64,000 nucleotides of DNA, from the IMG/VR virus record IMGVR_UViG_3300031787_007614, positions 62,001 to 126,000 of that record; one strand, 5' to 3'. The stretch's first letter is position 1. Each line of letters begins with the position of its first letter. Made by a program: the position numbers and the translations under genes. The notes beneath the pieces were generated by a model. That model saw only the letters and a list, made by a program, of their open reading frames with translations. It ran no database searches and had not been told where the DNA came from. This document shows positions 1 through 64,000 of this stretch, piece after piece.

Positions 1-39
1 AGGATGAAATCCCCCGGGCATGATTACTACAGTGCTCAT
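1..39 (-). CDS. N-terminus of a probable HxGH-class nucleotidyltransferase (cytidylyltransferase-like), truncated by the window edge
   Basis: ATG at 39 lies 6 nt after a TAAATA motif; reads MSTVVIMPGGFHP, resembling the beta-strand-G-x-F-x-P start of this fold; only 13 codons visible. Confidence 0.4.
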   Translation of the reverse strand, partial: MSTVVIMPGGFHP

Positions 40-55
40 ACACTGTATTTAGTGC

Positions 56-496
56 TTACATGTGTTCCAGCAACCACAGATAAAATGGTGTGGTAAATTC
101 AAGTGTTATTGAGCCGTTACAGCCCATGGCTCCATAGAACTTGTCTTTTATGGGATCTTGTGTGCCATTGAAATCGTGTGCATAATCTGCTGTTTCATTC
201 AACAACTGAGTGATATCAACTCCGTCAATTGACACAGTATCAATGGTCAACATGGCATCAGCAGTGATATTGCCCTGATCATCAACTTGTGTGTGTTCTG
301 TAGTTTTGCCTGACATCACCAGTTGTAGTTTTTGTTCAGTGTCATCTGTATCTGGAATGTCAAATGTTACCTGACAGTTATCAGTCACATGATCTAACTT
401 AAAAACACTTTGGCCATTTAGTAAAGCTTCAAAACTCAGTGGTGCAGCGGACGAGGTGGTGCCTAACGTACACTGAAATTTAACAACTTCTGACAT
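56..496 (-). CDS. hypothetical protein (beta-rich, possibly virion-associated)
   Basis: 146-aa ORF with AAGGA RBS, within a tightly packed minus-strand operon. Confidence 0.7.
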   Translation of the reverse strand: MSEVVKFQCTLGTTSSAAPLSFEALLNGQSVFKLDHVTDNCQVTFDIPDTDDTEQKLQLVMSGKTTEHTQVDDQGNITADAMLTIDTVSIDGVDITQLLNETADYAHDFNGTQDPIKDKFYGAMGCNGSITLEFTTPFYLWLLEHM

Positions 497-504
497 GGAT
501 TTCC

Positions 505-867
505 TTAGTAAGTGGCGGTGACAGAATTTATAGTGCCACCAGAAAAGTTTTCAATTCTGCAACGCAGCCACACAAAATTACCAGTTATTGTTGCAGGATG
601 GTAATCAGTTATTGGTATAGTAGACCCATCATCAAAAATAAATGTGTTAAACCAAGTGGCTGATTCTGGTAGTGTATCCAGCGTGGCGTCAAGATAAATG
701 GTACCTTCAAAATTTTCAACACTAAAAGTCACAGTTTGCAAGCCGCCACGGCCGCGATAATAACTGGCTGCTGGCACAGCGTCTGATGCCCAGTCTTGAC
801 TTGACCCGTCGTAGTTGCCCGAAGGTTCTCCGTAAACTGTGGTGCCAAGAATGATTTCAGTGGTCAT
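505..867 (-). CDS. hypothetical protein (possibly virion structural)
   Basis: 120-aa ORF; start overlaps the upstream stop (TAATG). Confidence 0.7.
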   Translation of the reverse strand: MTTEIILGTTVYGEPSGNYDGSSQDWASDAVPAASYYRGRGGLQTVTFSVENFEGTIYLDATLDTLPESATWFNTFIFDDGSTIPITDYHPATITGNFVWLRCRIENFSGGTINSVTATY

Positions 868-1031
868 TATGCGCGATCAGCTTCCACAACAACACCGCTG
901 CCGGCTAGTTCTTCTGCAACTGATTGCAGGGCTGCCACAATGTCATCAGTGGCAATTGCTTCTGCTGTTGCATCGTCTTTGACCAATTTTGATAGTTTGA
1001 TCACAACTATTTCTTCATGTATTTTTGCCAT
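867..1031 (-). CDS. small hypothetical protein, 54 aa (not in ORF track)
   Basis: MAKIHEEIVVIKLSKLVKDD...VVVEADRA*; preceded by TAAATA; TAATG coupling to the next gene. Confidence 0.7.
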   Translation of the reverse strand: MAKIHEEIVVIKLSKLVKDDATAEAIATDDIVAALQSVAEELAGSGVVVEADRA

Positions 1032-1041
1032 AGTGTGTTAT

Positions 1042-1737
1042 TTATTGTTTTTTCACTATGGGCAGAGTTTTCCTAACCATGCCCGGGCATACCATACTCA
1101 GCATGGTTTCATATTGTAGGCTATTGTGCTCGATGTAGTAATAGCTTTCAGTAACATCATTGCGCCACCAATACACCCGTGTTGGCCTAATTTCAATATC
1201 TAAAAATTCTCGCAAACTCTTGCTGGCTGCAACGTCATTGCCCTGGGTGGTTATCCATGCAGCCAGTCGAGACTTTTGTGTTTTGCCAAGTGATCGCCCA
1301 CGGAAATAAGTGCGGTATTGATACTGTGGATTTTTTAATAAAATTGTATCAGGTGGCAAATTGAGTTCTGCTCGTTTGAGATCTACAGACTCAATCCAAT
1401 CGCATGCCATCAATCGACCATGCAAGCCAAGATTGTTTGTGTACACTGTGAGATAATTGTTGAAAAACACCATTTTCTTTGGGGGAGTTTCTGCTGCCAA
1501 CAGTGCTCGCATGCCTTCTAAATTGTCACAACAGCGTGTGGTAAATTTGCTTATAAATTTTTCGCCATAGCGTTGGTAATGAGAATTTCTACTAGCTTCG
1601 TACTCCATTCTCACGCGAATGTGTGACTGCATTTTCTTTTGATCAAGACTGCGAATACACCCAATTTCGTCCTGCTGCCAGGTCATGGCATATTCATATG
1701 CGTTGTAGTACAACGAACTACGCGATTCACTTCTCAT
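1042..1737 (-). CDS. hypothetical protein
   Basis: 231-aa ORF overlapping the end of clpA. Confidence 0.7.
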   Translation of the reverse strand: MRSESRSSLYYNAYEYAMTWQQDEIGCIRSLDQKKMQSHIRVRMEYEASRNSHYQRYGEKFISKFTTRCCDNLEGMRALLAAETPPKKMVFFNNYLTVYTNNLGLHGRLMACDWIESVDLKRAELNLPPDTILLKNPQYQYRTYFRGRSLGKTQKSRLAAWITTQGNDVAASKSLREFLDIEIRPTRVYWWRNDVTESYYYIEHNSLQYETMLSMVCPGMVRKTLPIVKKQ

Positions 1738-4009
1738 TGTCCACCACTATAATTCCATCAACATTTACACTTGCAATCACTTCCACAGGTGCGTCCGCTT
1801 GAACATCAAACACAATTTTGTCCGCCACAACATCCGCAGTGATAGTACAATCACGCAAGCGATCAAACAGGATCTTCTTGCTCAACGGCACACGAATCAG
1901 TTCATCAATCTTCCTCGAGAGTGGTCGCGCACCCAGCTTCGAATCATAGCCCTTGTCAGCAAGCAGGTCAACTGCGCCTTCGGATAAGTTGAGACGTATA
2001 CCTTTTGCAAGCAAACTCGTTTTGAGTTCATCCACAAACTTGACCACAACTTTCTTGATTGCCAAAGTATCCAGCTTGGAGAATTTAACAATTTGGTCGA
2101 TTCTGTTGCGTAGTTCAGGCTTGAAAAACTCTTTGAGAGCTCGGTCGTCCTCACCAGTCTTTTCAAAGCTGCCAAAGCCAATGTTGTTTGCTTCACTGTC
2201 CCGTGCTCCTAAGTTTGAAGTCATGATAATGATGGTATTCTTGCAGTTGGCTTTCTTGCCGTTCGAACTGGTAATAACACCTTCATCCAGCATCTGCAAC
2301 AAGATGTTGGTAACATCAGGGTGCGCCTTTTCAATCTCATCAAACAATATTACTGCGAAGGGATTCTTGCTGATGTCAGAGATCAGTTTGCCGCCACCTA
2401 CATTGCCATCTTCAAATCCCACATAACCCGGAGGCGCACCAATAAGGCTGCTGACTGAATGACGCTCTTGGAATTCACTCATGTCATATTTCAGCAGTTT
2501 CATATCCAAATTGTCACTCAACAGTCGTGCTAGTTCTGTTTTACCTGTGCCTGTTGGGCCCAAGAACAAGAAACTCGCCATGGGCTTTTTGTCATTGGCA
2601 ATGCCAGCAAAGTTGATGTACACACGTTCCAGCACTGAATCAACTGCTGAATCTTGTCCGTACAATTTCTGCTTGATGTTGCCTTCAAGATCCACAATCT
2701 TAGCTGAACGTTCGTTTTGCAGTTTGTCTGTGGGCACACCAGTCACACGAGTCAACTGTTCTTCAATCATGGCCTTGGTAACTACTACTGTGCCCAGATC
2801 TTTCACACGCTCTCTAGCACAGGCTGCATCAATCAAGTCAATTGATTTGTCAGGATTCTTACGATCGTGTATGTAACGATTGGCCAGTTCCACAGCCGCA
2901 GTCATTGCTTCAGTTTCAATCAGCACATTATGAAACGTTTCGAGCCGGGGAGATAGACCAATAAGAATCTGCTCCGTGGTTGCAGTATCTGGTTCATCAA
3001 TTGACAAGCGGTAGAATCTGCGCATGAGTGCGCGATCTTTCTCAAATGATTCATAGTATTCTTCCCAGGTGGTCGACGCCACAACTTTCAAGTTGCCTTT
3101 GGTAATAGCAGGTTTCAGCATGTTAGCAAAGTCAAGTGAACTGTTAGAGCCTGAACCTGCGCCACGCATGGTGTGTGCTTCGTCAATGAACAAGATACAT
3201 TTCTTCTTGGTTTCAAGAGCAGCTATTACTGCTTTGAATTTTTCTTCAAACTCACCGCGATACTTTGATCCTGCCAACAATGACCCAATTTCCAGGCTCC
3301 ACACTTCGTGATCCTTAAGAAACTCTGGCACACGACCAGCCACAATTTCCTGTGCTAGTCCTTCCACAATGTGTGTTTTGCCCACACCAGGATCACCTAC
3401 CATCAGCACGTTGGCTTTGAAACGGCGTGCCAGTGTGGTGACCATTTCTTGAACTTCTGTGGCTCGCCCAATCATGGGCTCCAGACGATTGCCGCGAGCC
3501 GCACCTGTGAGATCTGTACAGTACTCAGTGAGTATTTCTGTGGCCTGTGCTTGACTCAGCTTGGCGTCTGAGTGAGTGTAGGTCTTTTGCCAATGATCCA
3601 CAAACTCCTGTTTCTTCACACCATACTTCAACAAGAAGTAGTGTGCATGACTGTTGGTTTCTGCCATGATTGAAAGATACACATCAATCACAGTGAGTGT
3701 TCTGCGTCCAGTAAACATGACCTGTACATTGGCACGATTGAAAATGCGTTCCAGTGCAGTGGTCTTTCGAGGTTGTATATCTGCGCTTTTACTCACAATA
3801 GAAATCAAGCTGTTGAGGTAGCTGTCTACTTCTTGATCCAGCATGCCAGAGTCGGTGCCAAATTTGTCCAGAGTTTTTCTAAATGGCTGGTGCCGTATCA
3901 GGGCCAACAGCAAATGTTCTGTGGTCACGTATTCGTGACTTTTGGAACGAGCCAATTCAATGGCGTCTTCTACGATACTTTCGAGTTCAGAATGTTGTGA
4001 CATGGGCAT
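1727..4009 (-). CDS. clpA: ATP-dependent Clp protease ATP-binding subunit, ClpA-like
   Basis: Clp N-domain (HEYVTTEHLLLAL), two AAA modules (GDPGVGKT / LFIDEAH; GPTGTGKT / LFDEIEKAH), IGF loop (NNIGFGS), FKPELRNRID, GARPL; 760 aa with no ClpB middle domain. Confidence 0.93.
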   Translation of the reverse strand: MPMSQHSELESIVEDAIELARSKSHEYVTTEHLLLALIRHQPFRKTLDKFGTDSGMLDQEVDSYLNSLISIVSKSADIQPRKTTALERIFNRANVQVMFTGRRTLTVIDVYLSIMAETNSHAHYFLLKYGVKKQEFVDHWQKTYTHSDAKLSQAQATEILTEYCTDLTGAARGNRLEPMIGRATEVQEMVTTLARRFKANVLMVGDPGVGKTHIVEGLAQEIVAGRVPEFLKDHEVWSLEIGSLLAGSKYRGEFEEKFKAVIAALETKKKCILFIDEAHTMRGAGSGSNSSLDFANMLKPAITKGNLKVVASTTWEEYYESFEKDRALMRRFYRLSIDEPDTATTEQILIGLSPRLETFHNVLIETEAMTAAVELANRYIHDRKNPDKSIDLIDAACARERVKDLGTVVVTKAMIEEQLTRVTGVPTDKLQNERSAKIVDLEGNIKQKLYGQDSAVDSVLERVYINFAGIANDKKPMASFLFLGPTGTGKTELARLLSDNLDMKLLKYDMSEFQERHSVSSLIGAPPGYVGFEDGNVGGGKLISDISKNPFAVILFDEIEKAHPDVTNILLQMLDEGVITSSNGKKANCKNTIIIMTSNLGARDSEANNIGFGSFEKTGEDDRALKEFFKPELRNRIDQIVKFSKLDTLAIKKVVVKFVDELKTSLLAKGIRLNLSEGAVDLLADKGYDSKLGARPLSRKIDELIRVPLSKKILFDRLRDCTITADVVADKIVFDVQADAPVEVIASVNVDGIIVVDNEK

Positions 4010-4031
4010 GAGTTAAGTTGTTACCTTGTGT

Positions 4032-4060
4032 ATTGTAGCACATTGTTGTGAGTAATGCAA
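4032..4060 (-). promoter_or_regulatory. sigma70-type promoter for clpA
   Basis: TTGCAT-N17-TACAAT on the minus strand. Confidence 0.6.
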
Positions 4061-4072
4061 TACTCAAAATAT

Positions 4073-4849
4073 TTATTTGTGATGCTTTTGGATAGCTTCA
4101 CGAATTTCTGGGGCAATGTGTATGGGCAATTCGGTTGATATGCGAACAAACGCATCGCCCTGCTGACCTTGACGATTGGGCAGACCACGACCTTTGAGTC
4201 TTAGCAGTGTGCCCGGTTGAGTGCCCGACGGCACAGTCATAGACAATTCATTGCCTAGCAAATCTCTAACTCGAATGTCCGCACCCAATATCAAATCAAA
4301 CACATTGATTTTGCGATTGGTAATCAAGTTTAGTCCTTGCCGTTCCCAGTTTGGATCTGGTTGCACTCGATACTGCACCACTAGATCTGCGCCACCTGGG
4401 CCCAGGCCTTGGTATTGCACATTGTCTCCGTCGTCAATGCCACGCGGTACTTCAATTTCAACTGCTTGGGCACCTTGCTGTGTACCAATGGTCACTGTGC
4501 GCTGTCCACCAGTTGCAACGTCAGCAAGACTGATCCAGAGACTCATTCTCACATGACCTCTACGAGCTTGCTGTTGCGCAAAGTTCTGTCCAAACATGCT
4601 TGAAAAAATATCATTCATGTTGAAGTGTGTGCCGTTGGGGAATCCCCCAAACTGTGGGCGTGGATTGTTGTACTCAGCTCGTTTGGCTTCGTCGCCTAGA
4701 GTGTCGTAGGCTGCTTGTATCTCTTGGAACTTGGCTGTATCGCCGCCCTTGTCCGGATGATGCTGGCTGGCCAGCCGACGGAAAGCTCGTTTGATTTCGT
4801 CTTGTGTGGCAGTTCGAGCAACACCTAGTGTTGCATAGTGATCGGTCAT
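4073..4849 (-). CDS. dnaJ: DnaJ/CbpA-type J-domain co-chaperone (no Zn finger)
   Basis: J-domain with HPD (HHPDKGGD), short G/F region, DnaJ C-terminal domain (PSGTQPGTLLRLKGRGLP). Confidence 0.92.
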   Translation of the reverse strand: MTDHYATLGVARTATQDEIKRAFRRLASQHHPDKGGDTAKFQEIQAAYDTLGDEAKRAEYNNPRPQFGGFPNGTHFNMNDIFSSMFGQNFAQQQARRGHVRMSLWISLADVATGGQRTVTIGTQQGAQAVEIEVPRGIDDGDNVQYQGLGPGGADLVVQYRVQPDPNWERQGLNLITNRKINVFDLILGADIRVRDLLGNELSMTVPSGTQPGTLLRLKGRGLPNRQGQQGDAFVRISTELPIHIAPEIREAIQKHHK

Positions 4850-4850
4850 G

Positions 4851-4883
4851 AAAAAGGCCCTGTATGTTTAATTATACAGGGCC
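4851..4883 (-). terminator. intrinsic terminator overlapping the dnaJ promoter
   Basis: minus strand GGCCCTGTAT-aattaaac-ATACAGGGCC followed by TTTTT. Confidence 0.65.
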
Positions 4884-4899
4884 CGGTACTGGTTGTCAA
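4871..4899 (-). promoter_or_regulatory. consensus sigma70 promoter for dnaJ
   Basis: TTGACA-N17-TATAAT. Confidence 0.8.
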
Positions 4900-4900
4900 A

Positions 4901-4978
4901 TTAACGAAACTTATTGTAGTAGTCCCAGCACCACCAGCCAATGCCAGCAGCCACCACAACAAACAATAACCATTCCAT
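4901..4978 (-). CDS. 25-aa single-pass membrane microprotein (not in ORF track)
   Basis: MEWLLFVVVAAGIGWWCWDYYNKFR*; TAATG coupling to the upstream stop. Confidence 0.5.
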   Translation of the reverse strand: MEWLLFVVVAAGIGWWCWDYYNKFR

Positions 4979-5184
4979 TACTTTTTCTCCGGCACTTTGG
5001 TGCCATCTAGTTTTTTGTGCTGTTTGACTTCTTTACAGCTTTGCTTGGTCTTGCCTGTTTTGGGATCTTTTACTTCCTTGCCGTCTTTCTTTACGTCAAC
5101 GCAGACTCGTTTGGTTTCTTTGGCTTCGTCAGCAATTGCTGGCAAACTAAGAATTAATCCTGCTACAAATATAATATTTTTCAT
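4978..5184 (-). CDS. small secreted basic protein
   Basis: signal peptide (MKNIIFVAGLILSLPAIA-), two Cys, Lys-rich mature part; AAGGA RBS. Confidence 0.7.
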   Translation of the reverse strand: MKNIIFVAGLILSLPAIADEAKETKRVCVDVKKDGKEVKDPKTGKTKQSCKEVKQHKKLDGTKVPEKK

Positions 5185-5205
5185 TTTGATTTTCCTTTTT
5201 AGTTA

Positions 5206-5742
5206 TTATCGTTCTGGATAGTCAGTTATGGCTGGCGGAGCTTTTTTACCACCAAACCCAATGGTTACTTCAGTAAATCCAGCCGCTGGTGCTCCAAAGC
5301 CTGTTGCAGGTGCGCCTCCAAATGCGCTTCCGCCTCCCAGGGGTTGTGAGCCCCAGGTGTTTGTGGTTGGTGCACCAAAACCACCGGGTGCGGCTGGCTG
5401 TTGTACTGATCCCGGAGGCGTATATGTTGTACCGACATTTGATGGTAAGTTGATTCCGCCATTGTTGGCTCCTCCTAGTTTTTCTTGTGTGCGACCATAA
5501 GCCGCAATACCCAGCACAGCACCCATGGCAATGTGATACAGGCCTGCACCTTGCAAGGTGATAGGTTGCCACTGCACGTTGACTTGACCTTTTGAAAGGC
5601 TTTGTAGTATAGACCACAACACTGGAAATATCACAAAATCTGCAATGCAGGTCAGCATGTATGACCAACCCATCATGGGCCGCCATTTTGAGTTCATCCA
5701 GTCTTCTTTTTTCTTTTCTGATTCTGACATTTTTGTTGTCAT
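5206..5742 (-). CDS. holin, 3TM / GTA-holin-like family
   Basis: KWRPMMGW motif, hydrophobic helices, GAVLGIAAYGRTQEK; low-complexity tail; near the endolysin. Confidence 0.7.
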   Translation of the reverse strand: MTTKMSESEKKKEDWMNSKWRPMMGWSYMLTCIADFVIFPVLWSILQSLSKGQVNVQWQPITLQGAGLYHIAMGAVLGIAAYGRTQEKLGGANNGGINLPSNVGTTYTPPGSVQQPAAPGGFGAPTTNTWGSQPLGGGSAFGGAPATGFGAPAAGFTEVTIGFGGKKAPPAITDYPER

Positions 5743-5754
5743 GTTGTTTCCTTA

Positions 5755-6069
5755 TTAAGTTGATAGTGTGATTGGGAATATTGTGCCAACCTTAGGCGTA
5801 TCCCAAAAAATGTCAATGTAAGTAGGACCATAGTCATCCCACTGCGTAATAGTTGCTGTGGTGCTGTCCTGAAAAGTGATTGTACTACCCACTGGATATG
5901 TGGCAATCACTGTGGCACTGTATGGTATTCCTGCGGCTTGAGGATTCCACCCTGTTACCCCACCTGTATCGCTGGTGGGAATGACCAATGGAGGCGGAGG
6001 TGGTGCGGCTCCGCTGGTTAGTTGAAGACCTGTGCCTAAAGTAATACCTGAACCTATTATCATTGCCAT
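5755..6069 (-). CDS. putative virion accessory protein (IGxGI N-terminal motif)
   Basis: MAMIIGSGITLGTG start followed by a Pro linker. Confidence 0.6.
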   Translation of the reverse strand: MAMIIGSGITLGTGLQLTSGAAPPPPPLVIPTSDTGGVTGWNPQAAGIPYSATVIATYPVGSTITFQDSTTATITQWDDYGPTYIDIFWDTPKVGTIFPITLST

Positions 6070-6072
6070 ATA

Positions 6073-6801
6073 TTAATATCCAAATCTTGTTTTGTATTGA
6101 GCGTACAAACCTTGTACGTCTCCCAGCGTTAATATTCCGTTGTAGGCCTTGACAAATCCTATGTCGCCAGTTTGCACTTCGGTGCCTGCTGAACGACTGA
6201 ATAATCTTATTTGATTGGGGCCGCCGCCGCTGCCTAGATTAGTGGCTGTAAAAGAAGTGGTAGTTGGTTGAGCACTTGTTGCTGTGTACACTTGGCCTAG
6301 GCCGGTGCTGGCGTTCCAAGTACCCCATATAAAGTTCCACACAGCATTTGTTCCTGAGCTGGGCAAGTTAACTGCATAGTTGGGATAGAATGCATTTACA
6401 AAACCATTGTAGGCACCCATCATCCAGTCTCTAGTGGCTTCACTTTGTGTGTTTAACAATCTACCAGAACTTGTGACCGACAACTTGTAGGTTGCAAACA
6501 CTGAATAACTCTGACCAGTACTCCAGTTGGGACCGCCGCGGATACTGTCAGTTCCAGTGGCGTTAGATTTTCTGAACAACCCACCATTGTCAGCTTGCCA
6601 GCTAATACTGCCGCCTGCATTGGCCACTGTTAGTGTGCGTTCTCCTGTGGTACCTGTTCCTTCTGTGACTGATCCGTTGGTGGGCACAGCTGAGTAATTG
6701 GCTGCATCTAAATCATAAATCAAACTCACTGTTGGCGCAAACCCACCACCAGCAGTGACTCCTGGTCCTATTTCAATTCCGGGTCCTATTACTATTGGCA
6801 T
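6073..6801 (-). CDS. LamG/concanavalin-A-like lectin domain virion protein
   Basis: LIYDLDAAN start; GDIGFVKAYNGILT...YAQYKTRFGY C-terminus typical of phage LamG-like domains. Confidence 0.7.
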   Translation of the reverse strand: MPIVIGPGIEIGPGVTAGGGFAPTVSLIYDLDAANYSAVPTNGSVTEGTGTTGERTLTVANAGGSISWQADNGGLFRKSNATGTDSIRGGPNWSTGQSYSVFATYKLSVTSSGRLLNTQSEATRDWMMGAYNGFVNAFYPNYAVNLPSSGTNAVWNFIWGTWNASTGLGQVYTATSAQPTTTSFTATNLGSGGGPNQIRLFSRSAGTEVQTGDIGFVKAYNGILTLGDVQGLYAQYKTRFGY

Positions 6802-6802
6802 A

Positions 6803-8350
6803 TCATGTCCTCATGCTTGTGTTACTTACTGACACTGGGCCGCTTATGTTGCCGCCGCTGGTTGTGTTAAATGCCTGATAGGCAAATCTATTGGGTCCAC
6901 CGTGCAGAATTTCTTCATTGCTGTAGTCAGTTTGCGATCCTGTGTCATACAGCATGTTGGGAGTGCTCATAGCAATGACCTTGGCTCGTATCTGTGCTGG
7001 GGTAGCTGTGGGGTAAACTTGTAGCAGTTGAGCAGCCAGGCCAGCGACATTGGGACTGGCCATTGACGTGCCTGAAATACTCATTATCAAGTAGCTGGCA
7101 TTGAATGGATATGGTGTGGTAGCACCAAATGCATTGCTGGTACTGGTGGTACTCACAATGTTTGTGCCAGGTGCATAAATATCCACCCTGGGCCCAGATT
7201 CACTAGAGCCACTTTTGTGTTCAGGATTGTCATATCCAGTGCTGACGTTGCCCACACAGATCACTCCATCAGCACTGGCCGGTGATCCGCCGCGCATGTA
7301 ATACCTAGGAGTGCTTGTTTGATAAAAAAAGTTATCGTAATCAGGGCCGCCTGGCACATCTAAAGTTTGATAGTAATTGCCGGCTGCGCCCACTAACACC
7401 ACACCTGCTGCCAGCAATTCGGCCACATCCACATCCACACTGTCTACTCTTACACCAAAGCGATTGGATGCACTGCCAATCATACCAAATGTAGCTTGTT
7501 TGGCAGACCCACTCCAGGGCGTTCCACGATAAATGCCACCATTGATACTGGTGAACGTGTTGATGTAACTCCAGCTCATGTTTACAACTGTGGGTCGTTT
7601 GTATCCTGTGGCGGGGTCCACAGTTTTGTTGTTGTGCCACCCTTTGATGCAGTCAAACACATCTGTGGTTGATATACCATTGGTGGGTGCCACGTTGAGT
7701 CCACTCACAGTCATACAGTAAATTCTAGCATTTTTAGCACGACCGTATGTTTTGCCCGCGGCAATGCCACAACAGTGTGTGCCATGTCCGTCATAGTCGG
7801 TGTAGAAATTAGCAGGCATGGTACCTGCAATACCTGACGCTGTGTACCAGTCAATTTGTTGTACTCTAGTCACGCCAGCTGCATCCGTAAACTCAGGATG
7901 GTCAACTTGCAGTCCTGAGTCTTGTACCACAAAGTCTACTCCAGTGCCGTCCAAGGGATAGTTGTAGGTCAATGTACCTGATGAACCAGGAGTGTTCATT
8001 GTGGTTGAATTCAGTCTAAACAACCCCCAATTGATTCCAAGATTGTTGGCAGGATTGGTGCCGGGACTTTTGTAATACAAGCCAGTTTGTGAGGCATTGT
8101 TGTGGATTTCAATATCTGTTCGTTGCTCAGGCGGTATCTCCACACAATACACTCTGGGGTCTTGACGCAGTTTGTCTGCTTCGTCATCAGTTAACTCATA
8201 CCAACACTGGCGTAGACTGGTGGGACGTTCATTCACAATTGCCACCCCGCGTTGGGGCACGTAGACGCTGCCTGATCCGTCAGTTTCTATTTCCTGCCAG
8301 AAAGCATCATAATCAACACCTTCATTTAATGCTACGTTATATGTGGTCAT
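6803..8350 (-). CDS. subtilisin-like S8 serine peptidase with N-terminal prodomain
   Basis: catalytic motifs VVQDSG, HGTHCCG, AAGN, GTSMASPNVAG. Confidence 0.92.
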   Translation of the reverse strand: MTTYNVALNEGVDYDAFWQEIETDGSGSVYVPQRGVAIVNERPTSLRQCWYELTDDEADKLRQDPRVYCVEIPPEQRTDIEIHNNASQTGLYYKSPGTNPANNLGINWGLFRLNSTTMNTPGSSGTLTYNYPLDGTGVDFVVQDSGLQVDHPEFTDAAGVTRVQQIDWYTASGIAGTMPANFYTDYDGHGTHCCGIAAGKTYGRAKNARIYCMTVSGLNVAPTNGISTTDVFDCIKGWHNNKTVDPATGYKRPTVVNMSWSYINTFTSINGGIYRGTPWSGSAKQATFGMIGSASNRFGVRVDSVDVDVAELLAAGVVLVGAAGNYYQTLDVPGGPDYDNFFYQTSTPRYYMRGGSPASADGVICVGNVSTGYDNPEHKSGSSESGPRVDIYAPGTNIVSTTSTSNAFGATTPYPFNASYLIMSISGTSMASPNVAGLAAQLLQVYPTATPAQIRAKVIAMSTPNMLYDTGSQTDYSNEEILHGGPNRFAYQAFNTTSGGNISGPVSVSNTSMRT

Positions 8351-8351
8351 A

Positions 8352-9098
8352 TTAAATTAAATTGGCCCAGGCACCATTTTCGTAACCCTGAAACTTGTTA
8401 GTAGATGAGTTGTAAATCATGTCACCATTGGCTGCAATTGTGTTGGCAATTTGTGCTGTGGTTAAACTAGGCAGTCGGAACGTGCCACCGCCAACTACTC
8501 TAACTGCTGACACAGCTGACAGATCCAAGTTTGTGGCTGAACTCAGTGTGGGTGTGCCTGCGCCGCCACCTATAAAGTTTGCGGCTGTTACGTTGCCAGT
8601 AACGCTGACAAAACTAAATGCATCTGCTCCAAATCCATTACCTACTAGGTTGCCGGACAAGTTGCCGCTGAGTGATGCCACTCCACCTGAAATTCCAGTC
8701 AACTGTGATCCATTGCCCACAAAGAAACTACCAATGATATTAGCGCCAGATGTGATGGTTCCTGTAGCAGAAATCAATCCTGTGGTGTTGAGGTTGCCAG
8801 CTTGTACATTACCTGTGGCACTCACTGTGGCGCCTTGTACCAGGGCCACAGACGTTACGTTGCCACCACGCACATTGCCAGTGGCCAACACGCCTGATGC
8901 TGTGTTCACGTTGCCTGTGGCTGTAACCAAGCCGCCTGTGTTCAAGTTGCCGCCTGTGATGTTGCCGGTCACAGAAGAAAAATATGTTTTCAAGTTGCTG
9001 CCTGAAATTTGATAGGTAACTCCACTGCTGACCACTGGCACAATGGCTGCATCAGTCATTGCGGCTAGTGAAGTTAGTTGTGATATTTTAATGGGCAT
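8352..9098 (-). CDS. tail-fibre-like virion protein
   Basis: IKISQL N-terminus, ATGNVxGGN repeats, GDMIYNSSTNKFQGY..GAW C-terminus. Confidence 0.75.
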   Translation of the reverse strand: MPIKISQLTSLAAMTDAAIVPVVSSGVTYQISGSNLKTYFSSVTGNITGGNLNTGGLVTATGNVNTASGVLATGNVRGGNVTSVALVQGATVSATGNVQAGNLNTTGLISATGTITSGANIIGSFFVGNGSQLTGISGGVASLSGNLSGNLVGNGFGADAFSFVSVTGNVTAANFIGGGAGTPTLSSATNLDLSAVSAVRVVGGGTFRLPSLTTAQIANTIAANGDMIYNSSTNKFQGYENGAWANLI

Positions 9099-9107
9099 GT
9101 GCTTTCC

Positions 9108-9269
9108 TTATTCTGTAATAATCTCGTCGCTGGGCGGCGAGTTTGCCAATTCTGTTGTGATGGGATCATCCGACTCTGTGGTAATGGATGTGGCCGAAGG
9201 TGTGGGCGGTGCAACTGCAACACTTATGCCCCCACCAATGGATATGCCCCCACCAATTGCTAATGGCAT
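9108..9269 (-). CDS. 53-aa protein with IGxGI N-terminal motif (not in ORF track)
   Basis: MPLAIGGGISIGGGISVAVAPPTPSATSITTESDDPITTE...IITE*; abuts the endolysin stop. Confidence 0.65.
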   Translation of the reverse strand: MPLAIGGGISIGGGISVAVAPPTPSATSITTESDDPITTELANSPPSDEIITE

Positions 9270-9884
9270 TTAGGCTCCCAACACATGCAGTGCATGTTCA
9301 GTGTGTTTGATGCGATCCTCAAGACCAATGTAGCCACCGTTGATGGCCCGTGTTAGACCTTTTGCGTCATTGGCATCTGCAAATCTATTTAGATTGTTCT
9401 GTTCCCAGTACCAACAAGCTGACTGTGCGGCACCTTCAAAAGTGGCTAGATATTCTGCGGCTTCGGCTTCAGAAATACTCAGGCTGCCTGCAAAGAATGT
9501 GTAGTTGTCCTTGCCTGTCAACTGTATTAGCCCACGACCACAATAGCGCCAGCCATCGCCTGATGCTTCGTCGCCGTTGCCCATTCTATTGGCATAGACT
9601 CTGTTGGCAATACGTTCAGGCCGGTTGGCATACTGTGCAGCCAATTCAGCTGTGGGGAAATACTTGGGGAAAACTTTTTGTAGGCTTGCGGCTTTGTAGT
9701 TGAGATTTTCTTTGATGAAAATAAAATTTCCTGACTCATGAGCGCATTGTGCAACAAAATGTGCCACACGTAGGGGTGTGTCAATGCCGTAGTCATCTAA
9801 CAGTTGATCTAGGGCTTCGTGCCAGTGATCAATGTGGGGATTCTTTACCATTTGTTTTAGTTGTTGTACGGATAGTATGCTCAT
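9270..9884 (-). CDS. glycoside hydrolase family 19 endolysin
   Basis: FVAQCAHESG, ENLNY, YANRMGNG, GRGLIQLTG, INGG..GLEDR. Confidence 0.9.
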   Translation of the reverse strand: MSILSVQQLKQMVKNPHIDHWHEALDQLLDDYGIDTPLRVAHFVAQCAHESGNFIFIKENLNYKAASLQKVFPKYFPTAELAAQYANRPERIANRVYANRMGNGDEASGDGWRYCGRGLIQLTGKDNYTFFAGSLSISEAEAAEYLATFEGAAQSACWYWEQNNLNRFADANDAKGLTRAINGGYIGLEDRIKHTEHALHVLGA

Positions 9885-10189
9885 TTTGCACCTTCAAATA
9901 TTTTTTTCTGTACTGAGTACCACTCAATCCAAGCATCTGCTTTCACAGCACAAGCATAGTAAGTGGTGTAGTTTTGTACCACAGTTCGACCAACGTCACT
10001 GAGTCGAGCTTCACCTGGAATCTGTTCCAGTTGTGGGCACGGCACCATGGCTGATCGTCCGGGTGCATCTGGAAACTTGGCCACAACAGGCACCACAGTG
10101 CTGCACCCAGTGATGGCCAACATCAGCATCACAACAATTGCAAATATAATCAAACTGGAAACAAGTTGTTGATCCTGTTGATTTTTCAT
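9881..10189 (-). CDS. o-spanin-like lipoprotein
   Basis: lipobox AITGC, Pro-rich, CPQL and YYAC cysteines; directly upstream of the endolysin. Confidence 0.7.
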   Translation of the reverse strand: MKNQQDQQLVSSLIIFAIVVMLMLAITGCSTVVPVVAKFPDAPGRSAMVPCPQLEQIPGEARLSDVGRTVVQNYTTYYACAVKADAWIEWYSVQKKIFEGAK

Positions 10190-10190
10190 G

Positions 10191-11582
10191 TCAGCAGTTC
10201 CATTTTCTCAATGCTAGAGCCTTGCGTGTGGGTTTGCCGTTGGGTTTTTTCATTGGGCCTTTAACGCCTGACATTCTGGCGCAGAATGATTTGCGTCTTT
10301 TTGCTGCCTTAGAGCCTTTCTTTAGTTTTGAAGGCTTGGTGGTCACGGCCATTTGCAATTTTGATCCAGGATTTTCTCTACGATATGATGCCACACCTTT
10401 GGCGTTTAATCCGCCTTTTTTGCTCTTGCCTTCTTTACGTCGCCAGGCGGCTGTTTCATACAGCACATTGTCCGGCATGGCTTCAAACTGTTCCCACACT
10501 AGATCTTCGCTCACACGATTTTTCACAGCCATTTCTGCTACCAACTCTTGCATGGCTTCAAACATTTCATCCACTTCGGGATCCACTTCGTCTGACGCTT
10601 CCTCTGAATACATATAGTCCCACACAGCAACCAGCATTGACTTGGCCACAGCAATCTTTTCTTGACACCATTCAGGCAAGTTATCACCTGATTGAATTAG
10701 ATCGTCAATACCTTCTACAGCACGTTGTAGCGTTTCTAAGTTGTTGTCGGCCATGCCTGCTTCGTCGTCATACTCGCCATTGTAGTCTTCCGCTACACCT
10801 TGCTCACTAAATCGCTGACGATAACTGTTGGGATTCATTGACGATCTAGAACCAACTACAGCATTACCTTCGCCACTCAGCAACAAATCATACATGAGTT
10901 TGATTACTTTTAAAGGGCTGTTCATTCTTTCCAGGGCATTTTTAAACCATTCAACTTTTTCTGGTTTCATTGGCTTGGCACTGGGCTTGCTGATCAATGC
11001 CAGTGCCTGTGCTTTCAACGTGGACAAGTCTCTGATTTGTTCAAGACGTTTTAGATCCTCAATATCAAAGTTGTAATCAGCTTTGCCTTCCGCCACACCT
11101 TGCTGATCTTTGGGCTCGTCAAACAAGGAGTCTATGGCTTTTTTGCCGCCATACAACACAGCCAACACAATGCCAGCAGGGATGGCATATTTAAAAGCCA
11201 AAGCAGACAGGTCAAGCAATGTTTTCTCGTCAATGGCCGTGCCCACCTTGGCAGCAATATCTTTGGCAATGTCTGCCACAGAAGATCCAATTTCGTAAGC
11301 ACCAGCACCCATGCCAATTTTTCCAGCATTCTTGGCTGCAATTTCTGTGCCAGCTCGAGCAGCCTGACCTGCACCGCGAGCTCCTGCTTGTCCTGCTTGG
11401 CCAAGAACCTGTGCTATTTTTGGGGCAGCAGCCATGAACAGTCTTGCACCTGCTGCCAACAACGGCGCAAATTCATCAAGCTGTTGTTCTTTGACCATGC
11501 CGGCCTTTTTCTTTTTAGCAATAGCAATGGCTGCCTGTTGAGCAGGCGACGCTGCTTCTAGTATTACGTCATTTAGTTTCAT
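10191..11582 (-). CDS. modular internal head (ejected) protein; basic C-terminal domain resembling DUF6321
   Basis: likely start MKLNDVILE at 11582; repeated QGVAE sites; C-terminal AAWRRKEGKSKKGGLN...RRKSFCARMSG...KALALRKWNC. Confidence 0.7.
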   Translation of the reverse strand: MKLNDVILEAASPAQQAAIAIAKKKKAGMVKEQQLDEFAPLLAAGARLFMAAAPKIAQVLGQAGQAGARGAGQAARAGTEIAAKNAGKIGMGAGAYEIGSSVADIAKDIAAKVGTAIDEKTLLDLSALAFKYAIPAGIVLAVLYGGKKAIDSLFDEPKDQQGVAEGKADYNFDIEDLKRLEQIRDLSTLKAQALALISKPSAKPMKPEKVEWFKNALERMNSPLKVIKLMYDLLLSGEGNAVVGSRSSMNPNSYRQRFSEQGVAEDYNGEYDDEAGMADNNLETLQRAVEGIDDLIQSGDNLPEWCQEKIAVAKSMLVAVWDYMYSEEASDEVDPEVDEMFEAMQELVAEMAVKNRVSEDLVWEQFEAMPDNVLYETAAWRRKEGKSKKGGLNAKGVASYRRENPGSKLQMAVTTKPSKLKKGSKAAKRRKSFCARMSGVKGPMKKPNGKPTRKALALRKWNC

Positions 11583-12039
11583 TTTTTGGTGCCTCCGCTG
11601 CACGATTTATAGTGGTAATGAATTCTCGAGGAATTTCACACTGTCCACCAGGTGCAAATTTTACATCGTACTTGACTATTTCTCTGTCAATATACTGTAT
11701 GATGTCTTGACCTCTACGAGTGATGTATTCAGTTTTCTTCACAACTCGTTCCACAATCTTTACATTTTCCCGTGCGCTTTCAGCTTCAGCAATCTTTAGT
11801 TTTTGTTCCACTTCAGCCACACGCTCGCGCCATTCTGCTTCCACTGCGTATCCGCCGCGAAAGTAAACTCCTAGCACCAAAAGTGCAATGCCCAGGACTT
11901 TAAAGGGCAACTGATATTGCCACACTAGAGGAATACGATGCGCAAAAAATCCTGCTACAGTAAGCACAAGGCCCGCTAATAACAGGATGTTACAAAACCA
12001 TAAGATCAAGGCATCAGGAAGAAAATGTAAAATCCACAT
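11569..12039 (-). CDS. i-spanin-like membrane protein
   Basis: N-terminal TM helices, coiled-coil periplasmic region, C-terminal Cys (CEIP); in the lysis neighbourhood. Confidence 0.65.
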   Translation of the reverse strand: MWILHFLPDALILWFCNILLLAGLVLTVAGFFAHRIPLVWQYQLPFKVLGIALLVLGVYFRGGYAVEAEWRERVAEVEQKLKIAEAESARENVKIVERVVKKTEYITRRGQDIIQYIDREIVKYDVKFAPGGQCEIPREFITTINRAAEAPKNETK

Positions 12040-12047
12040 GCCATTAT

Positions 12048-12251
12048 TTAGTTGCGCCCCCAGGATACCCGAGCCCAGGCCCGTTCATGCAACCAATACA
12101 GCACAGTATTCACACCCATTTGCACAAATGCAATGACCGAGCTAATTCCAAAACTACCAGTAATTAAATACGCAATGGTAAATGTGCTGGCGCTGCCAGT
12201 AATGCGCCAGGTCAGAGTTTTTACTAGACTACGACCATTGCTGTCGGTCAC
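12048..12251 (-). CDS. DUF2061-like small membrane protein
   Basis: RSLVKTLTWR...YWLHERAW motif. Confidence 0.8.
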   Translation of the reverse strand: MTDSNGRSLVKTLTWRITGSASTFTIAYLITGSFGISSVIAFVQMGVNTVLYWLHERAWARVSWGRN

Positions 12252-13042
12252 TTTAATCCTAATTCTTTGCGAATTTTTGTGGCTGAAATATCTGTGATTG
12301 CTTCGTCAAATGACTCTTCGCCGGCTGAATAGCCCACGCCGCGACCCCAGCCAATATGCACAATGTTGGGCACAACTTGTATTTCATACTGGCCTTGATA
12401 CAGAGGATCTAAGTCACGTCGAATAAATGATTTCACTCGTTCCACTTCAAACGGATTAGAACCCTGCCAGCCCTGTACATCACGCACTTGAATAACAACC
12501 TGCCCTGTGCGTTCTAGCAGGCGTTCAAATAACGCACGATGGCCGTCATGCCAGGGCTGCCAGCGACCCAGCATTTGCACAGTTTCTCGTTTGAAATCAA
12601 ACACAGGACGTCGACGATTGTCGATAATGTGCTCTTTAATGAAGTCCGCCCATTTCTCACAGTTCTGTTCATTTATGCGAAAGTCGTACACTTCGGGTTC
12701 CACAAACATGGCATTGGTATCAGCATATCGACCTTCACGGATGGTGTCTACCCATACAGTCCAATCTGCTTTGAACACATTGCGCATTTCCACCAAGGGT
12801 GCCACAAAGTCTGCTATCATGTAGTCATATGCTGTGAGCTTGTCTGCTAGTTCACGCATTCTTCGTGCTTGACGAATACGCCCGGCTTCTGAAAAGTCCC
12901 AGTCATTGTACTGTTCGCGGATTTCGTCTGCGTTCAGCCAACCCACTTGCTTGCCAGCTGCTTCTAGCTGTGCTTGCAATTCCCGTGCCAGTGTGGTTTT
13001 ACCCGAGCCTGGCAGGCCCATGATTAAGATACGTTGTGGCAT
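12248..13042 (-). CDS. adenylylsulfate-kinase-like (CysC) domain fused to an HxGH nucleotidyltransferase domain
   Basis: GLPGSGKTTLA, NADEIR, DFSEAGRIRQARRM; then GRWQPWHDGH and ISATKIR. Confidence 0.8.
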   Translation of the reverse strand: MPQRILIMGLPGSGKTTLARELQAQLEAAGKQVGWLNADEIREQYNDWDFSEAGRIRQARRMRELADKLTAYDYMIADFVAPLVEMRNVFKADWTVWVDTIREGRYADTNAMFVEPEVYDFRINEQNCEKWADFIKEHIIDNRRRPVFDFKRETVQMLGRWQPWHDGHRALFERLLERTGQVVIQVRDVQGWQGSNPFEVERVKSFIRRDLDPLYQGQYEIQVVPNIVHIGWGRGVGYSAGEESFDEAITDISATKIRKELGLK

Positions 13043-13938
13043 AGTGTGTCCTTTGAATTATTTAATGATGAAACTTTGACCTTTAAAATATCTGCAACCC
13101 AACCATTTTGCACCATTTCAATGGGGTGGCATTCACCGTAGTATTCATTGCTGACCCAGGCCTCGTGTTCTGCGTCATAATCAAACCAAGGGCTAAATCC
13201 CAGCACTAGATTGGTTCTGTCTGCGCTATCCACACCATGCACTCGATGGGACTGATTGGTGTCCCAGGTGTAGGCCCGGCCCAATTGTAAATTGATATCC
13301 TCACCGCGGTACTGCAAATAATGATCAGGCGATTGAGTTAAAGGTATGTTTATTCTGACATTTTCATACACAGGCTCGTCTTTGTGCAGTAGATATTCAG
13401 GATTTGTACTGTCTTGTGCATGAGCACGAATCACACTCAGTCGCGATCTTATTAGAGTTCTTGGAAAATGACTCAACAAATCACCAAATTGTTCACGTGC
13501 CACTGTGTTGGGCTGATTGAATGCATAGCTGTCATAGTATGAATTTTTTAAACGACCACGCAAGGCCAACCAAGTGCGCACGTTGCCATAAAAAAATGAT
13601 TGATTGTTAATAAAACTTGAACCCAGGGTGGAATTGAATTCTGTCACAGCAGGATCACGTATGTGGGGATTGTGTGTCAAACTCAGTGACTGATATGAAC
13701 TGCGTGATCGTCCTTGCCTGCTCAACCAGCCGTAGCTGCCATACAGTGCAAGAGCCTGTTCAGCTGCCTGTTGCAGTGCGCCAACAGGATAATTCAACTC
13801 ACACTCATGCACTTGATTTGCTGGTTGGGGCAGGCGTCGAAACAGTCGTTCAATGTTGGTGCGTAATTTTATGTATGAAAACACTGACAGAAAAGGCGGC
13901 ACATCAGCTGTACGAATCACAATCTTTTTTGTGGACAT
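13024..13938 (-). CDS. Asp/Asn beta-hydroxylase-like 2OG-Fe(II) oxygenase
   Basis: RSRLS, HxD (HKD), RINIPL, distal H (SHRV), RTNLV; likely start MSTKK at 13938. Confidence 0.7.
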   Translation of the reverse strand: MSTKKIVIRTADVPPFLSVFSYIKLRTNIERLFRRLPQPANQVHECELNYPVGALQQAAEQALALYGSYGWLSRQGRSRSSYQSLSLTHNPHIRDPAVTEFNSTLGSSFINNQSFFYGNVRTWLALRGRLKNSYYDSYAFNQPNTVAREQFGDLLSHFPRTLIRSRLSVIRAHAQDSTNPEYLLHKDEPVYENVRINIPLTQSPDHYLQYRGEDINLQLGRAYTWDTNQSHRVHGVDSADRTNLVLGFSPWFDYDAEHEAWVSNEYYGECHPIEMVQNGWVADILKVKVSSLNNSKDTLCHNVS

Positions 13939-14029
13939 TTGAAATAGTAAATGCATTTGCTGAACGCTACAATTTGCGATTGGAAACGTTCAAAAAAGAG
14001 CCCGCTGAATTGGGGCGTCTTTATTTTGT

Positions 14030-14602
14030 TTACAGCAAACCAGCAGCGGCTTGAAGTTCGCGCAGATCACGCTTGACTGCGTGAATTTGTTTTTCAGGCA
14101 GGCCAGCGGCTGCTCGCCATTCATTTAGATCCTGATCTGTGCTTTTTCTATAAGCGTCTGGCGTGAGTGGCACAGTGTCAGCAAACACCTGTTCGTCCCA
14201 GGAAAATTTGCCATTGTTGTAGTGTACCATCCAGTCGTCGGGTTCATACTCTGTGAGCGTGGAAAGATCATCCAGCAGTGTTTGCACATGCTGTGGGGCT
14301 GAACTGCGTCTGCGTATTTCCAGATAAACCAAGTATCTGTTGGGTTTGATTTCGCCGGGTGAACGGTCAGCGTCCAGCACAAAATCATAGCCTTTTTCAA
14401 ACCACGCCACAAGATCCTTGGCAGCGGCTTTGTCACGCACAAAAAAGCTCAGCACAATGATGTCTTCGTCGTCGCCCATTTTTGAGCTGAATTCATCCAC
14501 GTGAATAGTGGGCTTCATTATGCCGTCGAGGTCACGATACTGTAGACCTTCAAGCAGAGGGTTGTGAGAGTTGTTGTTGTGCATCATTTGCTTGTGAATC
14601 AC
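14030..14602 (-). CDS. hypothetical phage protein
   Basis: 190-aa ORF with well-formed globular content (IHVDEFSSKMG, FEKGYDFVLDAD). Confidence 0.75.
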   Translation of the reverse strand: MIHKQMMHNNNSHNPLLEGLQYRDLDGIMKPTIHVDEFSSKMGDDEDIIVLSFFVRDKAAAKDLVAWFEKGYDFVLDADRSPGEIKPNRYLVYLEIRRRSSAPQHVQTLLDDLSTLTEYEPDDWMVHYNNGKFSWDEQVFADTVPLTPDAYRKSTDQDLNEWRAAAGLPEKQIHAVKRDLRELQAAAGLL

Positions 14603-15146
14603 TTTGATTGGCTTCTTGATCTAGATCCTGCTCGTAGGCATCATCTAAATCTCCGAGGTCAATGTCCTCGTCTTCCATTTCAATGGAACCTGTACGTATT
14701 TCACTCATTAAGGCCTTGGGCATGACTATTTCTACCAGCCATACATCACGTTCCATGATCTTGGCTTTTTTGGTACCCGGGCGGTAGTCTGATGGGTCTG
14801 TAATTTTGATGGGAATCTTGATCTTTTGCTTTTTGTACTTTATTTCGCAGTCAAATGGCAACAAGCGTCGACCACCACGTGGGTCGGGCATGAGCTTTTC
14901 AGGCCACATGAAAATACAGCCCACTGTGTACTTGCCAATATCCGGGCCTTGTACCAGTTCGCCAATGGCCCAGTTGCGAAATGCATAGATATCTAATTCG
15001 TCCAGCACACGCTCAAAGTCCAACAGCGTGGTAAGACTGCCGTCGCTCATGTAGATGTTGCGAATATTGTCGGCTACCTGCCAATAATCTTCGTGATTTT
15101 TGAACAGTTCTTTGTCGTTGATGCCGTGTGCGTTCTTGGTTTGCAT
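14550..15146 (-). CDS. hypothetical phage protein
   Basis: 198-aa ORF preceded by TAAATA; acidic tail. Confidence 0.75.
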   Translation of the reverse strand: MQTKNAHGINDKELFKNHEDYWQVADNIRNIYMSDGSLTTLLDFERVLDELDIYAFRNWAIGELVQGPDIGKYTVGCIFMWPEKLMPDPRGGRRLLPFDCEIKYKKQKIKIPIKITDPSDYRPGTKKAKIMERDVWLVEIVMPKALMSEIRTGSIEMEDEDIDLGDLDDAYEQDLDQEANQSDSQANDAQQQLSQPSA

Positions 15147-15188
15147 GTGATTATTTATGGCAAAAACACTGTGTTGTGGTTTTTGGTT

Positions 15189-16103
15189 TTATGATGCATT
15201 GCGGCCTTTGACCGTGGGGTAAATTGTGATGTTTTGTTTGGTAATAGTAGGGCAAAATTTGCACTGTGCAATAGGGTCATCTAATCGTGCCAGCCAGTCC
15301 ACAGCAGGACCTGGCCAGTCATTCACTGTCAGCGGTTGATAGCTGTTTAATAACAGTCGATCTTGGTCGCTGATTGCTAGATTGTGCTGTTGGTCAAATT
15401 CAGGCATCAGGGCCACTGGCCCGCATTTGTACAGTTGGCCACGAATGAAATGATAGCATTTGTACTGAGCAAACCCGCAGGCTTGATGTGCAAAAAAAGG
15501 GTCTGAATCATGCAGTGCAAATTGTCCTTGATTGTTTCTGTACACTGCTGCATCGTGAAAACTGTTGGCCAAATGCATTCTGACCAGCACATTGTTCACA
15601 TCTCGTGCTGAATAGAAAGCATGATTGTCTGAGTTGTATTTGTCAACCACATCAATTGCTGTGCCATATTCTTCATTGATTGGCTGTAAAAAACTTTTTA
15701 TATTGCTTCGTATTTGATCAAAATGGTCCAAGTTGTGCAGGCTTATTTCAATATTGCCGCAGGCCAGGCCGTTGTCGGCTTTTATATTGGCAAGAGCATT
15801 GTACAAATCAGGATTGGATTTTAACTGCAATCCATTTGAAAGAATCTGTATGTTGCATTTAAAAATATCATTTAATCCCACAACCCATTCTGACAGTGTG
15901 GGGTTTAGGGTGGGTTCGCCACCCAGGATCACAATGTTTTTTAATTCAATATATTCGCCCCAGCGTCGATAGGTGTCAGCATAGTCACTCCAGCGTTGCC
16001 AACCAGTGAATCGATGATTGTTAAAACGATTGCAATTTTCACATGTCAAATTGCATACGTTGGTGATGTAGAATTCTACTTTGTTTTCAAATGTGTATTT
16101 CAA
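15189..16103 (-). CDS. radical SAM protein
   Basis: CNLTCENC, LGGEPTL, SNG; C-terminal Cys cluster (C..C, YKC, CKFCP). Confidence 0.88.
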   Translation of the reverse strand: MKYTFENKVEFYITNVCNLTCENCNRFNNHRFTGWQRWSDYADTYRRWGEYIELKNIVILGGEPTLNPTLSEWVVGLNDIFKCNIQILSNGLQLKSNPDLYNALANIKADNGLACGNIEISLHNLDHFDQIRSNIKSFLQPINEEYGTAIDVVDKYNSDNHAFYSARDVNNVLVRMHLANSFHDAAVYRNNQGQFALHDSDPFFAHQACGFAQYKCYHFIRGQLYKCGPVALMPEFDQQHNLAISDQDRLLLNSYQPLTVNDWPGPAVDWLARLDDPIAQCKFCPTITKQNITIYPTVKGRNAS

Positions 16104-16188
16104 TGCAATTCCGCCTGGTCAGTATTTAGTGATTGAATCCATCCAGATCAGTCCACATATCTTGAAGTTGTGCTGGCCGTAAATATCC

Positions 16189-16959
16189 ATGTCCATCAAG
16201 GACAAAAGGAGTATAGAAACTTTGAGCAGAAATCGAGCAGCAAAAGCACAAGCAAAACGTATGAATCAGGCGGTAGAAAACACCATCAGCTTTTCACAAG
16301 CACCCAAAGCGGCCCAACGCAGAGTAGAATTGATCCCTCGAACACGAAATCAAGAAGCTCTTGTGTTGGCTCTCATGGATCCTGATCAACATATTGTTGT
16401 CACTGCTGGACCAGCTGGTACAGGTAAAACTTACCTAGCCATGTTGGCCGCAGTAAAAGCACTTAAAGAAGGAGTATGCGATCGCATAGTACTAACACGA
16501 CCTGCCGTTGAGGTAGAAGGTGAAAAAATAGGATTCTTACCTGGCACTCTTGAAAAGAAAATGGAGCCATGGACAAGACCTTTGTTTGACGTCATGCGGG
16601 AATTTTACCGCCCAGCAGACATTACGGCCATGATAGAAGAAGGTACTATCGAAATCTCGCCACTGGCATTCATGCGAGGTCGAACCTTTAAAAACAGTTA
16701 TATAATCGCGGACGAAATGCAAAATGCAACTCCCGCACAGGCCAAAATGCTGATGACTAGAATAGGGCAAAACAGCAAGATTGTGATCACAGGTGATGTG
16801 GAGCAAGCTGATCGTAGCACTGTCAATAATGGACTATTGGATCTGTGCAATCGCTTGCAGAATCGTGATGTGAATGGTATTGCTGTGTGTAAGATGGAAA
16901 CACGGGACGTTCAACGTCACCGGATAATTGGGTCAGTGTTGAAGTTGTACGCAGATTAG
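16189..16959 (+). CDS. phoH: PhoH-like ATPase
   Basis: GPAGTGKT, LTRPAVE, GFLPG, FMRGRTF, DEMQN, TGDVEQAD; alternative TTG start at ~16222 after AGGAG. Confidence 0.95.
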   Translation: MSIKDKRSIETLSRNRAAKAQAKRMNQAVENTISFSQAPKAAQRRVELIPRTRNQEALVLALMDPDQHIVVTAGPAGTGKTYLAMLAAVKALKEGVCDRIVLTRPAVEVEGEKIGFLPGTLEKKMEPWTRPLFDVMREFYRPADITAMIEEGTIEISPLAFMRGRTFKNSYIIADEMQNATPAQAKMLMTRIGQNSKIVITGDVEQADRSTVNNGLLDLCNRLQNRDVNGIAVCKMETRDVQRHRIIGSVLKLYAD

Positions 16960-17552
16960 GAGGTGATTATCGCGTAAATTTCCCGCCAATTTTTGACGAC
17001 CGGAATTTGTTCGTTGACATGATTCATATTATGCCCGTGCTCCACCAGGATGCTACGTAACCCTAATTTGTGTCCAACTTCAGCATTTTCCGGTTTGTCT
17101 TCTATCCACCAACAGCCGGAATCTCTGTAGGGCTCCAGTGCTTCATTCTTATCTGCACCAGTTTCCAAACAAACAATCTGTTCAAACGCTGTTTTTCCAA
17201 ACAGTTTGGCAAGATTCATTTCTCTCAGTCGCTGTGCATTTACATCTGAGCTTAGACTTGTGATGCAGTGAAATCGATAGCCATGTTCTTCATGCAGGCG
17301 TTTCACATAGTACATGGCATCTCTCAAGGGTGGCAAGAACCCAATGGCAGCTGACTCGTTAAACAGTTTGATCAGCTTGCGGCCTTGGTCTTTTGAGATG
17401 CCATAGCGGTCACCAATATCGTACACAAATTCGCCGCCGGCCTGTTGTTCGTGCCCGTGCTGTTCCATCCAGATGGCAAATGCATACTCCCAGTTAAGGA
17501 GCACGCCATCTGCGTCAACTAGGATCAATTGTTTAGGGTTGTATTTTTTCAT
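16956..17552 (-). CDS. HAD-superfamily phosphatase (5'(3')-deoxyribonucleotidase-like)
   Basis: DADGVL motif I, ITS motif II, WIEDK motif IV. Confidence 0.8.
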   Translation of the reverse strand: MKKYNPKQLILVDADGVLLNWEYAFAIWMEQHGHEQQAGGEFVYDIGDRYGISKDQGRKLIKLFNESAAIGFLPPLRDAMYYVKRLHEEHGYRFHCITSLSSDVNAQRLREMNLAKLFGKTAFEQIVCLETGADKNEALEPYRDSGCWWIEDKPENAEVGHKLGLRSILVEHGHNMNHVNEQIPVVKNWREIYAIITS

Positions 17553-18195
17553 AGAGTCTGAGTATTTCGCCTTGTGTGGAAAAAATATTTCCGTTTAGTT
17601 CTGTGGTTGATTTTGTGTTAATCAAGTGTACTATATCTCGGGCTTTGTTGTCAAGTTGATTTGATAACCCACCGTCAGGATGCACACCAAAAAAACAAGC
17701 AGGAAAGTTCATTGCAAACGACTTCATGATACAAGCATTGGTAAACTTGTTGCCAATGTAATCTGCGTAACCAACATGATTGAGTTTTGGTTGCACAATT
17801 AACTCACTCAACATCCAACCAATTTTGGTACTATGATCAATCCGATTGCCCAACGCATGCACAAGATAAAATGGAAATTGACAAGATACAAAATAACTCT
17901 GTTGCCAATCTCTAGGATTTTGCACAGTAGATTTTTTAAATTTTGATTCGCTCAACGCTGATGCATTGTGATTGAAAAATACCAAGTCAATATGCTGTAA
18001 ATTTGGAATGCATTGTCGAATGTTTGCCAATTGCATTTTTTTCCATTCAACTGGTATCACAGTCACGTTGGGGGTGTGGACCCAAGCGTTAGCATTGCTG
18101 GTCACAAGATACACATGATAGTCGTGTGCCACAAGTTGTTCAGTCAATTTGGCGCCAAATTTTGATCCGCCGCCCATGATCAAACAAGTTTTCAT
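17533..18195 (-). CDS. short-chain dehydrogenase/reductase-like protein
   Basis: IMGGGSKFG Rossmann motif, FFNHN, YIGNK (YxxxK); start MKTCL at 18195 overlaps the upstream stop. Confidence 0.7.
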   Translation of the reverse strand: MKTCLIMGGGSKFGAKLTEQLVAHDYHVYLVTSNANAWVHTPNVTVIPVEWKKMQLANIRQCIPNLQHIDLVFFNHNASALSESKFKKSTVQNPRDWQQSYFVSCQFPFYLVHALGNRIDHSTKIGWMLSELIVQPKLNHVGYADYIGNKFTNACIMKSFAMNFPACFFGVHPDGGLSNQLDNKARDIVHLINTKSTTELNGNIFSTQGEILRLYEKIQP

Positions 18196-19349
18196 ACTAC
18201 CAGCTCCGGAAACACCCGGCGCCAATTGGTGCCCCGCAGCTGGTCCAAATGATCAAAATATTTGACATATCCCGAAGGATCAGACTCTACTGTTTCTAAT
18301 TCTTGTGTACATCTTGCAATATTGAACCAGGAGTTTGATTTGTTTTCAATCAGTCCAGATGTCAACAATTGATTTATCTGTGTGCAAGCAAGTTGCTTGA
18401 TTGCAGTGGGTGCATGCCTGGCACGTAGATATTGATGTTTGTACAGTTGATTGATTGTGATGTCTGTAATTCCGTGCTCTTGCACAAAATATTTGATAGT
18501 ATCAGTCAAGTCAGATACACTGCCCACAAACCATACTAGATTTAATCGTATGTCATGACCAAGTGTTTTGATAGTTTTGAGATTGTTAAGAAACTGATTC
18601 CAGTTGCCGCCTTGTCTTACATAATTGAATTTATCTTCTATACAGTCTGCACTCACAGTCCAAAGAACATTTTTAAATCGTTTGAGTTCGACAAACACTG
18701 AATTAGAGTCAGTGGCTTGACTGATGTTTGAATTGATTCTTATTGGAAGTTCTGTATTGACAAGTTTTTTGAGTAATTTAACATTGTGTTTGATCAACAA
18801 CGGTTCGCCACCAGAAAGATATATCTCTTTCATGACATACTGATTTTGTTCAATCCTAGCAATAATGTCATCAATATTCTTGTTGTCACTTCGATTGGTT
18901 GTTATGCCTTGTTCTTGTGCAATCAAACTGCTTTGAGCCGGATTGCAATACACACATTTAAAATTGCAGGTATTGTCCCAATGTAAATCAACGCCATTAA
19001 GTTCAAATGCAGTGATATCTTCATAGTTGATATCAAAGTTTTTAAACATGGGATTATAATGATTGCGTAAATCAAAGTGCTCAGTACCAGTGGTCAGGCG
19101 ATGACAAGCTGTGCAGTTTTGATTGAAAGTATCTTGTAATAAATCTTGTTTGATTGCCTGTATATCTGCTGACTGTAAGATTTGATCCAGCGGTTGATCA
19201 TTTATATTGCCAAACGGAATTCCTTTGCTGCAAGTGCGAACAGCACCATCAGAAAAAATTTGAAAATGGTTCCATGGTACTGCACAAAAATGTTTTGACT
19301 CTTTGAATAAGAAAAACTTTTTCTTATGGCTCAACAATTTCATATCCAT
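18192..19349 (-). CDS. radical SAM protein with N-terminal SPASM/twitch-like domain
   Basis: FCAVPW...GAVRTC...CTAC, then CNFKCVYC and SGGEPLL. Confidence 0.88.
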   Translation of the reverse strand: MDMKLLSHKKKFFLFKESKHFCAVPWNHFQIFSDGAVRTCSKGIPFGNINDQPLDQILQSADIQAIKQDLLQDTFNQNCTACHRLTTGTEHFDLRNHYNPMFKNFDINYEDITAFELNGVDLHWDNTCNFKCVYCNPAQSSLIAQEQGITTNRSDNKNIDDIIARIEQNQYVMKEIYLSGGEPLLIKHNVKLLKKLVNTELPIRINSNISQATDSNSVFVELKRFKNVLWTVSADCIEDKFNYVRQGGNWNQFLNNLKTIKTLGHDIRLNLVWFVGSVSDLTDTIKYFVQEHGITDITINQLYKHQYLRARHAPTAIKQLACTQINQLLTSGLIENKSNSWFNIARCTQELETVESDPSGYVKYFDHLDQLRGTNWRRVFPELVV

Positions 19350-19590
19350 TCTCGTTGAACAACCGTGTTATGGTTGATTCATAGTGTTTCATGTAGTATT
19401 CTACAATTTTGTTAAAGTCTCTAGGAACTTGCACTCCGCCCATACTGCACTTCACTACCTCTAGCTTTTTAAAATCAAGAATAACATTGGCAGTGGCATG
19501 ATCTCTTGTTTTGAGATTTTTGGCCACAGCCATAACTTCATCAATTTGGCCAGTAGGCTTCTTATAGTAGGTCAGGATTAGGTATCTCAT
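19324..19590 (-). CDS. hypothetical protein
   Basis: 88-aa ORF, ATGA-coupled to the clamp loader. Confidence 0.7.
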   Translation of the reverse strand: MRYLILTYYKKPTGQIDEVMAVAKNLKTRDHATANVILDFKKLEVVKCSMGGVQVPRDFNKIVEYYMKHYESTITRLFNENGYEIVEP

Positions 19591-20510
19591 TCAATATTAC
19601 TCAGTTCAATTAAAGTGGCACTCAAGTTGATTTCCTGATCTGCACTCAATGGAATATTCACCATGCCGTTGCGTATGATCACAATGGCTTGATCCTGACG
19701 TTCAGGTGTGTCGCCCCACAGATCCAAGTTGTTGTACATCCAAGTAAACACTTCGTCTGCATCGTCCGGGCTGGTGCTTTGTGCAATCAGTGTGCGAGCC
19801 TGGCGCACCTGTCCTGCTTTAAACAGTTCAACTGATTTCAGTCTCCAGTCTTGTGTGCCAACATCTGCTCGACCTGGTGGCAACAACGTGCCACTTTGAC
19901 TGTTGGGCTGTACCAAATTCAAACACTTGCGCAGATCAGGGTATGTTGCTTTGATATACGTGTCCAAGGTGTCCAAATCAAACTCCACACCTTCGGTGAC
20001 CAACACCGTGGCCACTCGAGCAGTGAACTCTGTGTGATCAGTTTTGATGATATGAAAACTCTGGCATCGACTGTGGATGGGTTTCATGATCTTGCTGGGA
20101 CTGTTGCAAGTTAATATAAATCTCACAGTTTGTGAGTAGTCTTCCATGAGGTTACGTAGTGCAGGCTGAACTGAGTTCACGTTCATGTAGTCAGCTTCGT
20201 CAATCAGCACAACTTTGAAAGTTCCAAATGGCATGGTCTGACAAAAAGAGATCAGCTTGTCTACCCACTCAACCTTGCGAGCTTCCTTGGATCCGTTTGC
20301 GTACATCACATCAAATTGATCCACGCCCAGTTCATTGATCAGCAGTTTGGCCAGTGTGGTTTTACCTGTGCCCGGCGACCCCGACAGCATCAAATGTGGA
20401 ATGCTTTTGTCTCGTATCCATTGTTGTACTTGCTCACGTTGTGCATCATCCACAAACACATAGCCATCGACTGTGCTAGGACGATATTTTTCTACCCATA
20501 GTTCTTTCAT
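19587..20510 (-). CDS. sliding-clamp loader subunit (RFC small / T4 gp44-like)
   Basis: LWVEKYRP, GSPGTGKTT, IDEAD, SRC, YPDLR. Confidence 0.92.
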   Translation of the reverse strand: MKELWVEKYRPSTVDGYVFVDDAQREQVQQWIRDKSIPHLMLSGSPGTGKTTLAKLLINELGVDQFDVMYANGSKEARKVEWVDKLISFCQTMPFGTFKVVLIDEADYMNVNSVQPALRNLMEDYSQTVRFILTCNSPSKIMKPIHSRCQSFHIIKTDHTEFTARVATVLVTEGVEFDLDTLDTYIKATYPDLRKCLNLVQPNSQSGTLLPPGRADVGTQDWRLKSVELFKAGQVRQARTLIAQSTSPDDADEVFTWMYNNLDLWGDTPERQDQAIVIIRNGMVNIPLSADQEINLSATLIELSNIE

Positions 20511-20716
20511 TAGTATCTGCTTCCTGGTTGTCCGGGTTCATTTGATCCGGTGCATTGTAAGTGGTGATCTGTGGAGTGCGGGCACCGTTTGTTGCCACAC
20601 GTGGGACAAACAATCATTCTGGTTAGCACCCAGGACCAACCTGATTCTGTTTCTCTGTCCTTGTTGCAATTATAGCAGAAACACTGATAGTTTGCATCCG
20701 GATCGGTAAACATCAT
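20510..20716 (-). CDS. small Cys-rich (Zn-binding) protein
   Basis: CFCYNC, CPTCGNKRCPH, CTGSNEPGQ. Confidence 0.7.
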   Translation of the reverse strand: MMFTDPDANYQCFCYNCNKDRETESGWSWVLTRMIVCPTCGNKRCPHSTDHHLQCTGSNEPGQPGSRY

Positions 20717-20904
20717 GTGCGTCCTGGCGGTAGTTTGTTGGTACCCAATTGCCGCTCAAATGAACTTTGTGTTTGTAGTTCATCAGGTAAAGGTGGCGGA
20801 ACCCAACGCGGCTTGGGTTCTTTTTTGCCAAAAATCTCAGTATGTCTGGCCGCTAGTTCTTCTTGACTGACAGTTGATTGTCGTGGTCTTGATCCTTTGC
20901 TCAT
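20713..20904 (-). CDS. hypothetical protein
   Basis: likely start MSKGSRPR at 20904, ATGA-coupled. Confidence 0.6.
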   Translation of the reverse strand: MSKGSRPRQSTVSQEELAARHTEIFGKKEPKPRWVPPPLPDELQTQSSFERQLGTNKLPPGRT

Positions 20905-21131
20905 TTCTTCAGAGCCTTCCACATTTTTTCTTTTTCCAATTGTTCCAGCCACTCTTGTTCACCAGTAAAGGTAGCAGTGTCTTTGAGCATTTCTTCCACA
21001 GCAAATTTCACACGATACAAGTCTTGTTTACAAGGCCAATTGTTCCAACCAGTTTCATAATTGTCGTTTGCACCATAGTACATTTTTTGACAGTCAGCAA
21101 TGACCTTGTCCACGTCCCAGTTGATTATCAT
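20901..21131 (-). CDS. hypothetical protein
   Basis: likely start MIINWD at 21131, just after the groES stop. Confidence 0.6.
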   Translation of the reverse strand: MIINWDVDKVIADCQKMYYGANDNYETGWNNWPCKQDLYRVKFAVEEMLKDTATFTGEQEWLEQLEKEKMWKALKK

Positions 21132-21132
21132 G

Positions 21133-21531
21133 TCAGTTGTGTTGCATATGACTAGGTTTGGCTTCCACGTGAATGGCACCCGAAAATGTTTCATCTTGCG
21201 GCTGTTCGTCACTCACCAGCATGATGTCTTTTGGATCTACTCTGCGTAGGGTTTGCTTGCCAGTTTCATCTTCTACTTCAATGCCCCTGGTCCAACGACC
21301 ATGTGCCACACACACCCATTGTCCCACAGTGACTTCATGTTGTTCTGGACCCACAGCATACACTTGTCCCCAGCGTGGACGGATACCGGTGCTTTTGCCG
21401 TTGTCGTTCAGCAACACAATACCACCTGTGGTAAAACGTTCGTCAAAGGTCATGTCAGTCACAATCACTGAATCATTCAGTGGATGGATTTGATTCTTGT
21501 TTAATTGATGTGCGGAATATGCTAGTTTCAT
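21133..21531 (-). CDS. GroES/Cpn10-like co-chaperonin
   Basis: IHPLNDSVIV, TTGGIVL mobile loop, GQVYAVGP, VTVGQWV, DIM. Confidence 0.8.
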   Translation of the reverse strand: MKLAYSAHQLNKNQIHPLNDSVIVTDMTFDERFTTGGIVLLNDNGKSTGIRPRWGQVYAVGPEQHEVTVGQWVCVAHGRWTRGIEVEDETGKQTLRRVDPKDIMLVSDEQPQDETFSGAIHVEAKPSHMQHN

Positions 21532-21731
21532 GGTGATTTCTTGTGTGTCCGGTTGTACTGTCGATTGACTTGTGCTGTCTTGCTGTTAACCACACCGCCG
21601 CGATCGTCAACTACATCGCCTCTTGCGTTGACTTTCATATTGCCCACTGCACGAACTTTTTCGTTTTGCAGACGCAATGCGCCCATGTCAATTGATTTTC
21701 CTTGAGCTGTTTTATATAAACTTTTTGTCAT
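21528..21731 (-). CDS. hypothetical protein
   Basis: 67-aa ORF with AGGAG RBS, downstream of TAAATA. Confidence 0.7.
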   Translation of the reverse strand: MTKSLYKTAQGKSIDMGALRLQNEKVRAVGNMKVNARGDVVDDRGGVVNSKTAQVNRQYNRTHKKSP

Positions 21732-21752
21732 GATTATCTCCTAAAACAATAT

Positions 21753-22271
21753 TTAACGCAAAAACTCCGCAGGATCTAATTCATAGTATAAACTGTTGAT
21801 TTGATGCACACCCAATTTGTACAGCACAAAACTGGCTGTACTAGATCCCCGGCCCACGCCCCAAATCAAATTGTTTTGTGTCATTACATCCACAAGGTAT
21901 TTGAGATAACGCAAGAGATTAAACAAGTCGCGTTCTTGAAACAACAACAGTTCTTCACCACATCGTTGTAGTTCAGCATCTGTAGTGCATAGACTCAGCA
22001 CATGTTCTGCTATGTCCATTTGCTGATATTGATCACTCATGTACCACCGGCTTTGGCACTCTCGGTCATATTCCTCTGTGGGCATGATGTCCATCAAGTC
22101 ATTGTAGGCAATTAACTTGGGCACATTGTCCAACATGAGTGCGGCTGTTTCCAGGTCCACTGACGAGTCCACTATCATGCCGTCAAAGCCCGACGGGTCA
22201 AACCCACGCATGACTAGGTCAACTAGGTCTGCTTCGTTGAATATCAGTTCACCGTGATTATTTTGCTTCAT
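21753..22271 (-). CDS. DNA polymerase III alpha (DnaE) fragment
   Basis: R..EEL...YLKYLVD...WGVGRGSSTASFVLYKLGVHQINS..YEL..EFLR; only 172 aa. Confidence 0.8.
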   Translation of the reverse strand: MKQNNHGELIFNEADLVDLVMRGFDPSGFDGMIVDSSVDLETAALMLDNVPKLIAYNDLMDIMPTEEYDRECQSRWYMSDQYQQMDIAEHVLSLCTTDAELQRCGEELLLFQERDLFNLLRYLKYLVDVMTQNNLIWGVGRGSSTASFVLYKLGVHQINSLYYELDPAEFLR

Positions 22272-22875
22272 GCTTGCGAAAGTTGGGATAGATTACAGTA
22301 TTACCAGTGGGTTCAATGCGATCTTCTGGCCACATGAGGCCATATTCGTGCCAAACATTTGGTGTGACTTTGACCACATTGTCGGGCGTTGATTCTGTTT
22401 CCAAGGTATGGTGTTGAACAGAAGGATTGTGCCACCAAGCATCTTCTGCCACTGGCCAGTGTGCAAACACACCAAGATTGTCTTCGTCGTCATGCGAGTA
22501 CCAAACAGAATCACCCAGCACACTAGAGATATCCAAACTGGTCACAGTCATTCGGCCTTCCATGATAGCATTGAGTTTGCAGTATAACATCATGCCAACA
22601 ATCTGGTCAACTGGTGCTTCAGGCAGGGTGGTGACATTGGTACCTAGCATTTGAAACATTTCTGCTTTGTCATGATCTGACGGACCAAAGAACACAGTAT
22701 TGGCCAAGTCGTGATACACAAAGCATTTGAGTCTTTCTAATGCAATGTTACTGCTGGCAGCATCTTCAGTTTGAGTTAGCAAACTCACACTAACTGAATA
22801 ACTGTTAAGTTGCAACTGGTCTTCGTAGTAGATGCCTGCCAAGAACTCTAGATCATATTGTAGTCGTACATTCAT
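22258..22875 (-). CDS. hypothetical protein
   Basis: 205-aa ORF, coupled on both sides. Confidence 0.7.
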   Translation of the reverse strand: MNVRLQYDLEFLAGIYYEDQLQLNSYSVSVSLLTQTEDAASSNIALERLKCFVYHDLANTVFFGPSDHDKAEMFQMLGTNVTTLPEAPVDQIVGMMLYCKLNAIMEGRMTVTSLDISSVLGDSVWYSHDDEDNLGVFAHWPVAEDAWWHNPSVQHHTLETESTPDNVVKVTPNVWHEYGLMWPEDRIEPTGNTVIYPNFRKHEAK

Positions 22876-23108
22876 CCGATATTAATTTTGTCTGAAAAGT
22901 CGTTATCGCCGGCTGCTTTTTTATAGCTTTCTGCCAGGCGGGCCTGATATGCATTGTAGTATGTTTCAAGGGCCATGCGTATCTGATCGGCAACATGCCC
23001 GTTACCAGTTCTTTGTGCCATGCCCAATTTTTTTTGTAAATCGCTCACGGTTTGACTCAGTTGTTCTTGAGTCAAATGTGATATGTCACCGATTAGTGGA
23101 TGTTCCAT
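22872..23108 (-). CDS. hypothetical protein (probably leaderless mRNA)
   Basis: ATG 5 nt downstream of TATAAT. Confidence 0.7.
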   Translation of the reverse strand: MEHPLIGDISHLTQEQLSQTVSDLQKKLGMAQRTGNGHVADQIRMALETYYNAYQARLAESYKKAAGDNDFSDKINIG

Positions 23109-23113
23109 AATGC

Positions 23114-23142
23114 ATTATAACATGCATTACCATCAAGGTCAA
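23114..23142 (-). promoter_or_regulatory. sigma70-type promoter
   Basis: TTGACC-N17-TATAAT; -35 overlaps the upstream TGA stop. Confidence 0.7.
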
Positions 23143-24635
23143 GCCCAGTTGCCCACAGATATCATCGAACTATTGCCTAATGGAATCAATTTGATGTAAC
23201 TGTTTGGCAACACAGTTGGTGCGCCGCCGGGTGCCGCCGAATATAGGAACTGTGGTGTGATTGCTGTGGCAGCATTGGTTTTCATAATGCCTTTGAGAGT
23301 GATCACAAGGTTCTCAGTGGCCGACGTTGATGCTCCAGTTACCACCAATGCTGTGGTTGATGTGCCGTAGATTCTGCTGACAGCAGTCAATGCAACACCT
23401 GTGGATGTGGTAACATCTGCAGTGTATGTAATACTGGTCAACGCACTGGATGCATTGAACAACACGGATGTGGTATGACTGGTAGTACCAGCTGCTCGAG
23501 TGATATAATACACCGCTTCAAATTCGTATGTGGTTGACGCAGCAAGACTCACTGCACTTGGAGATGAAAATACTGCTTGTGCTGATGTGGTGTCAGTCAA
23601 CGTGTTGTTGGACACTTGCACTCGTAAAAATTGACTTTGCAACTGCCCGCGCTGGCTGGCTACTGGTGTTGCGTAAAACACTGTGCCGTCATATTCAAAT
23701 GCACCGGCTATTGGAGTGGTCAGCAATGATCCAGCTGTAAAATCCAATGCTGCCGCTGATGTTGTGCCGGCGCTGGGATACATGTAACCGTTGATGTTTA
23801 GGCCACTGATATTGCCTGTGGCAGTGATCAATCCACCAGTGGTCAAGTTGCCACCAACTACGTTGCCAGTAGAAACTACTCGGCCGCCTGTGATCAAGTT
23901 GCCACCTGCTGTGTTGCCAGTAGCAGTGATATTACCAGTAGAAGTTACTGTGGTAAAAGCAGCAACTTTGCCTGCGCCAGTTGCGGTAATATTACCTGTA
24001 GCAGTAATGTCATCAGTGTTGATGTCAGCACTGGTAAAGTTGGTCAGCGCACGGTTCAAGTCAAACAGTGTGATGGTACTGCCGCCATCAGATGTGCTAA
24101 ATGCAAACTCATAATAACCTGTGGCACCAAATGTAATGGTATTGCTCACTCCAGATGTGCCAGGGCTGATGCCTTGAATACCACTCAGCCCCAAACTCAC
24201 CGCAGCCGGCAGTGTGAGAGTGTGTGCAATGTTGGTGATATTAAACTGTATACGCATGTATCCATACTCGCCCGATATTGGAAAATTTTGGAATGATAAA
24301 CTGATGCTGCCAGTGGTAGATATAGTTTGATAATGTCCTGTTGCGTAATTAACAGTGAGAGCACCCGAAGTACCAGTTATAGCTACTTTAGTGGCTGCAA
24401 AGTCTTTTATCAGGGCAGCATACAACAGATTGCCACCCATATTGTTGTCCAGGGTTTGTCCAGTTAAGGCTGCTTTAAGAATTGCTTTGGCTTGGAGATC
24501 GTTAAGTTCGTCTTCAGCATACTGGAAATTCTGCTTGGTGTTGGTAAAGTTATCGCGGAATCCTTGACTGTTGTTGTCTTGTCCAGCTACAGGATATGAT
24601 CCGTCAATGTTGTTTGGGTTAATATTACTTGCCAT
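23139..24635 (-). CDS. virion structural protein (baseplate / fibre)
   Basis: YPVAGQDNNSQGFRDNF N-terminus, ATGNxxGGN repeats, Thr/Gly-rich. Confidence 0.75.
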   Translation of the reverse strand: MASNINPNNIDGSYPVAGQDNNSQGFRDNFTNTKQNFQYAEDELNDLQAKAILKAALTGQTLDNNMGGNLLYAALIKDFAATKVAITGTSGALTVNYATGHYQTISTTGSISLSFQNFPISGEYGYMRIQFNITNIAHTLTLPAAVSLGLSGIQGISPGTSGVSNTITFGATGYYEFAFSTSDGGSTITLFDLNRALTNFTSADINTDDITATGNITATGAGKVAAFTTVTSTGNITATGNTAGGNLITGGRVVSTGNVVGGNLTTGGLITATGNISGLNINGYMYPSAGTTSAAALDFTAGSLLTTPIAGAFEYDGTVFYATPVASQRGQLQSQFLRVQVSNNTLTDTTSAQAVFSSPSAVSLAASTTYEFEAVYYITRAAGTTSHTTSVLFNASSALTSITYTADVTTSTGVALTAVSRIYGTSTTALVVTGASTSATENLVITLKGIMKTNAATAITPQFLYSAAPGGAPTVLPNSYIKLIPLGNSSMISVGNWA

Positions 24636-24647
24636 TTTTTGTCCTTG

Positions 24648-27600
24648 TTAAGCCAAAATATTGGCTTTGGGAAATACGAGATATTTATCTGAGCGGTCTG
24701 ACGGATCGTACATATCCACTGGTTCGATAAATTGCAAACTACCTTGATCAAATATTGTTTCTGTGCTAACCACAGTGGTAGCAGTGATCAAAGGCAGCCA
24801 TTTTACATAGATTAGATCCTGCGGTGCATTGCCAGGTCTATAGAGGTATGTGCCACCAGTGTATTTTTGCCCTTGCGTGGTGGTCACATAATCATTGGTC
24901 ACAGTTTGCGTGTATTCTGTTAGGTTTACAATGTAGTTTATGGCTTCGGCATTCATGACTCCGGTAGCAGTAACCAAATTTACTGTGGGCCCACCTTGAA
25001 CATTGCTAATTGCAAATCGATTGTTGCTTGCGTCTATTGACACAATGTAATACAGTTGATCACTGCTGATGCCGCCAATCAACGTTCCGGTAAAATAAAT
25101 TTGATAATTTATACCAAGCAACCCAATGCTACCAGTGGTAATCCAATTTCCAATGCTGGTGGTTGCTGTACAAATTATATCTCCGCCGGTATTTTCAAGA
25201 TTCACAGTGTACATGCTCATACGGTCATTGCCATAATTTGCAGTCATGGTGCCTGCCGCTGTGCTCAACGTCACAGCAGTACTGGATCCTGCTGTGGCTG
25301 TAACTGTAAACGCTCCATAATAAACAGTCATAGATCCCGAAGCTGAACTCAATCCCAATGCTGATCCGCCTAGAGTTTCACTGACTACAATTGTGGTTGC
25401 TGTAGGAACGTCAACCACATAATAGGGTTTGGGCAGTCCAGTGGCGGCGTATCGAGAAATATTTCCAAAAACTGTGCCGCTGAACCAAACTTCATCACCT
25501 ATTGCAAACGGAGTACTGCTAGACACAGTGATTCGATTTGACCCTGTTAAAGTAGCACTAGCGGTAACGTTGCTCACAGTTCTTACATAGTATACCTCTG
25601 TTTGTGCATTGCTATTTTCATTGTCAATGCCACCAAACGTGGTGCCAGTGAACCACACTTTGTCTCCAACTGTCATGCCTAGTGTACTGTCGCAAGTAAT
25701 TACGTTTGTGGAGGCAGTTGTGGCTGTGCAGGTTTGTGCATATCCTTCATTTACCAATGGACCATAGTCATAAGTTCCTGGAATGGCCACAGCTGAGCTT
25801 GCGGCGCTGTCAAACCCTTCTTCGTCAAAACTGTCAATGTTGTTGGACCAAGCCTGGTTGAGATCACTGTAGTTGCTGCCAGGTGATCCACTGTAGCCTT
25901 CTTGTTTGACAAATATTATTATGCTGCCATCTTCCAAATACACCTCAGCATCAGGCGCAGGGAAGCTGCCAATTATGACTTCGGTAGTACCATCTATACC
26001 ACCTAGGGCGTTGATTTCGGCCAAGGTGCGACCGTTAACATCTGCAAATGCCAGTTCAGTTGCGCCGTTCACTAGACCAAGATCAGTAAATCCAGTGGTG
26101 TTCACACGATCAAACGTGGTAAGATTTGGTTGCGGAGTCCAGTCTTGTGTGGTAGTGTCCCAGTTACGGCTTAGTGTTGCATCAAGCTCATATCGATCAA
26201 CTTTGAAATCAATTTTGTTCAGTTGATTGCCAAAGTATTCTTCAAGGTAATATGCAATTTGTTTGCTGCGATTTGGTTTGGCATAACAGATCACCCAGGC
26301 AGGTGTAAATCCCAACACACGACCATTGGATTGTTTGGAAGTCATCCACAGTGGTAGTTTGGTAGAAATTTGCCCCACAACATCAATCACTTGATCTCTC
26401 ATGTTGATCAAACTGTTGGGATACACTGATGTCAATTGTGTGCTGCCATCTAAGGGATCTATAATAGCATACGGCAGTGTTACTATCTTGTTAACACTTT
26501 GTCCACTGGCATTCACTAGATTGTCAATAATTTTGCTGTAAACCACTTCGTATACAACTTCACCAGTGACTGGATCAACTGCTTGTGCAGTAGAAATTTC
26601 ACCAAGCACTAGATTTTTCCAATAGTGATTTAAATACAGACTTTCCACATAAGTTGAAAAACTGTCAGGAGCAAGTCCAAATGCATGTTCGTATTTCACA
26701 CGAGTGCTAAGTCCAAAGTTAGGATCGTCTGGGCGAAATATATAGTCAGGAACAAAAATATCTGTATTGGTCAGCAGTTGTCTGAGTAACGCACGATCAT
26801 TCTGTGGAGGCATAGCCAACACAAAGAGATTTTGGTAGGGTTTGTTGTACTCTCTTATCACTCGAACTGTGAATGTTTTAAACACAGAAATCACGTCTCT
26901 TGTGCCAGTGGGTGCCATGACTACTGAGAGGTTTGCTCCTGATCCTGCACCTGTTATTGTGAATGTTGCTGGGCTAGTATATCCAGCACCTTGTTCAGTA
27001 ATTGTCACAGCAGTAATTGCTCCTGCGCTTGCAGTCAGTGTACCTTCTGCTTGAACCGCAGTGGCACCAATTGGAGTACTAAATTCTATAGTTGGCGAAC
27101 TGTAACCAATGCCGCCGCTGTTGACAATAACTTCACTGACTTTGTATATAATTTGTTCAGTGTCTTCAGCATAGGCATTTACTGTGAATGTAAACGAGCT
27201 GTCCCAAGTGGTTTCTTGAGTGCCTGATATGGTGCTTTGGCTGCGATCAAATGTGGTTTCTCCTAAGTCAATAGCAAACGTATTAAATGTAACACGGCCT
27301 GCTATTTCTCCTGACGGCAGCAATACTAGACCTTGTGGCAACTCATTGAATGCGCCACTCTTGAGTCTGTACAGTAGTTCTACGCCACCACGATTCACAG
27401 CTTCAACTTTGAGCAAGCTGGTTGATCCATTTTCTATTGATCCAAGATCGCTTGGAGTGAGCCAGGTAACTTCGGCATCAACTGCTCCTGAGATAGTGAG
27501 TGTAAATGGATATAACTGACTTTGTGGAATGTCAACTGGCACGCCTTTAAGTTCGCCAGTGGCAGTTGACAGCGTAATGGGCGATCCAACAATGCTGGTA

Positions 27601-29267
27601 GCAATTTGGAAAGTGGTAGTGGTTGGAATGGCCACAACATAATATGTGGTGCCAGCAGTGATTCCGCCAAAACTGGTTCCTTCAAAAACCACTTCGGCAC
27701 CAATATAAAAATCTGCTCTTGCAGTACTGTTGCAAGTTATTATGTTTGTGCCAGCTGTGGTTGCTGTGCAAATTACACTTTTTGCCCGTACCTGAATATT
27801 AAAACTGTAGGTTACTTCTGTAACACCTTGATCAGGAATAAAGCCATAATACCATCCTGAGTTTGGATCCAATGTCAATCCTGGTGGTAGTCCAAACCCT
27901 TGATTGACCGAAATGACGTAGTCAAGTTCGTCTTTGTCGTAGTCTTGTCCAATGAATCTGTATGCATAGTAATTGTCTCCTCGAGCAATGCCAAGATCGC
28001 TAGGATCATAATTCAACAAGAACGGAGCACGTTCGGGAGTTTCATCAGCAGTAACAAACACCGAGTCAGCAGTAATGTATGTGTCATCAGCCACAAGGTC
28101 TTCACGATTGTAAACAAATATAGTGAATGTTCTTATGTTGCTGGTTTTACCATCAGTGATTTCCAATGTAAATTGATAGTTACGACTCACTGCTGCACTG
28201 ATAAAGTCAAAAGGTACTGTGGCTATAGGTGTGAGGTCGTATCCTGGAGTTTCGTCTTCGTTGGGTGCAGGTGCAATATATCCTGAAATCAATCCACTGG
28301 TGCTCAGTCGCAATCCTGGCGGCAACTCACCAGCAATTTTTCTAATTATCACAGCCTCATTGTTATCAGTAGTGGTGTATTCAATTTGCAATTCAACTCT
28401 ATCGCCATCATAGTATTCACCAACCACACCGTTGATTGGAGTGCTGGTCATTGACTGGCTGATACTAACTGCGTAGGTACCAGTTCCGCCCACACCGTTG
28501 ATTAGCCCAATGATAGTGGTACCTACTTCGATGCCAGGCCCTTTGAGACTCATGCCCAGTTGCACAGTTCCAGACACCAATGAAGTAACGTTTAGTGTGG
28601 TTCCTGAAATGCTGCCAATAAAGCTCGCAGTATTATTGTCTGCAAACGCACCAGCAGGAGTCACAAACTCTGGAATATCATTGCCACTCACAGTAATTTC
28701 AAACGTTCGATCTGCAATACGGTCAGGAACTTCGATGCCGTTTACCATTTTTTCTGTATATGCTCTTAGCGTAAATTTACTGGTAACATCCTCGTTGACT
28801 TCTGTAGGAACACCTTGTAAGCTGGCAACAGCCTGCGGAACTCCAGCAATCAATCCAGTGGCACTGCATTGAACACCTGCTGGCAGTGTGCCAGCAATCA
28901 TTCTGTAGTACAATGGTTTGTACAGTCTGGCTACCAGCAAGCCAGTAGCAGTGGTCAATGCTACAGCAGTGGTGGCAGTGGCAGTGGTTGCAACAGAAAA
29001 TTGTGTTGCGCTGTTGATTGTAAAAACATAGTATTGTGCCAGTTGCGTCAACCCACCAAAACTAGTACCATTAAAAACAATAACCTGACCAACTATCATA
29101 CCAGTGGTGCTGTCGCAAGTTATGAGATTGGTAGTAGCTGTGGTAGTAGTACAAGTTATTGGGTCGCCCACTGGTGGTGTGGTTGCCCGCATGGACTGCT
29201 GGTAAAATACACCTTCGGGTATGACCCCTAGGTCGCCTGCTGGAGTGATCCAAGTTGGTTGTGCCAT
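24648..29267 (-). CDS. large baseplate/tail structural protein with Ig-like and repeated beta modules
   Basis: 1539 aa; several LPxGLxL..G.ISG Ig-like motifs; about 5 repeats of CTATT..TN.ITC.ST...VG..V.F.GT.FGG...YYV. Confidence 0.8.
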   Translation of the reverse strand: MAQPTWITPAGDLGVIPEGVFYQQSMRATTPPVGDPITCTTTTATTNLITCDSTTGMIVGQVIVFNGTSFGGLTQLAQYYVFTINSATQFSVATTATATTAVALTTATGLLVARLYKPLYYRMIAGTLPAGVQCSATGLIAGVPQAVASLQGVPTEVNEDVTSKFTLRAYTEKMVNGIEVPDRIADRTFEITVSGNDIPEFVTPAGAFADNNTASFIGSISGTTLNVTSLVSGTVQLGMSLKGPGIEVGTTIIGLINGVGGTGTYAVSISQSMTSTPINGVVGEYYDGDRVELQIEYTTTDNNEAVIIRKIAGELPPGLRLSTSGLISGYIAPAPNEDETPGYDLTPIATVPFDFISAAVSRNYQFTLEITDGKTSNIRTFTIFVYNREDLVADDTYITADSVFVTADETPERAPFLLNYDPSDLGIARGDNYYAYRFIGQDYDKDELDYVISVNQGFGLPPGLTLDPNSGWYYGFIPDQGVTEVTYSFNIQVRAKSVICTATTAGTNIITCNSTARADFYIGAEVVFEGTSFGGITAGTTYYVVAIPTTTTFQIATSIVGSPITLSTATGELKGVPVDIPQSQLYPFTLTISGAVDAEVTWLTPSDLGSIENGSTSLLKVEAVNRGGVELLYRLKSGAFNELPQGLVLLPSGEIAGRVTFNTFAIDLGETTFDRSQSTISGTQETTWDSSFTFTVNAYAEDTEQIIYKVSEVIVNSGGIGYSSPTIEFSTPIGATAVQAEGTLTASAGAITAVTITEQGAGYTSPATFTITGAGSGANLSVVMAPTGTRDVISVFKTFTVRVIREYNKPYQNLFVLAMPPQNDRALLRQLLTNTDIFVPDYIFRPDDPNFGLSTRVKYEHAFGLAPDSFSTYVESLYLNHYWKNLVLGEISTAQAVDPVTGEVVYEVVYSKIIDNLVNASGQSVNKIVTLPYAIIDPLDGSTQLTSVYPNSLINMRDQVIDVVGQISTKLPLWMTSKQSNGRVLGFTPAWVICYAKPNRSKQIAYYLEEYFGNQLNKIDFKVDRYELDATLSRNWDTTTQDWTPQPNLTTFDRVNTTGFTDLGLVNGATELAFADVNGRTLAEINALGGIDGTTEVIIGSFPAPDAEVYLEDGSIIIFVKQEGYSGSPGSNYSDLNQAWSNNIDSFDEEGFDSAASSAVAIPGTYDYGPLVNEGYAQTCTATTASTNVITCDSTLGMTVGDKVWFTGTTFGGIDNENSNAQTEVYYVRTVSNVTASATLTGSNRITVSSSTPFAIGDEVWFSGTVFGNISRYAATGLPKPYYVVDVPTATTIVVSETLGGSALGLSSASGSMTVYYGAFTVTATAGSSTAVTLSTAAGTMTANYGNDRMSMYTVNLENTGGDIICTATTSIGNWITTGSIGLLGINYQIYFTGTLIGGISSDQLYYIVSIDASNNRFAISNVQGGPTVNLVTATGVMNAEAINYIVNLTEYTQTVTNDYVTTTQGQKYTGGTYLYRPGNAPQDLIYVKWLPLITATTVVSTETIFDQGSLQFIEPVDMYDPSDRSDKYLVFPKANILA

Positions 29268-29277
29268 ATGTTATTTC

Positions 29278-32200
29278 TTAAGCTATTTGGTCCCAAGCAG
29301 ACCCGGTCCATAATCTCAAAGCGCCAAAGCTGGTACTGTAATAAAGTTGGCCTGTAACAGGGCTTGCTGGATCGCTAGACGCAACGGGTATAATCATTCT
29401 GGATGTGGCCTGTACATTTCCACCGGTGACATTCCCAGCACTTGTCTCACCTGTGACACTTAGGCTAGTCAGTGTTCCTACAGAAGTAATATTGGGTTGT
29501 GCCGCAGTGGTCACTGTACCAGCAGTGGTAGCAGAAGTAGCAGAAGTAGCAGTGGTAGCAGATGACGCACTGGCTGCAAAAATAGCATTGGCTACTGATC
29601 CAGTAACATTAGCACCAGGAATGAAAGACAAGCCAGCGCCTGAGCCAATGAATAGAGCTGCCACTACGTTAGCAGAGGCTGAAATAGTAGTACCACTGAT
29701 TACATTGGCGCCGGTGATATTACCAGTAGCGCCTGTGGTAACAAATCCGCCACCAGTGACATTACCAGTAACGGATAAATTGGCCAATGTGCCTAATTGT
29801 GTGATGTTGGTCTGTATTGATGTAGTTAGTAATCCGCTGACCTGGGTTGCTGAAACATTATTGGCAATCACATTTCCTAACGCTGACAAGTTGCCAGATG
29901 CTGAAACACTACCGCCGGTGACAATATTGGCACCATTGATGTTGCCAGTCACTAGCAAATTATTGGTTATTTTATTAAATTGCAATCCAGATGTGGCATT
30001 GGCTGTGTTGTTGTCATTGAACAGCACAAACGTATTACCGCCAGGTGCTGTCAAATTACCTGTGACGGTAGTAGCTATAATATTACCCACAAACAACGGT
30101 GCAATAACATTGGCAGCAGCAGAAATCTGACCAGTAGCGGTGTAATTGCCACCACTGATGTTTGCAGCTGAAGTAATGTTTCCAGTAGCAGTGACCAATC
30201 CCACAGTGGTTACATTACCACCAATCACGTTGCCTGTAGAGCTAAACACGCCAGATGAATACATGCTACCACCTGTAACAATGTTGCCACCAATCACGTT
30301 GCCTGTACTTGATACTACCCCGCCGGTGTTTATGTTGCCGCCGGTGACGTTACCTGTGGATGTGATTAGTCCACCTGTGGTTAAGTTTCCACCAATCACA
30401 TTGGCTGTCACGCTGACAGTTGTGCCAGTGTGATTTGTAGCAGAAATATTTCCGCCAATGATGTTACCGGTAGCCGTGATCAACCCAGCAGTTCGTATGT
30501 TTCCTCCAGTTACGTTGCCTGTGCCAGAAATAGCGCCAGCAGCTTGCACATCACCTGTGGCGCTGACTGTGCCCTGTGCGTCAATGTTGCCCACAACTAA
30601 ATTTCCATAGTTGTTGACAGTAACAACTTCACTGGCAATAGTAACTTGAACTGCGGCAATCAATTTGTCTGCAGAATTGTCGTAACCAATAAATGCTGAT
30701 CTTTCAGCTGTGGTAAAATACCAAAGTTGTTCACCACGGTCCTTACCATCATTGGTTACCAATGGTTGATTGTTTGCAGCTCTACCAATACCAATGATTG
30801 GATCCTCAACTGCTAGAGTGGTAACATTGGTATATTCTGTGTCGCCTGACACAGTTAGGTTACCAGCAATTACTGCGTCACCGCCCACAATAAGACCCGC
30901 CGAAGTCACAACATTGGCACCATTTACATTGCCTGCGGTAGAAATATTGCCGCCAATTATGTTACCACTTATGGTAAACACATTGGAAGTCTTGTCAAAA
31001 GTCATTCCAGCACTGGCGTTGGCCAAACCATTATCATTAAAAAGAACTTGTGTGTTTGATCCAGCAACTGAAAGATTTCCAGATATGTTACCAACCACAT
31101 TGCCAATGAAATTTGGAGCAGTTATGTTACCGCTTGCTGTTACAGTTCCACCAGTAAGCAAGTTGCCACCAGTGATATTGCTCACTGCACTCAACGTGGA
31201 TCCTACCACCACACTGTTCACAATGTTTGCAGATCCCAACCCAATTATGTTGTTACCAGTGACGTCGCCTGTGGCACTAACTTGACCAGCTGTTCTTAAA
31301 TTACCGCCTGTGACGTTGCCACTTGCGGATATAATAGTGCTGGTGATGTTGTTGGTTGAGCTGATGTTGTTGCCAGTTACGTTGGCATTGGCAACTATAT
31401 TGGCGCCAGTTATGTCTCCGCTGGCAGTGATTGTGCCACCAACAGATATCAATCCAACAGTAACAAAGTTGGCGCCAATGATGTTACCTGTTGCTGATAC
31501 AGTTGCACTGGTTGACAAGTTGTTACTGGTAATATTTCCTGATCCACCAAGCGCATTGCTTACCACCAATGAATTTAAATCACCAAGCGTGGTCAAACTT
31601 GAGTTGATCACGTTAGCACTGAGTGTGGTTCCTGTAAGCAACGCAGCATTTGAACTAACGCTGATGCCTGTTAATTGACTGCCGTTACCAATGACGTATG
31701 CACCTGTAACGTTGCCTGCGGCACTGATTGTGCCAGTGGCCAACACACTACCTGACAAAATTGCACTGTCACCTATTAAATTGCCAGATGCATTCACAAT
31801 ACCAGTGTTTATGTTTTGTGAAATAATATTGCCAGATGAAGAAACTACTCCAGCTGTGGTTAGGTTCCCGCCAACCACATTTCCAGTAGCAGTGAGATTG
31901 GCCAGTGTGCCAACTGTGGTAAAACTGGCCGAAGTTACGTTGGCACTGAGTACATTTCCAGTCAATAATGCTGCATTGGCCTGGCTAACCACACCAGTAA
32001 GTTGACTGCCGTTACCAATATAAAATCCGCCGGCGCTGATGTTGCCAGTGGCACTGATTGCTGAGTTTGCTAATAATGTGCCTTTTACTGTGGCACCTGT
32101 GCCCGAAACAACCAGCACGTTTGCAACGTTGGCTGCACTCACACTAACTGTTGAATTTTCAACAATTTGAATGTTTGAAGTACCGTTAGCAATGCCCGAA

Positions 32201-32319
32201 ATACCACCAATATTGTAGAGTTCTGTAAAATTGTCATTGACAATTGTGAACGCTGTTCTCAGTGGTGATCCGGTGCCGTCGTTGGCAGTATTGCCAGTAT
32301 CAATAAATTGTTGTGCCAT
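29278..32319 (-). CDS. long tail-fibre-like protein
   Basis: N-terminal TGNTANDGTGSPLRTAF..NDNFTELY baseplate-attachment motif; extensive SATGNVxGGN repeats. Confidence 0.8.
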   Translation of the reverse strand: MAQQFIDTGNTANDGTGSPLRTAFTIVNDNFTELYNIGGISGIANGTSNIQIVENSTVSVSAANVANVLVVSGTGATVKGTLLANSAISATGNISAGGFYIGNGSQLTGVVSQANAALLTGNVLSANVTSASFTTVGTLANLTATGNVVGGNLTTAGVVSSSGNIISQNINTGIVNASGNLIGDSAILSGSVLATGTISAAGNVTGAYVIGNGSQLTGISVSSNAALLTGTTLSANVINSSLTTLGDLNSLVVSNALGGSGNITSNNLSTSATVSATGNIIGANFVTVGLISVGGTITASGDITGANIVANANVTGNNISSTNNITSTIISASGNVTGGNLRTAGQVSATGDVTGNNIIGLGSANIVNSVVVGSTLSAVSNITGGNLLTGGTVTASGNITAPNFIGNVVGNISGNLSVAGSNTQVLFNDNGLANASAGMTFDKTSNVFTISGNIIGGNISTAGNVNGANVVTSAGLIVGGDAVIAGNLTVSGDTEYTNVTTLAVEDPIIGIGRAANNQPLVTNDGKDRGEQLWYFTTAERSAFIGYDNSADKLIAAVQVTIASEVVTVNNYGNLVVGNIDAQGTVSATGDVQAAGAISGTGNVTGGNIRTAGLITATGNIIGGNISATNHTGTTVSVTANVIGGNLTTGGLITSTGNVTGGNINTGGVVSSTGNVIGGNIVTGGSMYSSGVFSSTGNVIGGNVTTVGLVTATGNITSAANISGGNYTATGQISAAANVIAPLFVGNIIATTVTGNLTAPGGNTFVLFNDNNTANATSGLQFNKITNNLLVTGNINGANIVTGGSVSASGNLSALGNVIANNVSATQVSGLLTTSIQTNITQLGTLANLSVTGNVTGGGFVTTGATGNITGANVISGTTISASANVVAALFIGSGAGLSFIPGANVTGSVANAIFAASASSATTATSATSATTAGTVTTAAQPNITSVGTLTSLSVTGETSAGNVTGGNVQATSRMIIPVASSDPASPVTGQLYYSTSFGALRLWTGSAWDQIA

Positions 32320-32337
32320 AATCCAGTCCTAGTAAGC

Positions 32338-32369
32338 TATTTACCAAAACTCTGTGCACCGCTAAATAC
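32338..32369. promoter_or_regulatory. divergent late-type promoters (TAAATA on both strands)
   Basis: TATTTA at ~32338 and TAAATA at ~32364, between divergently transcribed structural genes. Confidence 0.55.
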
Positions 32370-32387
32370 ACCAGCTCGGAGTAAACA

Positions 32388-34655
32388 ATGTCATATATCA
32401 TCAATAACAGCAGAGGACAAACAATTGCTGTGGTCCCAGACGGCACTATTAACACCACTAGCACTAGTTTGAATCTAGTAGGTCGTGCTGTGTCTAGTTA
32501 TGGCACGGCAGAAAACGAAAACTATGTGTTTTTGTTGGAAAACTTTGCCAATGATACTGGACCATTGCAACCAATTTTAGGACAACTTTGGTACAATTCC
32601 AGTACTGATGTTATTTCTGTATACAGTTCTGGCAATACTTTCACTGCATTGGCCAGCCAAGATTATGTGCAAGCTCAAAAAATCAGTCCTGCTTTTACTG
32701 GAGTTCCCACAGCACCCACAGCCGCTGCCGGCACAGCCAACACACAATTAGCAACCACTGCATTTGTTTCCAACAGTCCACAATTAAGTGGCGTGCCCAC
32801 TGCTCCTACTGCTGCGGCTGGCACAGCAACCACACAGATTGCAACCACAGCATTTGTTTCCAACAGTCCACAATTGAGTGGTGTGCCCACAGCACCCACT
32901 GCCTCATCGGGTACAGCAACCACACAGATTGCAACCACAGCATTTGTAACTGCTGGACCAGCCTTTGCAGGCATACCCACTGCACCAACACCAGCAAATG
33001 TGTCTAACAACACTCAATTGGCTACCACTGAGTTTGTGCAAAATCAAAAAGACAGTCCAGCGTTGGTTGGGATTCCCACTGCGCCTACCGCAGCCGCTGG
33101 AACCAACACTTCGCAGTTGGCCACTACTGCTTTTGTTCAAGGCGAAAAAGTAAGTCCAGCATTTTTGGGAGTGCCCACAGCACCAACCGCAGTGGTAGGC
33201 ACAGCCAACACTCAATTGGCCACCACTGGGTTTGTTTACAGTGTAACTGGTAACTTGGGAACAGCCAGTCAGCAAAATGCCAACGCTATTGCAATCACTG
33301 GTGGAACAATAACAGGTATCACTCCACTGGCTATTATTGATGGCGGCACCGGCGGAAACACTGCTGCCACAGCTAGATCCAGTTTAGGACTTGGATCAGT
33401 ATCACAACAAGATGCCAACGCAGTTGCAATTTCAGGTGGCGAGATAACTGGCATTATTGACTTGGCAGTGGCCGATGGCGGCACTGGGGCAAGTACCGCA
33501 GCTGGCGCCAGAACCAATTTGGGACTAGGAACAATATCCACACAAAATTCCACTGCTGTAAACATCACAGGTGGTACAATTACAGGCATCACTCCATTGG
33601 CCATAAGTGCAGGTGGTACTGGGGGATTCGACGTTGTTTCTGCTAGAGACAATCTTGGACTTGGTACTATTGCTATTCAGCAGTCCAATGCAGTTGCAAT
33701 CACTGGTGGTGCAATTGAAGGTGTAACCATACAAAGTTTAGCAACACCATTGCCTATTGCCAGCGGCGGAACTGGTGCAACCAGTAATGTTAATGCTCGA
33801 ATTAATCTGGGTCTTAACAGCATGGCCACACAGGCTTCTGACAATGTCACTATTACTGGTGGTCAAATAAGCGGTATCAGTGCTATTGCAATTGTATCTG
33901 GCGGAACTGGCGCAACCACTGAGGTGCAAGCCAGAACCAATTTGGGCCTTGGTACCATGGCCACTCAAAATTCGTCAAACATCACCATCACTGGCGGTAC
34001 CATCACAGGCATCACTCCGTTGTCAATTGCACAAGGTGGCACCGGTGCATCAGACTCGGCCGGCGCTAGAAGTAATTTGGGATTGGAAACTGGTGCTACC
34101 ACAAACGTAGGCACCATGGCCACTCAAAATGCCAATGCAGTAACTATTGAAGGCGGTTCTATTACTGGTATCACTCCATTGACAATTCCCAATGGCGGTA
34201 CCGGAGCGTCCACAGCAGGCAATGCTAGAGCAGCTCTTGGCATTCCTGATTTCCCACTGTCTCTTCTAAATGGTGGTACAGGTGCCACCACTGCGGCCGG
34301 TGCAAGAACTGCATTGCAGTTAGAGTCTGGCGCTACTACTACAGTAGGGACAATGGCCACTCAAAATGCCAATAGTGTGGCCATCACTGGCGGCTACATA
34401 ACTACATTGACTGCACCAATACCTATCGAATCTGGTGGAACAAATGGAGCCACAGCAGCAGCCGCAAGAACAAGTCTAGGGGTTCCTCCATTAACTAGAG
34501 CTATCAATACAGGCAATGGGCTGGCTGGAGGCGGCAACTTGGCATCTGATCTCACACTCAGTATTGCAACAAACAGCAATGGCTATGGTGTAAGATACAT
34601 TTCGTTTGATCTTCCAACTGGTGGTAATGACGGCGACGTTTGGTATCAAATTTAA
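32388..34655 (+). CDS. tail fibre protein with two repeat blocks
   Basis: LLENFA...GQLWY N-terminus; about 7 SPAFxGVPTAPTAAAGTxxTQLATTAFV repeats; about 9 GGTGAxxAxxARxNLGL repeats; GNDGDVWYQ end. Confidence 0.85.
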   Translation: MSYIINNSRGQTIAVVPDGTINTTSTSLNLVGRAVSSYGTAENENYVFLLENFANDTGPLQPILGQLWYNSSTDVISVYSSGNTFTALASQDYVQAQKISPAFTGVPTAPTAAAGTANTQLATTAFVSNSPQLSGVPTAPTAAAGTATTQIATTAFVSNSPQLSGVPTAPTASSGTATTQIATTAFVTAGPAFAGIPTAPTPANVSNNTQLATTEFVQNQKDSPALVGIPTAPTAAAGTNTSQLATTAFVQGEKVSPAFLGVPTAPTAVVGTANTQLATTGFVYSVTGNLGTASQQNANAIAITGGTITGITPLAIIDGGTGGNTAATARSSLGLGSVSQQDANAVAISGGEITGIIDLAVADGGTGASTAAGARTNLGLGTISTQNSTAVNITGGTITGITPLAISAGGTGGFDVVSARDNLGLGTIAIQQSNAVAITGGAIEGVTIQSLATPLPIASGGTGATSNVNARINLGLNSMATQASDNVTITGGQISGISAIAIVSGGTGATTEVQARTNLGLGTMATQNSSNITITGGTITGITPLSIAQGGTGASDSAGARSNLGLETGATTNVGTMATQNANAVTIEGGSITGITPLTIPNGGTGASTAGNARAALGIPDFPLSLLNGGTGATTAAGARTALQLESGATTTVGTMATQNANSVAITGGYITTLTAPIPIESGGTNGATAAAARTSLGVPPLTRAINTGNGLAGGGNLASDLTLSIATNSNGYGVRYISFDLPTGGNDGDVWYQI
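32753..32947 (+). repeat. near-identical 90-bp tandem repeat within the tail fibre gene
   Basis: gcatttgtttccaacagtccacaatt and acagcaaccacacagattgcaaccacagcatttgt each recur at a 90-bp period. Confidence 0.8.
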
Positions 34656-34658
34656 TAT

Positions 34659-36866
34659 ATGGCAGAAGTAATAAGAGAAGCAGGGTACACTGGGTTTGTC
34701 CAGAGATTGACCTGGGTGCATGGCAACGCTGTGCCTGTGACTGCATACTTGTGGGGCGGTGGTGGTGCAGGCGGCGCTAGGGCGCCAACTGGGTCATTTA
34801 CAACCAGTTATCAAGGCGATATTCAGCAGGATCCTTGGTTTGGTCCACTGATACCAAATAAATCTGGTTATTATGAACTTGGTTATAACGTTTTTAACGA
34901 AGGACCAGAAACCTATTACCCAATAGCATGGGTTGTGGTAATAAATGGAATTATAGTTTATGGTTCTCCAGTTCCGCCACCGCCACCTGCACCAAATCCA
35001 GCCAGACTTAATAATCCACCACCCACAATCCTGGCTAACCCAACAACGTTTCAAGGCGTAACAATATACACACAAAATGGAGTACAGTCTCCGTATTTTG
35101 TGAAAGTTTACGATTTTGATTATACCACGTACACAAGTGGCGCAGCAGTAGGCGGCACCGGCGGCGGCGGTGCGTATGCACAGGTTAATTTTACCATCAA
35201 CGAAGGTGACATACTTGATGTTGCAGTAGGACAAGGTGGTGGTGCCGGCGGCGTCACTGCATTGGCCTCTGGAATAACACCAGGCGGCGAAGCTGGTGCT
35301 GGTTTACTTACATCGAGTCTTTTTAACACTGTTACTAACACTGCCTCCCCACCTGTTTATCGTGAATTCAGTCCGACCTACTGCACATTTTTAAACAATT
35401 ACGGAGTTTGGGTAGACCCGCCTTCGGCATCAGTGTTTGACAGAACATATACCGTGGCATTTCCGTCGACTGGCAACTATCAATTTACCATATGCTCTAA
35501 TGGACGAGCAGATTTTTATGTAGATGGTGAATTTGCGGCATTCAGTTATGATCCACAAATTCCCTGGACTGTGGGAGTTATTGTTACAGCTGGCAATAGA
35601 ACTATTAGAATAGTGTCAACTGCTGCTACCGGCAAACGAGGCGCCGTTGCATTAGTTATTGGATCTGGTGTTAATTATGCCGGTGCCCGGGGCGGTGATG
35701 GAATAGCAGGTGGTGGCGGAGCCGGGGGTGGCGGCGGCGCTACAATAATTTTAAAGAATGATGTGATAATTGGTGCAGCCGGTGGCGGAGGCGGAGGCGG
35801 AGCTGGTGGTATCACCAGTGCAGGTGCTAGTGCTCCGGGCGCACGCGGTCAGAATGCCGCAGGATTTTTTGCTGGTCAAAATGGCACCAGCAGAGTGTAT
35901 TATAATGGCGGTGGCTGCGGCGGAGGCGGTGGCGGCATCACAGGTGGCCGTGGTGGTGCATCCCCAGGTGCAGGCGGCGACGGCGGCACATCAGGATCAT
36001 TTGGTGGCAGCACTGGAATTGAAGTGCAAAATCCTTCGGGTAGAACTCCTGGTGGCACAACCAACATTTATTATCGAGCAGGTGTTGCATTAGGTGGACA
36101 GTCTCAAGCCGTTGTTGGCAATCTTGAAGGAAATGGCAGAAACGGCTATGCGGTATTTGTGTTTGAAGTGCCGGACATACATGTAAAAACTGCTGGCACA
36201 TGGAATCCAGTGACCAAAACTTTTGTAAAATATACTGGACTATGGCGCTTGGCTAAGAAAAAATTTATAAAAATAAACGGCGAATGGGTACCAACAATTG
36301 CATCAACCAGTCCGGTGTTTGCAAATTATCTTGGCCTTGGAACAAATCCATTGCCAGCAGATTTTGAAGAATTACCACCACCTCCTCCACCAAGTGGCGG
36401 CGGAGATGGGTATGGCGGTTGGGACGGTGGTGGAGGAGGTGGTGGTGGCAAAGTGATCTGTACAGCACTGTACGAACTTGGCTACATGGAAAAAGAAATA
36501 TTTGAATACGACCAAGCCTATGGTTTATGGTTGTATCAAAATGATTTTGTGTCTTATCGTGGCTACAGAGCCTGGGCTGATGTACTTGTACAATATGTCA
36601 AAGGGCAAGGTCGACCCATGTTGCCTAAATTGTTATTCTGGAAAACCGCTGATGAACAACAACGATTGAGTCAGCAGTTGGCCATATCACTAGCACGAGT
36701 CATCGGTGGCGCATTCTCTAAAGAAATTGCTCGACGTGCTGGGCACAACATTCCATTCAGCATTGGAGGATGGGCATGTGTGACTGTGGGTCTTGCAGTT
36801 AACAAAGCCATTGGTTATATTGTAAAGAAAATTAAAAAGACCAGTACTATTGATTACAAGGAATAA
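34659..36866 (+). CDS. Gly-rich tail fibre / receptor-binding protein with C-terminal KVICT domain
   Basis: YLWGGGGAGG and GGGGAY Gly-rich domain, central beta domain, poly-G linker, then KVICTAL...GYRAWA, a hydrophobic helix and a basic tail. Confidence 0.75.
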   Translation: MAEVIREAGYTGFVQRLTWVHGNAVPVTAYLWGGGGAGGARAPTGSFTTSYQGDIQQDPWFGPLIPNKSGYYELGYNVFNEGPETYYPIAWVVVINGIIVYGSPVPPPPPAPNPARLNNPPPTILANPTTFQGVTIYTQNGVQSPYFVKVYDFDYTTYTSGAAVGGTGGGGAYAQVNFTINEGDILDVAVGQGGGAGGVTALASGITPGGEAGAGLLTSSLFNTVTNTASPPVYREFSPTYCTFLNNYGVWVDPPSASVFDRTYTVAFPSTGNYQFTICSNGRADFYVDGEFAAFSYDPQIPWTVGVIVTAGNRTIRIVSTAATGKRGAVALVIGSGVNYAGARGGDGIAGGGGAGGGGGATIILKNDVIIGAAGGGGGGGAGGITSAGASAPGARGQNAAGFFAGQNGTSRVYYNGGGCGGGGGGITGGRGGASPGAGGDGGTSGSFGGSTGIEVQNPSGRTPGGTTNIYYRAGVALGGQSQAVVGNLEGNGRNGYAVFVFEVPDIHVKTAGTWNPVTKTFVKYTGLWRLAKKKFIKINGEWVPTIASTSPVFANYLGLGTNPLPADFEELPPPPPPSGGGDGYGGWDGGGGGGGGKVICTALYELGYMEKEIFEYDQAYGLWLYQNDFVSYRGYRAWADVLVQYVKGQGRPMLPKLLFWKTADEQQRLSQQLAISLARVIGGAFSKEIARRAGHNIPFSIGGWACVTVGLAVNKAIGYIVKKIKKTSTIDYKE

Positions 36867-36867
36867 T

Positions 36868-37113
36868 ATGTTTACCATACAAGAACTTACACAGAAATTT
36901 CATGCGCTTGATGACAGCACAAAAGACAAGGTGTTTGAACAGGTGACCAAGAACGCAGCTCAGTATAATGAAATTATACCCAACGTCCCATTATTTCTTT
37001 ACATACTGCAAGGTGATGGTGGTGTTCCTGTGTGGGCCAAAAACAGTTCAATTCTGTTGCAGTATAAGGCTTGGGCATCAAACCCAAAAAATCGATCTAA
37101 ACTGCAAAGCTAG
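36868..37113 (+). CDS. hypothetical protein
   Basis: start MFTIQE directly after the upstream stop, AAGGA RBS. Confidence 0.65.
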
Positions 37114-37417
37114 ATCCACAACCACAGGTTGAAGAAGCCTGTGGATTGTTGATTACAAAACTGGCACTCATCAAATCTTCTTTGTAGTCAATTGATGCGC
37201 CGTTGAGATATTGCATGCTCATAGCATCCACAACTACCTTGACTTCATCATATGCAAAGTCAAAATCATCTTCGTTTTTGGTTTCTTCAAATGTGAATCC
37301 ATAACTGAATCCTGAACAGCCGCCGCCCTGCACAAACACTCTGAGCATGAGATTAGGGTTATTTTCTTCAGCAATCAGTTCGCGTAATTTTGACACAGCA
37401 CCAGTTTCTAAATTCAT
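37097..37417 (-). CDS. erpA: iron-sulfur cluster insertion protein ErpA (HesB/IscA family)
   Basis: [34 protein letters not shown]; start MNLETG coupled (TAATG) to SOD. Confidence 0.9.
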
Positions 37418-37965
37418 TATAGTCTTTCGTTGCAAACGTCCCAGTTGATTATCTTCCACACGTTGTTGAGATAACCTTCTTTGTCCGCTTGATAATCTAA
37501 CGCCCATGCATGTTCCCACCAGTCTACCAAACAGCAGATGTCTGTGCGTACAGCATGATTGGCGATGGTCTTGATGTCACCACCAGTACTCAAATACACC
37601 CAACCTGATCCTTGGATCTTCATGGCAGTTTCTTTGAACTGCTCCTTGAAGTCTTCCCAAGTTTTAAATTTTTCTTCTATCAACGCGAGTACTGCGCCGC
37701 GGGGACGGTTGGTAGCTTTAGGAGCCCTAAGCTGAGGGAAGAACTTATTGTGTAAAAAACTGCCAGCACGATTAAAATCCGCATTGCCTTCTCCTGCGTT
37801 GTAACGCTTTGCATAGCCTTTGGCCAAGTGGTCAAAGTGATAGTCTATTGTGGCTCGGCTCATCACAGGCTCAAGATCCTTGATGCCGTAGGGCAAAGGA
37901 GTGGTTTCCAGTTTTGCCGGACGTGTGCTTGCTTCTACAAGATTGATGTGATTGCGAATTTCCAT
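37417..37965 (-). CDS. Fe/Mn superoxide dismutase
   Basis: LPY..LEP.MS, IDYH, FLHN, QGSGW, DWWEHA; all four metal ligands appear present. Confidence 0.9.
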
Positions 37966-37973
37966 AAACTTAT

Positions 37974-38975
37974 TTATTTTGCAATGTCGGCAATTTCTGC
38001 AATCTCAGTTATTTCGCCAGTGTAAAAAAACACCAGTTTTTCGTTAGGGGTTTTATAACAACTTTTTTGTGGGTCCACCCAAGGTACTAGTTTTTCTAAA
38101 TCCAGTGGTTCTTCAATGTTGTAGACCCATGCTTGTACAGGTTCGTTTTTCAATCTAACTGAATCTCTGTTCCACTGCCCCAACAACATGCCATAACTAA
38201 AACTCCACTCTTGTGGTTTTCGATGCACAAAATTTACTTTCCAAACTTCTGGATTGTATCTAATCAATGGCACAGTTTCTTCAGTGCAATGCACTTCGAT
38301 GGTGATGGGTGTGGGTTTTTGTTCAGTCCAGTCTTTACAAAAACGACGCCACCAGGTTTGTATTTGCATGCCCGTGGCCAACTGTGTTTGTAAAAACTGA
38401 GGAATGTATTCTGGATCGTATTTGGTATGACGAACAATTGTACGGTCCAGGCGCATTTGTTGAGCCACATCATCAAAATGCATTTCTATTCCATGGTCAA
38501 CATTGTCTAGTCCCAACATCTGTTCAAAATGTTCAGTTGACTCGATCAACGTACCAGGTCCCCATTGCGTAAAATTTGATTTAGGAGTACCGTACACAAT
38601 TACTGGAATATTTTCAGCTGGCAATCCATTCAAGATCAACGCTGCCAGTCGATTGTTGCCCACAGTAACATCGCCGGTGTCACACATCACAAATGGAGGA
38701 AAGAAAAACTTTTCTCGGCGGTACTTGTATGTCATGTCGTTTATTTTGCTAATTTTTCTTGACGCATCAGCATCATCAGACTCTATTGCAGTTTTGACCA
38801 CACTGTTGAAACAAGTTTCTACATATGAATCATAAAACGCCTGGGGAATCCCAGTCAAATAATACATTTTGAGATCAGGCATGGTTTCAAGCCAGCCGGT
38901 TCCATATTTGCGAACTATGTAGCTTGGACCGTTTTTTTGATCGGTAAGATATTGTATGCTTTCTTTTACTGACAT
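37974..38975 (-). CDS. hypothetical protein with a possible ParB/Srx-like N-terminal motif
   Basis: PPFV...VGNNRLAAL...IPVIV; start MSVKES at 38975. Confidence 0.6.
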   Translation of the reverse strand: MSVKESIQYLTDQKNGPSYIVRKYGTGWLETMPDLKMYYLTGIPQAFYDSYVETCFNSVVKTAIESDDADASRKISKINDMTYKYRREKFFFPPFVMCDTGDVTVGNNRLAALILNGLPAENIPVIVYGTPKSNFTQWGPGTLIESTEHFEQMLGLDNVDHGIEMHFDDVAQQMRLDRTIVRHTKYDPEYIPQFLQTQLATGMQIQTWWRRFCKDWTEQKPTPITIEVHCTEETVPLIRYNPEVWKVNFVHRKPQEWSFSYGMLLGQWNRDSVRLKNEPVQAWVYNIEEPLDLEKLVPWVDPQKSCYKTPNEKLVFFYTGEITEIAEIADIAK

Positions 38976-39643
38976 TATTGTTCCCTCTTTGTTGGCATTA
39001 ATCGATAACCTAGACCTTTGACAAATTCCCATGACATTGAGTCTGCTTCAAAGTCTTCTCGCATGGCTGTGCCACCATGCAGTTTGCAAAAACTATATTC
39101 TGTTGCGTAAAAATTCATTCCAGTAAAATAACTTATGTTTGCTAATCTTTCAAGCCCCAGGCCATGATTGTGAGTACACATCTGCCAACTGTGCCCGGCC
39201 ACTATCCAATGTCTACAAGGCTCCGGTAACAAGGAAGTGTGATGTAAAAAATCAACATCATTGTTAAAAAAAATACTTTGTTCGTTGTCTAACAAATATC
39301 GTTGCACAAGATGTGATGTTTGCTCATGTTGTCCTGAACTTTTTAAGATATTTAATGCAACCCAAAGATCTGCGTCTGTTGGTGTTTCTGTTGGATTGTT
39401 TCGTAGATCATTATTGTAAGTCCAACAGTACCGCTGAAAAGTGTTACGCAGACTCCGATCGTTCCAGTCAAATCGATTGTGTGTTAGGCTGTTGACTATA
39501 CATTTGAAATTGTATTCTCGCAACTGATGTATGAGATTTGCATAAAAATAGTCTTTAAAAAATTGCCCGCCTGCAGGCTCCCAACAATCCAACAAGATCA
39601 ATCCATCTACAGTTGGTATTGTGTTGGTTTTTGAAACTATCAT
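38975..39643 (-). CDS. divergent cysteine-hydrolase (isochorismatase-fold)-like protein
   Basis: GLILLDCWE and IVAGHSWQMC motifs; family call tentative. Confidence 0.5.
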   Translation of the reverse strand: MIVSKTNTIPTVDGLILLDCWEPAGGQFFKDYFYANLIHQLREYNFKCIVNSLTHNRFDWNDRSLRNTFQRYCWTYNNDLRNNPTETPTDADLWVALNILKSSGQHEQTSHLVQRYLLDNEQSIFFNNDVDFLHHTSLLPEPCRHWIVAGHSWQMCTHNHGLGLERLANISYFTGMNFYATEYSFCKLHGGTAMREDFEADSMSWEFVKGLGYRLMPTKREQ

Positions 39644-39861
39644 TTGCGTCTTGTGATACGACCTCGTGATAGATCGTATGGGCTGAATACAATTTCTACT
39701 CGATCGCCAAGAAGAACTTTGATGTTGTTGGTCCGCATACGCCCTGACAGGTATCCAATCACCACATTATCTATGCTATCTAATCTGATGCGAAACATAG
39801 CGGCAGGCAAAATCTCCTCTACTGTTCCTTCCATACTGATTGTTTCTTCTTGTTTGGCCAT
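39640..39861 (-). CDS. infA: translation initiation factor IF-1
   Basis: MAKQE.I.MEGTVEEILPAAMFRI...SGRMR.NNIKVLLGDRVE...SPYDLSRGRIT.R. Confidence 0.95.
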   Translation of the reverse strand: MAKQEETISMEGTVEEILPAAMFRIRLDSIDNVVIGYLSGRMRTNNIKVLLGDRVEIVFSPYDLSRGRITRRK

Positions 39862-39873
39862 ATAAGTGTTTAC

Positions 39874-40260
39874 TTATTCGAATTTCAATTCCGCAGTGAT
39901 CTTCTTCAGTCGATCAAAACGGAAACTGCGCCATTCTTGTTTTTCTAGGTCAAACACACGAAGGCTATGTGGATCAGGTTCCTTGCGCGGTTTTTTGCTT
40001 TCTTTAACAATACCATCCACTGGTAATACTGGAGTTATTGCAGCTGAGGGAATGAAATCCCAGTTGAGTGTGCAAAGCATTTCGCGATCGGTGCCATCTG
40101 CTTTGACAAAGGTCACTTTGATGGTACTTTTTTGTAGCAGGCTCTTGATCCAATCACGGATGATGGCCTTGTTGACATCATCTGCCTCTTGATATTGTGT
40201 GCCTGGCGCTCCCTTGAGCAGTCGCACCACTTCTTGTTTTTCCCATGTAGCCATATCCAT
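39874..40260 (-). CDS. WYL-like / SH3 beta-barrel protein
   Basis: VTFVKADGTDREMLCTL, VFDLEKQEWRSFR; start MDMATW after GGAG. Confidence 0.7.
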   Translation of the reverse strand: MDMATWEKQEVVRLLKGAPGTQYQEADDVNKAIIRDWIKSLLQKSTIKVTFVKADGTDREMLCTLNWDFIPSAAITPVLPVDGIVKESKKPRKEPDPHSLRVFDLEKQEWRSFRFDRLKKITAELKFE

Positions 40261-40298
40261 TTGGAGTTCTCCTCTATAAGTTAATTGACGTTTTTTCT

Positions 40299-41459
40299 TC
40301 ATGCTAAAAATTTTGTCAATGCCAGCACCACATTGGTACCACCAAATGCAAAGCTGTTGTTCAAACACACATCTTGTTCATGCTCAACAACCTCAGTTGG
40401 TAGGTACACACCTTCAGGAATTGCAGGATCAGGATCAGTTAGATTCCAATTGGGAATAATTTGATTTGTTTTTAGCACAGCCAAACAAGCCAGCAGTTCC
40501 ATGGCTCCAGAGTTGCCCAACAAGTGCCCGTGCAGTGCCTTGGTTGAACTGATGGGAACGCCACTGCCAAATACTTTTTGTATACTACTTAATTCAACCA
40601 AGTCTCCAACAGGTGTGCCTGTGCCATGTGCGTTGATATAGGTCACACGACTTGGATCAATACCATTCAGTGCAGATTGCATGGCAGAGATCTGACCTTG
40701 TTCACTGGGCTTGGTTAGAGTTTCGCTGCCACAACTGATACCATATCCCACAATTTCTGCATGTATCACAGCATTTCGAACCAGCGCATGATCCAAACTT
40801 TCTAGAACATAAACAACACTGCCTTCGCCCAAGATGATGCCATCTCGTGTGGCACTGAATGGTGCAGACTTTGTGCCCATGGCCCGCATGGCCCGCCATT
40901 GGTCCACTAAAATGGGACTGAGGCAAAATTCGGCGCCGCCGGCTGCCATAACGCTGACCTCGCCATGTTTGATGGCTTTGTATGCTTCTCCAATAGACAC
41001 ACTGCTGGAAGCACATGCCGCTGTGTGTGTGAACACAGGACCTGTGATGTTGTCTTTTGACGCAATAAAACTGGCTGCGCCACTGCTCATTGATGATACC
41101 AAACTGTTTGGACGCACTCGACCTTTATCCTGGAATTCAAGAATGGTGTTGTTCACTTCGTAGGCAGCACCTGCGCCTGTACCAATGTAAACACCATCCA
41201 CACTGGTTTTTGCATCTGCTTTTGCTTGTTGGTATGCCAGCATGGTGGCGCGAGCAAACAAACTTGTGGCCGCAGTATCATAACGATCAAATTGATCATT
41301 GATGTTGCTGTGTCCTAATCCAACCTTGGCAGTGTTGGCCTGGAGAGTTTCACTAAAAATGATGCCTGATGTTCCTGCATACATGGCAGCAACAACTTGA
41401 TCATAACTATTGCCCAATGGAGTAATGCAACCCACTCCTGTAATAACTACTCTATTCAT
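40299..41459 (-). CDS. beta-ketoacyl-ACP synthase (FabF / NodE-like)
   Basis: RVVITGVG, TAACASS (Cys), INAHGTGT (His), KALHGHLLG (His), NSFAFGG. Confidence 0.95.
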   Translation of the reverse strand: MNRVVITGVGCITPLGNSYDQVVAAMYAGTSGIIFSETLQANTAKVGLGHSNINDQFDRYDTAATSLFARATMLAYQQAKADAKTSVDGVYIGTGAGAAYEVNNTILEFQDKGRVRPNSLVSSMSSGAASFIASKDNITGPVFTHTAACASSSVSIGEAYKAIKHGEVSVMAAGGAEFCLSPILVDQWRAMRAMGTKSAPFSATRDGIILGEGSVVYVLESLDHALVRNAVIHAEIVGYGISCGSETLTKPSEQGQISAMQSALNGIDPSRVTYINAHGTGTPVGDLVELSSIQKVFGSGVPISSTKALHGHLLGNSGAMELLACLAVLKTNQIIPNWNLTDPDPAIPEGVYLPTEVVEHEQDVCLNNSFAFGGTNVVLALTKFLA

Positions 41460-42205
41460 GTTTTGATCAGTCGAATAAATTGTGCCGCATAGTCAACTTC
41501 CCACCACTGCTCACGTTGATTCCACCGTTGTGGATTGGCATGATGATTGTTGTGCCATTCTCCAATGACTAGGGCTAGATAGCTATTTGAACTGGTATCC
41601 TTTGTGGCATGATTCTGATAGGTGGTCAAACCGTGAGTGTGACACACGGTGTTCACAAAACCCATGGCCAACAATGCTCCTGCATTAGCAATACTATAGC
41701 ACAAAAACAATACGGGGTCAATGGCCAATAGCACCAATGCAAACGTCAAAACAATCAATGCGTAATAATTGTGAGTGAACTTCATCCAAGGATCTCTTAG
41801 ATCTCTAATGCCATCCCACATGCTGAGATTGGACAAGTTCCAATTGAACAGTATCACATTGAGAATTCCAATGTCTGGAGCATGTGGATCTTGTGCAGTG
41901 TCTGTGTGTACATGATGGGCTCGGTGGATGATGGAATAACCAACTGGTGACCCAAAACAGGCCAAACAAGAACTCACACACAAAAATGCATGCCAAAACG
42001 GAGTGACTGTGTAACTGCGGTGTGAGAAGTATCTATGCAATCCTGCATGGTGTGAGATGAACAACAAAAAACTGTAAAAGAACACAAGGTATATTGCGTA
42101 CCACCAATGCCATTGATATACCAATACTGGTATGCCCAGCATCGCAACAATCAATTGAACTGAGAGAACCTGTTTGGTTCTGTCAGGATCACCTTGCCAA
42201 ATCAT
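41456..42205 (-). CDS. membrane fatty acid desaturase (delta-9-like, His-box family)
   Basis: HRYFSH, HRAHH, DPH, EWHNNHH boxes; hydrophobic segments. Confidence 0.92.
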   Translation of the reverse strand: MIWQGDPDRTKQVLSVQLIVAMLGIPVLVYQWHWWYAIYLVFFYSFLLFISHHAGLHRYFSHRSYTVTPFWHAFLCVSSCLACFGSPVGYSIIHRAHHVHTDTAQDPHAPDIGILNVILFNWNLSNLSMWDGIRDLRDPWMKFTHNYYALIVLTFALVLLAIDPVLFLCYSIANAGALLAMGFVNTVCHTHGLTTYQNHATKDTSSNSYLALVIGEWHNNHHANPQRWNQREQWWEVDYAAQFIRLIKT

Positions 42206-42480
42206 TTTTTAACACGATTGACCGGATCGTTCACAGCTTCGGTCAAACTGTCAATGATTTCTGCCAAGTTAGCTGGCTGACTCATGTCAGCAGAGTTTAC
42301 TTTGATGCCAAGTTCATCTTCAACATCAAATATCATTTCAATCACAGACAGTGAATCAATCTTGGGATTGATATTTTGCAAGTCTGCAAGAGGTGCATCC
42401 TCTGCAAAGTTGTCAATGTCTAGATCGTACTGTTTTTTGCAAATCCTCAAAATAACTGTTTTGACTTCGTCGCGTGTCAT
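42202..42480 (-). CDS. acyl carrier protein
   Basis: acidic 92 aa; IDSLSVIEMIFDVEDELGI phosphopantetheine-attachment motif. Confidence 0.9.
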   Translation of the reverse strand: MTRDEVKTVILRICKKQYDLDIDNFAEDAPLADLQNINPKIDSLSVIEMIFDVEDELGIKVNSADMSQPANLAEIIDSLTEAVNDPVNRVKK

Positions 42481-42499
42481 GTTTTACCTTTCTATAATT

Positions 42500-42766
42500 T
42501 CATGCAAATTTTAACAAAAATACAAGATACTTTTTCTCATCCACAATCTCAACTTCTCGACTGTATCCATTCATGTGAGTGTCCGATGGCAACAACCGGA
42601 TGCCGTATGTGTCCCGGAACCATGCTATTGTATCCATATCAGTTTTACAATGCGTTCTGCCTTCTTCTGACTGTCGACACTTTTGCATTCGTACCCAAAA
42701 GCCAGCATCACCTAGAATGGTGTCTAGTCTTTTTTCCGGCGTTGAATACAAGTCGTTGTTAGCCAC
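42500..42766 (-). CDS. small hypothetical protein of the F-x-L-x-W C-terminal motif family
   Basis: ends EIVDEKKYLVFLLKFA. Confidence 0.7.
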   Translation of the reverse strand: MANNDLYSTPEKRLDTILGDAGFWVRMQKCRQSEEGRTHCKTDMDTIAWFRDTYGIRLLPSDTHMNGYSREVEIVDEKKYLVFLLKFA

Positions 42767-43157
42767 GGCGCATGGTTGCTATATCATGTGCTTCTTCATT
42801 TGAGAAGATGGGCACAGCATTGGACTTGTGCATGGTACCCACACCAATCATCTTGGTGCCAGTGTACTGCGGAATTGCCTTGCTGGACACAGGGCCCAAC
42901 ACAGAGTCAGCACGACTAGGAATGTTGTGTCCTGTGGGACGGCCTATAGGTGTGCTCAATTTGTAGTCCAGTGCAGGTGCTTTCATGGCACGAGTGCGGC
43001 GCTTTTGGTCAGCATCCACTTCCCACTTCTTTTGCAGTTCTTTCCACGAAGCATCAAGCTCGCGGGCTTTTTTTGCTTCCTCGGCGTTGCGAAACTTGAC
43101 TTTGCCTTTGCGCTTGCCGCCAAGACTGAGACTGGGGTGGTGGAGGTGCATGCTCAT
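42759..43157 (-). CDS. hypothetical phage protein
   Basis: 132 aa, basic; GTMHKSNAVPIF motif. Confidence 0.75.
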   Translation of the reverse strand: MSMHLHHPSLSLGGKRKGKVKFRNAEEAKKARELDASWKELQKKWEVDADQKRRTRAMKAPALDYKLSTPIGRPTGHNIPSRADSVLGPVSSKAIPQYTGTKMIGVGTMHKSNAVPIFSNEEAHDIATMRRG

Positions 43158-43306
43158 GGTAGGTCTTTCAAAGGTCGCTCAGGGCGGGTGGTACAAAATT
43201 CACAGGTGGGATCGTCACACTTGGAGTCAATCCATTCATTGATCACTGGATTGTAGTAAGCGTCATGCTCCGCAGAATATGCAGTGTCTTTTTCATCATT
43301 GATCAT
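43154..43306 (-). CDS. 50-aa Cys-containing protein (not in ORF track)
   Basis: MINDEKDTAYSAEHDAYYNPVINEWIDSKCDDPTCEFCTTRPERPLKDLP*; ATGA-coupled on both sides. Confidence 0.7.
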   Translation of the reverse strand: MINDEKDTAYSAEHDAYYNPVINEWIDSKCDDPTCEFCTTRPERPLKDLP

Positions 43307-43485
43307 TTGCTTCTGGCCTTTCTACATGCTTCGCGCATGGCAGTTGAAAAATCAGGGCTGATTTCGCTCCAAGTGCAGTCAATCCTGCGTTCACTTGATT
43401 GCAAGGAATTACTCCACACAATAAAAACAAACATCAAAATGGCCAGAGCAACCACAGCCAGCATTATCAATGTGTCACGTATCAT
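43303..43485 (-). CDS. small membrane protein
   Basis: N-terminal TM helix; two Cys. Confidence 0.65.
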   Translation of the reverse strand: MIRDTLIMLAVVALAILMFVFIVWSNSLQSSERRIDCTWSEISPDFSTAMREACRKARSK

Positions 43486-43712
43486 TTGCGTAGGAGTTCC
43501 ATGGTGTACTCAACATCTCGCATGTGAGCAACAGGCTTGAGCCAGCCGTTGTTGATGCATTCTGCAATGACTTGTTTATATTGTGCAGGACAATGATTAC
43601 TAACTTCAAATCCAGCCCTAGGCACTACTCGAATGCCATCGGGCGAGAATGTGAAATCTGAATCATTTTGACGCAGTGTTTTGTGGGGGCGGCTTGCAGA
43701 AATCTTAATCAT
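43482..43712 (-). CDS. hypothetical protein (probably leaderless mRNA)
   Basis: ATG 6 nt after the -10 box. Confidence 0.65.
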   Translation of the reverse strand: MIKISASRPHKTLRQNDSDFTFSPDGIRVVPRAGFEVSNHCPAQYKQVIAECINNGWLKPVAHMRDVEYTMELLRK

Positions 43713-43718
43713 GCATGC

Positions 43719-43747
43719 AGTATAGCATATCCTGATTTATTGGTCAA
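43719..43747 (-). promoter_or_regulatory. repeat-family early promoter
   Basis: TTGACC-aataaatcaggatatgc-TATACT. Confidence 0.7.
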
Positions 43748-44062
43748 TTACTTAAAAAGTATTAAGGCCATCAAAACCGCTTGCACAATGAATCCTGCAC
43801 CCACTGTGATGATGTTGAGCATGTCTTTGAGCACCACTGCCCGTAAGAACAGCAGGACCAGGCCGGCCCACATAAACAGCACAATGTCCAAACTGGGTGT
43901 GCGATCACTAAGTCCGGTCATCAGCGCCAAAAGTGTGGGAATGGTTGCGGCATGAATCACAATGGCCGCTAGCCAACCTAGTGTTTCTGCGGAGATTTTT
44001 GGCAAGTGATCTTTCAGCCAAAGTTGCAGGATTTCGGCTGTGTGTTGCAAGTCAAATTTCAT
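43748..44062 (-). CDS. 3-TM membrane protein
   Basis: three hydrophobic helices; ETLGW...IP motif. Confidence 0.7.
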   Translation of the reverse strand: MKFDLQHTAEILQLWLKDHLPKISAETLGWLAAIVIHAATIPTLLALMTGLSDRTPSLDIVLFMWAGLVLLFLRAVVLKDMLNIITVGAGFIVQAVLMALILFK

Positions 44063-44667
44063 CGTTTATCTCCGTAAAAAATGTGTCGGCCAATCTTTTC
44101 AATACGCGGTTTGCCCCAGTTGGGATTCACATAGTCTGCATGATAATATAGGGCGTTTTTCAAGCCAGGCAATCGGAAGTTTTCCAACAGCACCTTCTTG
44201 GCCACTTCTTCGCTTTCGCGCCACAGTGGAGTATAAACTGCTCGTGTTTTGTGATTGGTTTCGCAGTACCAGGAGAACTGGCATACTACCTTTTCATAAA
44301 ACACATTTTTTTGATAAACCACGCCACACACGGAATCAGGAAAACGTCCAGATTCCACACGGTTCATTGTGACTTGAGCCACTGCCACTTTGCCTTCAAA
44401 AGGCTCTGAGGCTGCTTCCCAGTAGATGTTACGGGTAAGGCAGTCCAGTTGTCGAGTGCGCTCGGCAGCAGACACATAGCCTGCTGGTAGATTTCCTGTT
44501 TGTTCGCGCAAGGCATCCAGTCGGCTTTGACACACTGCAATCACAGTGGCAACGACCAACCAGAAGCCTAGGGCTTTCAGGATGCGTGAGCTCCATGTGG
44601 CCCACCTGTTGAGAGAGATAGTTTTTTCTTTCATGGTAGTTTTACTTACTGGAATGGTTGCTATCAC
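44059..44667 (-). CDS. cell wall hydrolase (SleB / Hydrolase_2 family)
   Basis: CLTRNIYWEA.SEP.EGKVAVAQVTMNRV, CQFSW, YYHADYVNPNW, IGRHIFY. Confidence 0.9.
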   Translation of the reverse strand: MIATIPVSKTTMKEKTISLNRWATWSSRILKALGFWLVVATVIAVCQSRLDALREQTGNLPAGYVSAAERTRQLDCLTRNIYWEAASEPFEGKVAVAQVTMNRVESGRFPDSVCGVVYQKNVFYEKVVCQFSWYCETNHKTRAVYTPLWRESEEVAKKVLLENFRLPGLKNALYYHADYVNPNWGKPRIEKIGRHIFYGDKR

Positions 44668-44721
44668 CGGAATTACCGGGCCAAAATGGTGCCGTTTTTA
44701 AACAAACGGCGCAGTTAACTA

Positions 44722-45534
44722 TCAAAACTTGCAGACCGGTATTGGCAGCATCTTGTGCATGTTTCTAGCACGAATGTCTTGGTACCGCTTGAGTTTTTTT
44801 CTATCATCTGCTGACAATTTGGCGCTGCCAGGCATGTCGGAGTCCACAGCCTTGCATCGTTGCAAAAAGTCCAAGGCCATCATGCGCTCAAGATCTGGGT
44901 AGCTCATGCCCAGTTGACCTTCGTCTGTGCGCCCATCATCCCACAAGCCGTCGGTGGGTGCGGCATCAATGATTTCTTGTGGCAGCCCAAACTCTCTACC
45001 CATATCCCATACTTCTGTTTTCATGCAGTCGCCGATGGGGCTGATATCCACACCACCATCACCATACTTGGTAAAGAAGCCCACACCAAAGTCTTCCACT
45101 CGGTTGCCGGTGCCTACTACAATACCACCATGGCATTGTGCAATTTGGTACAAGGTCATCATACGCAATCTAGCACGTGAGTTGGCAAAAGCCAGTTCAA
45201 CTTGTGATGCATTTTCTGCATCACAAAATGGCACAGTTTTCTTTTCAAACGCAGAGAACACAGACGTCAAATCCATGCTCATGTGTGTGACGTTTTTGTA
45301 GCGTTCCATCAACCAGGTAGCCTGCATTGAACTGCGATTGTCCAGCTTCTTGTTTTGGCGGATGGGCATTTGCACCACAATGGTTGTGAGTCCTGTTTCG
45401 GCGCATAATGCACTCACAACAGATGAGTCAATCCCACCTGAGATCCCTACAACTAGTGTAGAGATCTTGTTTTTTGTTGCGTATTGTCGGATCCATTTTA
45501 CAATGTGCTTGATACGTTGCTTTGGTGTTACCAT
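44722..45534 (-). CDS. nadE: NH3-dependent NAD+ synthetase
   Basis: GISGGIDSS, NSRARLRM, GTGN, GFFTKYGDGG, PTDGLW, DEGQLG; start MVTPK at 45534. Confidence 0.93.
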   Translation of the reverse strand: MVTPKQRIKHIVKWIRQYATKNKISTLVVGISGGIDSSVVSALCAETGLTTIVVQMPIRQNKKLDNRSSMQATWLMERYKNVTHMSMDLTSVFSAFEKKTVPFCDAENASQVELAFANSRARLRMMTLYQIAQCHGGIVVGTGNRVEDFGVGFFTKYGDGGVDISPIGDCMKTEVWDMGREFGLPQEIIDAAPTDGLWDDGRTDEGQLGMSYPDLERMMALDFLQRCKAVDSDMPGSAKLSADDRKKLKRYQDIRARNMHKMLPIPVCKF

Positions 45535-46064
45535 TTGACCTCCGGCTTGGGCATTGCTTTTAGTTTGTTCCATACTTCTGCTTTTTCCTTGCATTTCTTT
45601 TCCAGCTTGCGATAGCGTTCTCCCAGTCGGCGCAGATCATCCCACTCTCGTTCCAGTTCAGGATTTGGTGTGAGAATGTTCAGGCGTTCTTCAACCTTTT
45701 CCATCCAGTCTTTAAGACTCTTGCCATTGATGTCAAGATCAGCTTTGTCCCCTCTAAGACTCATCTTGCCACCTTGTTCAATCGTAGATCCTACTGCACT
45801 GTAATTTGCACCAATTGTAAAACTGCCTGTGGTTGTGTTGTTTGTGGTCCAAACAGTGTTGGAGCCAGTGGCACCGTTGAGTCCACCAATGGTGTATCCG
45901 CCAGTGATGTTGGTGGTATCACTTATGATTACAGTTGGCATGGTATTTGCATCAAATGCACTTACCAATGGGGGAATAGCACCGTAAGAAGGGTCGGTTG
46001 TTAGGTCGTTATATTCGTATTCTTTGAGGTTGAGGTTTACCCAGTCGTTTTTATAAGTTGCCAT
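45528..46064 (-). CDS. hypothetical protein
   Basis: 178 aa; Thr-rich N-terminus and coiled-coil C-terminus. Confidence 0.65.
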   Translation of the reverse strand: MATYKNDWVNLNLKEYEYNDLTTDPSYGAIPPLVSAFDANTMPTVIISDTTNITGGYTIGGLNGATGSNTVWTTNNTTTGSFTIGANYSAVGSTIEQGGKMSLRGDKADLDINGKSLKDWMEKVEERLNILTPNPELEREWDDLRRLGERYRKLEKKCKEKAEVWNKLKAMPKPEVKW

Positions 46065-46204
46065 GTTCCGTCTTTGTTGTCAATCCACTGAACGGTGTCG
46101 CCTACGGCCCAGCCTAGTTCGGCGCACAATTCAGTGCCAAGATCCAACAACAGTTCTTCAGGGTTGTTGGGATCCTCAATTACCTGTACAGTCCTAGTCA
46201 TCAT
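46037..46204 (-). CDS. AbrB/MazE-like small DNA-binding protein (not in ORF track)
   Basis: MMTRTVQVIEDPNNPEELLLDLGTELCAELGWAVGDTVQWIDNKDGTWQLIK; LGW..GD.V.W signature. Confidence 0.65.
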   Translation of the reverse strand: MMTRTVQVIEDPNNPEELLLDLGTELCAELGWAVGDTVQWIDNKDGTWQLIKTTG

Positions 46205-46889
46205 TTTTGATGCCAAACAGTTGCAGTAGGTTCACAAAAATGTTGATGAAGTCCATGTACAATGTGAGCGCACCTAAGATTTCTGCAGGTGTATCTGCGT
46301 CATCTGTGGATACCATTTCACGGATTTGTTGTGTGTCGTAGGCTGTGAGGCCCAGGAATATAATGATCGCAATGGCAGAGATAACCATGGTCATCACTGA
46401 ACTGCCAATAAAGATGTTCACAATACTTGCAATGATTATGGCAACAAGTCCTATGATCAAAAATTGCCCAAAGCTCTCCAAACTGCGTTTGGTAAAGTAT
46501 CCGTAAAAACTCATGGTAGCAAACAGAATGGCACTTGAAGCAAACGCCATTACCAAACTACCTGTGGTATAAACATGCACAATGGCGCCCATGCTCAGGC
46601 CCATTACACCTGCGAATCCATGCAACAGTCCCACAGCCACTCGGTGTGGTGGGTTGTTGGCCAGTGCATAACTAACTCCAAATACTGCTACCAAGGGCAA
46701 GAACAGCGTGATCCATTTCATCACTCCAGTGAAAAAGAATGCCATTGCGGCTGGACTGGATGCTACTAATCCAGCTACTACGGCACTGGTCACAATGGCC
46801 ATGAGCATATGATTGTACACACGCAACATGGCCGAATTGACTTCACCTGCTGTTCTGTAAGATGTTTCCTGTATGGTTGCTTCGTACAT
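46194..46889 (-). CDS. Bax inhibitor-1 / YccA family membrane protein
   Basis: about 7 TM helices; RVY..M, YGY.TKR.L, TAYDTQ.I, GAL.LY.DFIN.F. Confidence 0.9.
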   Translation of the reverse strand: MYEATIQETSYRTAGEVNSAMLRVYNHMLMAIVTSAVVAGLVASSPAAMAFFFTGVMKWITLFLPLVAVFGVSYALANNPPHRVAVGLLHGFAGVMGLSMGAIVHVYTTGSLVMAFASSAILFATMSFYGYFTKRSLESFGQFLIIGLVAIIIASIVNIFIGSSVMTMVISAIAIIIFLGLTAYDTQQIREMVSTDDADTPAEILGALTLYMDFINIFVNLLQLFGIKNDD

Positions 46890-47031
46890 GATGTTCTCCT
46901 CGAAGTTTACTATAATGGTGAGCCCGAGCAAATTTGTTTTGAATCAATTGCTCGCGTTGCTCTCGGGACATAAACATGGGCCAAGATTCCTCATGTGGTT
47001 TATGTAATTGCTGTTCCTTATCCTTGGTCAT
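46843..47031 (-). CDS. hypothetical protein
   Basis: 62-aa ORF, ATGA-coupled to the upstream gene. Confidence 0.45.
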   Translation of the reverse strand: MTKDKEQQLHKPHEESWPMFMSREQREQLIQNKFARAHHYSKLRGEHHVRSNHTGNILQNSR

Positions 47032-47213
47032 TTTGCGGCTAGTGCTTCTTTCTCAGCGGTAATTTCTTTACGGCGCTCTTTGATGGCTTTGCTCATCTCT
47101 TGCAAGGCCTTGCGGGCACGAGCGGCAGCGGCTTTCACACCCTTGCCAGTAAATTTTTCGTTCTCTGAAATATAAGTTTCGAAAGCGGTTTTGAGTTGTT
47201 CATGATTGGTCAT
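47028..47213 (-). CDS. histone-H1-like (Hc1-type) small basic protein
   Basis: KGVKAAAARARKALQEMSKAIKERRKEI. Confidence 0.7.
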   Translation of the reverse strand: MTNHEQLKTAFETYISENEKFTGKGVKAAAARARKALQEMSKAIKERRKEITAEKEALAAK

Positions 47214-47237
47214 AGATGTTTCCTTTGTAAAATACTA

Positions 47238-47266
47238 ATTATACATTGTGCGTCTCACAATGTCAA
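47238..47266 (-). promoter_or_regulatory. consensus sigma70 promoter
   Basis: TTGACA-N17-TATAAT. Confidence 0.8.
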
Positions 47267-47293
47267 GAAAAACTTGGAGTTTTGGCACTCCAC

Positions 47294-47539
47294 CTAGATG
47301 TAGATGTGGCGCCGGTTCCAAGTGTCCCATACTGTCACTGCGTCCCAATTGTGTGTCCACGAAATTAAAAATCTATCAAACGCTTGTTGATGATGTAGCA
47401 TCATTCGATTGCCTGACACGGTGGCGTGATCAACTCTATGTTCTTTGATCCAAGCCTTGAGCTGGCTTTCTGCTTGATTGTTGTTTCGTACAATCACAAT
47501 GTACAGCGGTTCGGCTGTACGAAACTGAGTTATAGACAT
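47294..47539 (-). CDS. hypothetical protein
   Basis: 81-aa ORF abutting the upstream stop. Confidence 0.65.
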   Translation of the reverse strand: MSITQFRTAEPLYIVIVRNNNQAESQLKAWIKEHRVDHATVSGNRMMLHHQQAFDRFLISWTHNWDAVTVWDTWNRRHIYI

Positions 47540-47797
47540 TTAGTGGATTATGGCACCTTTGGGAATTTGCGGTGCTAGGCGTTCAACAATATTTAATTGC
47601 GCGGCAATCTCACCAAAATTTTCTTCTATTTCGATGCGCTCTGAATCATGTTTGCTGGCAGTTTCATCGTCTACACCCATGAGTCTCATAGCGGCACCCA
47701 CATGCATGGTTCGTCGGCCATTAACATACAGCACTGCCATGATCTCCAACAGCATGTTCTTTGCATAATGGTAGACTTTGTCGTCTTCGTCTTGCAT
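47540..47797 (-). CDS. hypothetical protein
   Basis: likely start MQDEDD. Confidence 0.6.
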   Translation of the reverse strand: MQDEDDKVYHYAKNMLLEIMAVLYVNGRRTMHVGAAMRLMGVDDETASKHDSERIEIEENFGEIAAQLNIVERLAPQIPKGAIIH

Positions 47798-47817
47798 AGT
47801 ATTAATTAGCACAAATA

Positions 47818-47850
47818 AAAAAAAGCGGCCCAATTCGAGCCGCTGTTTTT
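47818..47850. terminator. intrinsic terminator
   Basis: AGCGGC-loop-GCCGCT flanked by A and T runs. Confidence 0.6.
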
Positions 47851-47863
47851 GTGCTGTGTACTA

Positions 47864-48220
47864 TCAGGCTTTGGCAGCCTCAACCAATTGCTCGGCAGTA
47901 ACAGACTTGGTGGCTTTGGCTTTGACACCTTTAGCAGCCACTTTGACTTCGCCTTTCTTGGCGACTTTGGCACGTTCGGCCAGCTTGTTGGCTACCACGT
48001 AGCCGGCATCACCTTCGGTGATACCCAGGGTCTGCAAGTGTTGCAGAGCTTCTATCTTGGTCATTGCACGGGGCAACTCAACCAAGTTGATCTCAGTGCA
48101 TCCAGCCTTGTTTAGGATCTTGATGCGGGCTACCAGGTCGTTTGCAAAACGAGCCTTAACGGTGCCATCGGCGTTGATTGCGGTACCAGCCACGGTAAAA
48201 GTTTTTTCAGTTGCGGACAT
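47864..48220 (-). CDS. hypothetical protein with Lys/Ala-rich tail
   Basis: FTVAG..KARFAND motif; start MSATEK. Confidence 0.7.
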   Translation of the reverse strand: MSATEKTFTVAGTAINADGTVKARFANDLVARIKILNKAGCTEINLVELPRAMTKIEALQHLQTLGITEGDAGYVVANKLAERAKVAKKGEVKVAAKGVKAKATKSVTAEQLVEAAKA

Positions 48221-48288
48221 AATGTTGCCTTTCAAAGTTTACTTACAGAGTTTAAAAAATGTTTTGCATCGCTGCTCAACATATCAAT

Positions 48289-48319
48289 ATTATAGCAAAA
48301 GAGCAGATTCTGGTCAACC
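48289..48319 (-). promoter_or_regulatory. repeat-family early promoter
   Basis: GGTTGACC-N17-TATAAT. Confidence 0.7.
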
Positions 48320-48353
48320 ACTTTTGCAATAATTTTGATTTGATTTGCCCAAA

Positions 48354-48482
48354 TCACTGGGCCAGTTCCTTGCTTTGGGTTTGGATGGTTTGCACACCTT
48401 TGTCAAACATTCGAGCAATGCCCGAAAAGCCGACAGCACTGACCACCAAGCCTAAAATGAATCCAATTATGAGTTTGCTCAT
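48354..48482 (-). CDS. 42-aa membrane protein (not in ORF track)
   Basis: MSKLIIGFILGLVVSAVGFSGIARMFDKGVQTIQTQSKELAQ*; AAGGA RBS. Confidence 0.65.
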   Translation of the reverse strand: MSKLIIGFILGLVVSAVGFSGIARMFDKGVQTIQTQSKELAQ

Positions 48483-48491
48483 GATGTTTCC

Positions 48492-49283
48492 TTATACAAT
48501 TTTAACACGGTTCAGTTGAGTTTTACCATCGCGGTAGCCCTTGACAGTACCAGTAATGGTATGACGATCACCGGCCTTGAGTGCGACCTTGTAACTAAAG
48601 AACACCGGCTGATCAGCGTCATTCACAGCATTGACCCAGTAGATGTTGAAGTTCTGGCTGTAACTGGCACTCACCACTTCTACATCCATGCCTACCTTGT
48701 CACCCACGGAGCCAACTGTGCCACCAGTTGCTTTCTTCAAGCGGGCTTGCTGTTCTTGACGAGCCATACTGCGCAGATGGCTTTGGGGCAAGCAGGCAAT
48801 CACTGCCAGTTCATATCGATGTTGTTGCGGAAAGAAGCGATCTGTTACTGCCAGCACCTTCTGAGTGGATTGATCAAAGTCATTCAGCTGACCCTTGAGC
48901 GCACGGAAGGTAAGATCATTGCGCAGGAAATTCTGGCACTCCGCACCTTGTGCAATATCTTCTGGCAACAGGCATTCAGGGTGATGCAGGAATTGCAACA
49001 TGACATCACGGTTACGTGGCGTGGTACTCAGCACTTCGCCTTGCTCACCCATGATGTTGCGACCCTCTTTCAGGTACTCACCATTGATGCGTTGAGCGGC
49101 ACAGGCAGCGGCCCACACATTTTCTACAGCATAGCCAGGATGCCCGCCACCGGGTGTGACTTGCACAGAACGGCGTGCGCCACGACGTGGGCGAAGCTCA
49201 TCAGGGGTGTCATCATCAGCATGACCTAGACGTTGCACTTCTCGAGTGCTCCAGCCAGTGACGTCAATAAAACCTGCCATCAT
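48492..49283 (-). CDS. hypothetical protein with possible C-terminal OB-fold
   Basis: start MMAGF after AAGGAG; VGSVGDK...ITGTVKG...TQLNRVK. Confidence 0.65.
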   Translation of the reverse strand: MMAGFIDVTGWSTREVQRLGHADDDTPDELRPRRGARRSVQVTPGGGHPGYAVENVWAAACAAQRINGEYLKEGRNIMGEQGEVLSTTPRNRDVMLQFLHHPECLLPEDIAQGAECQNFLRNDLTFRALKGQLNDFDQSTQKVLAVTDRFFPQQHRYELAVIACLPQSHLRSMARQEQQARLKKATGGTVGSVGDKVGMDVEVVSASYSQNFNIYWVNAVNDADQPVFFSYKVALKAGDRHTITGTVKGYRDGKTQLNRVKIV

Positions 49284-49293
49284 GTTCTGCTCC

Positions 49294-49539
49294 TTAGCAA
49301 TAAAAAGGTGTGCGGAAACCCAGGGCGGAGTACACACATTCGCGCACAGCAGTGTCGGTGGCTTCGCCAAATTCTGCCTGCTCACTCAATGCACACAAGG
49401 CACGATAAGTCTGGGGCCAGGTGAGTTTGTTTTCACGAGCCGACACAACCACGGCATGAACTGCGGCGTTGCCAAGTTCGGTGAACATAGCATAGTCTTT
49501 GATGCCGCCTGTCAAGTTGTATTCAATTTCAATTTCCAT
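49294..49539 (-). CDS. hypothetical early protein
   Basis: start MEIEIE after the repeat promoter/RBS; EATDTAVRE motif. Confidence 0.7.
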   Translation of the reverse strand: MEIEIEYNLTGGIKDYAMFTELGNAAVHAVVVSARENKLTWPQTYRALCALSEQAEFGEATDTAVRECVYSALGFRTPFYC

Positions 49540-49540
49540 T

Positions 49541-49600
49541 TTGAACTCCTTTTTGCTTAACATGTCCATATTATAGCATTTTGGCAATTATTGGTCAACC
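49541..49600 (-). repeat. early promoter/RBS repeat element
   Basis: GGTTGACCAATAATTGCCAAAATGCTATAAT...AAAAAGGAG. Confidence 0.8.
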
Positions 49601-50085
49601 GTTTCTGCCTGCAGAGCCTCGCTCAACAGAGTTAGGCGCTTGCTAAGGGGGTGGGTGTTTTCGTATGTAGTACCAACATACCACACGCCATCTTTCATGA
49701 TGTAGTAGAACTCAGCACCACACCCATCAGCCTGCTCAAGGAACTCTTCAAAGGTGTCGGCTACTTTCCACTCACAGCCAGTCTCGCCGCGATCGCGACC
49801 GTAAAAGGTGCACCAGCCTTCGCTCTTGACCAGTTCCATCAAGGCCAATTTGGCTTCACGCTCAGGGTCATCTTCTTTGATCTCAAACTGGGAGAACGGA
49901 TGTGCTTGACCTATCACTGGGCCCAGGCTTGACATGTCACCCAGAGACACCAAGTGGTTGGCGCGAGCACTATCATAGTGATTTTGTAGGATCTGACCAT
50001 TGTGCTCTAGATAGCCGTCCCAGTGACAGTAAATTGATTTGACTTTGTCACCGTGCATAACACCAATTCTTGAACGTGTACCCAT
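49588..50085 (-). CDS. hypothetical early protein
   Basis: MGTRSRIG..SIYCHWDGY, FYGRDRGE motifs. Confidence 0.75.
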   Translation of the reverse strand: MGTRSRIGVMHGDKVKSIYCHWDGYLEHNGQILQNHYDSARANHLVSLGDMSSLGPVIGQAHPFSQFEIKEDDPEREAKLALMELVKSEGWCTFYGRDRGETGCEWKVADTFEEFLEQADGCGAEFYYIMKDGVWYVGTTYENTHPLSKRLTLLSEALQAETVDQ

Positions 50086-50091
50086 TTTGGA

Positions 50092-50148
50092 CTCCTTTGT
50101 GTTAACTAGTCTCTATTATAGCAAATTGGGATTTTTTGGTCAACCAAA
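50092..50148 (-). repeat. early promoter/RBS repeat (57 bp, 1 mismatch to 50421-50477)
   Basis: direct sequence comparison. Confidence 0.9.
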
Positions 50149-50415
50149 TTCATACATGTGCTGGGCCATGCTGGGATCCAATTGAACCAGGGCAGTTGCG
50201 GCCGCATTAAGCTCGCGATAGCGTCGATTGACTTCTGCACGAGGCAGTTCACCGTCACAGCTGAGATTCTCAGGGCTAAGAGCGCAGTCAATCATTTTGG
50301 CCACTCGCAGGCGGCCTGCCTCAGTTTGAATTTCGTACAAGGGTTCTGTACGCTGACCTCGGAACAAGGCCTGGTATTTGTTCTGACGATCAATGTAGGC
50401 TTGCAGTGCTTTCAT
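50140..50415 (-). CDS. hypothetical early protein
   Basis: LSPENLSCDGEL motif; bracketed by the repeats. Confidence 0.75.
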   Translation of the reverse strand: MKALQAYIDRQNKYQALFRGQRTEPLYEIQTEAGRLRVAKMIDCALSPENLSCDGELPRAEVNRRYRELNAAATALVQLDPSMAQHMYEFG

Positions 50416-50420
50416 CTTGG

Positions 50421-50477
50421 CTCCTTTGTGTTAACTAGTCTCTATTATAGCAAATTGGGATTTATTGGTCAACCAAA
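50421..50477 (-). repeat. early promoter/RBS repeat
   Basis: TTTGGTTGACCAATAAATCCCAATTTGCTATAATAGAGACTAGTTAACACAAAGGAG. Confidence 0.9.
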
Positions 50478-50654
50478 ATAGTTGTCAACGGCACCTTCAA
50501 TGCCTTCCTCAAAGGTGTCCGAATAGTAGCCTGGGATGTCTTGCTCAAAGAAGGCTTTTAGTTCTTTCTTGGAGGGAGTCTTGCCTGTGAGTTCTTTGGC
50601 ATACTCTTTGACAGCTTCGATAGCAGACTTAGGTACAGTGATAGTGATTTCCAT
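50469..50654 (-). CDS. hypothetical early protein
   Basis: start MEITIT after AAGGAG; stop lies inside the next repeat. Confidence 0.7.
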   Translation of the reverse strand: MEITITVPKSAIEAVKEYAKELTGKTPSKKELKAFFEQDIPGYYSDTFEEGIEGAVDNYFG

Positions 50655-50659
50655 TTGCG

Positions 50660-50715
50660 GCTCCTTTTGCGTTAATATGTCCATAGTATAGCAGATCGGG
50701 AATTATTGGTCAACC
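50660..50715 (-). repeat. early promoter/RBS repeat
   Basis: GGTTGACCAATAATTCCCGATCTGCTATACT...AAAAGGAG. Confidence 0.8.
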
Positions 50716-50716
50716 C

Positions 50717-50747
50717 AAAAAAAAGCCCTACAATCTGTAGGGCTTTT
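50717..50747 (-). terminator. intrinsic terminator
   Basis: AAAAGCCCTACA-gat-TGTAGGGCTTTTTTTT. Confidence 0.8.
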
Positions 50748-50761
50748 GTAGTACTTGAGTA

Positions 50762-50971
50762 TTACTTTTTGAACTCGCGTTGCACATAGTACTTGACCAA
50801 GGCTCGCTGGCACATGGTGATCAAGTCCCCATGGTCCTCGGGCACAATAAAACGATATGGGCATCGTCCCCAAGACTTGTGCGTGACAAATTGATTGTAC
50901 CAACGTCGATGTTCTCGGTTGGCAGGATCAAACACAGTGTACGGTCGAGAGTTAAATTGTAAAATGCTCAT
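50762..50971 (-). CDS. hypothetical protein
   Basis: FDPANREHR...WG.CP.RF motif. Confidence 0.7.
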   Translation of the reverse strand: MSILQFNSRPYTVFDPANREHRRWYNQFVTHKSWGRCPYRFIVPEDHGDLITMCQRALVKYYVQREFKK

Positions 50972-50978
50972 GTTGGTA

Positions 50979-51287
50979 CTATCTAATTTGCGTTACTTTG
51001 AGATGTCGTTCTTGCACAATGTCTTTAACAAAATCTAGCAGTTGCTCGGCACTCCATCCGTTGTCTAACCATTCGGTTTGCCACTCATCAAGTCTCCAAA
51101 GCATATCTCTATGAATAGTTTTAATGACGTTTTCTAAACGCTTAACATGTGCAGTAGGTCCTTCAAACAGATATTTGAATTCTGCTTCACCACCCCACGC
51201 ACCTGTGTAGTCTTTGGCACGGCGCTCATGATTGGATGTAATGCCAAAGCCCAATCTATAAGGTCCTGGTAAAATATAAAAGTACAT
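50979..51287 (-). CDS. possible GIY-YIG / T5orf172-like small protein
   Basis: YFYIL...GFGIT..HERR...Y...LE..IK pattern; family call tentative. Confidence 0.55.
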   Translation of the reverse strand: MYFYILPGPYRLGFGITSNHERRAKDYTGAWGGEAEFKYLFEGPTAHVKRLENVIKTIHRDMLWRLDEWQTEWLDNGWSAEQLLDFVKDIVQERHLKVTQIR

Positions 51288-51290
51288 AAT

Positions 51291-52418
51291 TTACTCGTAC
51301 AATGCTTTGATGTCGTCGTCGATAAAATCCATGATCTTTTCAAACCTGTCCAACATGTGTTGTGGCAATTGTTGTGTGCCCCCCATGCGTTGATACATGT
51401 GCAACAACACTACCGCAATGGCGTCATCTTGCCAAGGAAACTTTTCAATATTGTATACTGCCTTGCCCCAACGCTTGTGAGCGGCATGAACTGCTTCGTG
51501 GAATTCTGCCAAACCAGCAAAACACCCTTGCAGTAGACCTGCTAACTCACCTAAGAAATTGTCGGTAATTTTAATATTAGCCGCATCAAACCCAGTTTTA
51601 ATGTCGTCAAACATAAACCACAAAGAACCATTGATAGGATCGTAGTGGAAATATTCATTGTGAAACTTACAAGCCAATTCTAGTGTAGCATCGGGCAAAC
51701 TAAATGCCTTCATGTGGGTGAAAGCGCCAGGAGTAGTACCGGCATGTGGGCTATCCTCGTCCACTGCATAACAATTGTACTTTTCACAAATGGTTTGTTT
51801 ACGCTCTGCATCTACGTCATCTTCATCTTCACTGCCATCGATTCGCACACTCATAACTTTGGTGCGGTGCTCATACCAGGGACTAATTTTCTTTTTGCCT
51901 TTGCCGTTGATCAATGCAAAGGCTTTGCGAGCAAACGCCTTGTTGTCTGTTTCGATGTATAACACCGGAACTTCAACGTTGCGCCAATCTGTTTCACCTT
52001 CAAATACGCCGGCGGCTACCATAGCGGCTACAATTGTGGCAGTATGTTGACCATCTACTGCATGATATTCATCTAGTCCCGGCGCTTTAATACAATACAC
52101 AACTTGGAGAAGTCTAGGATCAAATATACCAATGGTAGAAATCTTGCGACAATGCTTGGGATCCAATGCACGTTGGATGTCTTCATCAATCAACAATAAA
52201 CCAAGTTTAACCATTTTAATCATAGGACGCAGACTTGGGCTAAGTTTAATTCCCGAAGTCTGATATGATTCCATCAGCTTGACCCACTCTTTGTACGACT
52301 GGAGTTCAGTAATTCTGGTCTCAAGGTCTACCACAGTGGCAATGGTATTTTTTAAAGGATTGAGATTTTTCAGTTTATTCGGCTTGCGCACAACTTCTTC
52401 GTAGGCTGGGATCATCAA
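51291..52418 (-). CDS. ParB-like / DGQHR-type domain protein
   Basis: IDEDIQRAL, AVDGQHT, AFALING. Confidence 0.65.
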   Translation of the reverse strand: MMIPAYEEVVRKPNKLKNLNPLKNTIATVVDLETRITELQSYKEWVKLMESYQTSGIKLSPSLRPMIKMVKLGLLLIDEDIQRALDPKHCRKISTIGIFDPRLLQVVYCIKAPGLDEYHAVDGQHTATIVAAMVAAGVFEGETDWRNVEVPVLYIETDNKAFARKAFALINGKGKKKISPWYEHRTKVMSVRIDGSEDEDDVDAERKQTICEKYNCYAVDEDSPHAGTTPGAFTHMKAFSLPDATLELACKFHNEYFHYDPINGSLWFMFDDIKTGFDAANIKITDNFLGELAGLLQGCFAGLAEFHEAVHAAHKRWGKAVYNIEKFPWQDDAIAVVLLHMYQRMGGTQQLPQHMLDRFEKIMDFIDDDIKALYE

Positions 52419-52420
52419 AG

Positions 52421-52473
52421 GCTCCTTGGTTAAGATGTATGTAGTATAGCAAATTGGGAAATATTGGTCAACC
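52421..52473 (-). repeat. early promoter/RBS repeat
   Basis: GGTTGACCAATATTTCCCAATTTGCTATACT...AAGGAG. Confidence 0.8.
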
Positions 52474-52799
52474 TAGACAATGGCCGCTTTTTGCGTTTGG
52501 CGATCACTGTGGAACACCGTGCCAATCTCTCGAATGGTGTCAGCGGCATGCTGTGGCGATGCCTCAAACATTTCGCGAATGTCCTCGGCTGTGATGCCTT
52601 TCACAGTTTCAAACACATAGATTTCATAGTGCCGCTGAGAGTTGTACCGAGCCCGCAGGCGCCAGTGCAAGATGTTGGGAAGTTTAGGCGGTTCTGTACC
52701 TTTGAGCAAGGCAAAGGTGGTTTCAGCAGGATCGGGCAGTTGTTCCACGGCCTCAAGGCCATTGCAGTCCCACATCACAGCAAAGCGATTGTGTTTCAC
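52473..52799 (-). CDS. hypothetical protein
   Basis: MWDCNGLE, LRARYNSQRHYEIY motifs. Confidence 0.7.
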   Translation of the reverse strand: MKHNRFAVMWDCNGLEAVEQLPDPAETTFALLKGTEPPKLPNILHWRLRARYNSQRHYEIYVFETVKGITAEDIREMFEASPQHAADTIREIGTVFHSDRQTQKAAIV

Positions 52800-53020
52800 A
52801 GTCGGAACCTTGCCAACACGGCTTGCGCTTCGGTTATGTCTTCCACTGCTTGGTCGTCTACCAGCGCCAGCTCTTGCATGGCCAATTCTGTACGAGCCGC
52901 TTGAAGCAGTTCCAATGCATATTTGTAATCATCTGCATCAGCGTAGAAATGCCATTCTTCTAGCGTTTCTTTGCTGGCGTTCATCAAGAAGTTAAGATTG
53001 TCGCGGTCCCAGTCGTTCAT
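52796..53020 (-). CDS. hypothetical protein
   Basis: 74 aa; AGGAG RBS. Confidence 0.7.
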   Translation of the reverse strand: MNDWDRDNLNFLMNASKETLEEWHFYADADDYKYALELLQAARTELAMQELALVDDQAVEDITEAQAVLARFRL

Positions 53021-53045
53021 TCAAATCTCCTAAAAACATGCTTTA

Positions 53046-53074
53046 AGTATAGCATGAATGAGATTATTAGTCAA
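53046..53074 (-). promoter_or_regulatory. sigma70-type early promoter
   Basis: TTGACT-N17-TATACT. Confidence 0.7.
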
Positions 53075-53093
53075 GTACTACTGAAGTATTAGT

Positions 53094-53339
53094 TTATGCC
53101 CAGTGTAGCACAAACGCAAAGAAGTCGCGGTCAGAGTCAAAGTAAAAAATGTATCTGCCAGGGCGGTGATCCGAACTGCCATCAATCAGTTGCCAACGCC
53201 ACTCATCTATCAGTTCAGTTTTGCACCAAGCCAGCACACGATCCAGTTCGCCGTAGGGTTTGAGAATTTCACGAGCATAGCGGAAGCTGTCCCCTGGGCG
53301 TATTTCTTGTGAAGAATGATGTCTTAGCAGGTTCATCAA
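53094..53339 (-). CDS. small protein of the F-x-L-x-W C-terminal motif family
   Basis: ends FYFDSDRDFFAFVLHWA. Confidence 0.7.
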   Translation of the reverse strand: MMNLLRHHSSQEIRPGDSFRYAREILKPYGELDRVLAWCKTELIDEWRWQLIDGSSDHRPGRYIFYFDSDRDFFAFVLHWA

Positions 53340-54154
53340 TAGTATGTATTGGCAAATTCCTGTGGTTGCAAATTTTGATCCAGCACATGATTGTACATGA
53401 TGTTTTTAACTGTGTTCAATCGATCAATTTTTGTTCTACTGCCCAGTACCACAATCACATACTGTTGTCCACGTTGATTGGCAACCAAGCCCACACACCA
53501 CCCAGCAGCCGAAGTCAGTCCAGTTTTGCTTACCACAATGTTGTCGAATGTGAACAAGATGTTGCCCGAAGTGTGGTCTAACCGAATGGTTCGGATTTGT
53601 TTTTTGTGCCGTGTTTCCAAGGCCACTTGTTTTTTAGTACTGGTCTCACGGATAAACCAATAGTTGGAAGCCAAAGTTATCATTGCAGCCACATCATGCA
53701 CTGTGGAGGTGTTGGCAGCACCCAGTCCCGAAGCATCTTCAAACTGTGTGTGTTTGAGATCCCAAGCCTGAGCTTGACTGTTCATTCGTGCAATAAAAGC
53801 AGTTCTGCCGCCAGGATAATCTTCTGCTAGAGTTTCGGCAGCCGCGTTGTCAGATTTTACCAACATGGCTTCCAGCAGTTGTTCTCTAGTGTATTGTTGC
53901 CTGGGCAAATAACTGCCCACACGCTTGGTCAGTGTGAGTCGTCTGCTGAGATCCTTGTCATAGTCCAAGGCAACCATGGCAGTCATGATCTTGGTGATTG
54001 ACGCAATGGCTCGCACACGATCCGCATTGCGAGAGAGTTCAATATGATTGGTACTGGTGTTTAGTAGTAGTACTGATTCTGAATTTGGTGTGGGCCGGAC
54101 AGGCTTGGCCACAGCCACATTTGCCATCATCGCAAGTATCAAAATCCATCGCAT
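53336..54154 (-). CDS. peptidase S11 D-Ala-D-Ala carboxy/endopeptidase (PBP7-like)
   Basis: signal peptide; SxxK (ASITK), SDN, KTG. Confidence 0.9.
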   Translation of the reverse strand: MRWILILAMMANVAVAKPVRPTPNSESVLLLNTSTNHIELSRNADRVRAIASITKIMTAMVALDYDKDLSRRLTLTKRVGSYLPRQQYTREQLLEAMLVKSDNAAAETLAEDYPGGRTAFIARMNSQAQAWDLKHTQFEDASGLGAANTSTVHDVAAMITLASNYWFIRETSTKKQVALETRHKKQIRTIRLDHTSGNILFTFDNIVVSKTGLTSAAGWCVGLVANQRGQQYVIVVLGSRTKIDRLNTVKNIMYNHVLDQNLQPQEFANTYY

Positions 54155-54161
54155 GATTTAC

Positions 54162-54509
54162 TTATGCCCAACGCAACATGAACCAAGCCAGGTCCTTTTC
54201 ATCTCTAAACCAAAATTTAGCATTGTTGGCATACCAACGCCCATTGGGTTCAGTCTGCCAAGGTGAAGATAATTCTCCAAATGCATGATTGCACCACAGC
54301 ATCATATCATCCCACAGTCGGCGACTGTCTTGCCATTCAAGATTGCGTGGTTCCACTGTGTGATATTGAGTGCCAAACACTGTGCCAGTATCACGCACCA
54401 ATTGCACATCTTTGTAGTAGCCCATACTTTTCAATACACTGCGGTCAATCTCGGCGGCAAGTTGTTTGGCGGCTGTTTCAATAATATCTTGTTCTATGTT
54501 CATGCCCAT
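54162..54509 (-). CDS. small protein of the F-x-L-x-W C-terminal motif family
   Basis: ends FWFRDEKDLAWFMLRWA. Confidence 0.7.
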   Translation of the reverse strand: MGMNIEQDIIETAAKQLAAEIDRSVLKSMGYYKDVQLVRDTGTVFGTQYHTVEPRNLEWQDSRRLWDDMMLWCNHAFGELSSPWQTEPNGRWYANNAKFWFRDEKDLAWFMLRWA

Positions 54510-54712
54510 TTCAACTGATAAAATGTTGCCAAGGACGGACTGCGGAAAATAAAAGTCACATGCTTAGAGCGTTCTTGAGTGAAGCCATCCCACATGGGCG
54601 GATGCCATTCCCACTCAAAATCTTCATGCATGACCAAGCCATCACGCACCAGTTGGTCTTTCAACCATAAGGCTTCGATGGGTTCTATGTCTGTAATGAC
54701 AACTCTATGCAT
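54500..54712 (-). CDS. small protein of the F-x-L-x-W C-terminal motif family
   Basis: ends FIFRSPSLATFYQLKWA. Confidence 0.65.
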   Translation of the reverse strand: MHRVVITDIEPIEALWLKDQLVRDGLVMHEDFEWEWHPPMWDGFTQERSKHVTFIFRSPSLATFYQLKWA

Positions 54713-55077
54713 CGGGCCTGTCCATTTCTCAACACAAACAACATGCGGTCCTGTGGATCACGGAACCACCATACCATTTCATTCACATTGATTTCAGTGA
54801 TATAACGATCACCGGGCAGGCCAAACGTTTCAATACCCCATGTGGCCACTTCGTCCCACTTGGTTATGGTGTCGTAGGGTCTGCCCCAGGCCAGGTGTGC
54901 TCCGTGTGAAAAATCAGGGTCTTGCAAGCCAGTCCGCTCGGATAATGCTATCGCACTTGACCCAATCTCGTTCGTAATACAGTCGATTGTCTTGTATGTT
55001 GAAGTGATTGCAGAAACTTTGTCCATATCTGATATTGACCAATGCGTCCCAAGTGTATTCACGCTGCCATTGTTCAT
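54685..55077 (-). CDS. small protein of the F-x-L-x-W motif family (true start probably near 54927)
   Basis: WGIETFGLPGDRY...WWFRDPQDRMLFVLR. Confidence 0.6.
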   Translation of the reverse strand: MNNGSVNTLGTHWSISDMDKVSAITSTYKTIDCITNEIGSSAIALSERTGLQDPDFSHGAHLAWGRPYDTITKWDEVATWGIETFGLPGDRYITEINVNEMVWWFRDPQDRMLFVLRNGQARCIELSLQT

Positions 55078-55222
55078 AGAGTTCTATGCTGACACTATTG
55101 TCTTCAGTTGGTAAATGATATTCTGTAGTCATGTCATTGACCATATTTGCAAACACAGTTTCGCCCATACACACCTTTAGAGTTAAAAAATCAATCCCAG
55201 AGATTCTGATAGTACCGACCAA
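54914..55222 (-). CDS. hypothetical protein (start uncertain)
   Basis: RYGQSFCNHF motif. Confidence 0.6.
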   Translation of the reverse strand: MVGTIRISGIDFLTLKVCMGETVFANMVNDMTTEYHLPTEDNSVSIELYEQWQREYTWDALVNIRYGQSFCNHFNIQDNRLYYERDWVKCDSIIRADWLARP

Positions 55223-55919
55223 ACAAGCGGAAGCCGTTTTGAATACGCTCCTCTACTTTTTTCATACCATCGTAATCGCATTTGTAGGTATCATTAGGAC
55301 CATGTCTCATTTCAGTGTACTTGTGTTCACCTTTGGGCACTTCATTACCGTCTGCATCCACAGGCACCCACAGTATGTCATGCTCACCTTCACGGAACGC
55401 ATCTTGCCATGAGTCATCTACCTTGCATTCAAACGCAAAAATCATTTCATCCATGACCCAGTTCCAGCGAGCAAAGTGGTTGCTATCAGTGTCATACTCG
55501 TTTTCTTTGGGGGCCGCTTCGGTACTGCGTAGGCCAATTCCTTCGGGCACATCTGAATCATCCACAAATCCAGCGCCGTGTTGTTTTTCTTTCAGTTGTT
55601 TCAGCATGGGCAACACAATATCAGCAAGAGTGTGATCCATGCTCCAGGTGTCATAGCGATCAATCTTCACATACTTGATAGCCGGATGCACACGATCCCA
55701 TACCCATTGAATTGCACGACTGACGGGTGTAAGGCGGTCCGCCCACTTTTCCGCCCACTCTGGACGTTCAATGTATTTGTGTTTGCGTTCTTCTTCTAGT
55801 GAACGGATCACAGTTTTATCACGAGCACACTTTGACCAGTCAGTCCAGAAAAACGCATAGTCTAGCATGGTGTAAGGTGAGATCCAATGATCTCTATAAC
55901 CGCTAATGTAAACCTTCAT
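55191..55919 (-). CDS. hypothetical phage protein
   Basis: YVKIDRYDTWSMDHTLA, GFRLFGRYYQNLWD; AAGGAG RBS. Confidence 0.8.
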   Translation of the reverse strand: MKVYISGYRDHWISPYTMLDYAFFWTDWSKCARDKTVIRSLEEERKHKYIERPEWAEKWADRLTPVSRAIQWVWDRVHPAIKYVKIDRYDTWSMDHTLADIVLPMLKQLKEKQHGAGFVDDSDVPEGIGLRSTEAAPKENEYDTDSNHFARWNWVMDEMIFAFECKVDDSWQDAFREGEHDILWVPVDADGNEVPKGEHKYTEMRHGPNDTYKCDYDGMKKVEERIQNGFRLFGRYYQNLWD

Positions 55920-55934
55920 TTGTTAACTCCTTAA

Positions 55935-56036
55935 TTATTTACACTTGTGATTTGAATGCCATGTTCCGTCTCGGAGCGTTTGAGAGAAGCGATCCCAACA
56001 CTTGGGGCAATACATTTTTGCAGTGTGATACTTCAT
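55935..56036 (-). CDS. 33-aa CxxC microprotein (not in ORF track)
   Basis: MKYHTAKMYCPKCWDRFSQTLRDGTWHSNHKCK*; ATGA-coupled. Confidence 0.45.
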   Translation of the reverse strand: MKYHTAKMYCPKCWDRFSQTLRDGTWHSNHKCK

Positions 56037-56230
56037 TCTTTTACCTTTTGCGGATAATAATATTGACATTCATGACGATAAGGAAACCAATCTCCTGCCA
56101 TGCCACCCAAGTGTTGTAAAGCACAACGAGCTCGATCTTCTACGTGATTCATCTTGGCAATCCAAGGCGTTGCTGTTTGAGCCACAATATACTGCTTGAG
56201 ATAGCAAAAACTTTGTTCACGAGGCAACAT
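56033..56230 (-). CDS. hypothetical protein
   Basis: 65 aa, TAATG-coupled. Confidence 0.55.
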   Translation of the reverse strand: MLPREQSFCYLKQYIVAQTATPWIAKMNHVEDRARCALQHLGGMAGDWFPYRHECQYYYPQKVKE

Positions 56231-56436
56231 TACCAGCTTCCATCATCTACCCAAAAACGCACAGTCACAAACAACCAACTTGCACGCCAGGTGCGTTCGT
56301 TGGGACTGGGCCAGCCATCATTATATTCACGGCGAGCCCGCGGCATCAAGCTCCAATGCAGTGGGTTCAGTGAAACAATCACTGCGGCACCACTGTATCG
56401 AATCCACTTTAGATATCTACTGTGATCAGTTGCCAT
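56230..56436 (-). CDS. hypothetical protein
   Basis: LNPLHW...WVDDGSW. Confidence 0.65.
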   Translation of the reverse strand: MATDHSRYLKWIRYSGAAVIVSLNPLHWSLMPRARREYNDGWPSPNERTWRASWLFVTVRFWVDDGSW

Positions 56437-57296
56437 CTGTCTGCTGATTCCTCATAGTTAATATAGCCTCTGGGATTGCACACCACACGGGTTGACCCAA
56501 TCCGGTAGTCAAAGTCGTGATGTGTGTGCCCATGTGTCCACAGTTTGATCTGTGGATGATCGATGATGTAGTCATCTAGACTGCTGGAGTAGCCACCATT
56601 CATGACGGCATCATCTGCATACCGCGCATGAGTTGACATCCTGCTGGGTGCATGATGTCCTGCCACCACAAACTTTTGATCAAACTTGCCTTCGACAATT
56701 TGCTGAATATAACTGGTAAACTTTTTAAATTCATCCACAGCATCCTCAGGCGAAAACTTGCCCACACGCTCACGGAATACAGGTCGTTCTCTATTGTCCA
56801 CACCGTTGATCTGCTCGTAGGTTTTGTAGTTGACAACTCTGTTGCTGTTGGTTACACAGCGGAAGTCATTCATCATGCTCTTCATGTGATACAGTGTGGT
56901 GGGATCTTCTTTATTCATGTCTGTCCACAAGGTGCCACCAATGAAAGTGACATCATCAATCTGTTTGATTTCATTGTCCAACAGGTAAACATTACTCAGC
57001 ATGTTTGACTCCAACATGCTCTTGATCTTGTTGTAAGTGGTAGCAAAGTCTCCATGGTAGTGTTCGTGGTTGCCCAAGATATAAATCACATGCGGAAACT
57101 GAAACGAACAACGTTTGAAAAAATCCACAATTCTATTGCTTCTAGCACTTTCCAAAATGCCATGCGGGTCCGGGCGGCTAATATCAGCCGCAACACAAAT
57201 GTCGCCTGACAGGATCAACACATCAGCATGGTCCTTGTTGTCAAAATACAAGTCTCCAAATTCAAGATGCAGATCCGACGCTACTGCTATTTTCAT
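56409..57296 (-). CDS. calcineurin-like metallophosphoesterase
   Basis: SDLHLE, SGDI, GNHEHY, HHAP, HGHTH, NPRGY. Confidence 0.92.
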   Translation of the reverse strand: MKIAVASDLHLEFGDLYFDNKDHADVLILSGDICVAADISRPDPHGILESARSNRIVDFFKRCSFQFPHVIYILGNHEHYHGDFATTYNKIKSMLESNMLSNVYLLDNEIKQIDDVTFIGGTLWTDMNKEDPTTLYHMKSMMNDFRCVTNSNRVVNYKTYEQINGVDNRERPVFRERVGKFSPEDAVDEFKKFTSYIQQIVEGKFDQKFVVAGHHAPSRMSTHARYADDAVMNGGYSSSLDDYIIDHPQIKLWTHGHTHHDFDYRIGSTRVVCNPRGYINYEESADRWQLITVDI

Positions 57297-57669
57297 TCAT
57301 TTCTTTCAATTGCTTTTTGAGCACTGTTAGGGCTGACTCATCACCATTGTAAATTGCGGCACTTTTGCTGGGGAACCGTTCACGGAACCGTTCGCGTATT
57401 TCTTCCAAGTCCCGACCCTGACACACAAACACCATGGTCTGTGCATTGTAGCACAAAAATTGATCTCCGTCAACCTCTACTGTGAGTGCAATTAGCTTTT
57501 CCTCTTCAAGGTCCTGGGCAATGTCACCCAGTTCTTCCGCCATTCGGGCTTCAATTCGAGCCTCAATTCGTCGGGCTATCCAAAACACCAACAAGTTGAA
57601 TGCCATAATGACCAGGGCCGTTACCATTGCCACTTCGCCCAACCACATTAAAAATTCAGCAATTTCCAT
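57262..57669 (-). CDS. membrane-anchored hypothetical protein
   Basis: N-terminal TM helix; FVCQG motif; TAAATA upstream. Confidence 0.7.
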   Translation of the reverse strand: MEIAEFLMWLGEVAMVTALVIMAFNLLVFWIARRIEARIEARMAEELGDIAQDLEEEKLIALTVEVDGDQFLCYNAQTMVFVCQGRDLEEIRERFRERFPSKSAAIYNGDESALTVLKKQLKEMNENSSSVGSAS

Positions 57670-57682
57670 AGTATATTTACTT

Positions 57683-57997
57683 TCAGCCTCGCATGGATTC
57701 TAGGGTGATCATCTTGCCCAATTCACGCTCAAAGTCCAGTTCGTCGTGAATCACATACAGTCTGTGCGTGTGGCGATCAGTCTTGTGATCATAAGTGCGG
57801 AATGTAATGATCTTGCCGCCCATGGCGTTGCGCACTGTGATGTTGAGTCCTTGCTCACTGTCTATATCATCGGATCCTCTTAGCAGTCGAGATACTTTGC
57901 TTCCACGCACAGTGTCTACTGGCACGTTGCCATCGCGGAGATCACGGTTGAAATCCCAACCCCACTTCATGATAAAACTCCAAATGTACCTAATCAT
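57683..57997 (-). CDS. hypothetical protein
   Basis: start MIRYIW; AMGGKII...LYVI. Confidence 0.65.
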   Translation of the reverse strand: MIRYIWSFIMKWGWDFNRDLRDGNVPVDTVRGSKVSRLLRGSDDIDSEQGLNITVRNAMGGKIITFRTYDHKTDRHTHRLYVIHDELDFERELGKMITLESMRG

Positions 57998-58449
57998 ACG
58001 CCAGCCTTTCTGTTTGCCAAATATTGTTCCCACTGCACCCATTGATTACGAACCAAGAAGCCCCAGTCTCTTTGCTTGATACCGGGCATGAACAAGGTCC
58101 AACATTCTACCGCCGGATCCAATTCAACTCTGTGATAGGTATTGGCACCTGCACATCTAAAACTGCCCGCACCACACCAACGAGCCACTTCGTTGATCTT
58201 CATACCATTCTCATCAAACTGTGGGCGCCATTCCCAGTATCCACCTTTGAGGATCAAGGTGGCATAGGGCCATGGATGATCATGCACATCGTCTGGATCT
58301 GACTTTAGAAACTTGTGTACAAACACATTGAATGGGAATCGTTTTCGATCCTTGAGAAACACATAGTAGCGTTCCAAATACGGCTCACCATTCACACGGT
58401 CCATGATTATGCGATATCGACCCAAACGCTGGAAGAATTTTTTAAGCAT
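57994..58449 (-). CDS. cupin-fold protein
   Basis: YLERY, HKF..SD.D..HDHPW, GGYWE, HRV, WTLF, WGF. Confidence 0.75.
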   Translation of the reverse strand: MLKKFFQRLGRYRIIMDRVNGEPYLERYYVFLKDRKRFPFNVFVHKFLKSDPDDVHDHPWPYATLILKGGYWEWRPQFDENGMKINEVARWCGAGSFRCAGANTYHRVELDPAVECWTLFMPGIKQRDWGFLVRNQWVQWEQYLANRKAGV

Positions 58450-58455
58450 ACAGCT

Positions 58456-58484
58456 ATTATACAGGAAAAGTCAATTTCAGTCAA
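58456..58484 (-). promoter_or_regulatory. sigma70-type promoter (leaderless transcript)
   Basis: TTGACT-N17-TATAAT; ATG 6 nt downstream. Confidence 0.7.
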
Positions 58485-58485
58485 G

Positions 58486-58513
58486 AAAAAGCCCTACCGT
58501 AAGTAGGGCTTTT
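58486..58513 (-). terminator. intrinsic terminator
   Basis: AAAAGCCCTAC-ttacg-GTAGGGCTTTTT. Confidence 0.8.
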
Positions 58514-58551
58514 GTCAGTGTGTCCAGTGGGATTTGGACAGCGAGTTTGGT

Positions 58552-58818
58552 TTAGGCCAAACCAAGAGCCATTGCTTTGTAACCAGCGGCTACCAACTTG
58601 CGTGAAGGCTTGCCAATCACGTACTCGGTAACTTGCAGGCCATTGCCGGCTTTACGGCTGTTGGCATACACGGCAAAGCCGGCTTGACGAACACGGCTGA
58701 CTTCAGCACTCATGTTCTTGATGCCAAATCGCTTTTCAGCGGCAGCAGGGGTAATTGCTTCGCCATTTTGCAAGGCGGTGAACAATTTAAAGGTTTTGGT
58801 GGTTTCACTAATACGCAT
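58552..58818 (-). CDS. winged-HTH-like DNA-binding protein
   Basis: LQNGEAIT...RFGIKN.SAEVSRVR..GFAVY...Y.IG.PSR. Confidence 0.65.
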   Translation of the reverse strand: MRISETTKTFKLFTALQNGEAITPAAAEKRFGIKNMSAEVSRVRQAGFAVYANSRKAGNGLQVTEYVIGKPSRKLVAAGYKAMALGLA

Positions 58819-58860
58819 TTTTATCTCCTATAAGTGTAGCTGTTGCGTCAGCATTTCACT

Positions 58861-58889
58861 ATTATATAGGATCCTTGTTGTAAATGCAA
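58861..58889 (-). promoter_or_regulatory. sigma70-type promoter
   Basis: TTGCAT-N17-TATAAT. Confidence 0.65.
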
Positions 58890-59029
58890 CACAGTTTGGC
58901 AAGTCATTTGCCAAAGTATTTTAGATTGGCAACATGCCCAAACTCAGTAAACCCTTTGCCAGGCTGCCGCGTTATATATGTGTAGCCAGGAAGGTCTTGG
59001 TCTACAAGTTTCTAACTCAAGGAGATACC

Positions 59030-59233
59030 ATGAAACAATTGATCGCTCTCATTGCCGCTGCCGTTGCAGTTACCGCTTTTGCCCAGGCACCTGCTGCCAA
59101 AAAAGAAGAAGCCAAAAAGCCTGCTGACAAGGTTGAAGCCAAGGCACCTGCTGCCGCTCCTGCTGCCGCTCCTGCTGCCGCTCCTGCACCAGCTGCCAAG
59201 AAAGATGAAAAGAAAGCCGACGCCAAGAAGTGA
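59030..59233 (+). CDS. small secreted Ala/Pro/Lys-rich protein
   Basis: AAGGAG RBS; signal peptide MKQLIALIAAAVAVTAFA; (PAAA)n repeat. Confidence 0.8.
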   Translation: MKQLIALIAAAVAVTAFAQAPAAKKEEAKKPADKVEAKAPAAAPAAAPAAAPAPAAKKDEKKADAKK

Positions 59234-59452
59234 ATCCTGGTTCGTAGGCCCCACCTAGTTCTCATTGATCCCAATCTGCTAGATGATTCTGAAGTAATTG
59301 ATTATGGCGAATTTGGTCTGCACCGTGGGTATTCAAGACCCAGAATGGTACAAGACTCAGACAACGATGAAGAAGTTTCAGACCATGTGGCAGTTAGACT
59401 GTGGATTGCAAGGCTCAGGGCCATGGAAAAGTTTCGTGAAGTAACTTCATAA
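59234..59452 (+). CDS. probable 72-codon gene lacking a canonical start, in frame with the upstream gene
   Basis: open frame ILVRRPHLVLIDPNLLDD...VRLWIARLRAMEKFREVTS* ending just before a terminator. Confidence 0.45.
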   Translation: MLVRRPHLVLIDPNLLDDSEVIDYGEFGLHRGYSRPRMVQDSDNDEEVSDHVAVRLWIARLRAMEKFREVTS

Positions 59453-59461
59453 GATTTTGCC

Positions 59462-59485
59462 AAAAAGCCCGCTTCGGCGGGCTTT
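59462..59485 (+). terminator. intrinsic terminator (UUCG hairpin)
   Basis: AAAGCCCGC-TTCG-GCGGGCTTT. Confidence 0.8.
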
Positions 59486-59538
59486 GTCATTTTAGTTTAA
59501 CATACAAAGATATAAATAGGCTTATAACATAAGAGAGC

Positions 59539-59976
59539 GTGACTATGTTGCATACCATAACAACACCCGATGACGGTTTGATCACATTGATCAAAGATGA
59601 CCCAGTGCGTCCTGAAATTCCAGCCAGTGATCGTGTGAATTCAAACTCTAGAATTTACGTTTGGAAACAGGATGACCAACCTGCGGCCGTGGTGTGTGTG
59701 AAGTTTTTGGAAAGCATTCCAGCCGCAGTAGACGACATGGTTGACTTGGTCGGGAGTGCCACAACTGCGGTATTTTACACTATTTGGTCATACACTGCTG
59801 GCGCGGGTCGTACATTGATCTTGGAAGCTACTAAAAGCATTGAATCAGAGTTTCCGGGCATTGAAACTTATGTGACTCTAAGTCCAAAGACCGAAATGGC
59901 TCGAAAATTTCACCTGAAGAATGGTGCTCGAGAACTGCGAGAAAATTCTACCACCGTTAATTACATCTATAAGTAA
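59539..59976 (+). CDS. minimal malonyl-CoA decarboxylase-like GNAT-fold protein
   Basis: TAVFYTIWS, GAGR.LI, EFPGIETYVTLSP, FHLKNGA motifs; TATAAATA upstream. Confidence 0.6.
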   Translation: MTMLHTITTPDDGLITLIKDDPVRPEIPASDRVNSNSRIYVWKQDDQPAAVVCVKFLESIPAAVDDMVDLVGSATTAVFYTIWSYTAGAGRTLILEATKSIESEFPGIETYVTLSPKTEMARKFHLKNGARELRENSTTVNYIYK

Positions 59977-60048
59977 TTTTGCTCGTGTAGCAATCTTGTC
60001 CTGCAAGGGGCGGGGCTTGATCACACACACATTACACAGGAGAAAAAC

Positions 60049-60276
60049 ATGAGCAAAACACCTTACGAGATCCGTCTCGAACTTCTTACCTTGGCCAAGG
60101 AAATCCTCCAGGCGCCAATTTACGAAAAACGCAGTGAACTTACCAATGAATATCATTCCAAGTTGACCGACGCAAACCGTGAACACTTACCGTTCCCAAC
60201 CATGCCAGACTTTCCGTCCACAACGGACATTATCAGCAAGGCAGAAGAACTCAAGAAGTTTATAGACCAAGCGTAA
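60049..60276 (+). CDS. hypothetical phage protein
   Basis: MSKTPYEIRLELL.LAK...P...DII.KAEELKKFI; AGGAG RBS. Confidence 0.75.
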   Translation: MSKTPYEIRLELLTLAKEILQAPIYEKRSELTNEYHSKLTDANREHLPFPTMPDFPSTTDIISKAEELKKFIDQA

Positions 60277-60281
60277 AAAAG

Positions 60282-60304
60282 AAAAGCCCCGCAAGGGGCT
60301 TTTT
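60282..60304. terminator. bidirectional intrinsic terminator
   Basis: AAAAGCCCC-GCAA-GGGGCTTTTT between convergent genes. Confidence 0.85.
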
Positions 60305-60322
60305 AGTTTGCGCTATCGGAGT

Positions 60323-60553
60323 TTACTTCTTGTTGAAGGACCAATAGATCACTGCCAATGCCACCAAACCAACCAAACCTTGAGAGCCTAAAGCACCCAC
60401 GAATTTGATAAGACTTGCGGTCACATCGATTGCCAAGAACGGAACTGCGGCACCAAAAAGGATTTGCAGAACCACGCCAGCGGCAATCAGCTTGATGCCG
60501 ATATCGATGATACCGACCAATAGGCCATTGGCCTTAGATAACACATTGTCCAT
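60323..60553 (-). CDS. small membrane protein
   Basis: hydrophobic; LGSQGLVGL; AAGGAG RBS. Confidence 0.7.
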   Translation of the reverse strand: MDNVLSKANGLLVGIIDIGIKLIAAGVVLQILFGAAVPFLAIDVTASLIKFVGALGSQGLVGLVALAVIYWSFNKK

Positions 60554-60659
60554 AAAATAGACTCCTTAAAAAAACAAGCCTCGAAGGCTTGCGGACAAAT
60601 ATTTAAGGAAGCAAAAGAGATCTGGCCCGTTTAGGCCAGATTATGGTGGGGTTTGGTCA

Positions 60660-61010
60660 TTAACTGCGCAGTTCTTTCACATGTTTACATTCACCACGGA
60701 ATTTGAACCCTGAACATGTGCAAGACCAGTTGCCGTTGATTTCAGTCAATTTGTAAACATCTCCCCGGCTGCCCTGCACTTCAATCACGCGACCTTCGGG
60801 CTCGGGTTCAGCCACTTGGGTTGGAAACTGCACAGGATTCACCATGAACTTGCGCCCACGCATGTCCATGCGGATGGGATTCCGAAACACTTTGATGCTG
60901 TTGGTCACTGGACTGCGGAAAGCATACATCTTGCTCTTGGAGTCATCCAACAGGTAAACGCCGTTCTTGATGGCATCCCGGTAGTCAGTTGTTTCGGCAA
61001 ACCATTTCAT
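60660..61010 (-). CDS. SWIM zinc-finger protein
   Basis: GSRG..Y...WSCTCSGFKFRGECKH. Confidence 0.75.
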   Translation of the reverse strand: MKWFAETTDYRDAIKNGVYLLDDSKSKMYAFRSPVTNSIKVFRNPIRMDMRGRKFMVNPVQFPTQVAEPEPEGRVIEVQGSRGDVYKLTEINGNWSCTCSGFKFRGECKHVKELRS

Positions 61011-61240
61011 ACCAATTCTCCTGTTGCATCGTTGACCTTGCCGTAGTAGACAGCCTCGAATCCGTTGCCGTTCTCAAGCCAACCATTTATGTTCCAGTTA
61101 TCACGGTGCTGGTTGTAGAATCCCGCCCACATGAGTGCATCTTCACGGGTGTTAAACTCTTCCTCACGCTTGACCTTGTACAGGTTGGGTTCACCAAGTT
61201 CCACGGGGTGGACATAAACGATGTGTACGTATTTTGTCAT
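61007..61240 (-). CDS. hypothetical protein
   Basis: 77 aa, ATGA-coupled. Confidence 0.6.
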   Translation of the reverse strand: MTKYVHIVYVHPVELGEPNLYKVKREEEFNTREDALMWAGFYNQHRDNWNINGWLENGNGFEAVYYGKVNDATGELV

Positions 61241-61389
61241 TCTTCAACTCCATACTTGGAAAGTTCTTCAAAGGTATCAATGGTGCCGTCTTCAATCAAT
61301 TCAATCAAGCAATTAAACTCGTCACGCTCACTAGAGCCAAACACTTCATCTTCCTGCTTGTAAGCAAGGGCTAGTAATTGTTCTTTCAT
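61237..61389 (-). CDS. 50-aa acidic protein (not in ORF track)
   Basis: MKEQLLALAYKQEDEVFG...SKYGVEE*; ATGA-coupled. Confidence 0.6.
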   Translation of the reverse strand: MKEQLLALAYKQEDEVFGSSERDEFNCLIELIEDGTIDTFEELSKYGVEE

Positions 61390-61502
61390 TTTGCCATGAT
61401 CCTTGACAACACTTCCTGCGCCGCGCTCAAGTCTGTGATGGCGAACTCCAAGGGTTCCCAGGCAGTGTAGGGCTGTGTCCAGCGGATGGTGTAGAGTGTC
61501 AT
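61386..61502 (-). CDS. 38-aa protein (not in ORF track)
   Basis: MTLYTIRWTQPYTAWEPLEFAITDLSAAQEVLSRIMAK*. Confidence 0.5.
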   Translation of the reverse strand: MTLYTIRWTQPYTAWEPLEFAITDLSAAQEVLSRIMAK

Positions 61503-61505
61503 TAT

Positions 61506-61649
61506 TTAGAGTCCGGTGTGGAAAGGGTTGCGTTTGCGAAGATGGGCCAGTGCGGCTTCTTTGGTTTCAAATCTACCACTAATGGGTGTTTGGTGTGCGC
61601 CGCGCACAATAAACCAACCTGCCAAAACGCTGTTATAGATAACTTTCAT
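61506..61649 (-). CDS. small hypothetical protein
   Basis: start MKVIYN; GWFIVRG.HQTPISGRF. Confidence 0.6.
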   Translation of the reverse strand: MKVIYNSVLAGWFIVRGAHQTPISGRFETKEAALAHLRKRNPFHTGL

Positions 61650-61650
61650 A

Positions 61651-61929
61651 TCACATGCTCCAGTAAGTTTCGCTGGCAGGGTTGCAACACCATGGAGTGT
61701 CTGCGTCAATTTCTACAGGCTTACCTGACATCAAATTGCGAACAGTGATCTTGGGTGCAACATAAGTGTCACGAGCAACAATGCTCAAATCATTCACTGA
61801 CCAACCTGCTTTATTGCAAAGACGAGTGCGAGTGGCATGGGCGGCACCAAAAGTTTTGTATGCACGGTTTTTAATAGGACCGTCTGTAACAATAAGACCT
61901 GTACCTTTTGCGACAATTACGTATGACAT
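61651..61929 (-). CDS. hypothetical early protein
   Basis: VRNLMSG...DTPWCCNPASETYWSM. Confidence 0.75.
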   Translation of the reverse strand: MSYVIVAKGTGLIVTDGPIKNRAYKTFGAAHATRTRLCNKAGWSVNDLSIVARDTYVAPKITVRNLMSGKPVEIDADTPWCCNPASETYWSM

Positions 61930-61932
61930 TTT

Positions 61933-61990
61933 GGGCTCCTTTTTGTTAAACTATGCTATATTATAGCAAATCGGGCATTATTGGTCAACC
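61933..61990 (-). repeat. early promoter/RBS repeat
   Basis: GGTTGACCAATAATGCCCGATTTGCTATAAT...AAAAAGGAG. Confidence 0.8.
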
Positions 61991-62218
61991 GAATGCTTTC
62001 ACAAGCCCCGTAAGTCCAATTGCTACACTTACAAGATTCACAAACATCTGTGGTTTATTTGCAACACGGATGCACCATATCAGAAACAGTATGGTTCCTA
62101 TAAAAAATGTAAGGATATTGTAGGGATAGGCCGCGGGCCCGATAGCGTTGAGGCTGTGCCCTGCTACAATAAACACGGCACCTGCCCACTGCAAAATTTC
62201 GTTAGTATCTAATTTCAT
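61985..62218 (-). CDS. small 3-TM membrane protein (probably leaderless)
   Basis: three hydrophobic segments; stop lies inside the repeat. Confidence 0.7.
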   Translation of the reverse strand: MKLDTNEILQWAGAVFIVAGHSLNAIGPAAYPYNILTFFIGTILFLIWCIRVANKPQMFVNLVSVAIGLTGLVKAFG

Positions 62219-62224
62219 ACCTTA

Positions 62225-62255
62225 ATTATAGCAGTTTGGGCATTATTGGTCAACC
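62225..62255 (-). repeat. early promoter repeat (no RBS)
   Basis: GGTTGACCAATAATGCCCAAACTGCTATAAT. Confidence 0.8.
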
Positions 62256-62277
62256 AAAAAGTAGTACTTTTGTAGTA

Positions 62278-62484
62278 CTACTTTTTGAGGATTTCGTAAA
62301 ATTGCTGGTTGAGCGCATCCATTTCCGCCTGACTCACGTAGAAGTCAGTACGGGGGTCATAGTAGGCACCCTCTTTGTTGTCATAATACAACACTCTGCC
62401 TGAGAAGTTGAACGGGCCTTCTAGCCCGGCACGAGCACTGTATTTTTCGCGCATGTTGTCAACTTCAAAGACTTTGTAACCCAT
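62278..62484 (-). CDS. hypothetical early protein
   Basis: GLEGPF...GRVLYYD.KEG.YYDP.TDFY. Confidence 0.75.
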   Translation of the reverse strand: MGYKVFEVDNMREKYSARAGLEGPFNFSGRVLYYDNKEGAYYDPRTDFYVSQAEMDALNQQFYEILKK

Positions 62485-62489
62485 TGCCA

Positions 62490-62545
62490 GCTCCTTTTGT
62501 GTCTGTATGCCCAAATTATAGCAAATTGGGAATTATTGGTCAACC
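62490..62545 (-). repeat. early promoter/RBS repeat
   Basis: GGTTGACCAATAATTCCCAATTTGCTATAAT...AAAAGGAG. Confidence 0.8.
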
Positions 62546-62607
62546 AGGCCGTTATATATTAGTAGAAACCATTAGTACTAGTGGTAAATACTGAGAAGGA
62601 GAAAACC

Positions 62608-62775
62608 ATGTCAGAACTAATGCAAAAATTAGTAGAACGCTTGGCCGAGATGTTTCCAGGCTCGGGCTACCAATCCCGATTGGAAGCATACATTGCCGGC
62701 AGACGTCCATGTGACGTATTTGATGTTGAACGATTCCAAAAAGAGTTCAGCCAAGAATTTAAAGGATTTTTATGA
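62608..62775 (+). CDS. small hypothetical protein
   Basis: TAAATA, AAGGAG RBS, MSELMQ start. Confidence 0.65.
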   Translation: MSELMQKLVERLAEMFPGSGYQSRLEAYIAGRRPCDVFDVERFQKEFSQEFKGFL

Positions 62776-62876
62776 TTGCTAAATTTTTTAATCGTGTGTT
62801 TGAACTGTTGGTAGCCTGGGGCGACACTGTGCATGAGTACAGAATGAGCCGCGCCAGTCGTACCTGGTACTATTAA
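62772..62876 (+). CDS. 34-aa protein (not in ORF track)
   Basis: [34 protein letters not shown]; ATGA-coupled. Confidence 0.5.
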
Positions 62877-63460
62877 TCTCGTTTGATTAATATTTTATCA
62901 GCAAGGCCATATTCAACTGCTTCGCCAGCAGTCATGAAATTGTCACGTTCCATATCAGCTTTGAGTTGTTTGTGGGGTTTGCCAGTGTGTTTGACATAGA
63001 TATCAGTCAACACAGTTTTCCAACGCAATAGTTCTCGAGCTTGAATTTCCACGTCTGTGGCCTGACCCGATGCGCCGCCCAGGGGTTGATGGATCATGTG
63101 GCGTGCATTGGGCAGGATGTAGCGATTGCCCTTGTCGCCAGCAGCGGCCAACAACGAGCCCATGCTGGCAGCCTGCCCCATCACAATAGTGTGAATTTTG
63201 GGCTTGATAAAGTTCATGGTATCGTAAATGGCCATACCTGCTGTGACTGATCCGCCGGGTGAGTTGATGTACAAGCTGATGGCTTTGTCGGGGTTGTCAC
63301 TTTCCAAAAACAATAACTGCGCACAGATCAAGCTGGCTGTGTGTTGGGTGACTTCTCCGTCCAGCATGATCACACGATCTTTGAGCAAGCGGCTGTAAAG
63401 GTCGTAACTGCGTTCGCCTCGGGAAGTGTTTTCGATAACAATTGGCACTAGATTTGACAT
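62873..63460 (-). CDS. clpP: ATP-dependent Clp protease proteolytic subunit
   Basis: [28 protein letters not shown] (Ser), MIHQP (His), ERD (Asp); start MSNLVP. Confidence 0.96.
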
Positions 63461-63483
63461 GGGGTCTCCTGGTTGATTGCATA

Positions 63484-63512
63484 AGTATAGCATTATTCTC
63501 GGAAGAAAACAA
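63484..63512 (-). promoter_or_regulatory. sigma70-type promoter for clpP
   Basis: TTGTTT-N17-TATACT. Confidence 0.5.
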
Positions 63513-64000
63513 TGCGTGATCTACTCAATTTACTCGACAACATACTGACTGAAGAAGTCAACGCTCAATTTGCCCCTGAACTTGAAGGCATGAAAGACGT
63601 GATTTCTAGAAGAATCAAGGATCTTCCAGACGACCCTGCTACTGCAAAAGCTCTTAAAGAAATTGAAGATCTGCTGTCGCATATTTCACATGGTGGAAGA
63701 ATGGGATCAATCAGTAAAGAAATTGAAGCTGTGCAAGATCAAGCTGTGCAAGATGCTAAAAAAGTTCTGGCAAGACTAGCAATGAACATCATGGAAGAAG
63801 TTGGTGCCACGCCGTTGCAACGTGCTGATTTTTTCAATACCTGGAAAAGCGATCGGTTGGTCAACACCCAGGCCCTGCTGAGCAATGAAAAAGTTGACTT
63901 TCCTGTGGTATTCACTGGTTATACTGAAAATCCAGTCACAAAAGAATTTGTTGACGAAGTTATGATGATCCAGGAATTAGGCATGGGACGAGGCGAATTT
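63512..64000 (+). CDS. probable internal head protein, truncated by the window edge
   Basis: 163 open codons [15 protein letters not shown]...GMGRGEF; N-terminal L-x-E propeptide-like segment. Confidence 0.7.

Follow-up and report, generated by a model that had tools for sequence, protein, structure and literature searches.

A repeated QGVAE linker, a possible prohead protease site, marks points of module exchange in a putative head cargo protein of a freshwater jumbo phage

A repeat-bounded module inside a lysis-like operon

We analyzed a 64,000-nt window (positions 62,001 to 126,000 of IMG/VR record IMGVR_UViG_3300031787_007614; the whole genome is 364 kb). At positions 10191 to 11582 of the window, the minus strand carries a gene for a 463-aa protein. 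The open reading frame called mechanically reaches 11603 from a GTG. The likely true start is the ATG at 11582, since a GGAGG lies 9 nt upstream of it and two 463-aa homologues from our set (P0002 and P0003) start at the same residue, with MKLNDV. The gene and its surroundings are organized as follows:

10191..11582 (−), gene for the 463-aa modular protein
11556..11582 (−), residues 1 to 9, MKLNDVILE, a capsid-targeting-like leader ending in I-L-E
11472..11555 (−), residues 10 to 37, a small basic "PAQQAAIAIAKKK" module ending in QLDE
11088..11471 (−), residues 38 to 165, a Gly/Ala-rich N-module with one strongly hydrophobic stretch (about residues 122 to 144), ending in the first QGVAE
11087..11104 (−), repeat copy 1 and linker 1 (QGVAE, residues 161 to 165; codons at 11088 to 11102)
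10788..11087 (−), residues 166 to 265, a predicted 100-aa four-helix module including its C-terminal linker
10787..10804 (−), repeat copy 2 and linker 2 (QGVAE, residues 261 to 265; codons at 10788 to 10802)
10455..10787 (−), residues 266 to 376, the acidic helical part of the constant C-module (pI 4.1), ending in VLYE
10194..10454 (−), residues 377 to 463, a very basic DUF6321 domain (pI 11.8)
11569..12039 (−), upstream neighbor, 156 aa, with transmembrane segments plus a coiled coil, i-spanin-like; its 3′ end overlaps the start of the gene by 14 nt
9881..10189 (−), downstream neighbor, 102 aa, a lipoprotein with lipobox LAITGC, o-spanin-like, starting 1 nt after the stop of the gene
9270..9884 (−), endolysin-like gene, 204 aa (phrog_181 "endolysin," E = 7e-77)

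The initial annotation had reported 17-bp direct repeats at 10788 and 11088, exactly 300 bp apart, both encoding QGVAE and flanking a self-contained helical domain, and this observation is confirmed. The match in fact extends by one base: CTTCCGCTACACCTTGCT at 10787 to 10804 and CTTCCGCCACACCTTGCT at 11087 to 11104 are 17/18 identical with a spacing of exactly 300 nt. On the minus strand, both copies read CAA GGT GT(G/A) GCG GAA. The further x-x-E sites that it had listed are also present: VILE at residues 6 to 9, QLDE at 34 to 37, and VLYE at 373 to 376.

To check whether the repeat could have arisen by chance, we counted 18-mers with at most one mismatch within 1.5 kb; 0.1 are expected per 64-kb Markov-1 random window. 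The 16-mer CAAGGTGTRGCGGAAG occurs four times in the genome, always in frame as QGVAE, against 0.0002 expected. While one 5-aa repeat in a protein of about 470 aa is not extremely rare on its own, 135 unique motif contexts were found across homologues. The idea of a chance match without functional meaning is effectively refuted by these numbers and by the breakpoints described below. A remnant of a simple tandem duplication can be rejected as well: BLASTP and MAFFT comparison of the sequences that follow the two repeats revealed no significant similarity beyond QGVAE and a nearby DYN.

The enclosed 100 aa are predicted to fold as a four-helix unit. The AF2 model of this module (m5949b9f6909b, pLDDT 71) has pLDDT of 76 to 91 for the first 73 residues, followed by a low-confidence tail leading into the second linker. 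The full-length model was poor (pLDDT 49.8, pTM 0.23) and was used only for linker disorder and helix positions; in it, both QGVAE copies lie in coil or low-confidence stretches, and the N-module also has low pLDDT.

The DUF6321 domain (Pfam PF19846) was identified with 77.7 bits against a cut-off of 28.5 (residues 392 to 468 of the open reading frame, full profile 1 to 72). It covers about a fifth of the protein and is the only copy in the genome. No paper in the literature searched mentions DUF6321, and we found no description of the linker.

The location of the gene raises the possibility that its product is an accessory of the lysis cassette, for example, a membrane-acting or holin/antiholin-like factor with a variable periplasmic or cytoplasmic part. 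The gene is translationally coupled between the i-spanin-like and lipoprotein genes with the endolysin next in line, synteny with these genes is conserved in relatives, and the N-module has one hydrophobic 19- to 23-residue stretch (Kyte-Doolittle maximum 1.9). However, the protein itself has no lysis-family hit in the Pfam and PHROG scans, the spanin hits of the neighbors are weak (E = 1e-4 to 1e-6), and the hydrophobic module is replaced by unrelated soluble modules at the same locus in homologue P0020. T4 also places ipIII and ipII beside its lysozyme gene. Together with the leaders and the head-gene neighborhoods of DUF6321 considered below, these results make a lysis role unlikely.

Homologues gain, lose, and exchange modules at the linker

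The initial annotation had named colinear homologues without modular indels as an outcome that would speak against module swapping at QGVAE. To test this, we collected homologues by a word search, which gave 6221 hits of 268 to 726 aa among the 8000 candidates scored. Most share only the C-terminal ~200 aa, at 90 to 96% identity; for the acidic part of the C-module, this level of identity holds in most of the 120 listed homologues. In 121 homologues, the motif G-[V/M/I]-A-E recurs up to five times per protein (the broader G[VIM][AST]E occurs zero to five times) and sits directly before the constant module. Splitting at the motif yielded about 69 module families in shuffled architectures, such as 1-4-0, 1-14-0, 1-0, 1-15-0, 1-12-0, 30-4-10-0, 13-1-0, 2-6-0, and 3-6-0, where numbers denote module families. 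The 100-aa module (family 4) was found in 17 of 121 homologues in differing contexts. The N-module (family 1) is replaced by other modules in P0020 and P0027 to P0033. The small basic module ends in QGVAE instead of QLDE in P0038 and P0041, and elsewhere it follows GVAE. Homologues are thus not colinear.

Ends of BLAST alignments (HSPs) between homologues lie within 6 aa of a motif in 30% of cases, against 6% for random positions. The strict motif explains alignment ends only in part because many joints use degenerate versions (VTE, VSAE, AVPE, and MPE).

At the nucleotide level, we compared three syntenic loci of related phages (L089, L091, and L092; about 88 to 94% identity in the flanks). 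Five of six breakpoints fall exactly on the two repeats: at 11087, 11087, 11090, and 11096 in copy 1 against L089, L091, and L092, and at 10793 in copy 2 against L091. A breakpoint against L092 lies near 11500, in the small basic module. Lake-metagenome contigs, compared with a 2301-nt query, diverge at 10790, and summed contig depth drops between the bins ending at 10800 and starting at 10801. Two joints compatible with a deletion between the repeats (10810 to 11087 and 10772 to 11110) were seen in one contig each, with short sides of 22 to 30 nt at 85% likeness, and are too weak to claim an in-population deletion.

Synonymous sites of the motif are also conserved. The Ala codon is the rare GCG in 6 of 7 motif copies at 54 to 74 kb of this genome, against 7% of Ala codons genome-wide (binomial 8e-7), and in 10 of 23 unique motifs from other contigs, against 5% (6e-8), although these counts are not phylogenetically independent. 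Val is encoded only by GTG or GTA in 13 of 13 motifs. Such conservation is expected for a recombination joint; a rare GCG codon could alternatively act as a translational pause at domain borders.

Possible processing by a T4-type prohead protease

The initial annotation interpreted the protein as an internal head polyprotein cut by the head protease into separate ejected effectors, with the DNA of the cleavage site doubling as a joint for swapping domains. This interpretation is partly supported: the recombination joint is well supported, while cleavage and packaging are plausible but inferred from sequence alone.

Several lines of indirect evidence suggest processing in the head. The genome encodes a T4 gp21-type protease (Peptidase_S77, PF03420, 83.9 bits, above its cut-off, at genome positions 262533 to 263171). 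In T4, gp21 cuts after L/I-x-E, and a 10-aa capsid-targeting sequence (CTS) directs internal proteins into the head (PMC9026906). The capsid protein is 29% identical to T4 gp23 (E = 2e-43) and is closest to those of Rak2/PA5oct-type phages. It has KVILE followed by N, with the possible cut between E and N, five residues before the point that aligns with T4 residue 74; the T4 cut after E65 is nine residues before that point. A megablast search of the capsid gene against E. coli genomes returned no match and has no bearing on this question.

The leader MKLNDVILE, followed by A, resembles MKTYQEFIAE, also followed by A, of T4 IPII and IPIII. DUF6321 genes in 80 viral loci start with MKINEIITE, MKSHEFITE, MRATEFITE, and similar peptides, and CTS-like N termini occur across 66 distinct DUF6321 genes with the pattern M-[KR]-x-x-[DE]-[FIV]-[IL]-x-E, the similarity being one of pattern and not of a statistical model. 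The 100-aa module also exists as stand-alone genes: P0129 (MRLFELFEE plus module) and P0130 (MRIHEIVES plus module) end within a few residues of where the linker would begin, and P0131 carries a longer leader region. A stand-alone 81-aa DUF6321 version lies between the scaffold and capsid genes of pelagiphage HTVC031P, and in cyanophage S-RIM8 DUF6321 lies next to neck and terminase genes. Among isolate phages, a DNA search found only the DUF6321 part, in pelagiphages, and tblastn found only the C-terminal part, in cyanophages and pelagiphages.

Before the constant module, P1 is Glu in 45 of 47 unique junctions and P3 is V, M, I, or L in 43 of 47, behind many different upstream sequences. On the other hand, P3 is mostly V or M rather than the L/I documented for T4, and the P1 Glu could be retained simply because its codon is part of the conserved joint (GAAG). 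Some junctions carry M-P-D instead of Glu, so not every joint could be cut. The gene lies about 190 kb from the head gene cluster. DUF6321 also occurs in T7-like pelagiphages, which are not known to encode a prohead protease, so the domain itself does not require cleavage.

We consider the following explanation the most likely, with a probability of roughly 0.6. The gene would encode a cassette-built cargo protein of a freshwater Rak2/PA5oct-like jumbo phage, in which a T4-type capsid-targeting leader is followed by a string of independently folding small modules and a constant acidic-plus-basic (DUF6321) module, joined by a short unstructured linker with the consensus [K/D]-[Q/K/E]-Q-G-[V/M]-A-E followed by G, D, or A. 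Our analysis shows that related phages have inserted, deleted, and exchanged modules at this linker and that its DNA (CAA GGT GTR GCG GAA G) is conserved beyond what the amino acids require; it therefore acts as a short in-frame homology patch for recombination. What remains inference is that the linker, together with I-L-E at residue 9, L-D-E at 37, and L-Y-E at 376, is an aliphatic-x-Glu cleavage site for the gp21-type protease. In this view, the precursor is taken into the prohead core through its leader and cut into roughly 10- to 16-kDa pieces that stay in the head with the DNA (the DUF6321 piece has a pI of about 12) and enter the host with it. The rapid turnover of modules suggests host-interaction or counter-defense roles.

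The modularity and breakpoint data fit equally well an uncleaved multidomain protein that acts as one chain, packaged or not, in which QGVAE is only a flexible interdomain linker whose conserved DNA provides homology for exchange. Some polyvalent proteins are packaged without processing (PMC5512222), and the M-P-D junctions show that Glu is dispensable in some variants. Yet P1 Glu and an aliphatic P3 persist even where the linker DNA is otherwise unrelated (VTE and VSAE in L089 and L091; AVPE, NLPE, and KVDE elsewhere), the leader ends in the same kind of site, stand-alone module genes begin and end at the linker positions, and the genome has the matching protease. We therefore regard this alternative as less likely, though it remains the strongest rival. 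Cleavage by another protease, whether a host enzyme, self-cleavage, or the S8 subtilase encoded about 2 kb downstream (6803 to 8350; Pfam E = 8e-31), is very unlikely. A 1389-aa protein of the neighboring region does carry an HExxH motif, but cleavage after Glu with an aliphatic P3 is the documented rule for gp21-type enzymes (PMC9026906). It is not a typical subtilase preference, and the subtilase gene sits among fiber-like genes.

A broader possibility, which we regard as tentative and somewhat less likely than not, is that freshwater T4-type and jumbo phages share a community-wide cargo cassette system. A roughly 16-nt sequence encoding the prohead protease site Q-G-V/M-A-E would act as a universal in-frame splice joint, so that any small module from a large shared pool could be recombined behind one capsid-targeting leader, loaded into the head as a polyprotein, released there by the protease, and delivered into the host. 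One short element would then serve as both a protein processing and a DNA recombination signal, generating thousands of effector combinations.

Relation to known systems and module content

Like T4 internal proteins IPI, IPII, and IPIII and Alt, the protein has a leader of about 10 residues ending in aliphatic-x-Glu, a gp21-family protease in the genome, highly variable cargo behind a conserved leader (PMC3012670, PMC9026906), a basic, DNA-compatible component, and a gene next to a lysozyme-type gene. T4 internal proteins are single-module genes with one N-terminal cut, and Alt has two; here, several unrelated modules are concatenated behind one leader and separated by a repeated, nucleotide-conserved linker. 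Pfam and PHROG scans returned no internal-protein family, but T4 internal proteins are themselves unrelated to each other apart from the CTS (PMC3012670).

Inner-body and ejection proteins of phiKZ-like and SPN3US giant phages are likewise head cargo processed at several Glu sites by a gp21-related protease, gp175/gp245, at S/A-x-E (PMC9026906). The protein studied here does not fit their S/A/G-x-E motif, and the protease matches the T4 S77 model directly. In phiKZ, the cuts appear mostly to remove propeptides rather than to separate exchangeable modules.

Polyvalent proteins of phages and conjugative elements combine 2 to 15 distinct domains in mosaic architectures, with predicted packaging and delivery into the host and sometimes proteolytic processing (PMC5512222). 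The 3 to 5 modules found here match this architecture, and the 1389-aa protein mentioned above, a classical-looking polyvalent protein (NTase + HExxH + amidoligase) with one EGVAE, lies 12 kb away in this genome. However, our modules are very small (40 to 260 aa), none is a recognized conflict or effector domain (such as MPTase, ART, ParB-like, methylase, or helicase), and a uniform linker that doubles as a protease-type site is not a described feature of that class.

Short conserved sequences that delimit hypervariable segments and supply homology for swapping them are found in T4-type gp38 adhesins (glycine-rich motifs; PMC3157838) and PeSL cassettes (PMC2839356). The VENN and PxxxxDPxGL boundaries of CdiA and Rhs polymorphic toxins act similarly, and in Rhs the boundary motif is also a cleavage site. 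The protein class and biology differ, and the joint described here is about 16 nt long. In contrast to the polymorphic toxins, the constant part is C-terminal, the variable parts are N-terminal or internal, and the flanking genes are conserved lysis-type genes, with no immunity gene present.

No function could be assigned to the modules. A Pfam search found only DUF6321 in this protein and gave nothing for the 100-aa module or for ten other module segments. For the 100-aa module, the ESM Atlas gave scores of 0.81 or less and weak AraC-HTH-like structural rows at a TM of about 0.55, Foldseek against PDB gave a best E of 0.5, and Foldseek against BFVD found only uncharacterized 79- to 85-aa phage proteins (TM 0.56 to 0.74, E 0.04 to 0.3).

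Proteins that phages carry in the head and inject with their DNA are among the first weapons used against host defenses, yet outside T4 and phiKZ-like phages they are hard to recognize. The locus suggests a simple sequence rule for finding such cargo in uncultured aquatic phages: a leader, repeated aliphatic-x-Glu linkers, and a basic DUF6321 tail. It also shows one way in which cargo of this kind can diversify quickly, by exchange of whole modules at a tiny joint conserved at both the protein and the DNA level. If cleavage is confirmed, DUF6321 and several tens of unnamed module families would gain a cellular location and a role, and the linker could become a practical tool for loading several foreign proteins into T4-type capsids from one construct. 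The family is abundant, as seen from the word search above, and lake metagenomes from 14 studies hold this gene.

A repeated in-frame joint in a minus-strand gene

The window covers bases 62001–126000 of a 364,404-bp virus record with direct terminal repeats. The capsid protein encoded by this virus is 62–66% identical to those of Vibrio phage 2.275.O, Pseudomonas phage PA5oct, and other Rak2-like jumbo myoviruses and 29% identical to T4 gp23. The gene considered here is found in lake and other freshwater metagenomes from 14 studies. It lies on the minus strand, where the mechanical ORF occupies positions 10191–11603. The real start is almost certainly the ATG at 11582, since a GGAGG is located 9 nt upstream and homologues start with MKLNDV. 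The resulting protein contains 463 residues, and this numbering is used below.

The two direct repeats were found exactly where the initial annotation had placed them, and the match extends to 18 nt (10787–10804 and 11087–11104, 17/18 identical, with a spacing of 300 nt); the observation itself is confirmed. Both copies read CAA GGT GTR GCG GAA, which encodes QGVAE (residues 161–165 and 261–265). A repeat of this kind is expected 0.1 times per random window of this composition. The 16-mer CAAGGTGTRGCGGAAG occurs four times in the genome, compared to 0.0002 expected, and is in frame as QGVAE each time; two copies are in this gene, and two are in a 611-aa gene located 17–18 kb away, outside the window. 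The sequences that follow the two repeats are not related beyond QGVAE and a nearby DYN. This is therefore a repeated joint rather than a duplicated domain.

The window contains 24 further 18-nt direct repeats with at most one mismatch within 1.5 kb (30215–35235, 49583–50698, 59081–59168, and 61971–62528). Those at 30–35 kb lie in the 1013-, 755-, and 735-aa genes, probably as repeated domains, while the others may be intergenic cassettes.

A Pfam search of the protein revealed only DUF6321 at the C terminus. Judging from composition and comparison with relatives, the chain is organized as follows:

Residues 1–9: leader MKLNDVILE
Residues 10–37: small basic "PAQQAAIAIAKKK" piece ending in QLDE
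Residues 38–165: Gly/Ala-rich module with one hydrophobic stretch, ending in QGVAE
Residues 166–265: the 100-aa module, ending in QGVAE
Residues 266–376: acidic helical segment (pI 4.1), ending in VLYE
Residues 377–463: DUF6321 (pI 11.8)

The AF2 model of the whole chain is poor (pLDDT 49.8) but places both QGVAE copies in coil or low-confidence stretches. When the 100-aa module was modeled alone, AF2 predicted four helices with pLDDT 76–91, followed by a floppy tail that runs into the second linker. The description of this segment in the initial annotation as a self-contained helical domain holds up at the level of the predicted structure.

Module exchange at the QGVAE joint

To determine how the joint behaves in relatives, we performed a word search, which returned 6221 hits among the 8000 candidates scored. 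The listed hits are 268 to 726 aa long, and most of them share only the last ~200 residues, at 90–96% identity. In the 120 sequences returned, G-[V/I/M]-[A/S/T]-E recurs up to five times per protein and sits immediately before the constant C-module. The consensus over 135 unique contexts is [K/D]-[Q/K/E]-Q-G-[V/M]-A-E followed by G, D, or A. Cutting every protein at the motif and clustering the resulting pieces yielded 69 module families with freely shuffled architectures.

Architectures of this protein and of selected homologues (P numbers), given as successive module families separated by slashes
This protein: 1/4/0
P0004: 1/14/0
P0010: 1/0
P0009: 1/15/0
P0013: 1/12/0
P0008: 1/23/4/0
P0027–P0030: x/4/10/0, with different N-terminal pieces (x)
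P0034: 13/1/0
P0044: 2/6/0
P0067: 3/6/0

The 100-aa module (family 4) occurs in 17 proteins, in unrelated surroundings. It is about 90% or more identical to the copy in the window and is exactly 100 residues long wherever it is bounded by the strict motif on both sides. Ends of BLAST alignments (HSPs) between homologues fell within 6 residues of a motif five times more often than random positions did (30% compared to 6%). The remainder is explained by degenerate joints such as VTE, VSAE, AVPE, and MPE.

The clearest evidence was obtained at the nucleotide level. We compared the window to three viral contigs (L089, L091, and L092) that carry the same flanking genes (kinase, DUF2061, a 146- to 156-aa or 88-aa gene, this gene, and then genes of 102, 204, and 53 aa) and are about 88–94% identical to the window on both sides. 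In the comparison with L091, identity stops at 11087 and resumes at 10793, so that the 100-aa module is replaced by a 64-aa one, with both breakpoints located on the two repeats. In the comparison with L089, a 76-aa module is inserted between 11087 and 11090. In the comparison with L092, the N-module is replaced between about 11500 and 11096. The alignments show identity running up to, or starting from, the ...GCGGAAG of the motif.

In lake metagenomes, contigs matching the C-module diverge from this sequence at 10790 (10 contigs in three runs, going to several different sequences), and summed contig depth drops severalfold between the bins ending at 10800 and starting at 10801. Single low-depth metagenome contigs (run X18; window 10772–11110) join 10810 to 11087 and 10772 to 11110, roughly removing the 100-aa module. 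The flanks are too short to be trusted, although this is what a deletion between the repeats would look like. Colinear homologues without modular indels, which had been named beforehand as the outcome that would contradict the proposed module exchange, are not what the data show.

The DNA of the joint is conserved beyond the requirements of the protein. Within this genome, the motif copies at 54–74 kb use GCG for Ala in 6 of 7 cases, although GCG makes up 7% of Ala codons (binomial 8e-7). In 23 unique motif contexts from other viral contigs, GCG is used 10 times against a 5% background (6e-8), Val is always GTG or GTA, Gly is GGT 18 times, and Glu is always GAA. Two allelic forms are visible, GGT GTR GCG GAA and GGC ATG GCG GAA. 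Since these counts are not phylogenetically independent, the P values overstate the case; the direction of the effect is nevertheless clear. It is what continual recombination through a short homology patch would produce, although a rare-codon pause at domain borders is an alternative contribution.

Inferred head location and cleavage by the head protease

The interpretation in the initial annotation, an internal head polyprotein cut by the head protease at sites whose DNA doubles as a recombination joint, is partly supported. The gain, loss, and swapping of modules at the QGVAE joint are shown by the comparisons presented above and can be regarded as nearly certain. In contrast, presence of the protein in the head and its cleavage by the head protease are inferred from sequence rather than from proteomic data. 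This mechanism is the best explanation but is unproven, and we estimate a probability of about 0.6 for the overall statement.

Several lines of evidence support this inference. The genome encodes a gp21-type prohead protease (Peptidase_S77, 83.9 bits, above its cutoff) in a T4-like head gene block about 190 kb away. T4 gp21 cuts after L/I-X-E, the first 10 residues of IPIII are sufficient to target proteins into the head, and positions 8 and 10 govern processing (PMC9026906). The leader MKLNDVILE resembles MKTYQEFIAE of T4, and across 66 distinct DUF6321 genes from viral contigs, the N termini are of the form MKINEIITE, MKSHEFITE, MRATEFITE, MRSKEFITE, and similar. Two adjacent small genes elsewhere in this genome (129 and 123 aa; C1:218097–218854 of the genome, equal to L086:14097–14854 in our segment numbering, minus strand) begin with MRAREFITE and MRAQEFIAE, nearly the T4 IPII/IPIII leader, and are likely classical single-module internal proteins.

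At 47 unique junctions preceding the constant module, P1 is Glu in 45 and P3 is V/M/I/L in 43, behind many different upstream sequences. The same small module follows either the ILE of the leader or an internal GVAE in different proteins. The 100-aa module also exists as stand-alone genes: P0129 (MRLFELFEE and then the module) and P0130 (MRIHEIVES and then the module) consist of a leader plus the module and stop within a few residues of where the linker would begin, while P0131 has a longer leader region. Leader cleavage and linker cleavage would therefore give nearly the same mature product. The capsid protein has KVILE followed by N five residues before the position that aligns with T4 residue 74; the T4 cut after E65 is nine residues before it.

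In other phages, DUF6321 genes sit among head genes. In Pelagibacter phage HTVC031P (L088:2897–3142), DUF6321 is an 81-aa stand-alone gene between the scaffold and capsid genes. In Synechococcus phage S-RIM8 (L087:2110–3681), where the gene lies beside neck and small-terminase genes, DUF6321 ends a 523-aa chain of small basic Cys-containing modules that also occur in proteins of the phage studied here.

Other features argue against this view. P3 is V or M rather than L or I, the Glu codon is itself part of the conserved joint, a few junctions have Asp in place of Glu, and DUF6321 also occurs in T7-like phages. In addition, the gene is translationally coupled within a tight late operon (window 9270–12251) that looks like a lysis cassette, in which starts and stops overlap or abut:

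12048–12251: DUF2061 membrane protein
11569–12039: gene with transmembrane segments plus coiled coil, i-spanin-like, overlapping the start of the modular gene
10191–11582, minus strand: the modular gene
9881–10189: lipobox lipoprotein gene, 1 nt after the stop of the modular gene
9270–9884: 204-aa endolysin-like gene, phrog_181

The weight of this last argument is reduced by the situation in T4, where ipIII and ipII lie directly beside the lysozyme gene e, and by the fact that the hydrophobic N-module is exchanged for unrelated modules at the same locus.

In function, the closest models are T4 internal proteins with their capsid targeting sequence (CTS) and gp21 processing (PMC3012670, PMC9026906), the multiply cleaved head cargo of phiKZ-like phages (PMC9026906), and the polyvalent proteins of Iyer et al. 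(PMC5512222). In evolutionary mechanism, the closest models are the motif-bounded swapping in gp38 adhesins (PMC3157838) and PeSL cassettes (PMC2839356). The VENN and DPxGL boundaries of CdiA and Rhs toxins are also comparable. Membership is established only for DUF6321. The protein has the features of a T4-type internal protein that can be read from sequence, while the defining ones, presence in the head and cleavage, remain inferred. It lacks the recognized effector domain of polyvalent proteins and does not have the architecture of polymorphic toxins. What appears to be new is the combination of several unrelated small modules behind one leader, separated by a uniform linker that is both a protease-type site and a nucleotide-conserved recombination joint. 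We found no description of such a combination, and no paper in the library searched mentions DUF6321.

Other genes with the same joint and neighboring loci

The joint is also present in other genes of this phage. The 611-aa protein (C1:54027–55862 of the genome, equal to L002:4027–5862, minus strand) has QGVAE twice plus QGMAE and KGMAE and a CTS-like start, MIIDDLFE. It shares an N-terminal module and a DnaJ-like CxxC zinc-ribbon module with homologues of the present protein in other phages; the zinc-ribbon module is found inserted at the first QGVAE of homologues P0009 and P0041. Next to it, a 1389-aa polyvalent-looking protein (C1:56219–60388, equal to L002:6219–10388, minus strand) contains a nucleotidyltransferase, an HExxH metallopeptidase-like motif, Amidoligase_2, a basic C-terminal tail, and one EGVAE. 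It is flanked by small basic proteins of 117 and 118 aa with MRYKEILE and MRAYEF starts. An 878-aa protein at 205 kb has EQGMAE twice.

More distant DUF6321 proteins from viral contigs (L083, L034, L045, and L069) carry the same linker many times, with seven copies in L083 (609 aa) and four in L034 (658 aa). The joint is therefore used well beyond this phage lineage and is a property of a set of genes and of a phage community, not of this gene alone.

Elsewhere in the window, a 515-aa subtilase (6803–8350; Peptidase_S8, E = 8e-31) sits among Gly/Thr-rich, fiber-like genes of 104, 242, and 248 aa (5755–9098). A 258-aa protein encoded at 4073–4849 has an N-terminal J-domain signature (HPDK), that is, a phage-encoded DnaJ-like co-chaperone.

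What the first reader, a model, noticed from the sequence alone, without database searches (positions are those of the whole stretch)
37417..37965. Superoxide dismutase with an apparent capsid-targeting propeptide
Seen: the SOD begins [13 protein letters not shown] before the canonical LPY motif and follows a late-type TAAATA. Similar short N-termini ending in (I/L)-x-E occur on the putative internal proteins here (MKLNDVILE at 11582; [14 protein letters not shown] at 63512). Established: T4 internal proteins carry ~10-residue capsid-targeting peptides that the prohead protease cleaves after (I/L)-x-E. The usual H30/H31 pair is replaced ([10 protein letters not shown]), although the four metal ligands appear to remain. 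Inference: the SOD is packaged and either injected with the DNA or protects the virion from superoxide.
Basis: partly seen in the sequence, partly recalled or inferred. Interest (0 to 1): 0.65.

Follow-up and report, generated by a model that had tools for sequence, protein, structure and literature searches.

The report
Phage superoxide dismutase with capsid-targeting propeptide
A 364-kb freshwater jumbo phage encodes a trimmed iron/manganese superoxide dismutase whose short N-terminal peptide ends in the cut site of the phage's own T4-type head protease and is conserved in very distant relatives, so the enzyme is probably loaded into the capsid, although no experiment has yet shown this.

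Summary
Window 37417-37965 (minus strand) encodes a 182-aa Fe/Mn SOD with all four metal ligands, H30/H31 replaced, a shortened helical hairpin, and about 17 extra N-terminal residues ending in L-V-E|A.

A bare (I/L)-x-E near an N-terminus occurs at chance frequency in this genome (14%). Three results make the SOD case more than chance:
- The extension and motif persist in 24 of 25 extension-bearing relatives from clusters under 50% identity.
- On a domain tree the extension and motif occur in the earliest branches.
- The extension resembles the N-terminus of the acidic protein next to the prohead protease.

The genome encodes a T4-type (S77) prohead protease. The protein in the scaffold position has 18 (I/L)-x-E sites against 7 expected. 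All four sites in the capsid protein lie in its first 43 residues.

TAAATA sits 5 nt before the SOD start, is kept in 67 of 75 relatives, and marks the virion genes.

The PA5oct homologue carries the same kind of peptide and was detected in virion mass spectrometry, but that list also holds obvious lysate enzymes.

A conserved, overlapping ErpA/IscA-like gene points to a cytoplasmic role as well. Packaging is likely but unproven; injection is speculation.

The parts
37971..37976 (-). TAAATA promoter-like element, 5 nt upstream of the SOD ATG. Its TAA is the stop codon of the upstream ORF.
   Evidence: Sequence. TAAATA is the most enriched upstream hexamer: 79 of 410 genes against 5 expected. 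It is kept 4-6 nt before the SOD start in 67 of 75 relatives, whatever the upstream gene. Of 20 sampled TAAATA genes, 13 hit PHROGs in the tail, connector or head-and-packaging categories.
37417..37965 (-). Fe/Mn superoxide dismutase CDS, 182 aa plus stop, of the short-hairpin clade.
   Evidence: PDB sequence matches down to 1.8e-24. AF2 pLDDT 94. Foldseek TM 0.8-0.85 to Fe/Mn SODs.
37933..37965 (-). Codons 1-11 ([11 protein letters not shown]): putative capsid-targeting propeptide, with predicted cleavage after E11 (L-V-E|A).
   Evidence: [ILV]-x-E is conserved in 24 of 25 extension-bearing representatives and in all of about 120 close relatives. AF2 predicts helix 3-12 at pLDDT 50-70, not confidently placed against the domain. 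Profile score is 15.9 bits, the top of 410 N-termini.
37909..37932 (-). Codons 12-19 (ASTRPAKL): linker that would be the mature N-terminus.
   Evidence: Nearly invariant in close relatives. Low-confidence, non-helical in the AF2 model.
37420..37908 (-). SOD catalytic domain, residues 20-182. Ligand codons: H43 37837-37839, H72 37750-37752, D148 37522-37524, H152 37510-37512.
   Evidence: Ligands are 39/39 in the short-hairpin clade, Y34 is 37/39 and E170 is 39/39. H30 is Leu in 29/39, the Gln146 position is His in 34/39, and Y174 is mostly lost.
37097..37417 (-). ErpA/IscA-type Fe-S carrier gene. Its ATG overlaps the SOD stop (TAATG).
   Evidence: Pfam Fe-S_biosyn 2.9e-17. It follows the SOD in 57 of 76 related loci, mostly with a 1- or 4-nt overlap. 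It also lies near the SOD of a 42%-identical relative.
39640..39861 (-). IF-1 (infA-like) gene. In most relatives it is the gene directly upstream of the SOD.
   Evidence: Pfam eIF-1a 1.5e-17. Upstream sequences in relatives. Synteny. Contig joints skipping 37869-39652 and 37950-39870.
10191..11582 (-). 463-aa protein with an N-terminus MKLNDVILE|AAS and a basic C-terminal DUF6321 domain. Candidate second carrier of the targeting peptide.
   Evidence: Profile score 12.3 bits, third of 410. DUF6321 1e-21. Relatives attach peptides like the T4 CTS, as I recall it, to the same C-terminal domain.
63512..64000 (+). Start of a 526-aa ORF (runs off the window) beginning [14 protein letters not shown]. 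Weak candidate.
   Evidence: Profile score only 3.0 bits. A 46%-identical homologue keeps MRDLL..LL and a shifted L-Y-E|A. No PHROG match.

Best explanation
The gene encodes a phage-lineage-specific, trimmed Fe/Mn superoxide dismutase made as a precursor.

Proposed mechanism:
1. It is transcribed with the virion genes from a TAAATA element.
2. Its first 11 residues form a short amphipathic helix that docks the precursor onto the assembling prohead core, in the manner of the 10-20-residue capsid-targeting sequences of T4 internal proteins and Alt.
3. The phage's T4-type (Peptidase_S77) prohead protease then cuts after L-V-E11. This leaves a roughly 19.7-kDa mature enzyme, starting ASTRP, inside the head with the DNA.
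4. From there it is either delivered into the next host with the genome, giving superoxide protection before any phage gene is expressed, or it stays in the capsid.
5. Precursor that is not packaged probably also works in the infected cytoplasm with the co-translated ErpA/IscA-like Fe-S carrier. This phage encodes several ORFs with radical-SAM-type cysteine motifs near their N-termini, and these would need such protection.

Shown: the SOD fold and ligands; the conserved extension and motif; the protease gene; the motif signatures on scaffold and capsid proteins; the link between TAAATA and virion genes.

Inferred: targeting, cleavage, presence in the virion, delivery, catalytic activity.
For: - Fe/Mn SOD: Pfam, PDB, AF2 and Foldseek. 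Ligands are invariant across the clade.
- Extension conservation: 24 of 25 full-length short-hairpin representatives with an extension of at least 8 aa carry [ILV]-x-E, with E at residues 7-17, against a 14% chance rate.
- In about 120 close relatives the residues before the motif vary, while the motif and the following [14 protein letters not shown] are fixed.
- On a tree built from the domain alone, extension plus motif occupies all early branches, with median end branches of 0.96 changes per site.
- AF2 predicts helix 3-12 at pLDDT 50-70, against over 95 for the domain.
- Protease system: Peptidase_S77 at 83.9 bits and phrog_207.
- The protein in the scaffold position has 18 [IL]-x-E sites against 7.0 expected from its own composition (0 of 5000 shuffles reach this). 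Control motifs are not enriched.
- The capsid protein has four sites, all within residues 1-43 (positional p = 1.4e-4), the last directly before NASSG.
- PA5oct shows the same pattern. Its gp153 has 19 sites against 8.9 expected and is absent from the virion MS list.
- A profile built from distant SOD extensions ranks the SOD first and the acidic protein beside the protease second among 410 N-termini. Scores of 10 bits or more occur in 5 of 410 N-termini against 2 of 1610 internal controls (p = 0.005).
- TAAATA evidence. A separate sigma70-like class precedes small ORFs.
- The PA5oct homologue (37% identity, N-terminus ending I-A-E|A) is flagged ESI-MS/MS.
- T4 CTS facts come from PMC3012670 and PMC5694885.
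Against: - There is no direct evidence of packaging or cleavage.
- The PA5oct virion list also contains RNR, ThyA, GTP cyclohydrolase, QueD, FtsH, ligase and ClpP, so detection may be carry-over from the lysate.
- In PA5oct, CTS-like N-termini are not significantly enriched among MS-positive proteins. The simple motif gives 15/93 against 52/290. The profile at 8 bits or more gives 4/93 against 4/290, p = 0.10.
- The SOD is translationally coupled to an ErpA/IscA-like gene, even in 42%-identical relatives. Another relative sits beside a radical-SAM gene. Both fit a purely cytoplasmic function.
- About ten short-hairpin representatives and Vibrio phage 2.275.O lack the extension, so it is dispensable for the enzyme.
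- The SOD peptide differs from the M-R-x-x-E-F-I-x-E type seen on other candidate internal proteins.
- No gp33-type late coactivator was found, so 'late' is inferred from gene association only.
- An internal L-I-E sits in the folded domain.
Confidence: 0.55

Rival explanations
1. The SOD is a cytoplasmic auxiliary metabolic enzyme only. It works in the infected cell with the co-translated ErpA/IscA-like carrier to protect or repair Fe-S enzymes. Candidates are the phage ORFs with radical-SAM-type cysteine motifs near their N-termini and host enzymes. The N-terminal helix then serves another purpose, such as oligomerisation in place of the shortened hairpin, partner binding or regulation.
For: - The SOD stop overlaps the ErpA-like start in most relatives.
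- The IF-1 / SOD / Fe-S_biosyn order holds at 42% identity.
- One relative has a radical-SAM neighbour.
- Several ORFs in the genome show radical-SAM-type cysteine motifs near their N-termini.
- Fe/Mn SOD is listed as a phage auxiliary metabolic gene in metagenomic work (PMC12542629).
- The hairpin that helps form oligomer interfaces in canonical SODs is shortened.
- The PA5oct MS list is not specific.
Against: - An oligomerisation or partner helix gives no reason for a near-invariant Glu preceded by I/L/V two residues earlier and followed by a small or polar residue. That pattern holds over roughly one change per site of divergence.
- AF2 does not place the helix on the domain with confidence.
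- The peptide resembles the N-terminus of the core-module protein beside the protease.
- The gene carries the element associated with virion genes.
- The two roles are not mutually exclusive.
Confidence: 0.3
2. The protein is a repurposed SOD fold that no longer dismutates superoxide efficiently. It would serve as an internal head protein, a metal carrier or a decoy, as some poxvirus SOD homologues do.
For: - H30 is replaced by Leu in 29 of 39 clade members.
- Its cross-dimer partner Y174 is mostly lost.
- The hairpin is cut by about 20-25 residues.
- The FeSOD Gln69 position is not Gln.
- Catalytically inert viral SOD homologues are known (PMC10583209).
Against: - All four ligands, Y34, E170 and W128 are essentially invariant across a very divergent clade.
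- The Gln146 position holds His in 34 of 39 members. From my own knowledge, not tested here, this substitution occurs in active archaeal and actinobacterial Fe SODs. The best Foldseek matches include Aeropyrum, Sulfolobus and Pyrobaculum SODs.
- Conservation of this kind implies that metal binding, and probably catalysis, is under selection.
Confidence: 0.08
3. The extension is a chance feature or an annotation artefact, and the true start lies downstream.
For: - The bare motif occurs in 14% of N-termini.
- Gene callers over-extended some relatives upstream, through the promoter-like region.
Against: - No alternative start keeps the conserved LPY/LEP segment.
- The extension is conserved at the protein level in dozens of clusters under 50% identity.
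- TAAATA keeps a fixed distance to this ATG in 67 of 75 relatives.
Confidence: 0.02

Closest known systems
Capsid-targeting sequences of T4 internal proteins IPI-III and Alt, cleaved by the gp21 prohead protease
   Same: - A short N-terminal propeptide in the 10-20 residue range (11 here).
- The propeptide ends in (I/L)-x-E.
- The genome encodes a gp21-family (S77) protease.
- The protein in the scaffold position is dense in the same motif.
- The capsid protein's propeptide carries several sites.
- Cargo proteins are diverse.
Sources: PMC3012670 and PMC5694885.
   Different: - The cargo is a recognisable housekeeping-type metalloenzyme, not a small basic anti-restriction protein or an ADP-ribosyltransferase.
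- The peptide is not identical among the phage's candidate cargoes.
- Neither targeting nor cleavage has been shown.
- The phage belongs to the PA5oct / Rak2-like jumbo group, whose capsid protein is 62-65% identical to those phages, not to the T4 group proper.
PA5oct EST35_0261 (annotated hypothetical; sodB in phages MIJ3 and Callisto)
   Same: - 182 aa and 37% identity.
- Same short hairpin and ligands.
- The N-terminal peptide ends I-A-E|A-A.
- The head-module order is the same and the scaffold is motif-dense.
   Different: - Its neighbours are ClpX, ClpS, FtsH and a heat-shock protein, not IF-1 and ErpA.
- It has its own spaced promoter-like region with a Shine-Dalgarno sequence.
- It is the only relative with a virion MS flag.
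Virion-packaged Cu/Zn SODs of large eukaryotic viruses (chlorovirus PBCV-1 A245R, Megavirus, vaccinia A45R)
   Same: A viral SOD expressed late and carried in the particle. The PBCV-1 authors predict that it lowers superoxide during infection (PMC7019647 and PMC10583209).
   Different: The SOD family is unrelated (Cu/Zn against Fe/Mn). The hosts are eukaryotic. No protease-cleaved targeting peptide is involved. No bacteriophage example turned up in my literature searches.
Canonical bacterial and archaeal Fe/Mn SODs (E. coli SodB/SodA type; Aeropyrum, Sulfolobus and Pyrobaculum type)
   Same: Two-domain fold, four ligands, Y34, E170 and W128.
   Different: - Spacing between the first two ligands is 24-29 residues, against 45-61 in canonical enzymes.
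- The H30 / Y174 pair is lost.
- An N-terminal extension is present.
- No PHROG family matches.

Membership tests
Fe/Mn superoxide dismutase (Pfam PF00081 + PF02777) | Both domains recognised above the curated cut-offs | tested here: met
   Sod_Fe_C scores 77.8 bits (cut-off 20.9). Sod_Fe_N scores 28.6 bits (cut-off 27), barely above, and covers only profile positions 5-49 of 82.
Fe/Mn superoxide dismutase (Pfam PF00081 + PF02777) | Four metal ligands (His26, His73/81, Asp, His) | tested here: met
   H43, H72, D148 and H152 are present and are 39/39 in the clade.
Fe/Mn superoxide dismutase (Pfam PF00081 + PF02777) | Second-shell residues Tyr34, His30 and the Gln69/Gln146 position | tested here: inconclusive
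   Y34 is kept. H30 is Leu. Gln69 is absent, and the Gln146 position holds His. From my own knowledge, the His variant occurs in active SODs.
Fe/Mn superoxide dismutase (Pfam PF00081 + PF02777) | Full-length alpha-hairpin with a first-to-second ligand spacing of about 45-60 residues | tested here: not met
   The spacing is 29 residues. The clade range is 24-29, against 45-61 in canonical representatives.
Fe/Mn superoxide dismutase (Pfam PF00081 + PF02777) | Superoxide dismutase activity and metal content | not testable with these tools
   Needs recombinant protein, metal analysis and an activity assay.
T4-type capsid-targeting propeptide (CTS) cargo | N-terminal propeptide of about 10-20 residues ahead of the folded protein | tested here: met
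   An 11-residue helix and an 8-residue linker precede the domain. The first ligand sits 17 residues later than in canonical SODs.
T4-type capsid-targeting propeptide (CTS) cargo | Propeptide ends in (I/L)-x-E, and the motif is conserved | tested here: met
   L-V-E11|A here. The motif is present in 24 of 25 diverse representatives and occupies the early branches of the domain tree.
T4-type capsid-targeting propeptide (CTS) cargo | Genome encodes a gp21-family prohead protease with that specificity | tested here: met
   The gene is present: PF03420 at 83.9 bits and phrog_207. Specificity is only inferred, from 18 against 7 expected sites in the scaffold-position protein and four sites confined to the capsid protein's propeptide.
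T4-type capsid-targeting propeptide (CTS) cargo | The same or a similar peptide sits on several head-internal proteins of the phage | tested here: inconclusive
   The profile ranks the core-module protein second and the DUF6321 protein third. Scores of 10 bits or more occur in 5 of 410 N-termini against 2 of 1610 controls, p = 0.005. The peptides are similar but not identical, and the functions of these proteins are unknown.
T4-type capsid-targeting propeptide (CTS) cargo | Protein found in the virion in processed form | tested here: inconclusive
   Only the PA5oct homologue's ESI-MS/MS flag is available. The supplement with peptide data is not held. The MS list contains likely contaminants, and the enrichment test is not significant.
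T4-type capsid-targeting propeptide (CTS) cargo | The peptide is sufficient to encapsidate a reporter | not testable with these tools
   Needs a fusion experiment in a cultured relative.
T4-type late promoter (TATAAATA with gp55/gp33) | A-T-rich -10-like element enriched upstream of virion genes | tested here: met
   TAAATA is enriched 16-fold upstream of genes. It precedes the sheath, tube, portal, baseplate and adaptor genes. It is distinct from the sigma70-like class.
T4-type late promoter (TATAAATA with gp55/gp33) | Phage-encoded late sigma factor and coactivator | tested here: inconclusive
   The gp33 family PF16805 was not found. I had no gp55 model to search with.
T4-type late promoter (TATAAATA with gp55/gp33) | Late timing of the transcript | not testable with these tools
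   Only metatranscriptome contigs of relatives were found, and they give no timing.

The most novel reading that the evidence does not exclude
Jumbo phages of the PA5oct / Rak2-like supergroup use a T4-style capsid-targeting peptide to load an active Fe/Mn superoxide dismutase into the head and eject it with the DNA. The incoming genome would then arrive with its own antioxidant enzyme. This would be a bacteriophage counterpart of the packaged SODs of chloroviruses and megaviruses, and the first metabolic-type enzyme known to ride a natural CTS.
Probability: 0.3. Interest if true: 0.75.

Novelty: new variant of a known kind. Interest (0 to 1): 0.6.

Why it matters
Known natural cargoes of the T4 targeting system are anti-restriction proteins, Alt and core proteins. 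A conserved targeting peptide on a superoxide dismutase would widen the idea of what phages carry into cells to include stress-protection enzymes.

It would also point to superoxide as a hazard at the very start of infection, or during the free-virion stage, in oxic sunlit freshwater.

Practically, the work does three things:
- It gives a sequence rule (N-terminal helix ending in hydrophobic-x-Glu) for predicting head-internal proteins in PA5oct-like and related jumbo phages.
- It offers a short natural tag that could be tried for loading foreign proteins into such capsids.

PA5oct is cultured, and the paper reports RNA-seq and virion MS data, so the hypothesis is directly testable.

Tried and rejected
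- **Bare-motif enrichment.** [IL]-x-E near N-termini is not enriched genome-wide: 14% against 12-14% in internal windows. I dropped it as evidence.
- **PA5oct virion MS as a discriminator.** I transcribed all 93 MS-positive CDSs and compared them with 290 others. The simple motif gives 16% against 18%. The profile at 8 bits or more gives 4/93 against 4/290, p = 0.10. This is not significant, and the list holds RNR, ThyA, ligase, FtsH and ClpP.
- **PA5oct supplementary tables.** These would give peptide coverage and temporal class but are not held. The 2018 preprint and the MIJ3 and Callisto papers do not mention the protein.
- **Complex prediction.** The prohead protease with SOD residues 1-45 returned no answer, with score 0.00. 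This is evidence neither for nor against binding.
- **gp33-type late coactivator.** PF16805 was not found.
- **Family searches.** PHROGs and Pfam on candidate CTS-bearing proteins of this phage and of PA5oct gave no function, except DUF6321 on the 463-aa protein.
- **RNA runs.** Only metatranscriptome contigs of relatives lie over the SOD/ErpA stretch. They give no transcript ends or timing.
- **Signal peptide or membrane anchor.** I rejected this from the sequence. The peptide is short and amphipathic, has no hydrophobic core and no twin arginine.
- **Coiled-coil composition as the cause of the scaffold's motif density.** I rejected this by shuffling each protein's own residues and by control motifs.

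The large representative search was used because the word search returned only relatives at 82-97% identity, and the claim depends on distant ones.
Full report
**What is there**

Window 37417-37965 on the minus strand is a 182-aa ORF. Pfam recognises the C-terminal Fe/Mn SOD domain strongly (7e-22). It recognises the N-terminal hairpin domain only just above threshold, and only over profile positions 5-49 of 82. PDB sequence matches reach 1.8e-24. An AlphaFold2 model built on 62 aligned relatives has mean pLDDT 94. Foldseek places it on Fe/Mn SODs at TM 0.8-0.85.

The four metal ligands are H43, H72, D148 and H152. K29/H30/H31 are replaced by H/L/A, and Y34 is kept. The window is bases 62001-126000 of a 364,404-bp IMG/VR phage genome with a 127-bp terminal repeat.

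**The SOD belongs to a distinct, phage-associated clade**

The word search returned 3281 hits, but the top 120 were all 82-97% identical. I therefore ran the representative search, which uses clusters at 50% identity or less.

Relatives fall into two classes by the spacing between the first two ligands:
- 24-29 residues, a shortened hairpin. The window's protein is in this class.
- 45-61 residues in canonical SODs, with a few intermediates at 35-41.

Across 39 short-hairpin representatives:

| Feature | Count |
|---|---|
| Four ligands and E170 | 39/39 |
| Y34 | 37/39 |
| H30 replaced by Leu | 29/39 |
| Gln146 position is His | 34/39 |
| Y174 | mostly lost |

The only isolates with this type are the PA5oct-like Pseudomonas jumbo phages (37% identity, also 182 aa) and Vibrio phage 2.275.O. 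Contigs of distant members look phage-like. PHROGs has no family for the protein.

**Is the N-terminal peptide more than chance?**

On its own it is not. [IL]-x-E with E at residues 7-20 occurs in 14% of this genome's 410 predicted proteins, which matches internal control windows. Conservation changes the picture.

- In about 120 close relatives the residues ahead of the motif vary freely, while the hydrophobic-x-E and the following [14 protein letters not shown] are fixed.
- Among full-length short-hairpin representatives from different clusters, 25 have an extension of at least 8 residues. Of these, 24 carry [ILV]-x-E, with E at residues 7-17. The exception has F-T-E.
- Many N-terminal fragments show the same pattern.
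- On a maximum-likelihood tree of the domain alone, extension plus motif occupies all early-branching lineages. The extension is missing in about five places. Median terminal branches are 0.96 changes per site.
- Vibrio phage 2.275.O truly lacks the extension, because a stop lies seven codons upstream.
- A group with C-terminal extensions lacks it too.
- AF2 predicts residues 3-12 as a helix at pLDDT 50-70, followed by a non-helical linker. The domain from residue 20 onward exceeds 95. This fits a detachable peptide better than an integral part of the fold.

**Does the phage have the matching machinery?**

Yes. A Peptidase_S77 (T4 gp21 family) gene lies at genome 262533-263171. It sits in a module ordered portal, 72-aa ORF, 293-aa acidic protein, protease, 364-aa protein, major capsid protein. 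PA5oct has the same order.

- The 364-aa protein in the scaffold position has the highest [IL]-x-E density in the genome, with 18 sites. That is 5.7 times the genome rate, and its own composition predicts 7.0 (0 of 5000 shuffles reach 18). Control motifs such as [IL]-x-D, [IL]-x-K and [KR]-x-E are not enriched.
- The capsid protein has four sites, all within its first 43 residues, the last directly before NASSG (positional p = 1.4e-4).
- PA5oct repeats both signatures. Its scaffold-position protein (19 sites against 8.9 expected) is the one head-module protein missing from the virion MS list, as expected for a degraded scaffold.

These are the hallmarks of T4-style maturation, in which gp21 cuts after Glu in short motifs such as I-T-E and L-T-E, and removes 10-20-residue targeting peptides (PMC5694885 and PMC3012670).

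**Link between the SOD peptide and head proteins**

I built a profile from the extensions of distant SODs, leaving out the window's own family, and scanned all 410 N-termini.

| Rank | Protein | Score (bits) |
|---|---|---|
| 1 | SOD | 15.9 |
| 2 | Acidic protein beside the protease | 14.7 |
| 3 | 463-aa protein at window 10191-11582 | 12.3 |
| 4 | 129-aa protein | 11.9 |

Scores of 10 bits or more occur in 5 of 410 N-termini against 2 of 1610 internal windows (p = 0.005).

Relatives of the 463-aa protein (C-terminal DUF6321) carry N-termini of the M-R-x-x-E/D-F-I/L/V-x-E kind on otherwise unrelated bodies. These are close to the T4 CTS as I recall it.

**The TAAATA element**

TAAATA is the most enriched hexamer upstream of genes, found before 79 of 410 genes against 5 expected. 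It occurs at two distances from the start codon:
- 15-35 nt, with a Shine-Dalgarno sequence.
- 3-8 nt, without one. This class has 32 genes, including the portal gene and the SOD.

Of 20 larger genes I sampled because they carry it, 13 hit PHROGs in the tail, connector or head-and-packaging categories. These include sheath, tube, portal, baseplate and adaptor.

A different, sigma70-like promoter (TTGACC, then a spacer, then TGCTATAAT) precedes about 19 mostly small ORFs.

Upstream of the SOD, TAAATA is kept 4-6 nt before the ATG in 67 of 75 relatives. This holds whether the upstream gene is IF-1, whose stop codon then lies inside the motif, or something else. Co-expression with virion genes is therefore plausible. 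Timing was not measured, and no gp33-type coactivator was found.

**Evidence pointing the other way**

- The SOD stop overlaps the start of an ErpA/IscA-type Fe-S carrier gene (TAATG). That gene follows the SOD in 57 of 76 related loci.
- In a 42%-identical relative the Fe-S carrier gene lies one small ORF downstream of the SOD.
- Another relative sits next to a radical-SAM gene.
- The phage encodes several ORFs with radical-SAM-type cysteine motifs near their N-termini. A fatty-acid desaturase lies nearby.

This argues for a cytoplasmic job in keeping iron enzymes working.

The one experimental hint is weak. The PA5oct homologue is annotated ESI-MS/MS, and the paper reports 93 virion-linked products, including 'virion-unrelated enzymes' (PMC7318152). 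That list contains RNR, ThyA, ligase, FtsH and ClpP. CTS-like N-termini are not significantly enriched in it. The supplement that would show peptide coverage is not held.

**Conclusion**

The best reading (confidence 0.55) is a precursor SOD whose propeptide targets it to the prohead core and is removed by the S77 protease, with an additional cytoplasmic role likely. A purely cytoplasmic enzyme with a helix that serves another purpose remains a serious rival (0.3). An inactive repurposed fold (0.08) and an annotation artefact (0.02) are unlikely.

[quoted passage not shown] My literature searches found no phage SOD described with a targeting peptide or as a virion component.

- Read laying was given 3,601 letters.
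- No alternative genetic code was used.

Noticed in passing
Whole genome. In-window examples: upstream of the ORFs at window 49588-50085, 50140-50415, 61651-61929, 61985-62218 and 62278-62484 (all minus strand).: There is a second, very regular promoter-like class: GGTTGACCAATAA, then a spacer, then TGCTATAAT. This is a sigma70 -35 box plus an extended -10 box. It precedes about 19 mostly small ORFs (68-168 aa), which are presumably early genes.
   Followed up: partly
Whole genome. In-window examples: SOD (37971-37976) and the ORFs at window 11569-12039, 14550-15146 and 57262-57669.: In 32 genes TAAATA ends only 3-8 nt before the ATG and no Shine-Dalgarno sequence is present. If TAAATA is a -10-like element, these messages would be leaderless or nearly so. 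Alternatively, the motif may act in translation initiation or coupling.
   Followed up: partly
window 39640-45594, minus strand: A run of cellular-type genes lies here:
- IF-1, 39640-39861
- WYL_2 domain protein, 39874-40302
- beta-ketoacyl synthase, 40299-41459
- fatty-acid desaturase, 41456-42205
- acyl-carrier-like PP-binding protein, 42202-42480
- NAD synthase, 44722-45594

A phage-borne lipid-synthesis and desaturation module sitting next to the SOD is unusual.
   Followed up: no
window 37974-39643, minus strand: Two ORFs of unknown function (352 and 222 aa, no Pfam match) lie between IF-1 and the SOD. In most relatives IF-1 abuts the SOD directly. Metatranscriptome contigs of relatives join across this stretch, skipping 37869-39652 and 37950-39870. 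This looks like a local insertion.
   Followed up: partly
window 10191-11582. Related loci L095-L102.: The DUF6321 C-terminal basic domain, which ends RKWNC, is attached to very different bodies and N-termini in related phages. Several of those N-termini read M-R-x-x-E/D-F-(I/L/V)-x-E. This looks like a fast-evolving, modular family of candidate internal proteins.
   Followed up: partly
window 34659-36866, plus strand: This 735-aa protein has long Gly-rich and Pro-rich tracts and a hydrophobic C-terminal part. It has no Pfam match and follows a 755-aa tail-fibre-like ORF that has a TAAATA element.
   Followed up: no
genome 277868-279949 (outside the window) and PA5oct gp139: An SbcC-like recombination endonuclease subunit is the second most [IL]-x-E-dense protein. 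It has 17 sites against 10.8 expected from its composition (p = 0.03). Its PA5oct homologue is MS-positive. This is probably a coiled-coil composition effect, but I did not resolve it.
   Followed up: partly
PA5oct (MK797984) 156341-157843, 260677-262099 and 82921-83142: Several MS-positive 'structural proteins' of PA5oct begin with CTS-like peptides: MKIKDILVE, MFLKDVKITE, MRLNEINLIE, MKILEFNLTE and MKINDIITE. They have no Pfam domain. These are candidate internal or ejection proteins of that phage.
   Followed up: partly

Follow-up and report, generated by a model that had tools for sequence, protein, structure and literature searches.

A co-inherited acyl carrier protein, membrane desaturase and ketosynthase cassette in uncultured phages

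An uncultured giant freshwater-type phage carries three adjacent genes predicted to encode an acyl carrier protein (ACP), an integral-membrane desaturase and a beta-ketoacyl-ACP synthase (KAS) (Table 1). As judged by sequence comparison, these genes are a co-inherited module, and phages carrying it probably reshape the lipids of their hosts. We tentatively propose, giving the idea slightly less than an even chance, that the three products would act as one lipid-tailoring module on top of host fatty-acid synthesis, in which ACP-borne chains would be elongated and O2-desaturated for host membrane lipids. The cassette was found in a 64-kb stretch, called the window below, of a viral contig of roughly 364 kb (IMGVR_UViG_3300031787_007614).

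Table 1. Features of the window discussed in the text
Feature	Position	Strand	Size	Family or remark
ACP	42202-42480	-	92 aa	PF00550
Membrane desaturase	41456-42205	-	249 aa	PF00487
KAS	40299-41459	-	386 aa	PF00109 and PF02801
WYL_2 (Sm-like SH3 barrel)	39874-40302	-		PF10902, E 2.7e-12; ATG overlaps the KAS stop
Fe/Mn superoxide dismutase	37417-37965	-		Pfam Sod_Fe_C/N
IscA-like Fe-S assembly protein	37097-37519	-		Fe-S_biosyn, E 3e-17
Mini malonyl-CoA-decarboxylase (MCD)-like protein	59539-59976			

The original prediction, made from the DNA letters, had named an ACP, a His-box desaturase and a KAS at these positions, and all three were recovered by Pfam matches. The genes run in the order ACP, desaturase, KAS, and the two ATGA stop/start overlaps that had been described are present (42202-42205 and 41456-41459). 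A third ATGA (40299-40302) joins the KAS gene to the WYL_2 gene. Four-base overlaps were found at 8 of the 78 adjacent minus-strand ORF pairs within the window; being this common in the genome, they were rejected as a sign of special coupling. The coupling of WYL_2 to the KAS is not conserved, the WYL_2 gene beginning 68 nt downstream in one relative (L207) and being separated by an intervening gene in another (L023). It was thus rejected as a fourth member and is probably a neighbor outside the module.

The cassette is 100% identical in four IMG/VR viral contigs of 138 to 364 kb. Together with PHROG matches in the window, tail-fibre matches among them, and with the gene density, this supports a phage origin. 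Neither a terminase nor a clear capsid gene was found within the 64-kb window, and gp32, gp59 and gp33 were likewise not found there. The GC content of the cassette resembles that of its surroundings, and the composition check gave no sign of recent acquisition. Promoter and terminator counts between 37 and 46.5 kb were at chance level (18 versus 16.6 and 10 versus 9.4, respectively), and a tRNA search, intended as a hint to the host, found none. Comparison with a relative at 93% identity gave dN/dS values of 0.17 for the ACP, 0.14 for the desaturase and 0.11 for the KAS, and all three genes are under purifying selection.

The original prediction had raised the question of whether the trio is conserved in other phages. 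Indeed, 20 or more distinct contigs of uncultured viruses carry the cassette, with 0, 1, 3 or 4 copies of the desaturase gene. In these contigs, the ACP, desaturase and KAS genes keep this order and their overlapping or abutting starts at KAS identities of 100% to about 40%, and in most cassettes the desaturase gene or genes lie exactly between the ACP and the KAS. Pairwise identities of the three genes track one another (r 0.87-0.94). Many relatives are T4-like genomes with PhoH, gp33-gp59-gp32 and a GC content of 34 to 38%, in which the cassette is invariably located upstream of gp33-gp59-gp32; the window phage (GC 45%, contigs up to 364 kb) belongs to a lineage distinct from them. Some phages encode the ACP and KAS without a desaturase (L007, L032, L036 and L041), and others encode two to three desaturases with an ACP (PF00550, E 2e-14) and without a KAS (L200 and L201), indicating that the ACP is the common partner. 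As far as gene content tells, the core of the module is the ACP plus the KAS, and the desaturase is a variable insert of zero to four copies. Two loci (L015 and L039) contain three to four tandem, divergent desaturase paralogues together with a PF10118 putative metal-dependent hydrolase and a rubrerythrin/ferritin-like gene. PF10118 has no solved relative; a weak structural lead points to haem-oxygenase-like diiron proteins.

The ACP matched PF00550 with 26.4 bits (cutoff, 20.8) and gave weak matches to the NCBIfam ACP models. Its phosphopantetheine-attachment serine sits in a KIDSL motif, and the serine of DS(L/M) is conserved in all 16 aligned phage ACPs. The calculated pI is 4.26, within the 4.1 to 4.6 of the aligned phage ACPs. 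With its PP-binding domain, its DSL serine and its small acidic character, the protein has the predicted makeup of a type II carrier. A 5-residue insert ahead of DSL is specific to the phage clade in the ACP alignment. Helix II is acidic and AcpP-like, which fits the use of host FAS II partners. We predict that the phage ACP is a dedicated carrier that would be phosphopantetheinylated.

The desaturase matched PF00487 with 36.7 bits (cutoff, 29.7). It harbors the His boxes HRYFSH, HRAHH and HNNHH plus H189, and the nine SCD1-type His ligands (H57, H62, H94, H97, H98, H189, H218, H221 and H222) are invariant in 15 phage copies. Among solved structures, human and mouse SCD1 (4zyo/4ymk) are its closest relatives. 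In agreement with this, the AF2 model (pLDDT 92, pTM 0.88) retrieved SCD1 structures as its top four Foldseek matches (TM 0.75-0.78, E 1e-8). The protein is thus predicted to be a short SCD1/DesC-type integral-membrane diiron fatty-acyl desaturase with an SCD1 fold. Enzymes of this type are usually about 290 to 400 aa long, with full cytosolic regions and delta-9 regiospecificity. Members of the phage enzyme's family are 221 to 268 aa long and mostly viral, cellular relatives being 294 to 369 aa long and none exceeding about 33% identity, and the desaturase falls in a short, mostly viral clade. When 185,579 species genomes were scanned with a 7-sequence desaturase alignment, the best relatives were 22 to 31% identical, and 0 of the 80 cellular relatives examined had an ACP or a KAS within 6 kb. 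A copied bacterial operon was therefore rejected as the origin of the cassette among these representatives. Desaturases of deposited phage genomes are at most 28% identical, and these genomes gave no DNA match to the cassette; their KAS matches (35% identity or less) are mostly host contamination of the records. A search of a plasmid collection for polyyne/JamB-type enzymes returned acyl-CoA desaturases only, at about 25% identity.

The KAS matched PF00109 (E 1.5e-32) and PF02801 (E 1.6e-29) and has 69 solved relatives of the FabF/FabB type at E<1e-30. At the positions of E. coli FabF residues 164, 304, 336, 341 and 401, it has Cys149, His278, Lys307, His312 and the gatekeeper Phe372. These residues are invariant in an 18-sequence phage alignment, and the Cys-His-His triad is intact, as originally predicted. 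We assign the protein, by family and active site, to the FabF/FabB-type elongating beta-ketoacyl-ACP synthases of the thiolase superfamily. It scored 288 bits against TIGR03150, the FabF (KAS II) equivalog model with a cutoff of 494, reached none of the NCBIfam cutoffs, and is set among phage genes rather than in a fabD-fabG-acpP-fabF context. In the tree, the phage KAS sequences are monophyletic (support 100, stem 1.21); about 90 clusters span 42 to 96% identity, followed by a gap down to cellular KAS at 41% or less. Nesting with the housekeeping FabF references, which would have spoken against the original prediction, was not found: forcing the clade together with three FabF references gave a p-AU of 0.0045. 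A housekeeping FabF was thus rejected, on this test and on the TIGR03150 score. The KAS belongs to a phage-only clade; it does not group with these references, and it is not a NodE orthologue.

The KAS had also been described as NodE-like because of a tryptophan in its QWRAMRAM motif. The alignment confirmed this residue: W188 aligns with Phe203 (also given as Phe202) of E. coli FabF, Phe201 of FabB and Trp201 of Sinorhizobium meliloti NodE. Trp occupies the position in 23/23 phage KAS and 4/4 NodE sequences. However, it is also present in 30/30 of the nearest cellular KAS, indicating that it marks a wider subfamily and is not exclusive to NodE. The rhizobial NodF/NodE system, a dedicated ACP and KAS that produce the unsaturated acyl chains of Nod factors, shares with the phage cassette an ACP gene directly upstream of a FabF-like KAS, and phage KAS and NodE lie on the same side of a branch (support 98) that separates them from E. 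coli, S. aureus and C. acetobutylicum FabF and from E. coli FabB. Nevertheless, the four NodE sequences form their own clade (support 100), and joining them to the phage KAS was rejected (p-AU 0.022). By BLAST, the phage KAS is 34 to 36% identical to NodE (176-201 bits) and matches it no better than FabF/FabB (181-211 bits). Where the phage KAS has HGH, NodE has HAH, and the gatekeeper Phe of the phage KAS is usually Met in NodE. No nod genes are found near the phage cassette, whereas NodE belongs to a nod gene cluster that provides NodA with its unsaturated chains. The likeness therefore stands for the Trp and the upstream ACP and fails for orthology. NodFE is not known to use an oxygen-dependent desaturase. 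Its chains are alpha,beta-unsaturated (PMC9048898).

The nearest cellular KAS (e.g., P0099 and P0104) are 36 to 41% identical to the phage protein (231-276 bits), and an ACP gene lies upstream in 2 of the 3 examined. These uncharacterized bacterial ACP-KAS pairs share the Trp, HGH and FAFGG motifs with the phage KAS. Their KAS gene starts at or next to the stop of the PP-binding gene, outside a fabD-fabG-acpP operon, and their neighbors encode a HAD phosphatase, a class-III aminotransferase and an alpha/beta hydrolase but, unlike the phage cassette, no desaturase. The long stem (1.21) separates them from the phage clade.

Systems in which an SCD1-fold desaturase is encoded beside a small dedicated ACP offer a second comparison. 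By gene content and fold, the phage cassette resembles JamB/JamC, TtuB/TtuC and Cay/Pgn, although the phage desaturases, at about 250 aa, are much shorter than these enzymes. JamB has been modelled on SCD1, and JamB/JamC is a case of an SCD1-like membrane desaturase that needs its cognate ACP (bioRxiv 10.1101/291195); the polyyne desaturase triad likewise needs a cognate ACP (PMC9828172). In systems of the JamB/polyyne type, an acyl-AMP/ACP ligase loads a free fatty acid and a thioesterase releases the product (PMC9828172). In contrast, the phage cassette has a KAS in place of the loader, with no ligase or thioesterase among the families listed.

On this basis, we propose the following route. 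Host phosphopantetheinyl transferase (PPTase; AcpS) would turn the phage ACP into its holo form, and host FabD would load it with malonyl. The phage KAS would extend, on the phage ACP, an acyl chain drawn from the acyl-ACPs of the host, each elongation cycle being completed by host FabG/FabZ/FabI. With O2 and a host electron donor, the desaturase would then introduce a cis double bond; by analogy with JamB and the polyyne enzymes, the simplest case would be that it acts before the chain leaves the phage ACP. Finally, host acyltransferases would move the product into membrane lipids, so that the chain length and unsaturation of the envelope would change during infection. In this scheme we infer the substrates, the ACP-tethered mode, the position of the double bond, the destination of the product and its benefit. 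The cassette had been called self-contained, a description that has to be dropped, as the cassette would depend on the host for AcpS, FabD, FabG/Z/I, acyltransferases and an electron donor. Indeed, the original prediction had already remarked that it is bordered by no PPTase, acyltransferase or thioesterase, and this held among the neighbors and the families listed. A sweep of the 64-kb window found no PPTase, FabD/G/Z/I, redox partner or electron donor among the families listed, and no thioesterase, acyltransferase or AMP-binding ligase among these families or the neighbors; one such sweep covered the best 25 of 32 families. The order KAS ... IF-1, SOD, Fe-S_biosyn is shared by relatives at 60 to 93% KAS identity, and the superoxide dismutase and IscA-like protein may be tied to the O2-dependent diiron desaturase. 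The MCD-like ORF was rejected as a partner of the cassette: it occurs in more than 600 viral stretches and, among the 80 listed, the cassette is present only in the four contigs of the window and in one other.

Several lines of evidence favor the common route. The active sites are intact, the desaturase has an SCD1 fold, the gene order is conserved, and the three genes co-diverge with dN/dS values of 0.11 to 0.17. Additionally, the ACP is the common partner, NodE and two of the three nearest cellular KAS are ACP-paired, and JamB/JamC and the polyyne enzymes are precedents of ACP-requiring SCD1-like desaturases. Other observations weaken it, among them the missing PPTase, electron donor, thioesterase and acyltransferase among the families listed for the window. 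Among enzymes of the SCD1 type, SCD1 itself works on acyl-CoA and DesC on acyl-lipids. The DesC-like desaturases of cyanophages (vFAD-I/II), which like the phage desaturase are phage auxiliary enzymes assigned to the delta-9/SCD/DesC type with three His boxes, act on C16 in yeast, with no phage ACP present; they are single genes near picocyanobacterial DesC, for which no link to an ACP or KAS is described (PMC5776448).

These observations also bear on a reading that we consider rather unlikely but worth serious attention, namely that two separate lipid functions are merely side by side. In that case, a DesC/vFAD-like desaturase would act on membrane glycerolipids or acyl-CoA and raise fluidity, and the KAS and ACP would boost or sustain host elongation. 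The activity of the vFADs fits such a division, as do the phages with ACP and KAS but no desaturase and the names given to the desaturase relatives by JGI and NCBI (stearoyl-CoA/acyl-CoA desaturase). Furthermore, desaturases of the same clade occur without an adjacent ACP or KAS in Pelagibacter phage Mosig, at L205 and, between RNR subunit genes, at L195-L199; this last case also counts against the common route. However, the stand-alone desaturase of L195 shares its contig with a full cassette (L037). The exact placement of one, three or four desaturases between ACP and KAS with overlapping starts in most cassettes, the desaturase-ACP modules lacking a KAS and the co-divergence of the three genes also argue against separate functions.

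It is improbable, in our view, that the cassette makes a specialized ACP-tethered unsaturated fatty acid instead of bulk lipid, for instance one that would serve as a signal, toxin or protectant or be used to acylate lipid A or a protein, much as in NodFE, JamABC and the polyyne systems. In the KAS subfamily, cellular members including NodE do have a dedicated ACP as partner, in contexts other than housekeeping. In the polyyne set (PMC9828172), three desaturases are combined with an ACP, a hydrolase for release and ferritin/rubredoxin; the phage relatives with three to four tandem desaturases, PF10118 and a rubrerythrin/ferritin-like gene (L015 and L039) recall this set. Against this, the window has a single desaturase, with no acyl-AMP ligase, thioesterase, acyltransferase or redox partner nearby among the families listed; NodE orthology was rejected, and PF10118 has neither a known function nor a solved structure. 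An extension of this idea, which we regard as distinctly improbable, is a thiotemplated tailoring line whose output would be set by the number of desaturases. The forms with three to four desaturases, PF10118 and the rubrerythrin/ferritin-like gene would build a conjugated polyunsaturated or polyyne-like chain (a toxin, signal or envelope modifier), and the window would hold a reduced one-desaturase form. Finally, FabF in excess blocks the synthesis of fatty acids in E. coli, and this and the MCD-like protein are circumstantial points for a host takeover in which KAS and ACP would sequester FAS II partners or malonyl units and perturb or stop host lipid synthesis without making a product; we find this very hard to credit, since the KAS catalytic residues, the ACP serine and the nine desaturase histidines are kept over deep divergence, which points to catalysis, all three genes are under purifying selection, and few of the listed stretches with the MCD-like gene carry the cassette.

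The original prediction knew of no such trio in a phage, and our literature search found no description of an ACP, desaturase and KAS trio in a phage. However, the claim needs narrowing, because fabF and a stearoyl-CoA desaturase are among the genes that Zaragoza-Solas et al. (2020; PMC7029224) give as exclusive to putative pelagimyophages from fresh water. That mention is a single sentence, with no ACP, cassette or analysis (PMC7029224). The genomes concerned are of the same kind as the T4-like relatives, the window phage being of another lineage.

Until now, auxiliary lipid genes of phages have been reported singly, the cyanophage DesC-like desaturases being an example. In contrast, the cassette is a multi-gene, co-inherited module that includes a carrier protein of its own, a KAS from a phage-only clade and a desaturase from a short, mostly viral clade, and it spans uncultured T4-like phages that abound in fresh water as well as a giant phage lineage. 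The series of 0, 1, 3 and 4 desaturases represents a ready-made natural experiment, and SCD1-type enzymes of about 250 aa with cognate ACPs might serve as compact tools to study and engineer ACP-dependent desaturation. Were the tailoring line real, it would be a class of biosynthetic pathway that is not known from bacterial viruses. If our proposal of a common lipid-tailoring module is true, these phages would go beyond tweaking host lipids and operate their own branch of fatty-acid synthesis in the infected cell, which would revise the view of virocell membranes, lysis, cold adaptation and carbon flow.

The three ORFs predicted to form a cassette of acyl carrier protein (ACP), desaturase and beta-ketoacyl-ACP synthase (KAS) genes are present on the minus strand at exactly the predicted positions, 40299-42480, and so are both ATGA overlaps (42202-42205 and 41456-41459). 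A third ATGA (40299-40302) couples the KAS gene with a WYL_2 gene (PF10902), and four-base overlaps were found in 8 of the 78 adjacent minus-strand ORF pairs of the window. Since such overlaps are commonplace in this genome, they indicate tight packing and no special link. The composition of the cassette was not anomalous compared to the window.

Features of the window and of related loci (L numbers; coordinates within each locus)
Sequence	Feature	Coordinates	Strand	Size and matches
Window	ClpA-like ATPase	1727-4009	-	phrog_4871, E 1e-238
Window	Two ORFs between IF-1 and SOD	37974-39643	-	352 and 222 aa; no Pfam family
Window	Translation initiation factor IF-1 homologue	39640-39861	-	PF01176, E 1.5e-17
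Window	KAS	40299-41459	-	386 aa; PF00109 and PF02801
Window	Desaturase	41456-42205	-	249 aa; PF00487, 36.7 bits (cutoff 29.7)
Window	ACP	42202-42480	-	92 aa; PF00550, 26.4 bits (cutoff 20.8); KIDSL motif
Window	SleB-like cell-wall hydrolase	44059-44667	-	PF07486
Window	NAD synthase (NadE)	44722-45594		
Window	Bax1-I/YccA-type membrane protein	46194-46931	-	PF01027, E 6e-54
Window	D-Ala-D-Ala carboxypeptidase	53336-54154	-	PF00768, E 4e-37
Window	Mini malonyl-CoA-decarboxylase (MCD)-like ORF	59539-59976	+	145 aa; PF05292 catalytic domain, 35.4 bits (cutoff 23.2)
Window	ClpP	62873-63493	-	PF00574, E 1e-81
L015/L016	ACP, tandem desaturases (four in L015), KAS, PF10118	2771-7799		
L039	ACP, three tandem desaturases, KAS, PF10118	4438-8784		
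L098	Four tandem desaturases	2169-6036		~31% identity
L184	Bacterial ACP-KAS	5681-7233		
L185	Bacterial ACP-KAS	5740-7230		
L195	RNR-linked desaturase	6944-8176		
L196	RNR-linked desaturase	2356-6720		
L200	Desaturase-ACP set	4201-5997		ACP PF00550, E 2e-14
L201	Desaturase-ACP set	2241-6290		ACP PF00550, E 2e-14

Four IMG/VR viral contigs (138-364 kb) match the window, with 100% over the cassette. The surrounding genes encode tail-fibre proteins, PhoH and radical-SAM proteins, SOD and an IscA-like protein, and no deposited phage genome matched the window at the DNA level. We therefore conclude that the window derives from an uncultured large phage. No tRNA genes and no terminase or clear capsid gene were found within it. 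The ClpA-like protein, just 39% identical to jumbo-phage counterparts such as that of PA5oct, forms a chaperone/protease set with ClpP and a DnaJ-domain protein encoded within 1-37.5 kb. Envelope-related genes are represented by the SleB-like hydrolase, the Bax1-I/YccA-type protein and the D-Ala-D-Ala carboxypeptidase. The IF-1 gene lies just downstream of the cassette, a position kept in relatives with 60-93% KAS identity. The two ORFs that follow it are missing in L207, the relative with 93% KAS identity, where SOD directly follows IF-1; this difference is a recent insertion or deletion. The MCD-like ORF matches PDB 4ksf/4ksa (E 5e-6) and keeps TLSP and FHLxNGA-like motifs. IMG/VR viral contigs have relatives of it in over 600 stretches, and it looks like a widespread phage "mini-MCD"; among the 80 stretches listed, the contigs with the cassette were the window's own four plus a single other one.

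Using the KAS and an alignment of KAS sequences as queries against IMG/VR, and mapping the ORFs, we found the cassette on at least 20 distinct viral contigs, and on additional ENA and JGI contigs, so that its synteny does recur in related phages. In the window's own lineage (KAS 60-93% identical), ACP-desaturase-KAS is followed by IF-1, SOD and Fe-S_biosyn genes, with WYL_2 beside the cassette in the closest relatives. T4-like contigs (KAS 40-51% identical to the window) harbor a PD-(D/E)XK nuclease gene, in some cases accompanied by PhoH, on one side of the cassette and (SleB)-gp33 coactivator-gp59-gp32 on the other. Their GC content is 34-38%, compared to 42-47% in the window lineage, except for L025 (36.5%). 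Most contigs carry one desaturase gene, located after the KAS gene in L034 and L035; others carry none (L007, L032, L036, L041), three (L039) or four (L015, L016). Because this number varies from 0 to 4, ACP and KAS represent the constant core and the desaturase a variable insert. The desaturase paralogues of L015, L016 and L039, all T4-like, are divergent, and in L015 a rubrerythrin/ferritin-like gene precedes the ACP gene by 1.3 kb. PF10118, encoded in the same three loci, is a putative metal-dependent hydrolase family without a solved structure; the sole lead is that its top atlas match weakly resembles haem-oxygenase-like diiron proteins in structure. Pairwise identities of the three cassette proteins correlate (r 0.87-0.94 over 11 cassettes, the pairs not being independent), and the genes of the ACP, desaturase and KAS have dN/dS values of 0.17, 0.14 and 0.11, respectively, relative to L207. 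The three cassette genes are co-inherited and maintained in functional form.

As predicted, the Cys-His-His triad of the KAS is intact (Cys149, His278, His312), and Lys307 and the gatekeeper Phe372 are also retained. The protein reaches none of the curated NCBIfam cutoffs (288 bits for the FabF model, versus 494) and has no family in PHROGs v4. A search of 5.8 billion proteins recovered about 90 KAS clusters (380-399 aa; identity 42-96%) and, after a gap, cellular KAS of 402-420 aa at no more than 41% identity. In a maximum-likelihood tree, the phage KAS formed one clade (support 100*, stem 1.21), and four NodE sequences from rhizobial symbiosis plasmids, including an S. meliloti sequence that matches hsnB-annotated records, formed a separate clade. 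A branch with 98* support divided the phage KAS, NodE and the 30 best cellular matches from the references (E. coli, S. aureus and C. acetobutylicum FabF and E. coli FabB). Forcing the phage clade together with NodE was rejected (p-AU 0.022), as was forcing it together with the three FabF references (p-AU 0.0045); the tests covered these three housekeeping FabF sequences only, with groups picked after the tree was seen. Within these limits, the phage KAS does not nest with housekeeping FabF.

The original prediction had also relied on a tryptophan thought to mark NodE-type enzymes. This residue, W188, aligns with Phe203 of the E. coli FabF precursor (Phe202 in the mature protein) and Phe201 of FabB, and all four FabF/FabB references have Phe here, a residue that lines the acyl pocket in FabF. 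Trp was present in 23/23 phage KAS and 4/4 NodE but also in 30/30 cellular top matches, and is thus a marker of a broad subfamily, not of NodE. By BLAST, the window KAS scored 231-276 bits against the cellular top matches, 176-201 bits against NodE and 181-211 bits against FabF/FabB. Two of the three cellular top matches examined have their own PP-binding gene directly ahead of the KAS gene, and the third has no adjacent ACP gene. On this evidence, the phage KAS is best grouped with KAS enzymes working with a dedicated ACP; the NodE analogy is sound in this respect, but not as a grouping with NodE itself. The nearest bacterial relatives of the KAS, L184 and L185, lie on clearly bacterial contigs next to HAD phosphatase (PF06888), class-III aminotransferase and alpha/beta hydrolase genes, a neighborhood that is conserved and apparently uncharacterised.

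The closest solved relatives of the desaturase are human and mouse stearoyl-CoA desaturase (SCD1). The nine SCD1 His ligands are invariant across 15 phage copies, paralogues included, and SCD1 gave the sole significant structural matches (TM 0.75-0.78) to the AlphaFold model (pLDDT 92, pTM 0.88). Forty-one metagenomic clusters with at least 32% identity measure 167-268 aa, nearly all 221-268 aa, and below them come cellular desaturases of 294-369 aa at no more than 33% identity; ESM Atlas clusters at the short length are 60-97% viral. Among 185,579 species (one genome each), the best relatives, from Bacteroidota, cyanobacteria and Myxococcota, were 22-31% identical, and 0 of 80 had an ACP or KAS gene within 6 kb, so a cellular operon copied from those genomes was rejected as the origin of the cassette. 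The cyanobacterial contig L098 (Dolichospermum sp. LEGE 00240), whose four desaturases are among the nearest cellular relatives, may belong to a lipid natural-product cluster; phmmer found no homologues of the phage ACP or KAS in this 7.3-kb contig. Same-clade desaturases also occur outside the cassette: two or three precede an ACP gene, without KAS, in L200 and L201, and two adjoin a hexapeptide transferase gene in L205. In L195-L199, a lone copy separates the RNR genes for the large and the small subunit, beside an Asp/Arg beta-hydroxylase gene. The neighbors in L200 include radical-SAM, 2OG-Fe(II) oxygenase and Asp/Arg-hydroxylase genes. In L195, a thioredoxin gene comes right behind the desaturase; also encoded is a protein of the isocitrate-lyase family (PF00463, E 2e-101), unusual on a viral contig. 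As for the ACP, its attachment Ser is conserved in 16/16 phage ACPs, acidic proteins with a pI of 4.1-4.6; their helix II is similar to the one in E. coli AcpP, and a 5-residue insert ahead of DSL is restricted to the phage clade.

Pfam sweeps of the cassette neighbors and 66 further window ORFs (one sweep taking the best 25 of 32 families; largest ORFs by PHROGs scan only; the window covering 64 kb of the 364-kb genome) revealed no PPTase, ferredoxin, rubredoxin, flavodoxin, thioesterase, acyltransferase, FabD, FabG, FabZ or FabI. This bears out the earlier remark that no PPTase, acyltransferase or thioesterase gene is adjacent; the module, which had been proposed to be self-contained, consequently depends on host enzymes and is not.

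Several components have precedents. Phage ACPs are known, sometimes with ACP synthase (PMC3037559), and constitute phrog_5934; cyanophage desaturases are known (PMC5776448), and fabF appears in viromic AMG lists (bioRxiv 10.1101/2024.12.22.629985). One sentence of PMC7029224 mentions that fabF and stearoyl-CoA desaturase genes are unique to putative Ca. Fonsibacter myophages, plausibly the same kind as our T4-like relatives. The suggestion that the trio is new in phages has to be qualified by this mention, although our full-text literature search found no description of the ACP-desaturase-KAS cassette, the 0-4 desaturase series, the phage-only KAS clade, the short-desaturase clade, the cassette in a giant-phage lineage or any functional test.

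The best-supported reading, which we put forward tentatively, is that the cassette represents a private branch of type II fatty-acid synthesis. SCD1-like membrane desaturases needing a cognate ACP are known from JamB/JamC (bioRxiv 10.1101/291195) and the polyyne triad (PMC9828172). In the main rival reading, which we regard as rather unlikely, membrane lipids or acyl-CoA are the substrates of the desaturase, while KAS and ACP simply sustain elongation. Cyanophage DesC-like desaturases active in yeast set a precedent for this (PMC5776448); stand-alone phage copies are no proof of activity independent of the phage ACP, since L195 shares one 172-kb contig with a complete cassette, L037. A specialised product (a signal, a toxin, or an acyl group for lipid A or a protein) is improbable for the one-desaturase version. 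It gains weight in relatives that combine three or four desaturases with a PF10118 protein and a rubrerythrin/ferritin-like gene, a combination reminiscent of the polyyne gene set. Given the conserved catalytic residues, a purely inhibitory role in host takeover is very improbable. The substrates, the position of the double bond and what the phage gains from the module are all inferred. In the private branch of fatty-acid synthesis, the phage ACP would be primed by host PPTase and FabD, and its chains elongated by the phage KAS, with host reductases and dehydratase completing the cycles. The SCD1-type enzyme would desaturate the chain, most simply while bound to the phage ACP, and host acyltransferases would install the product in membrane lipids.
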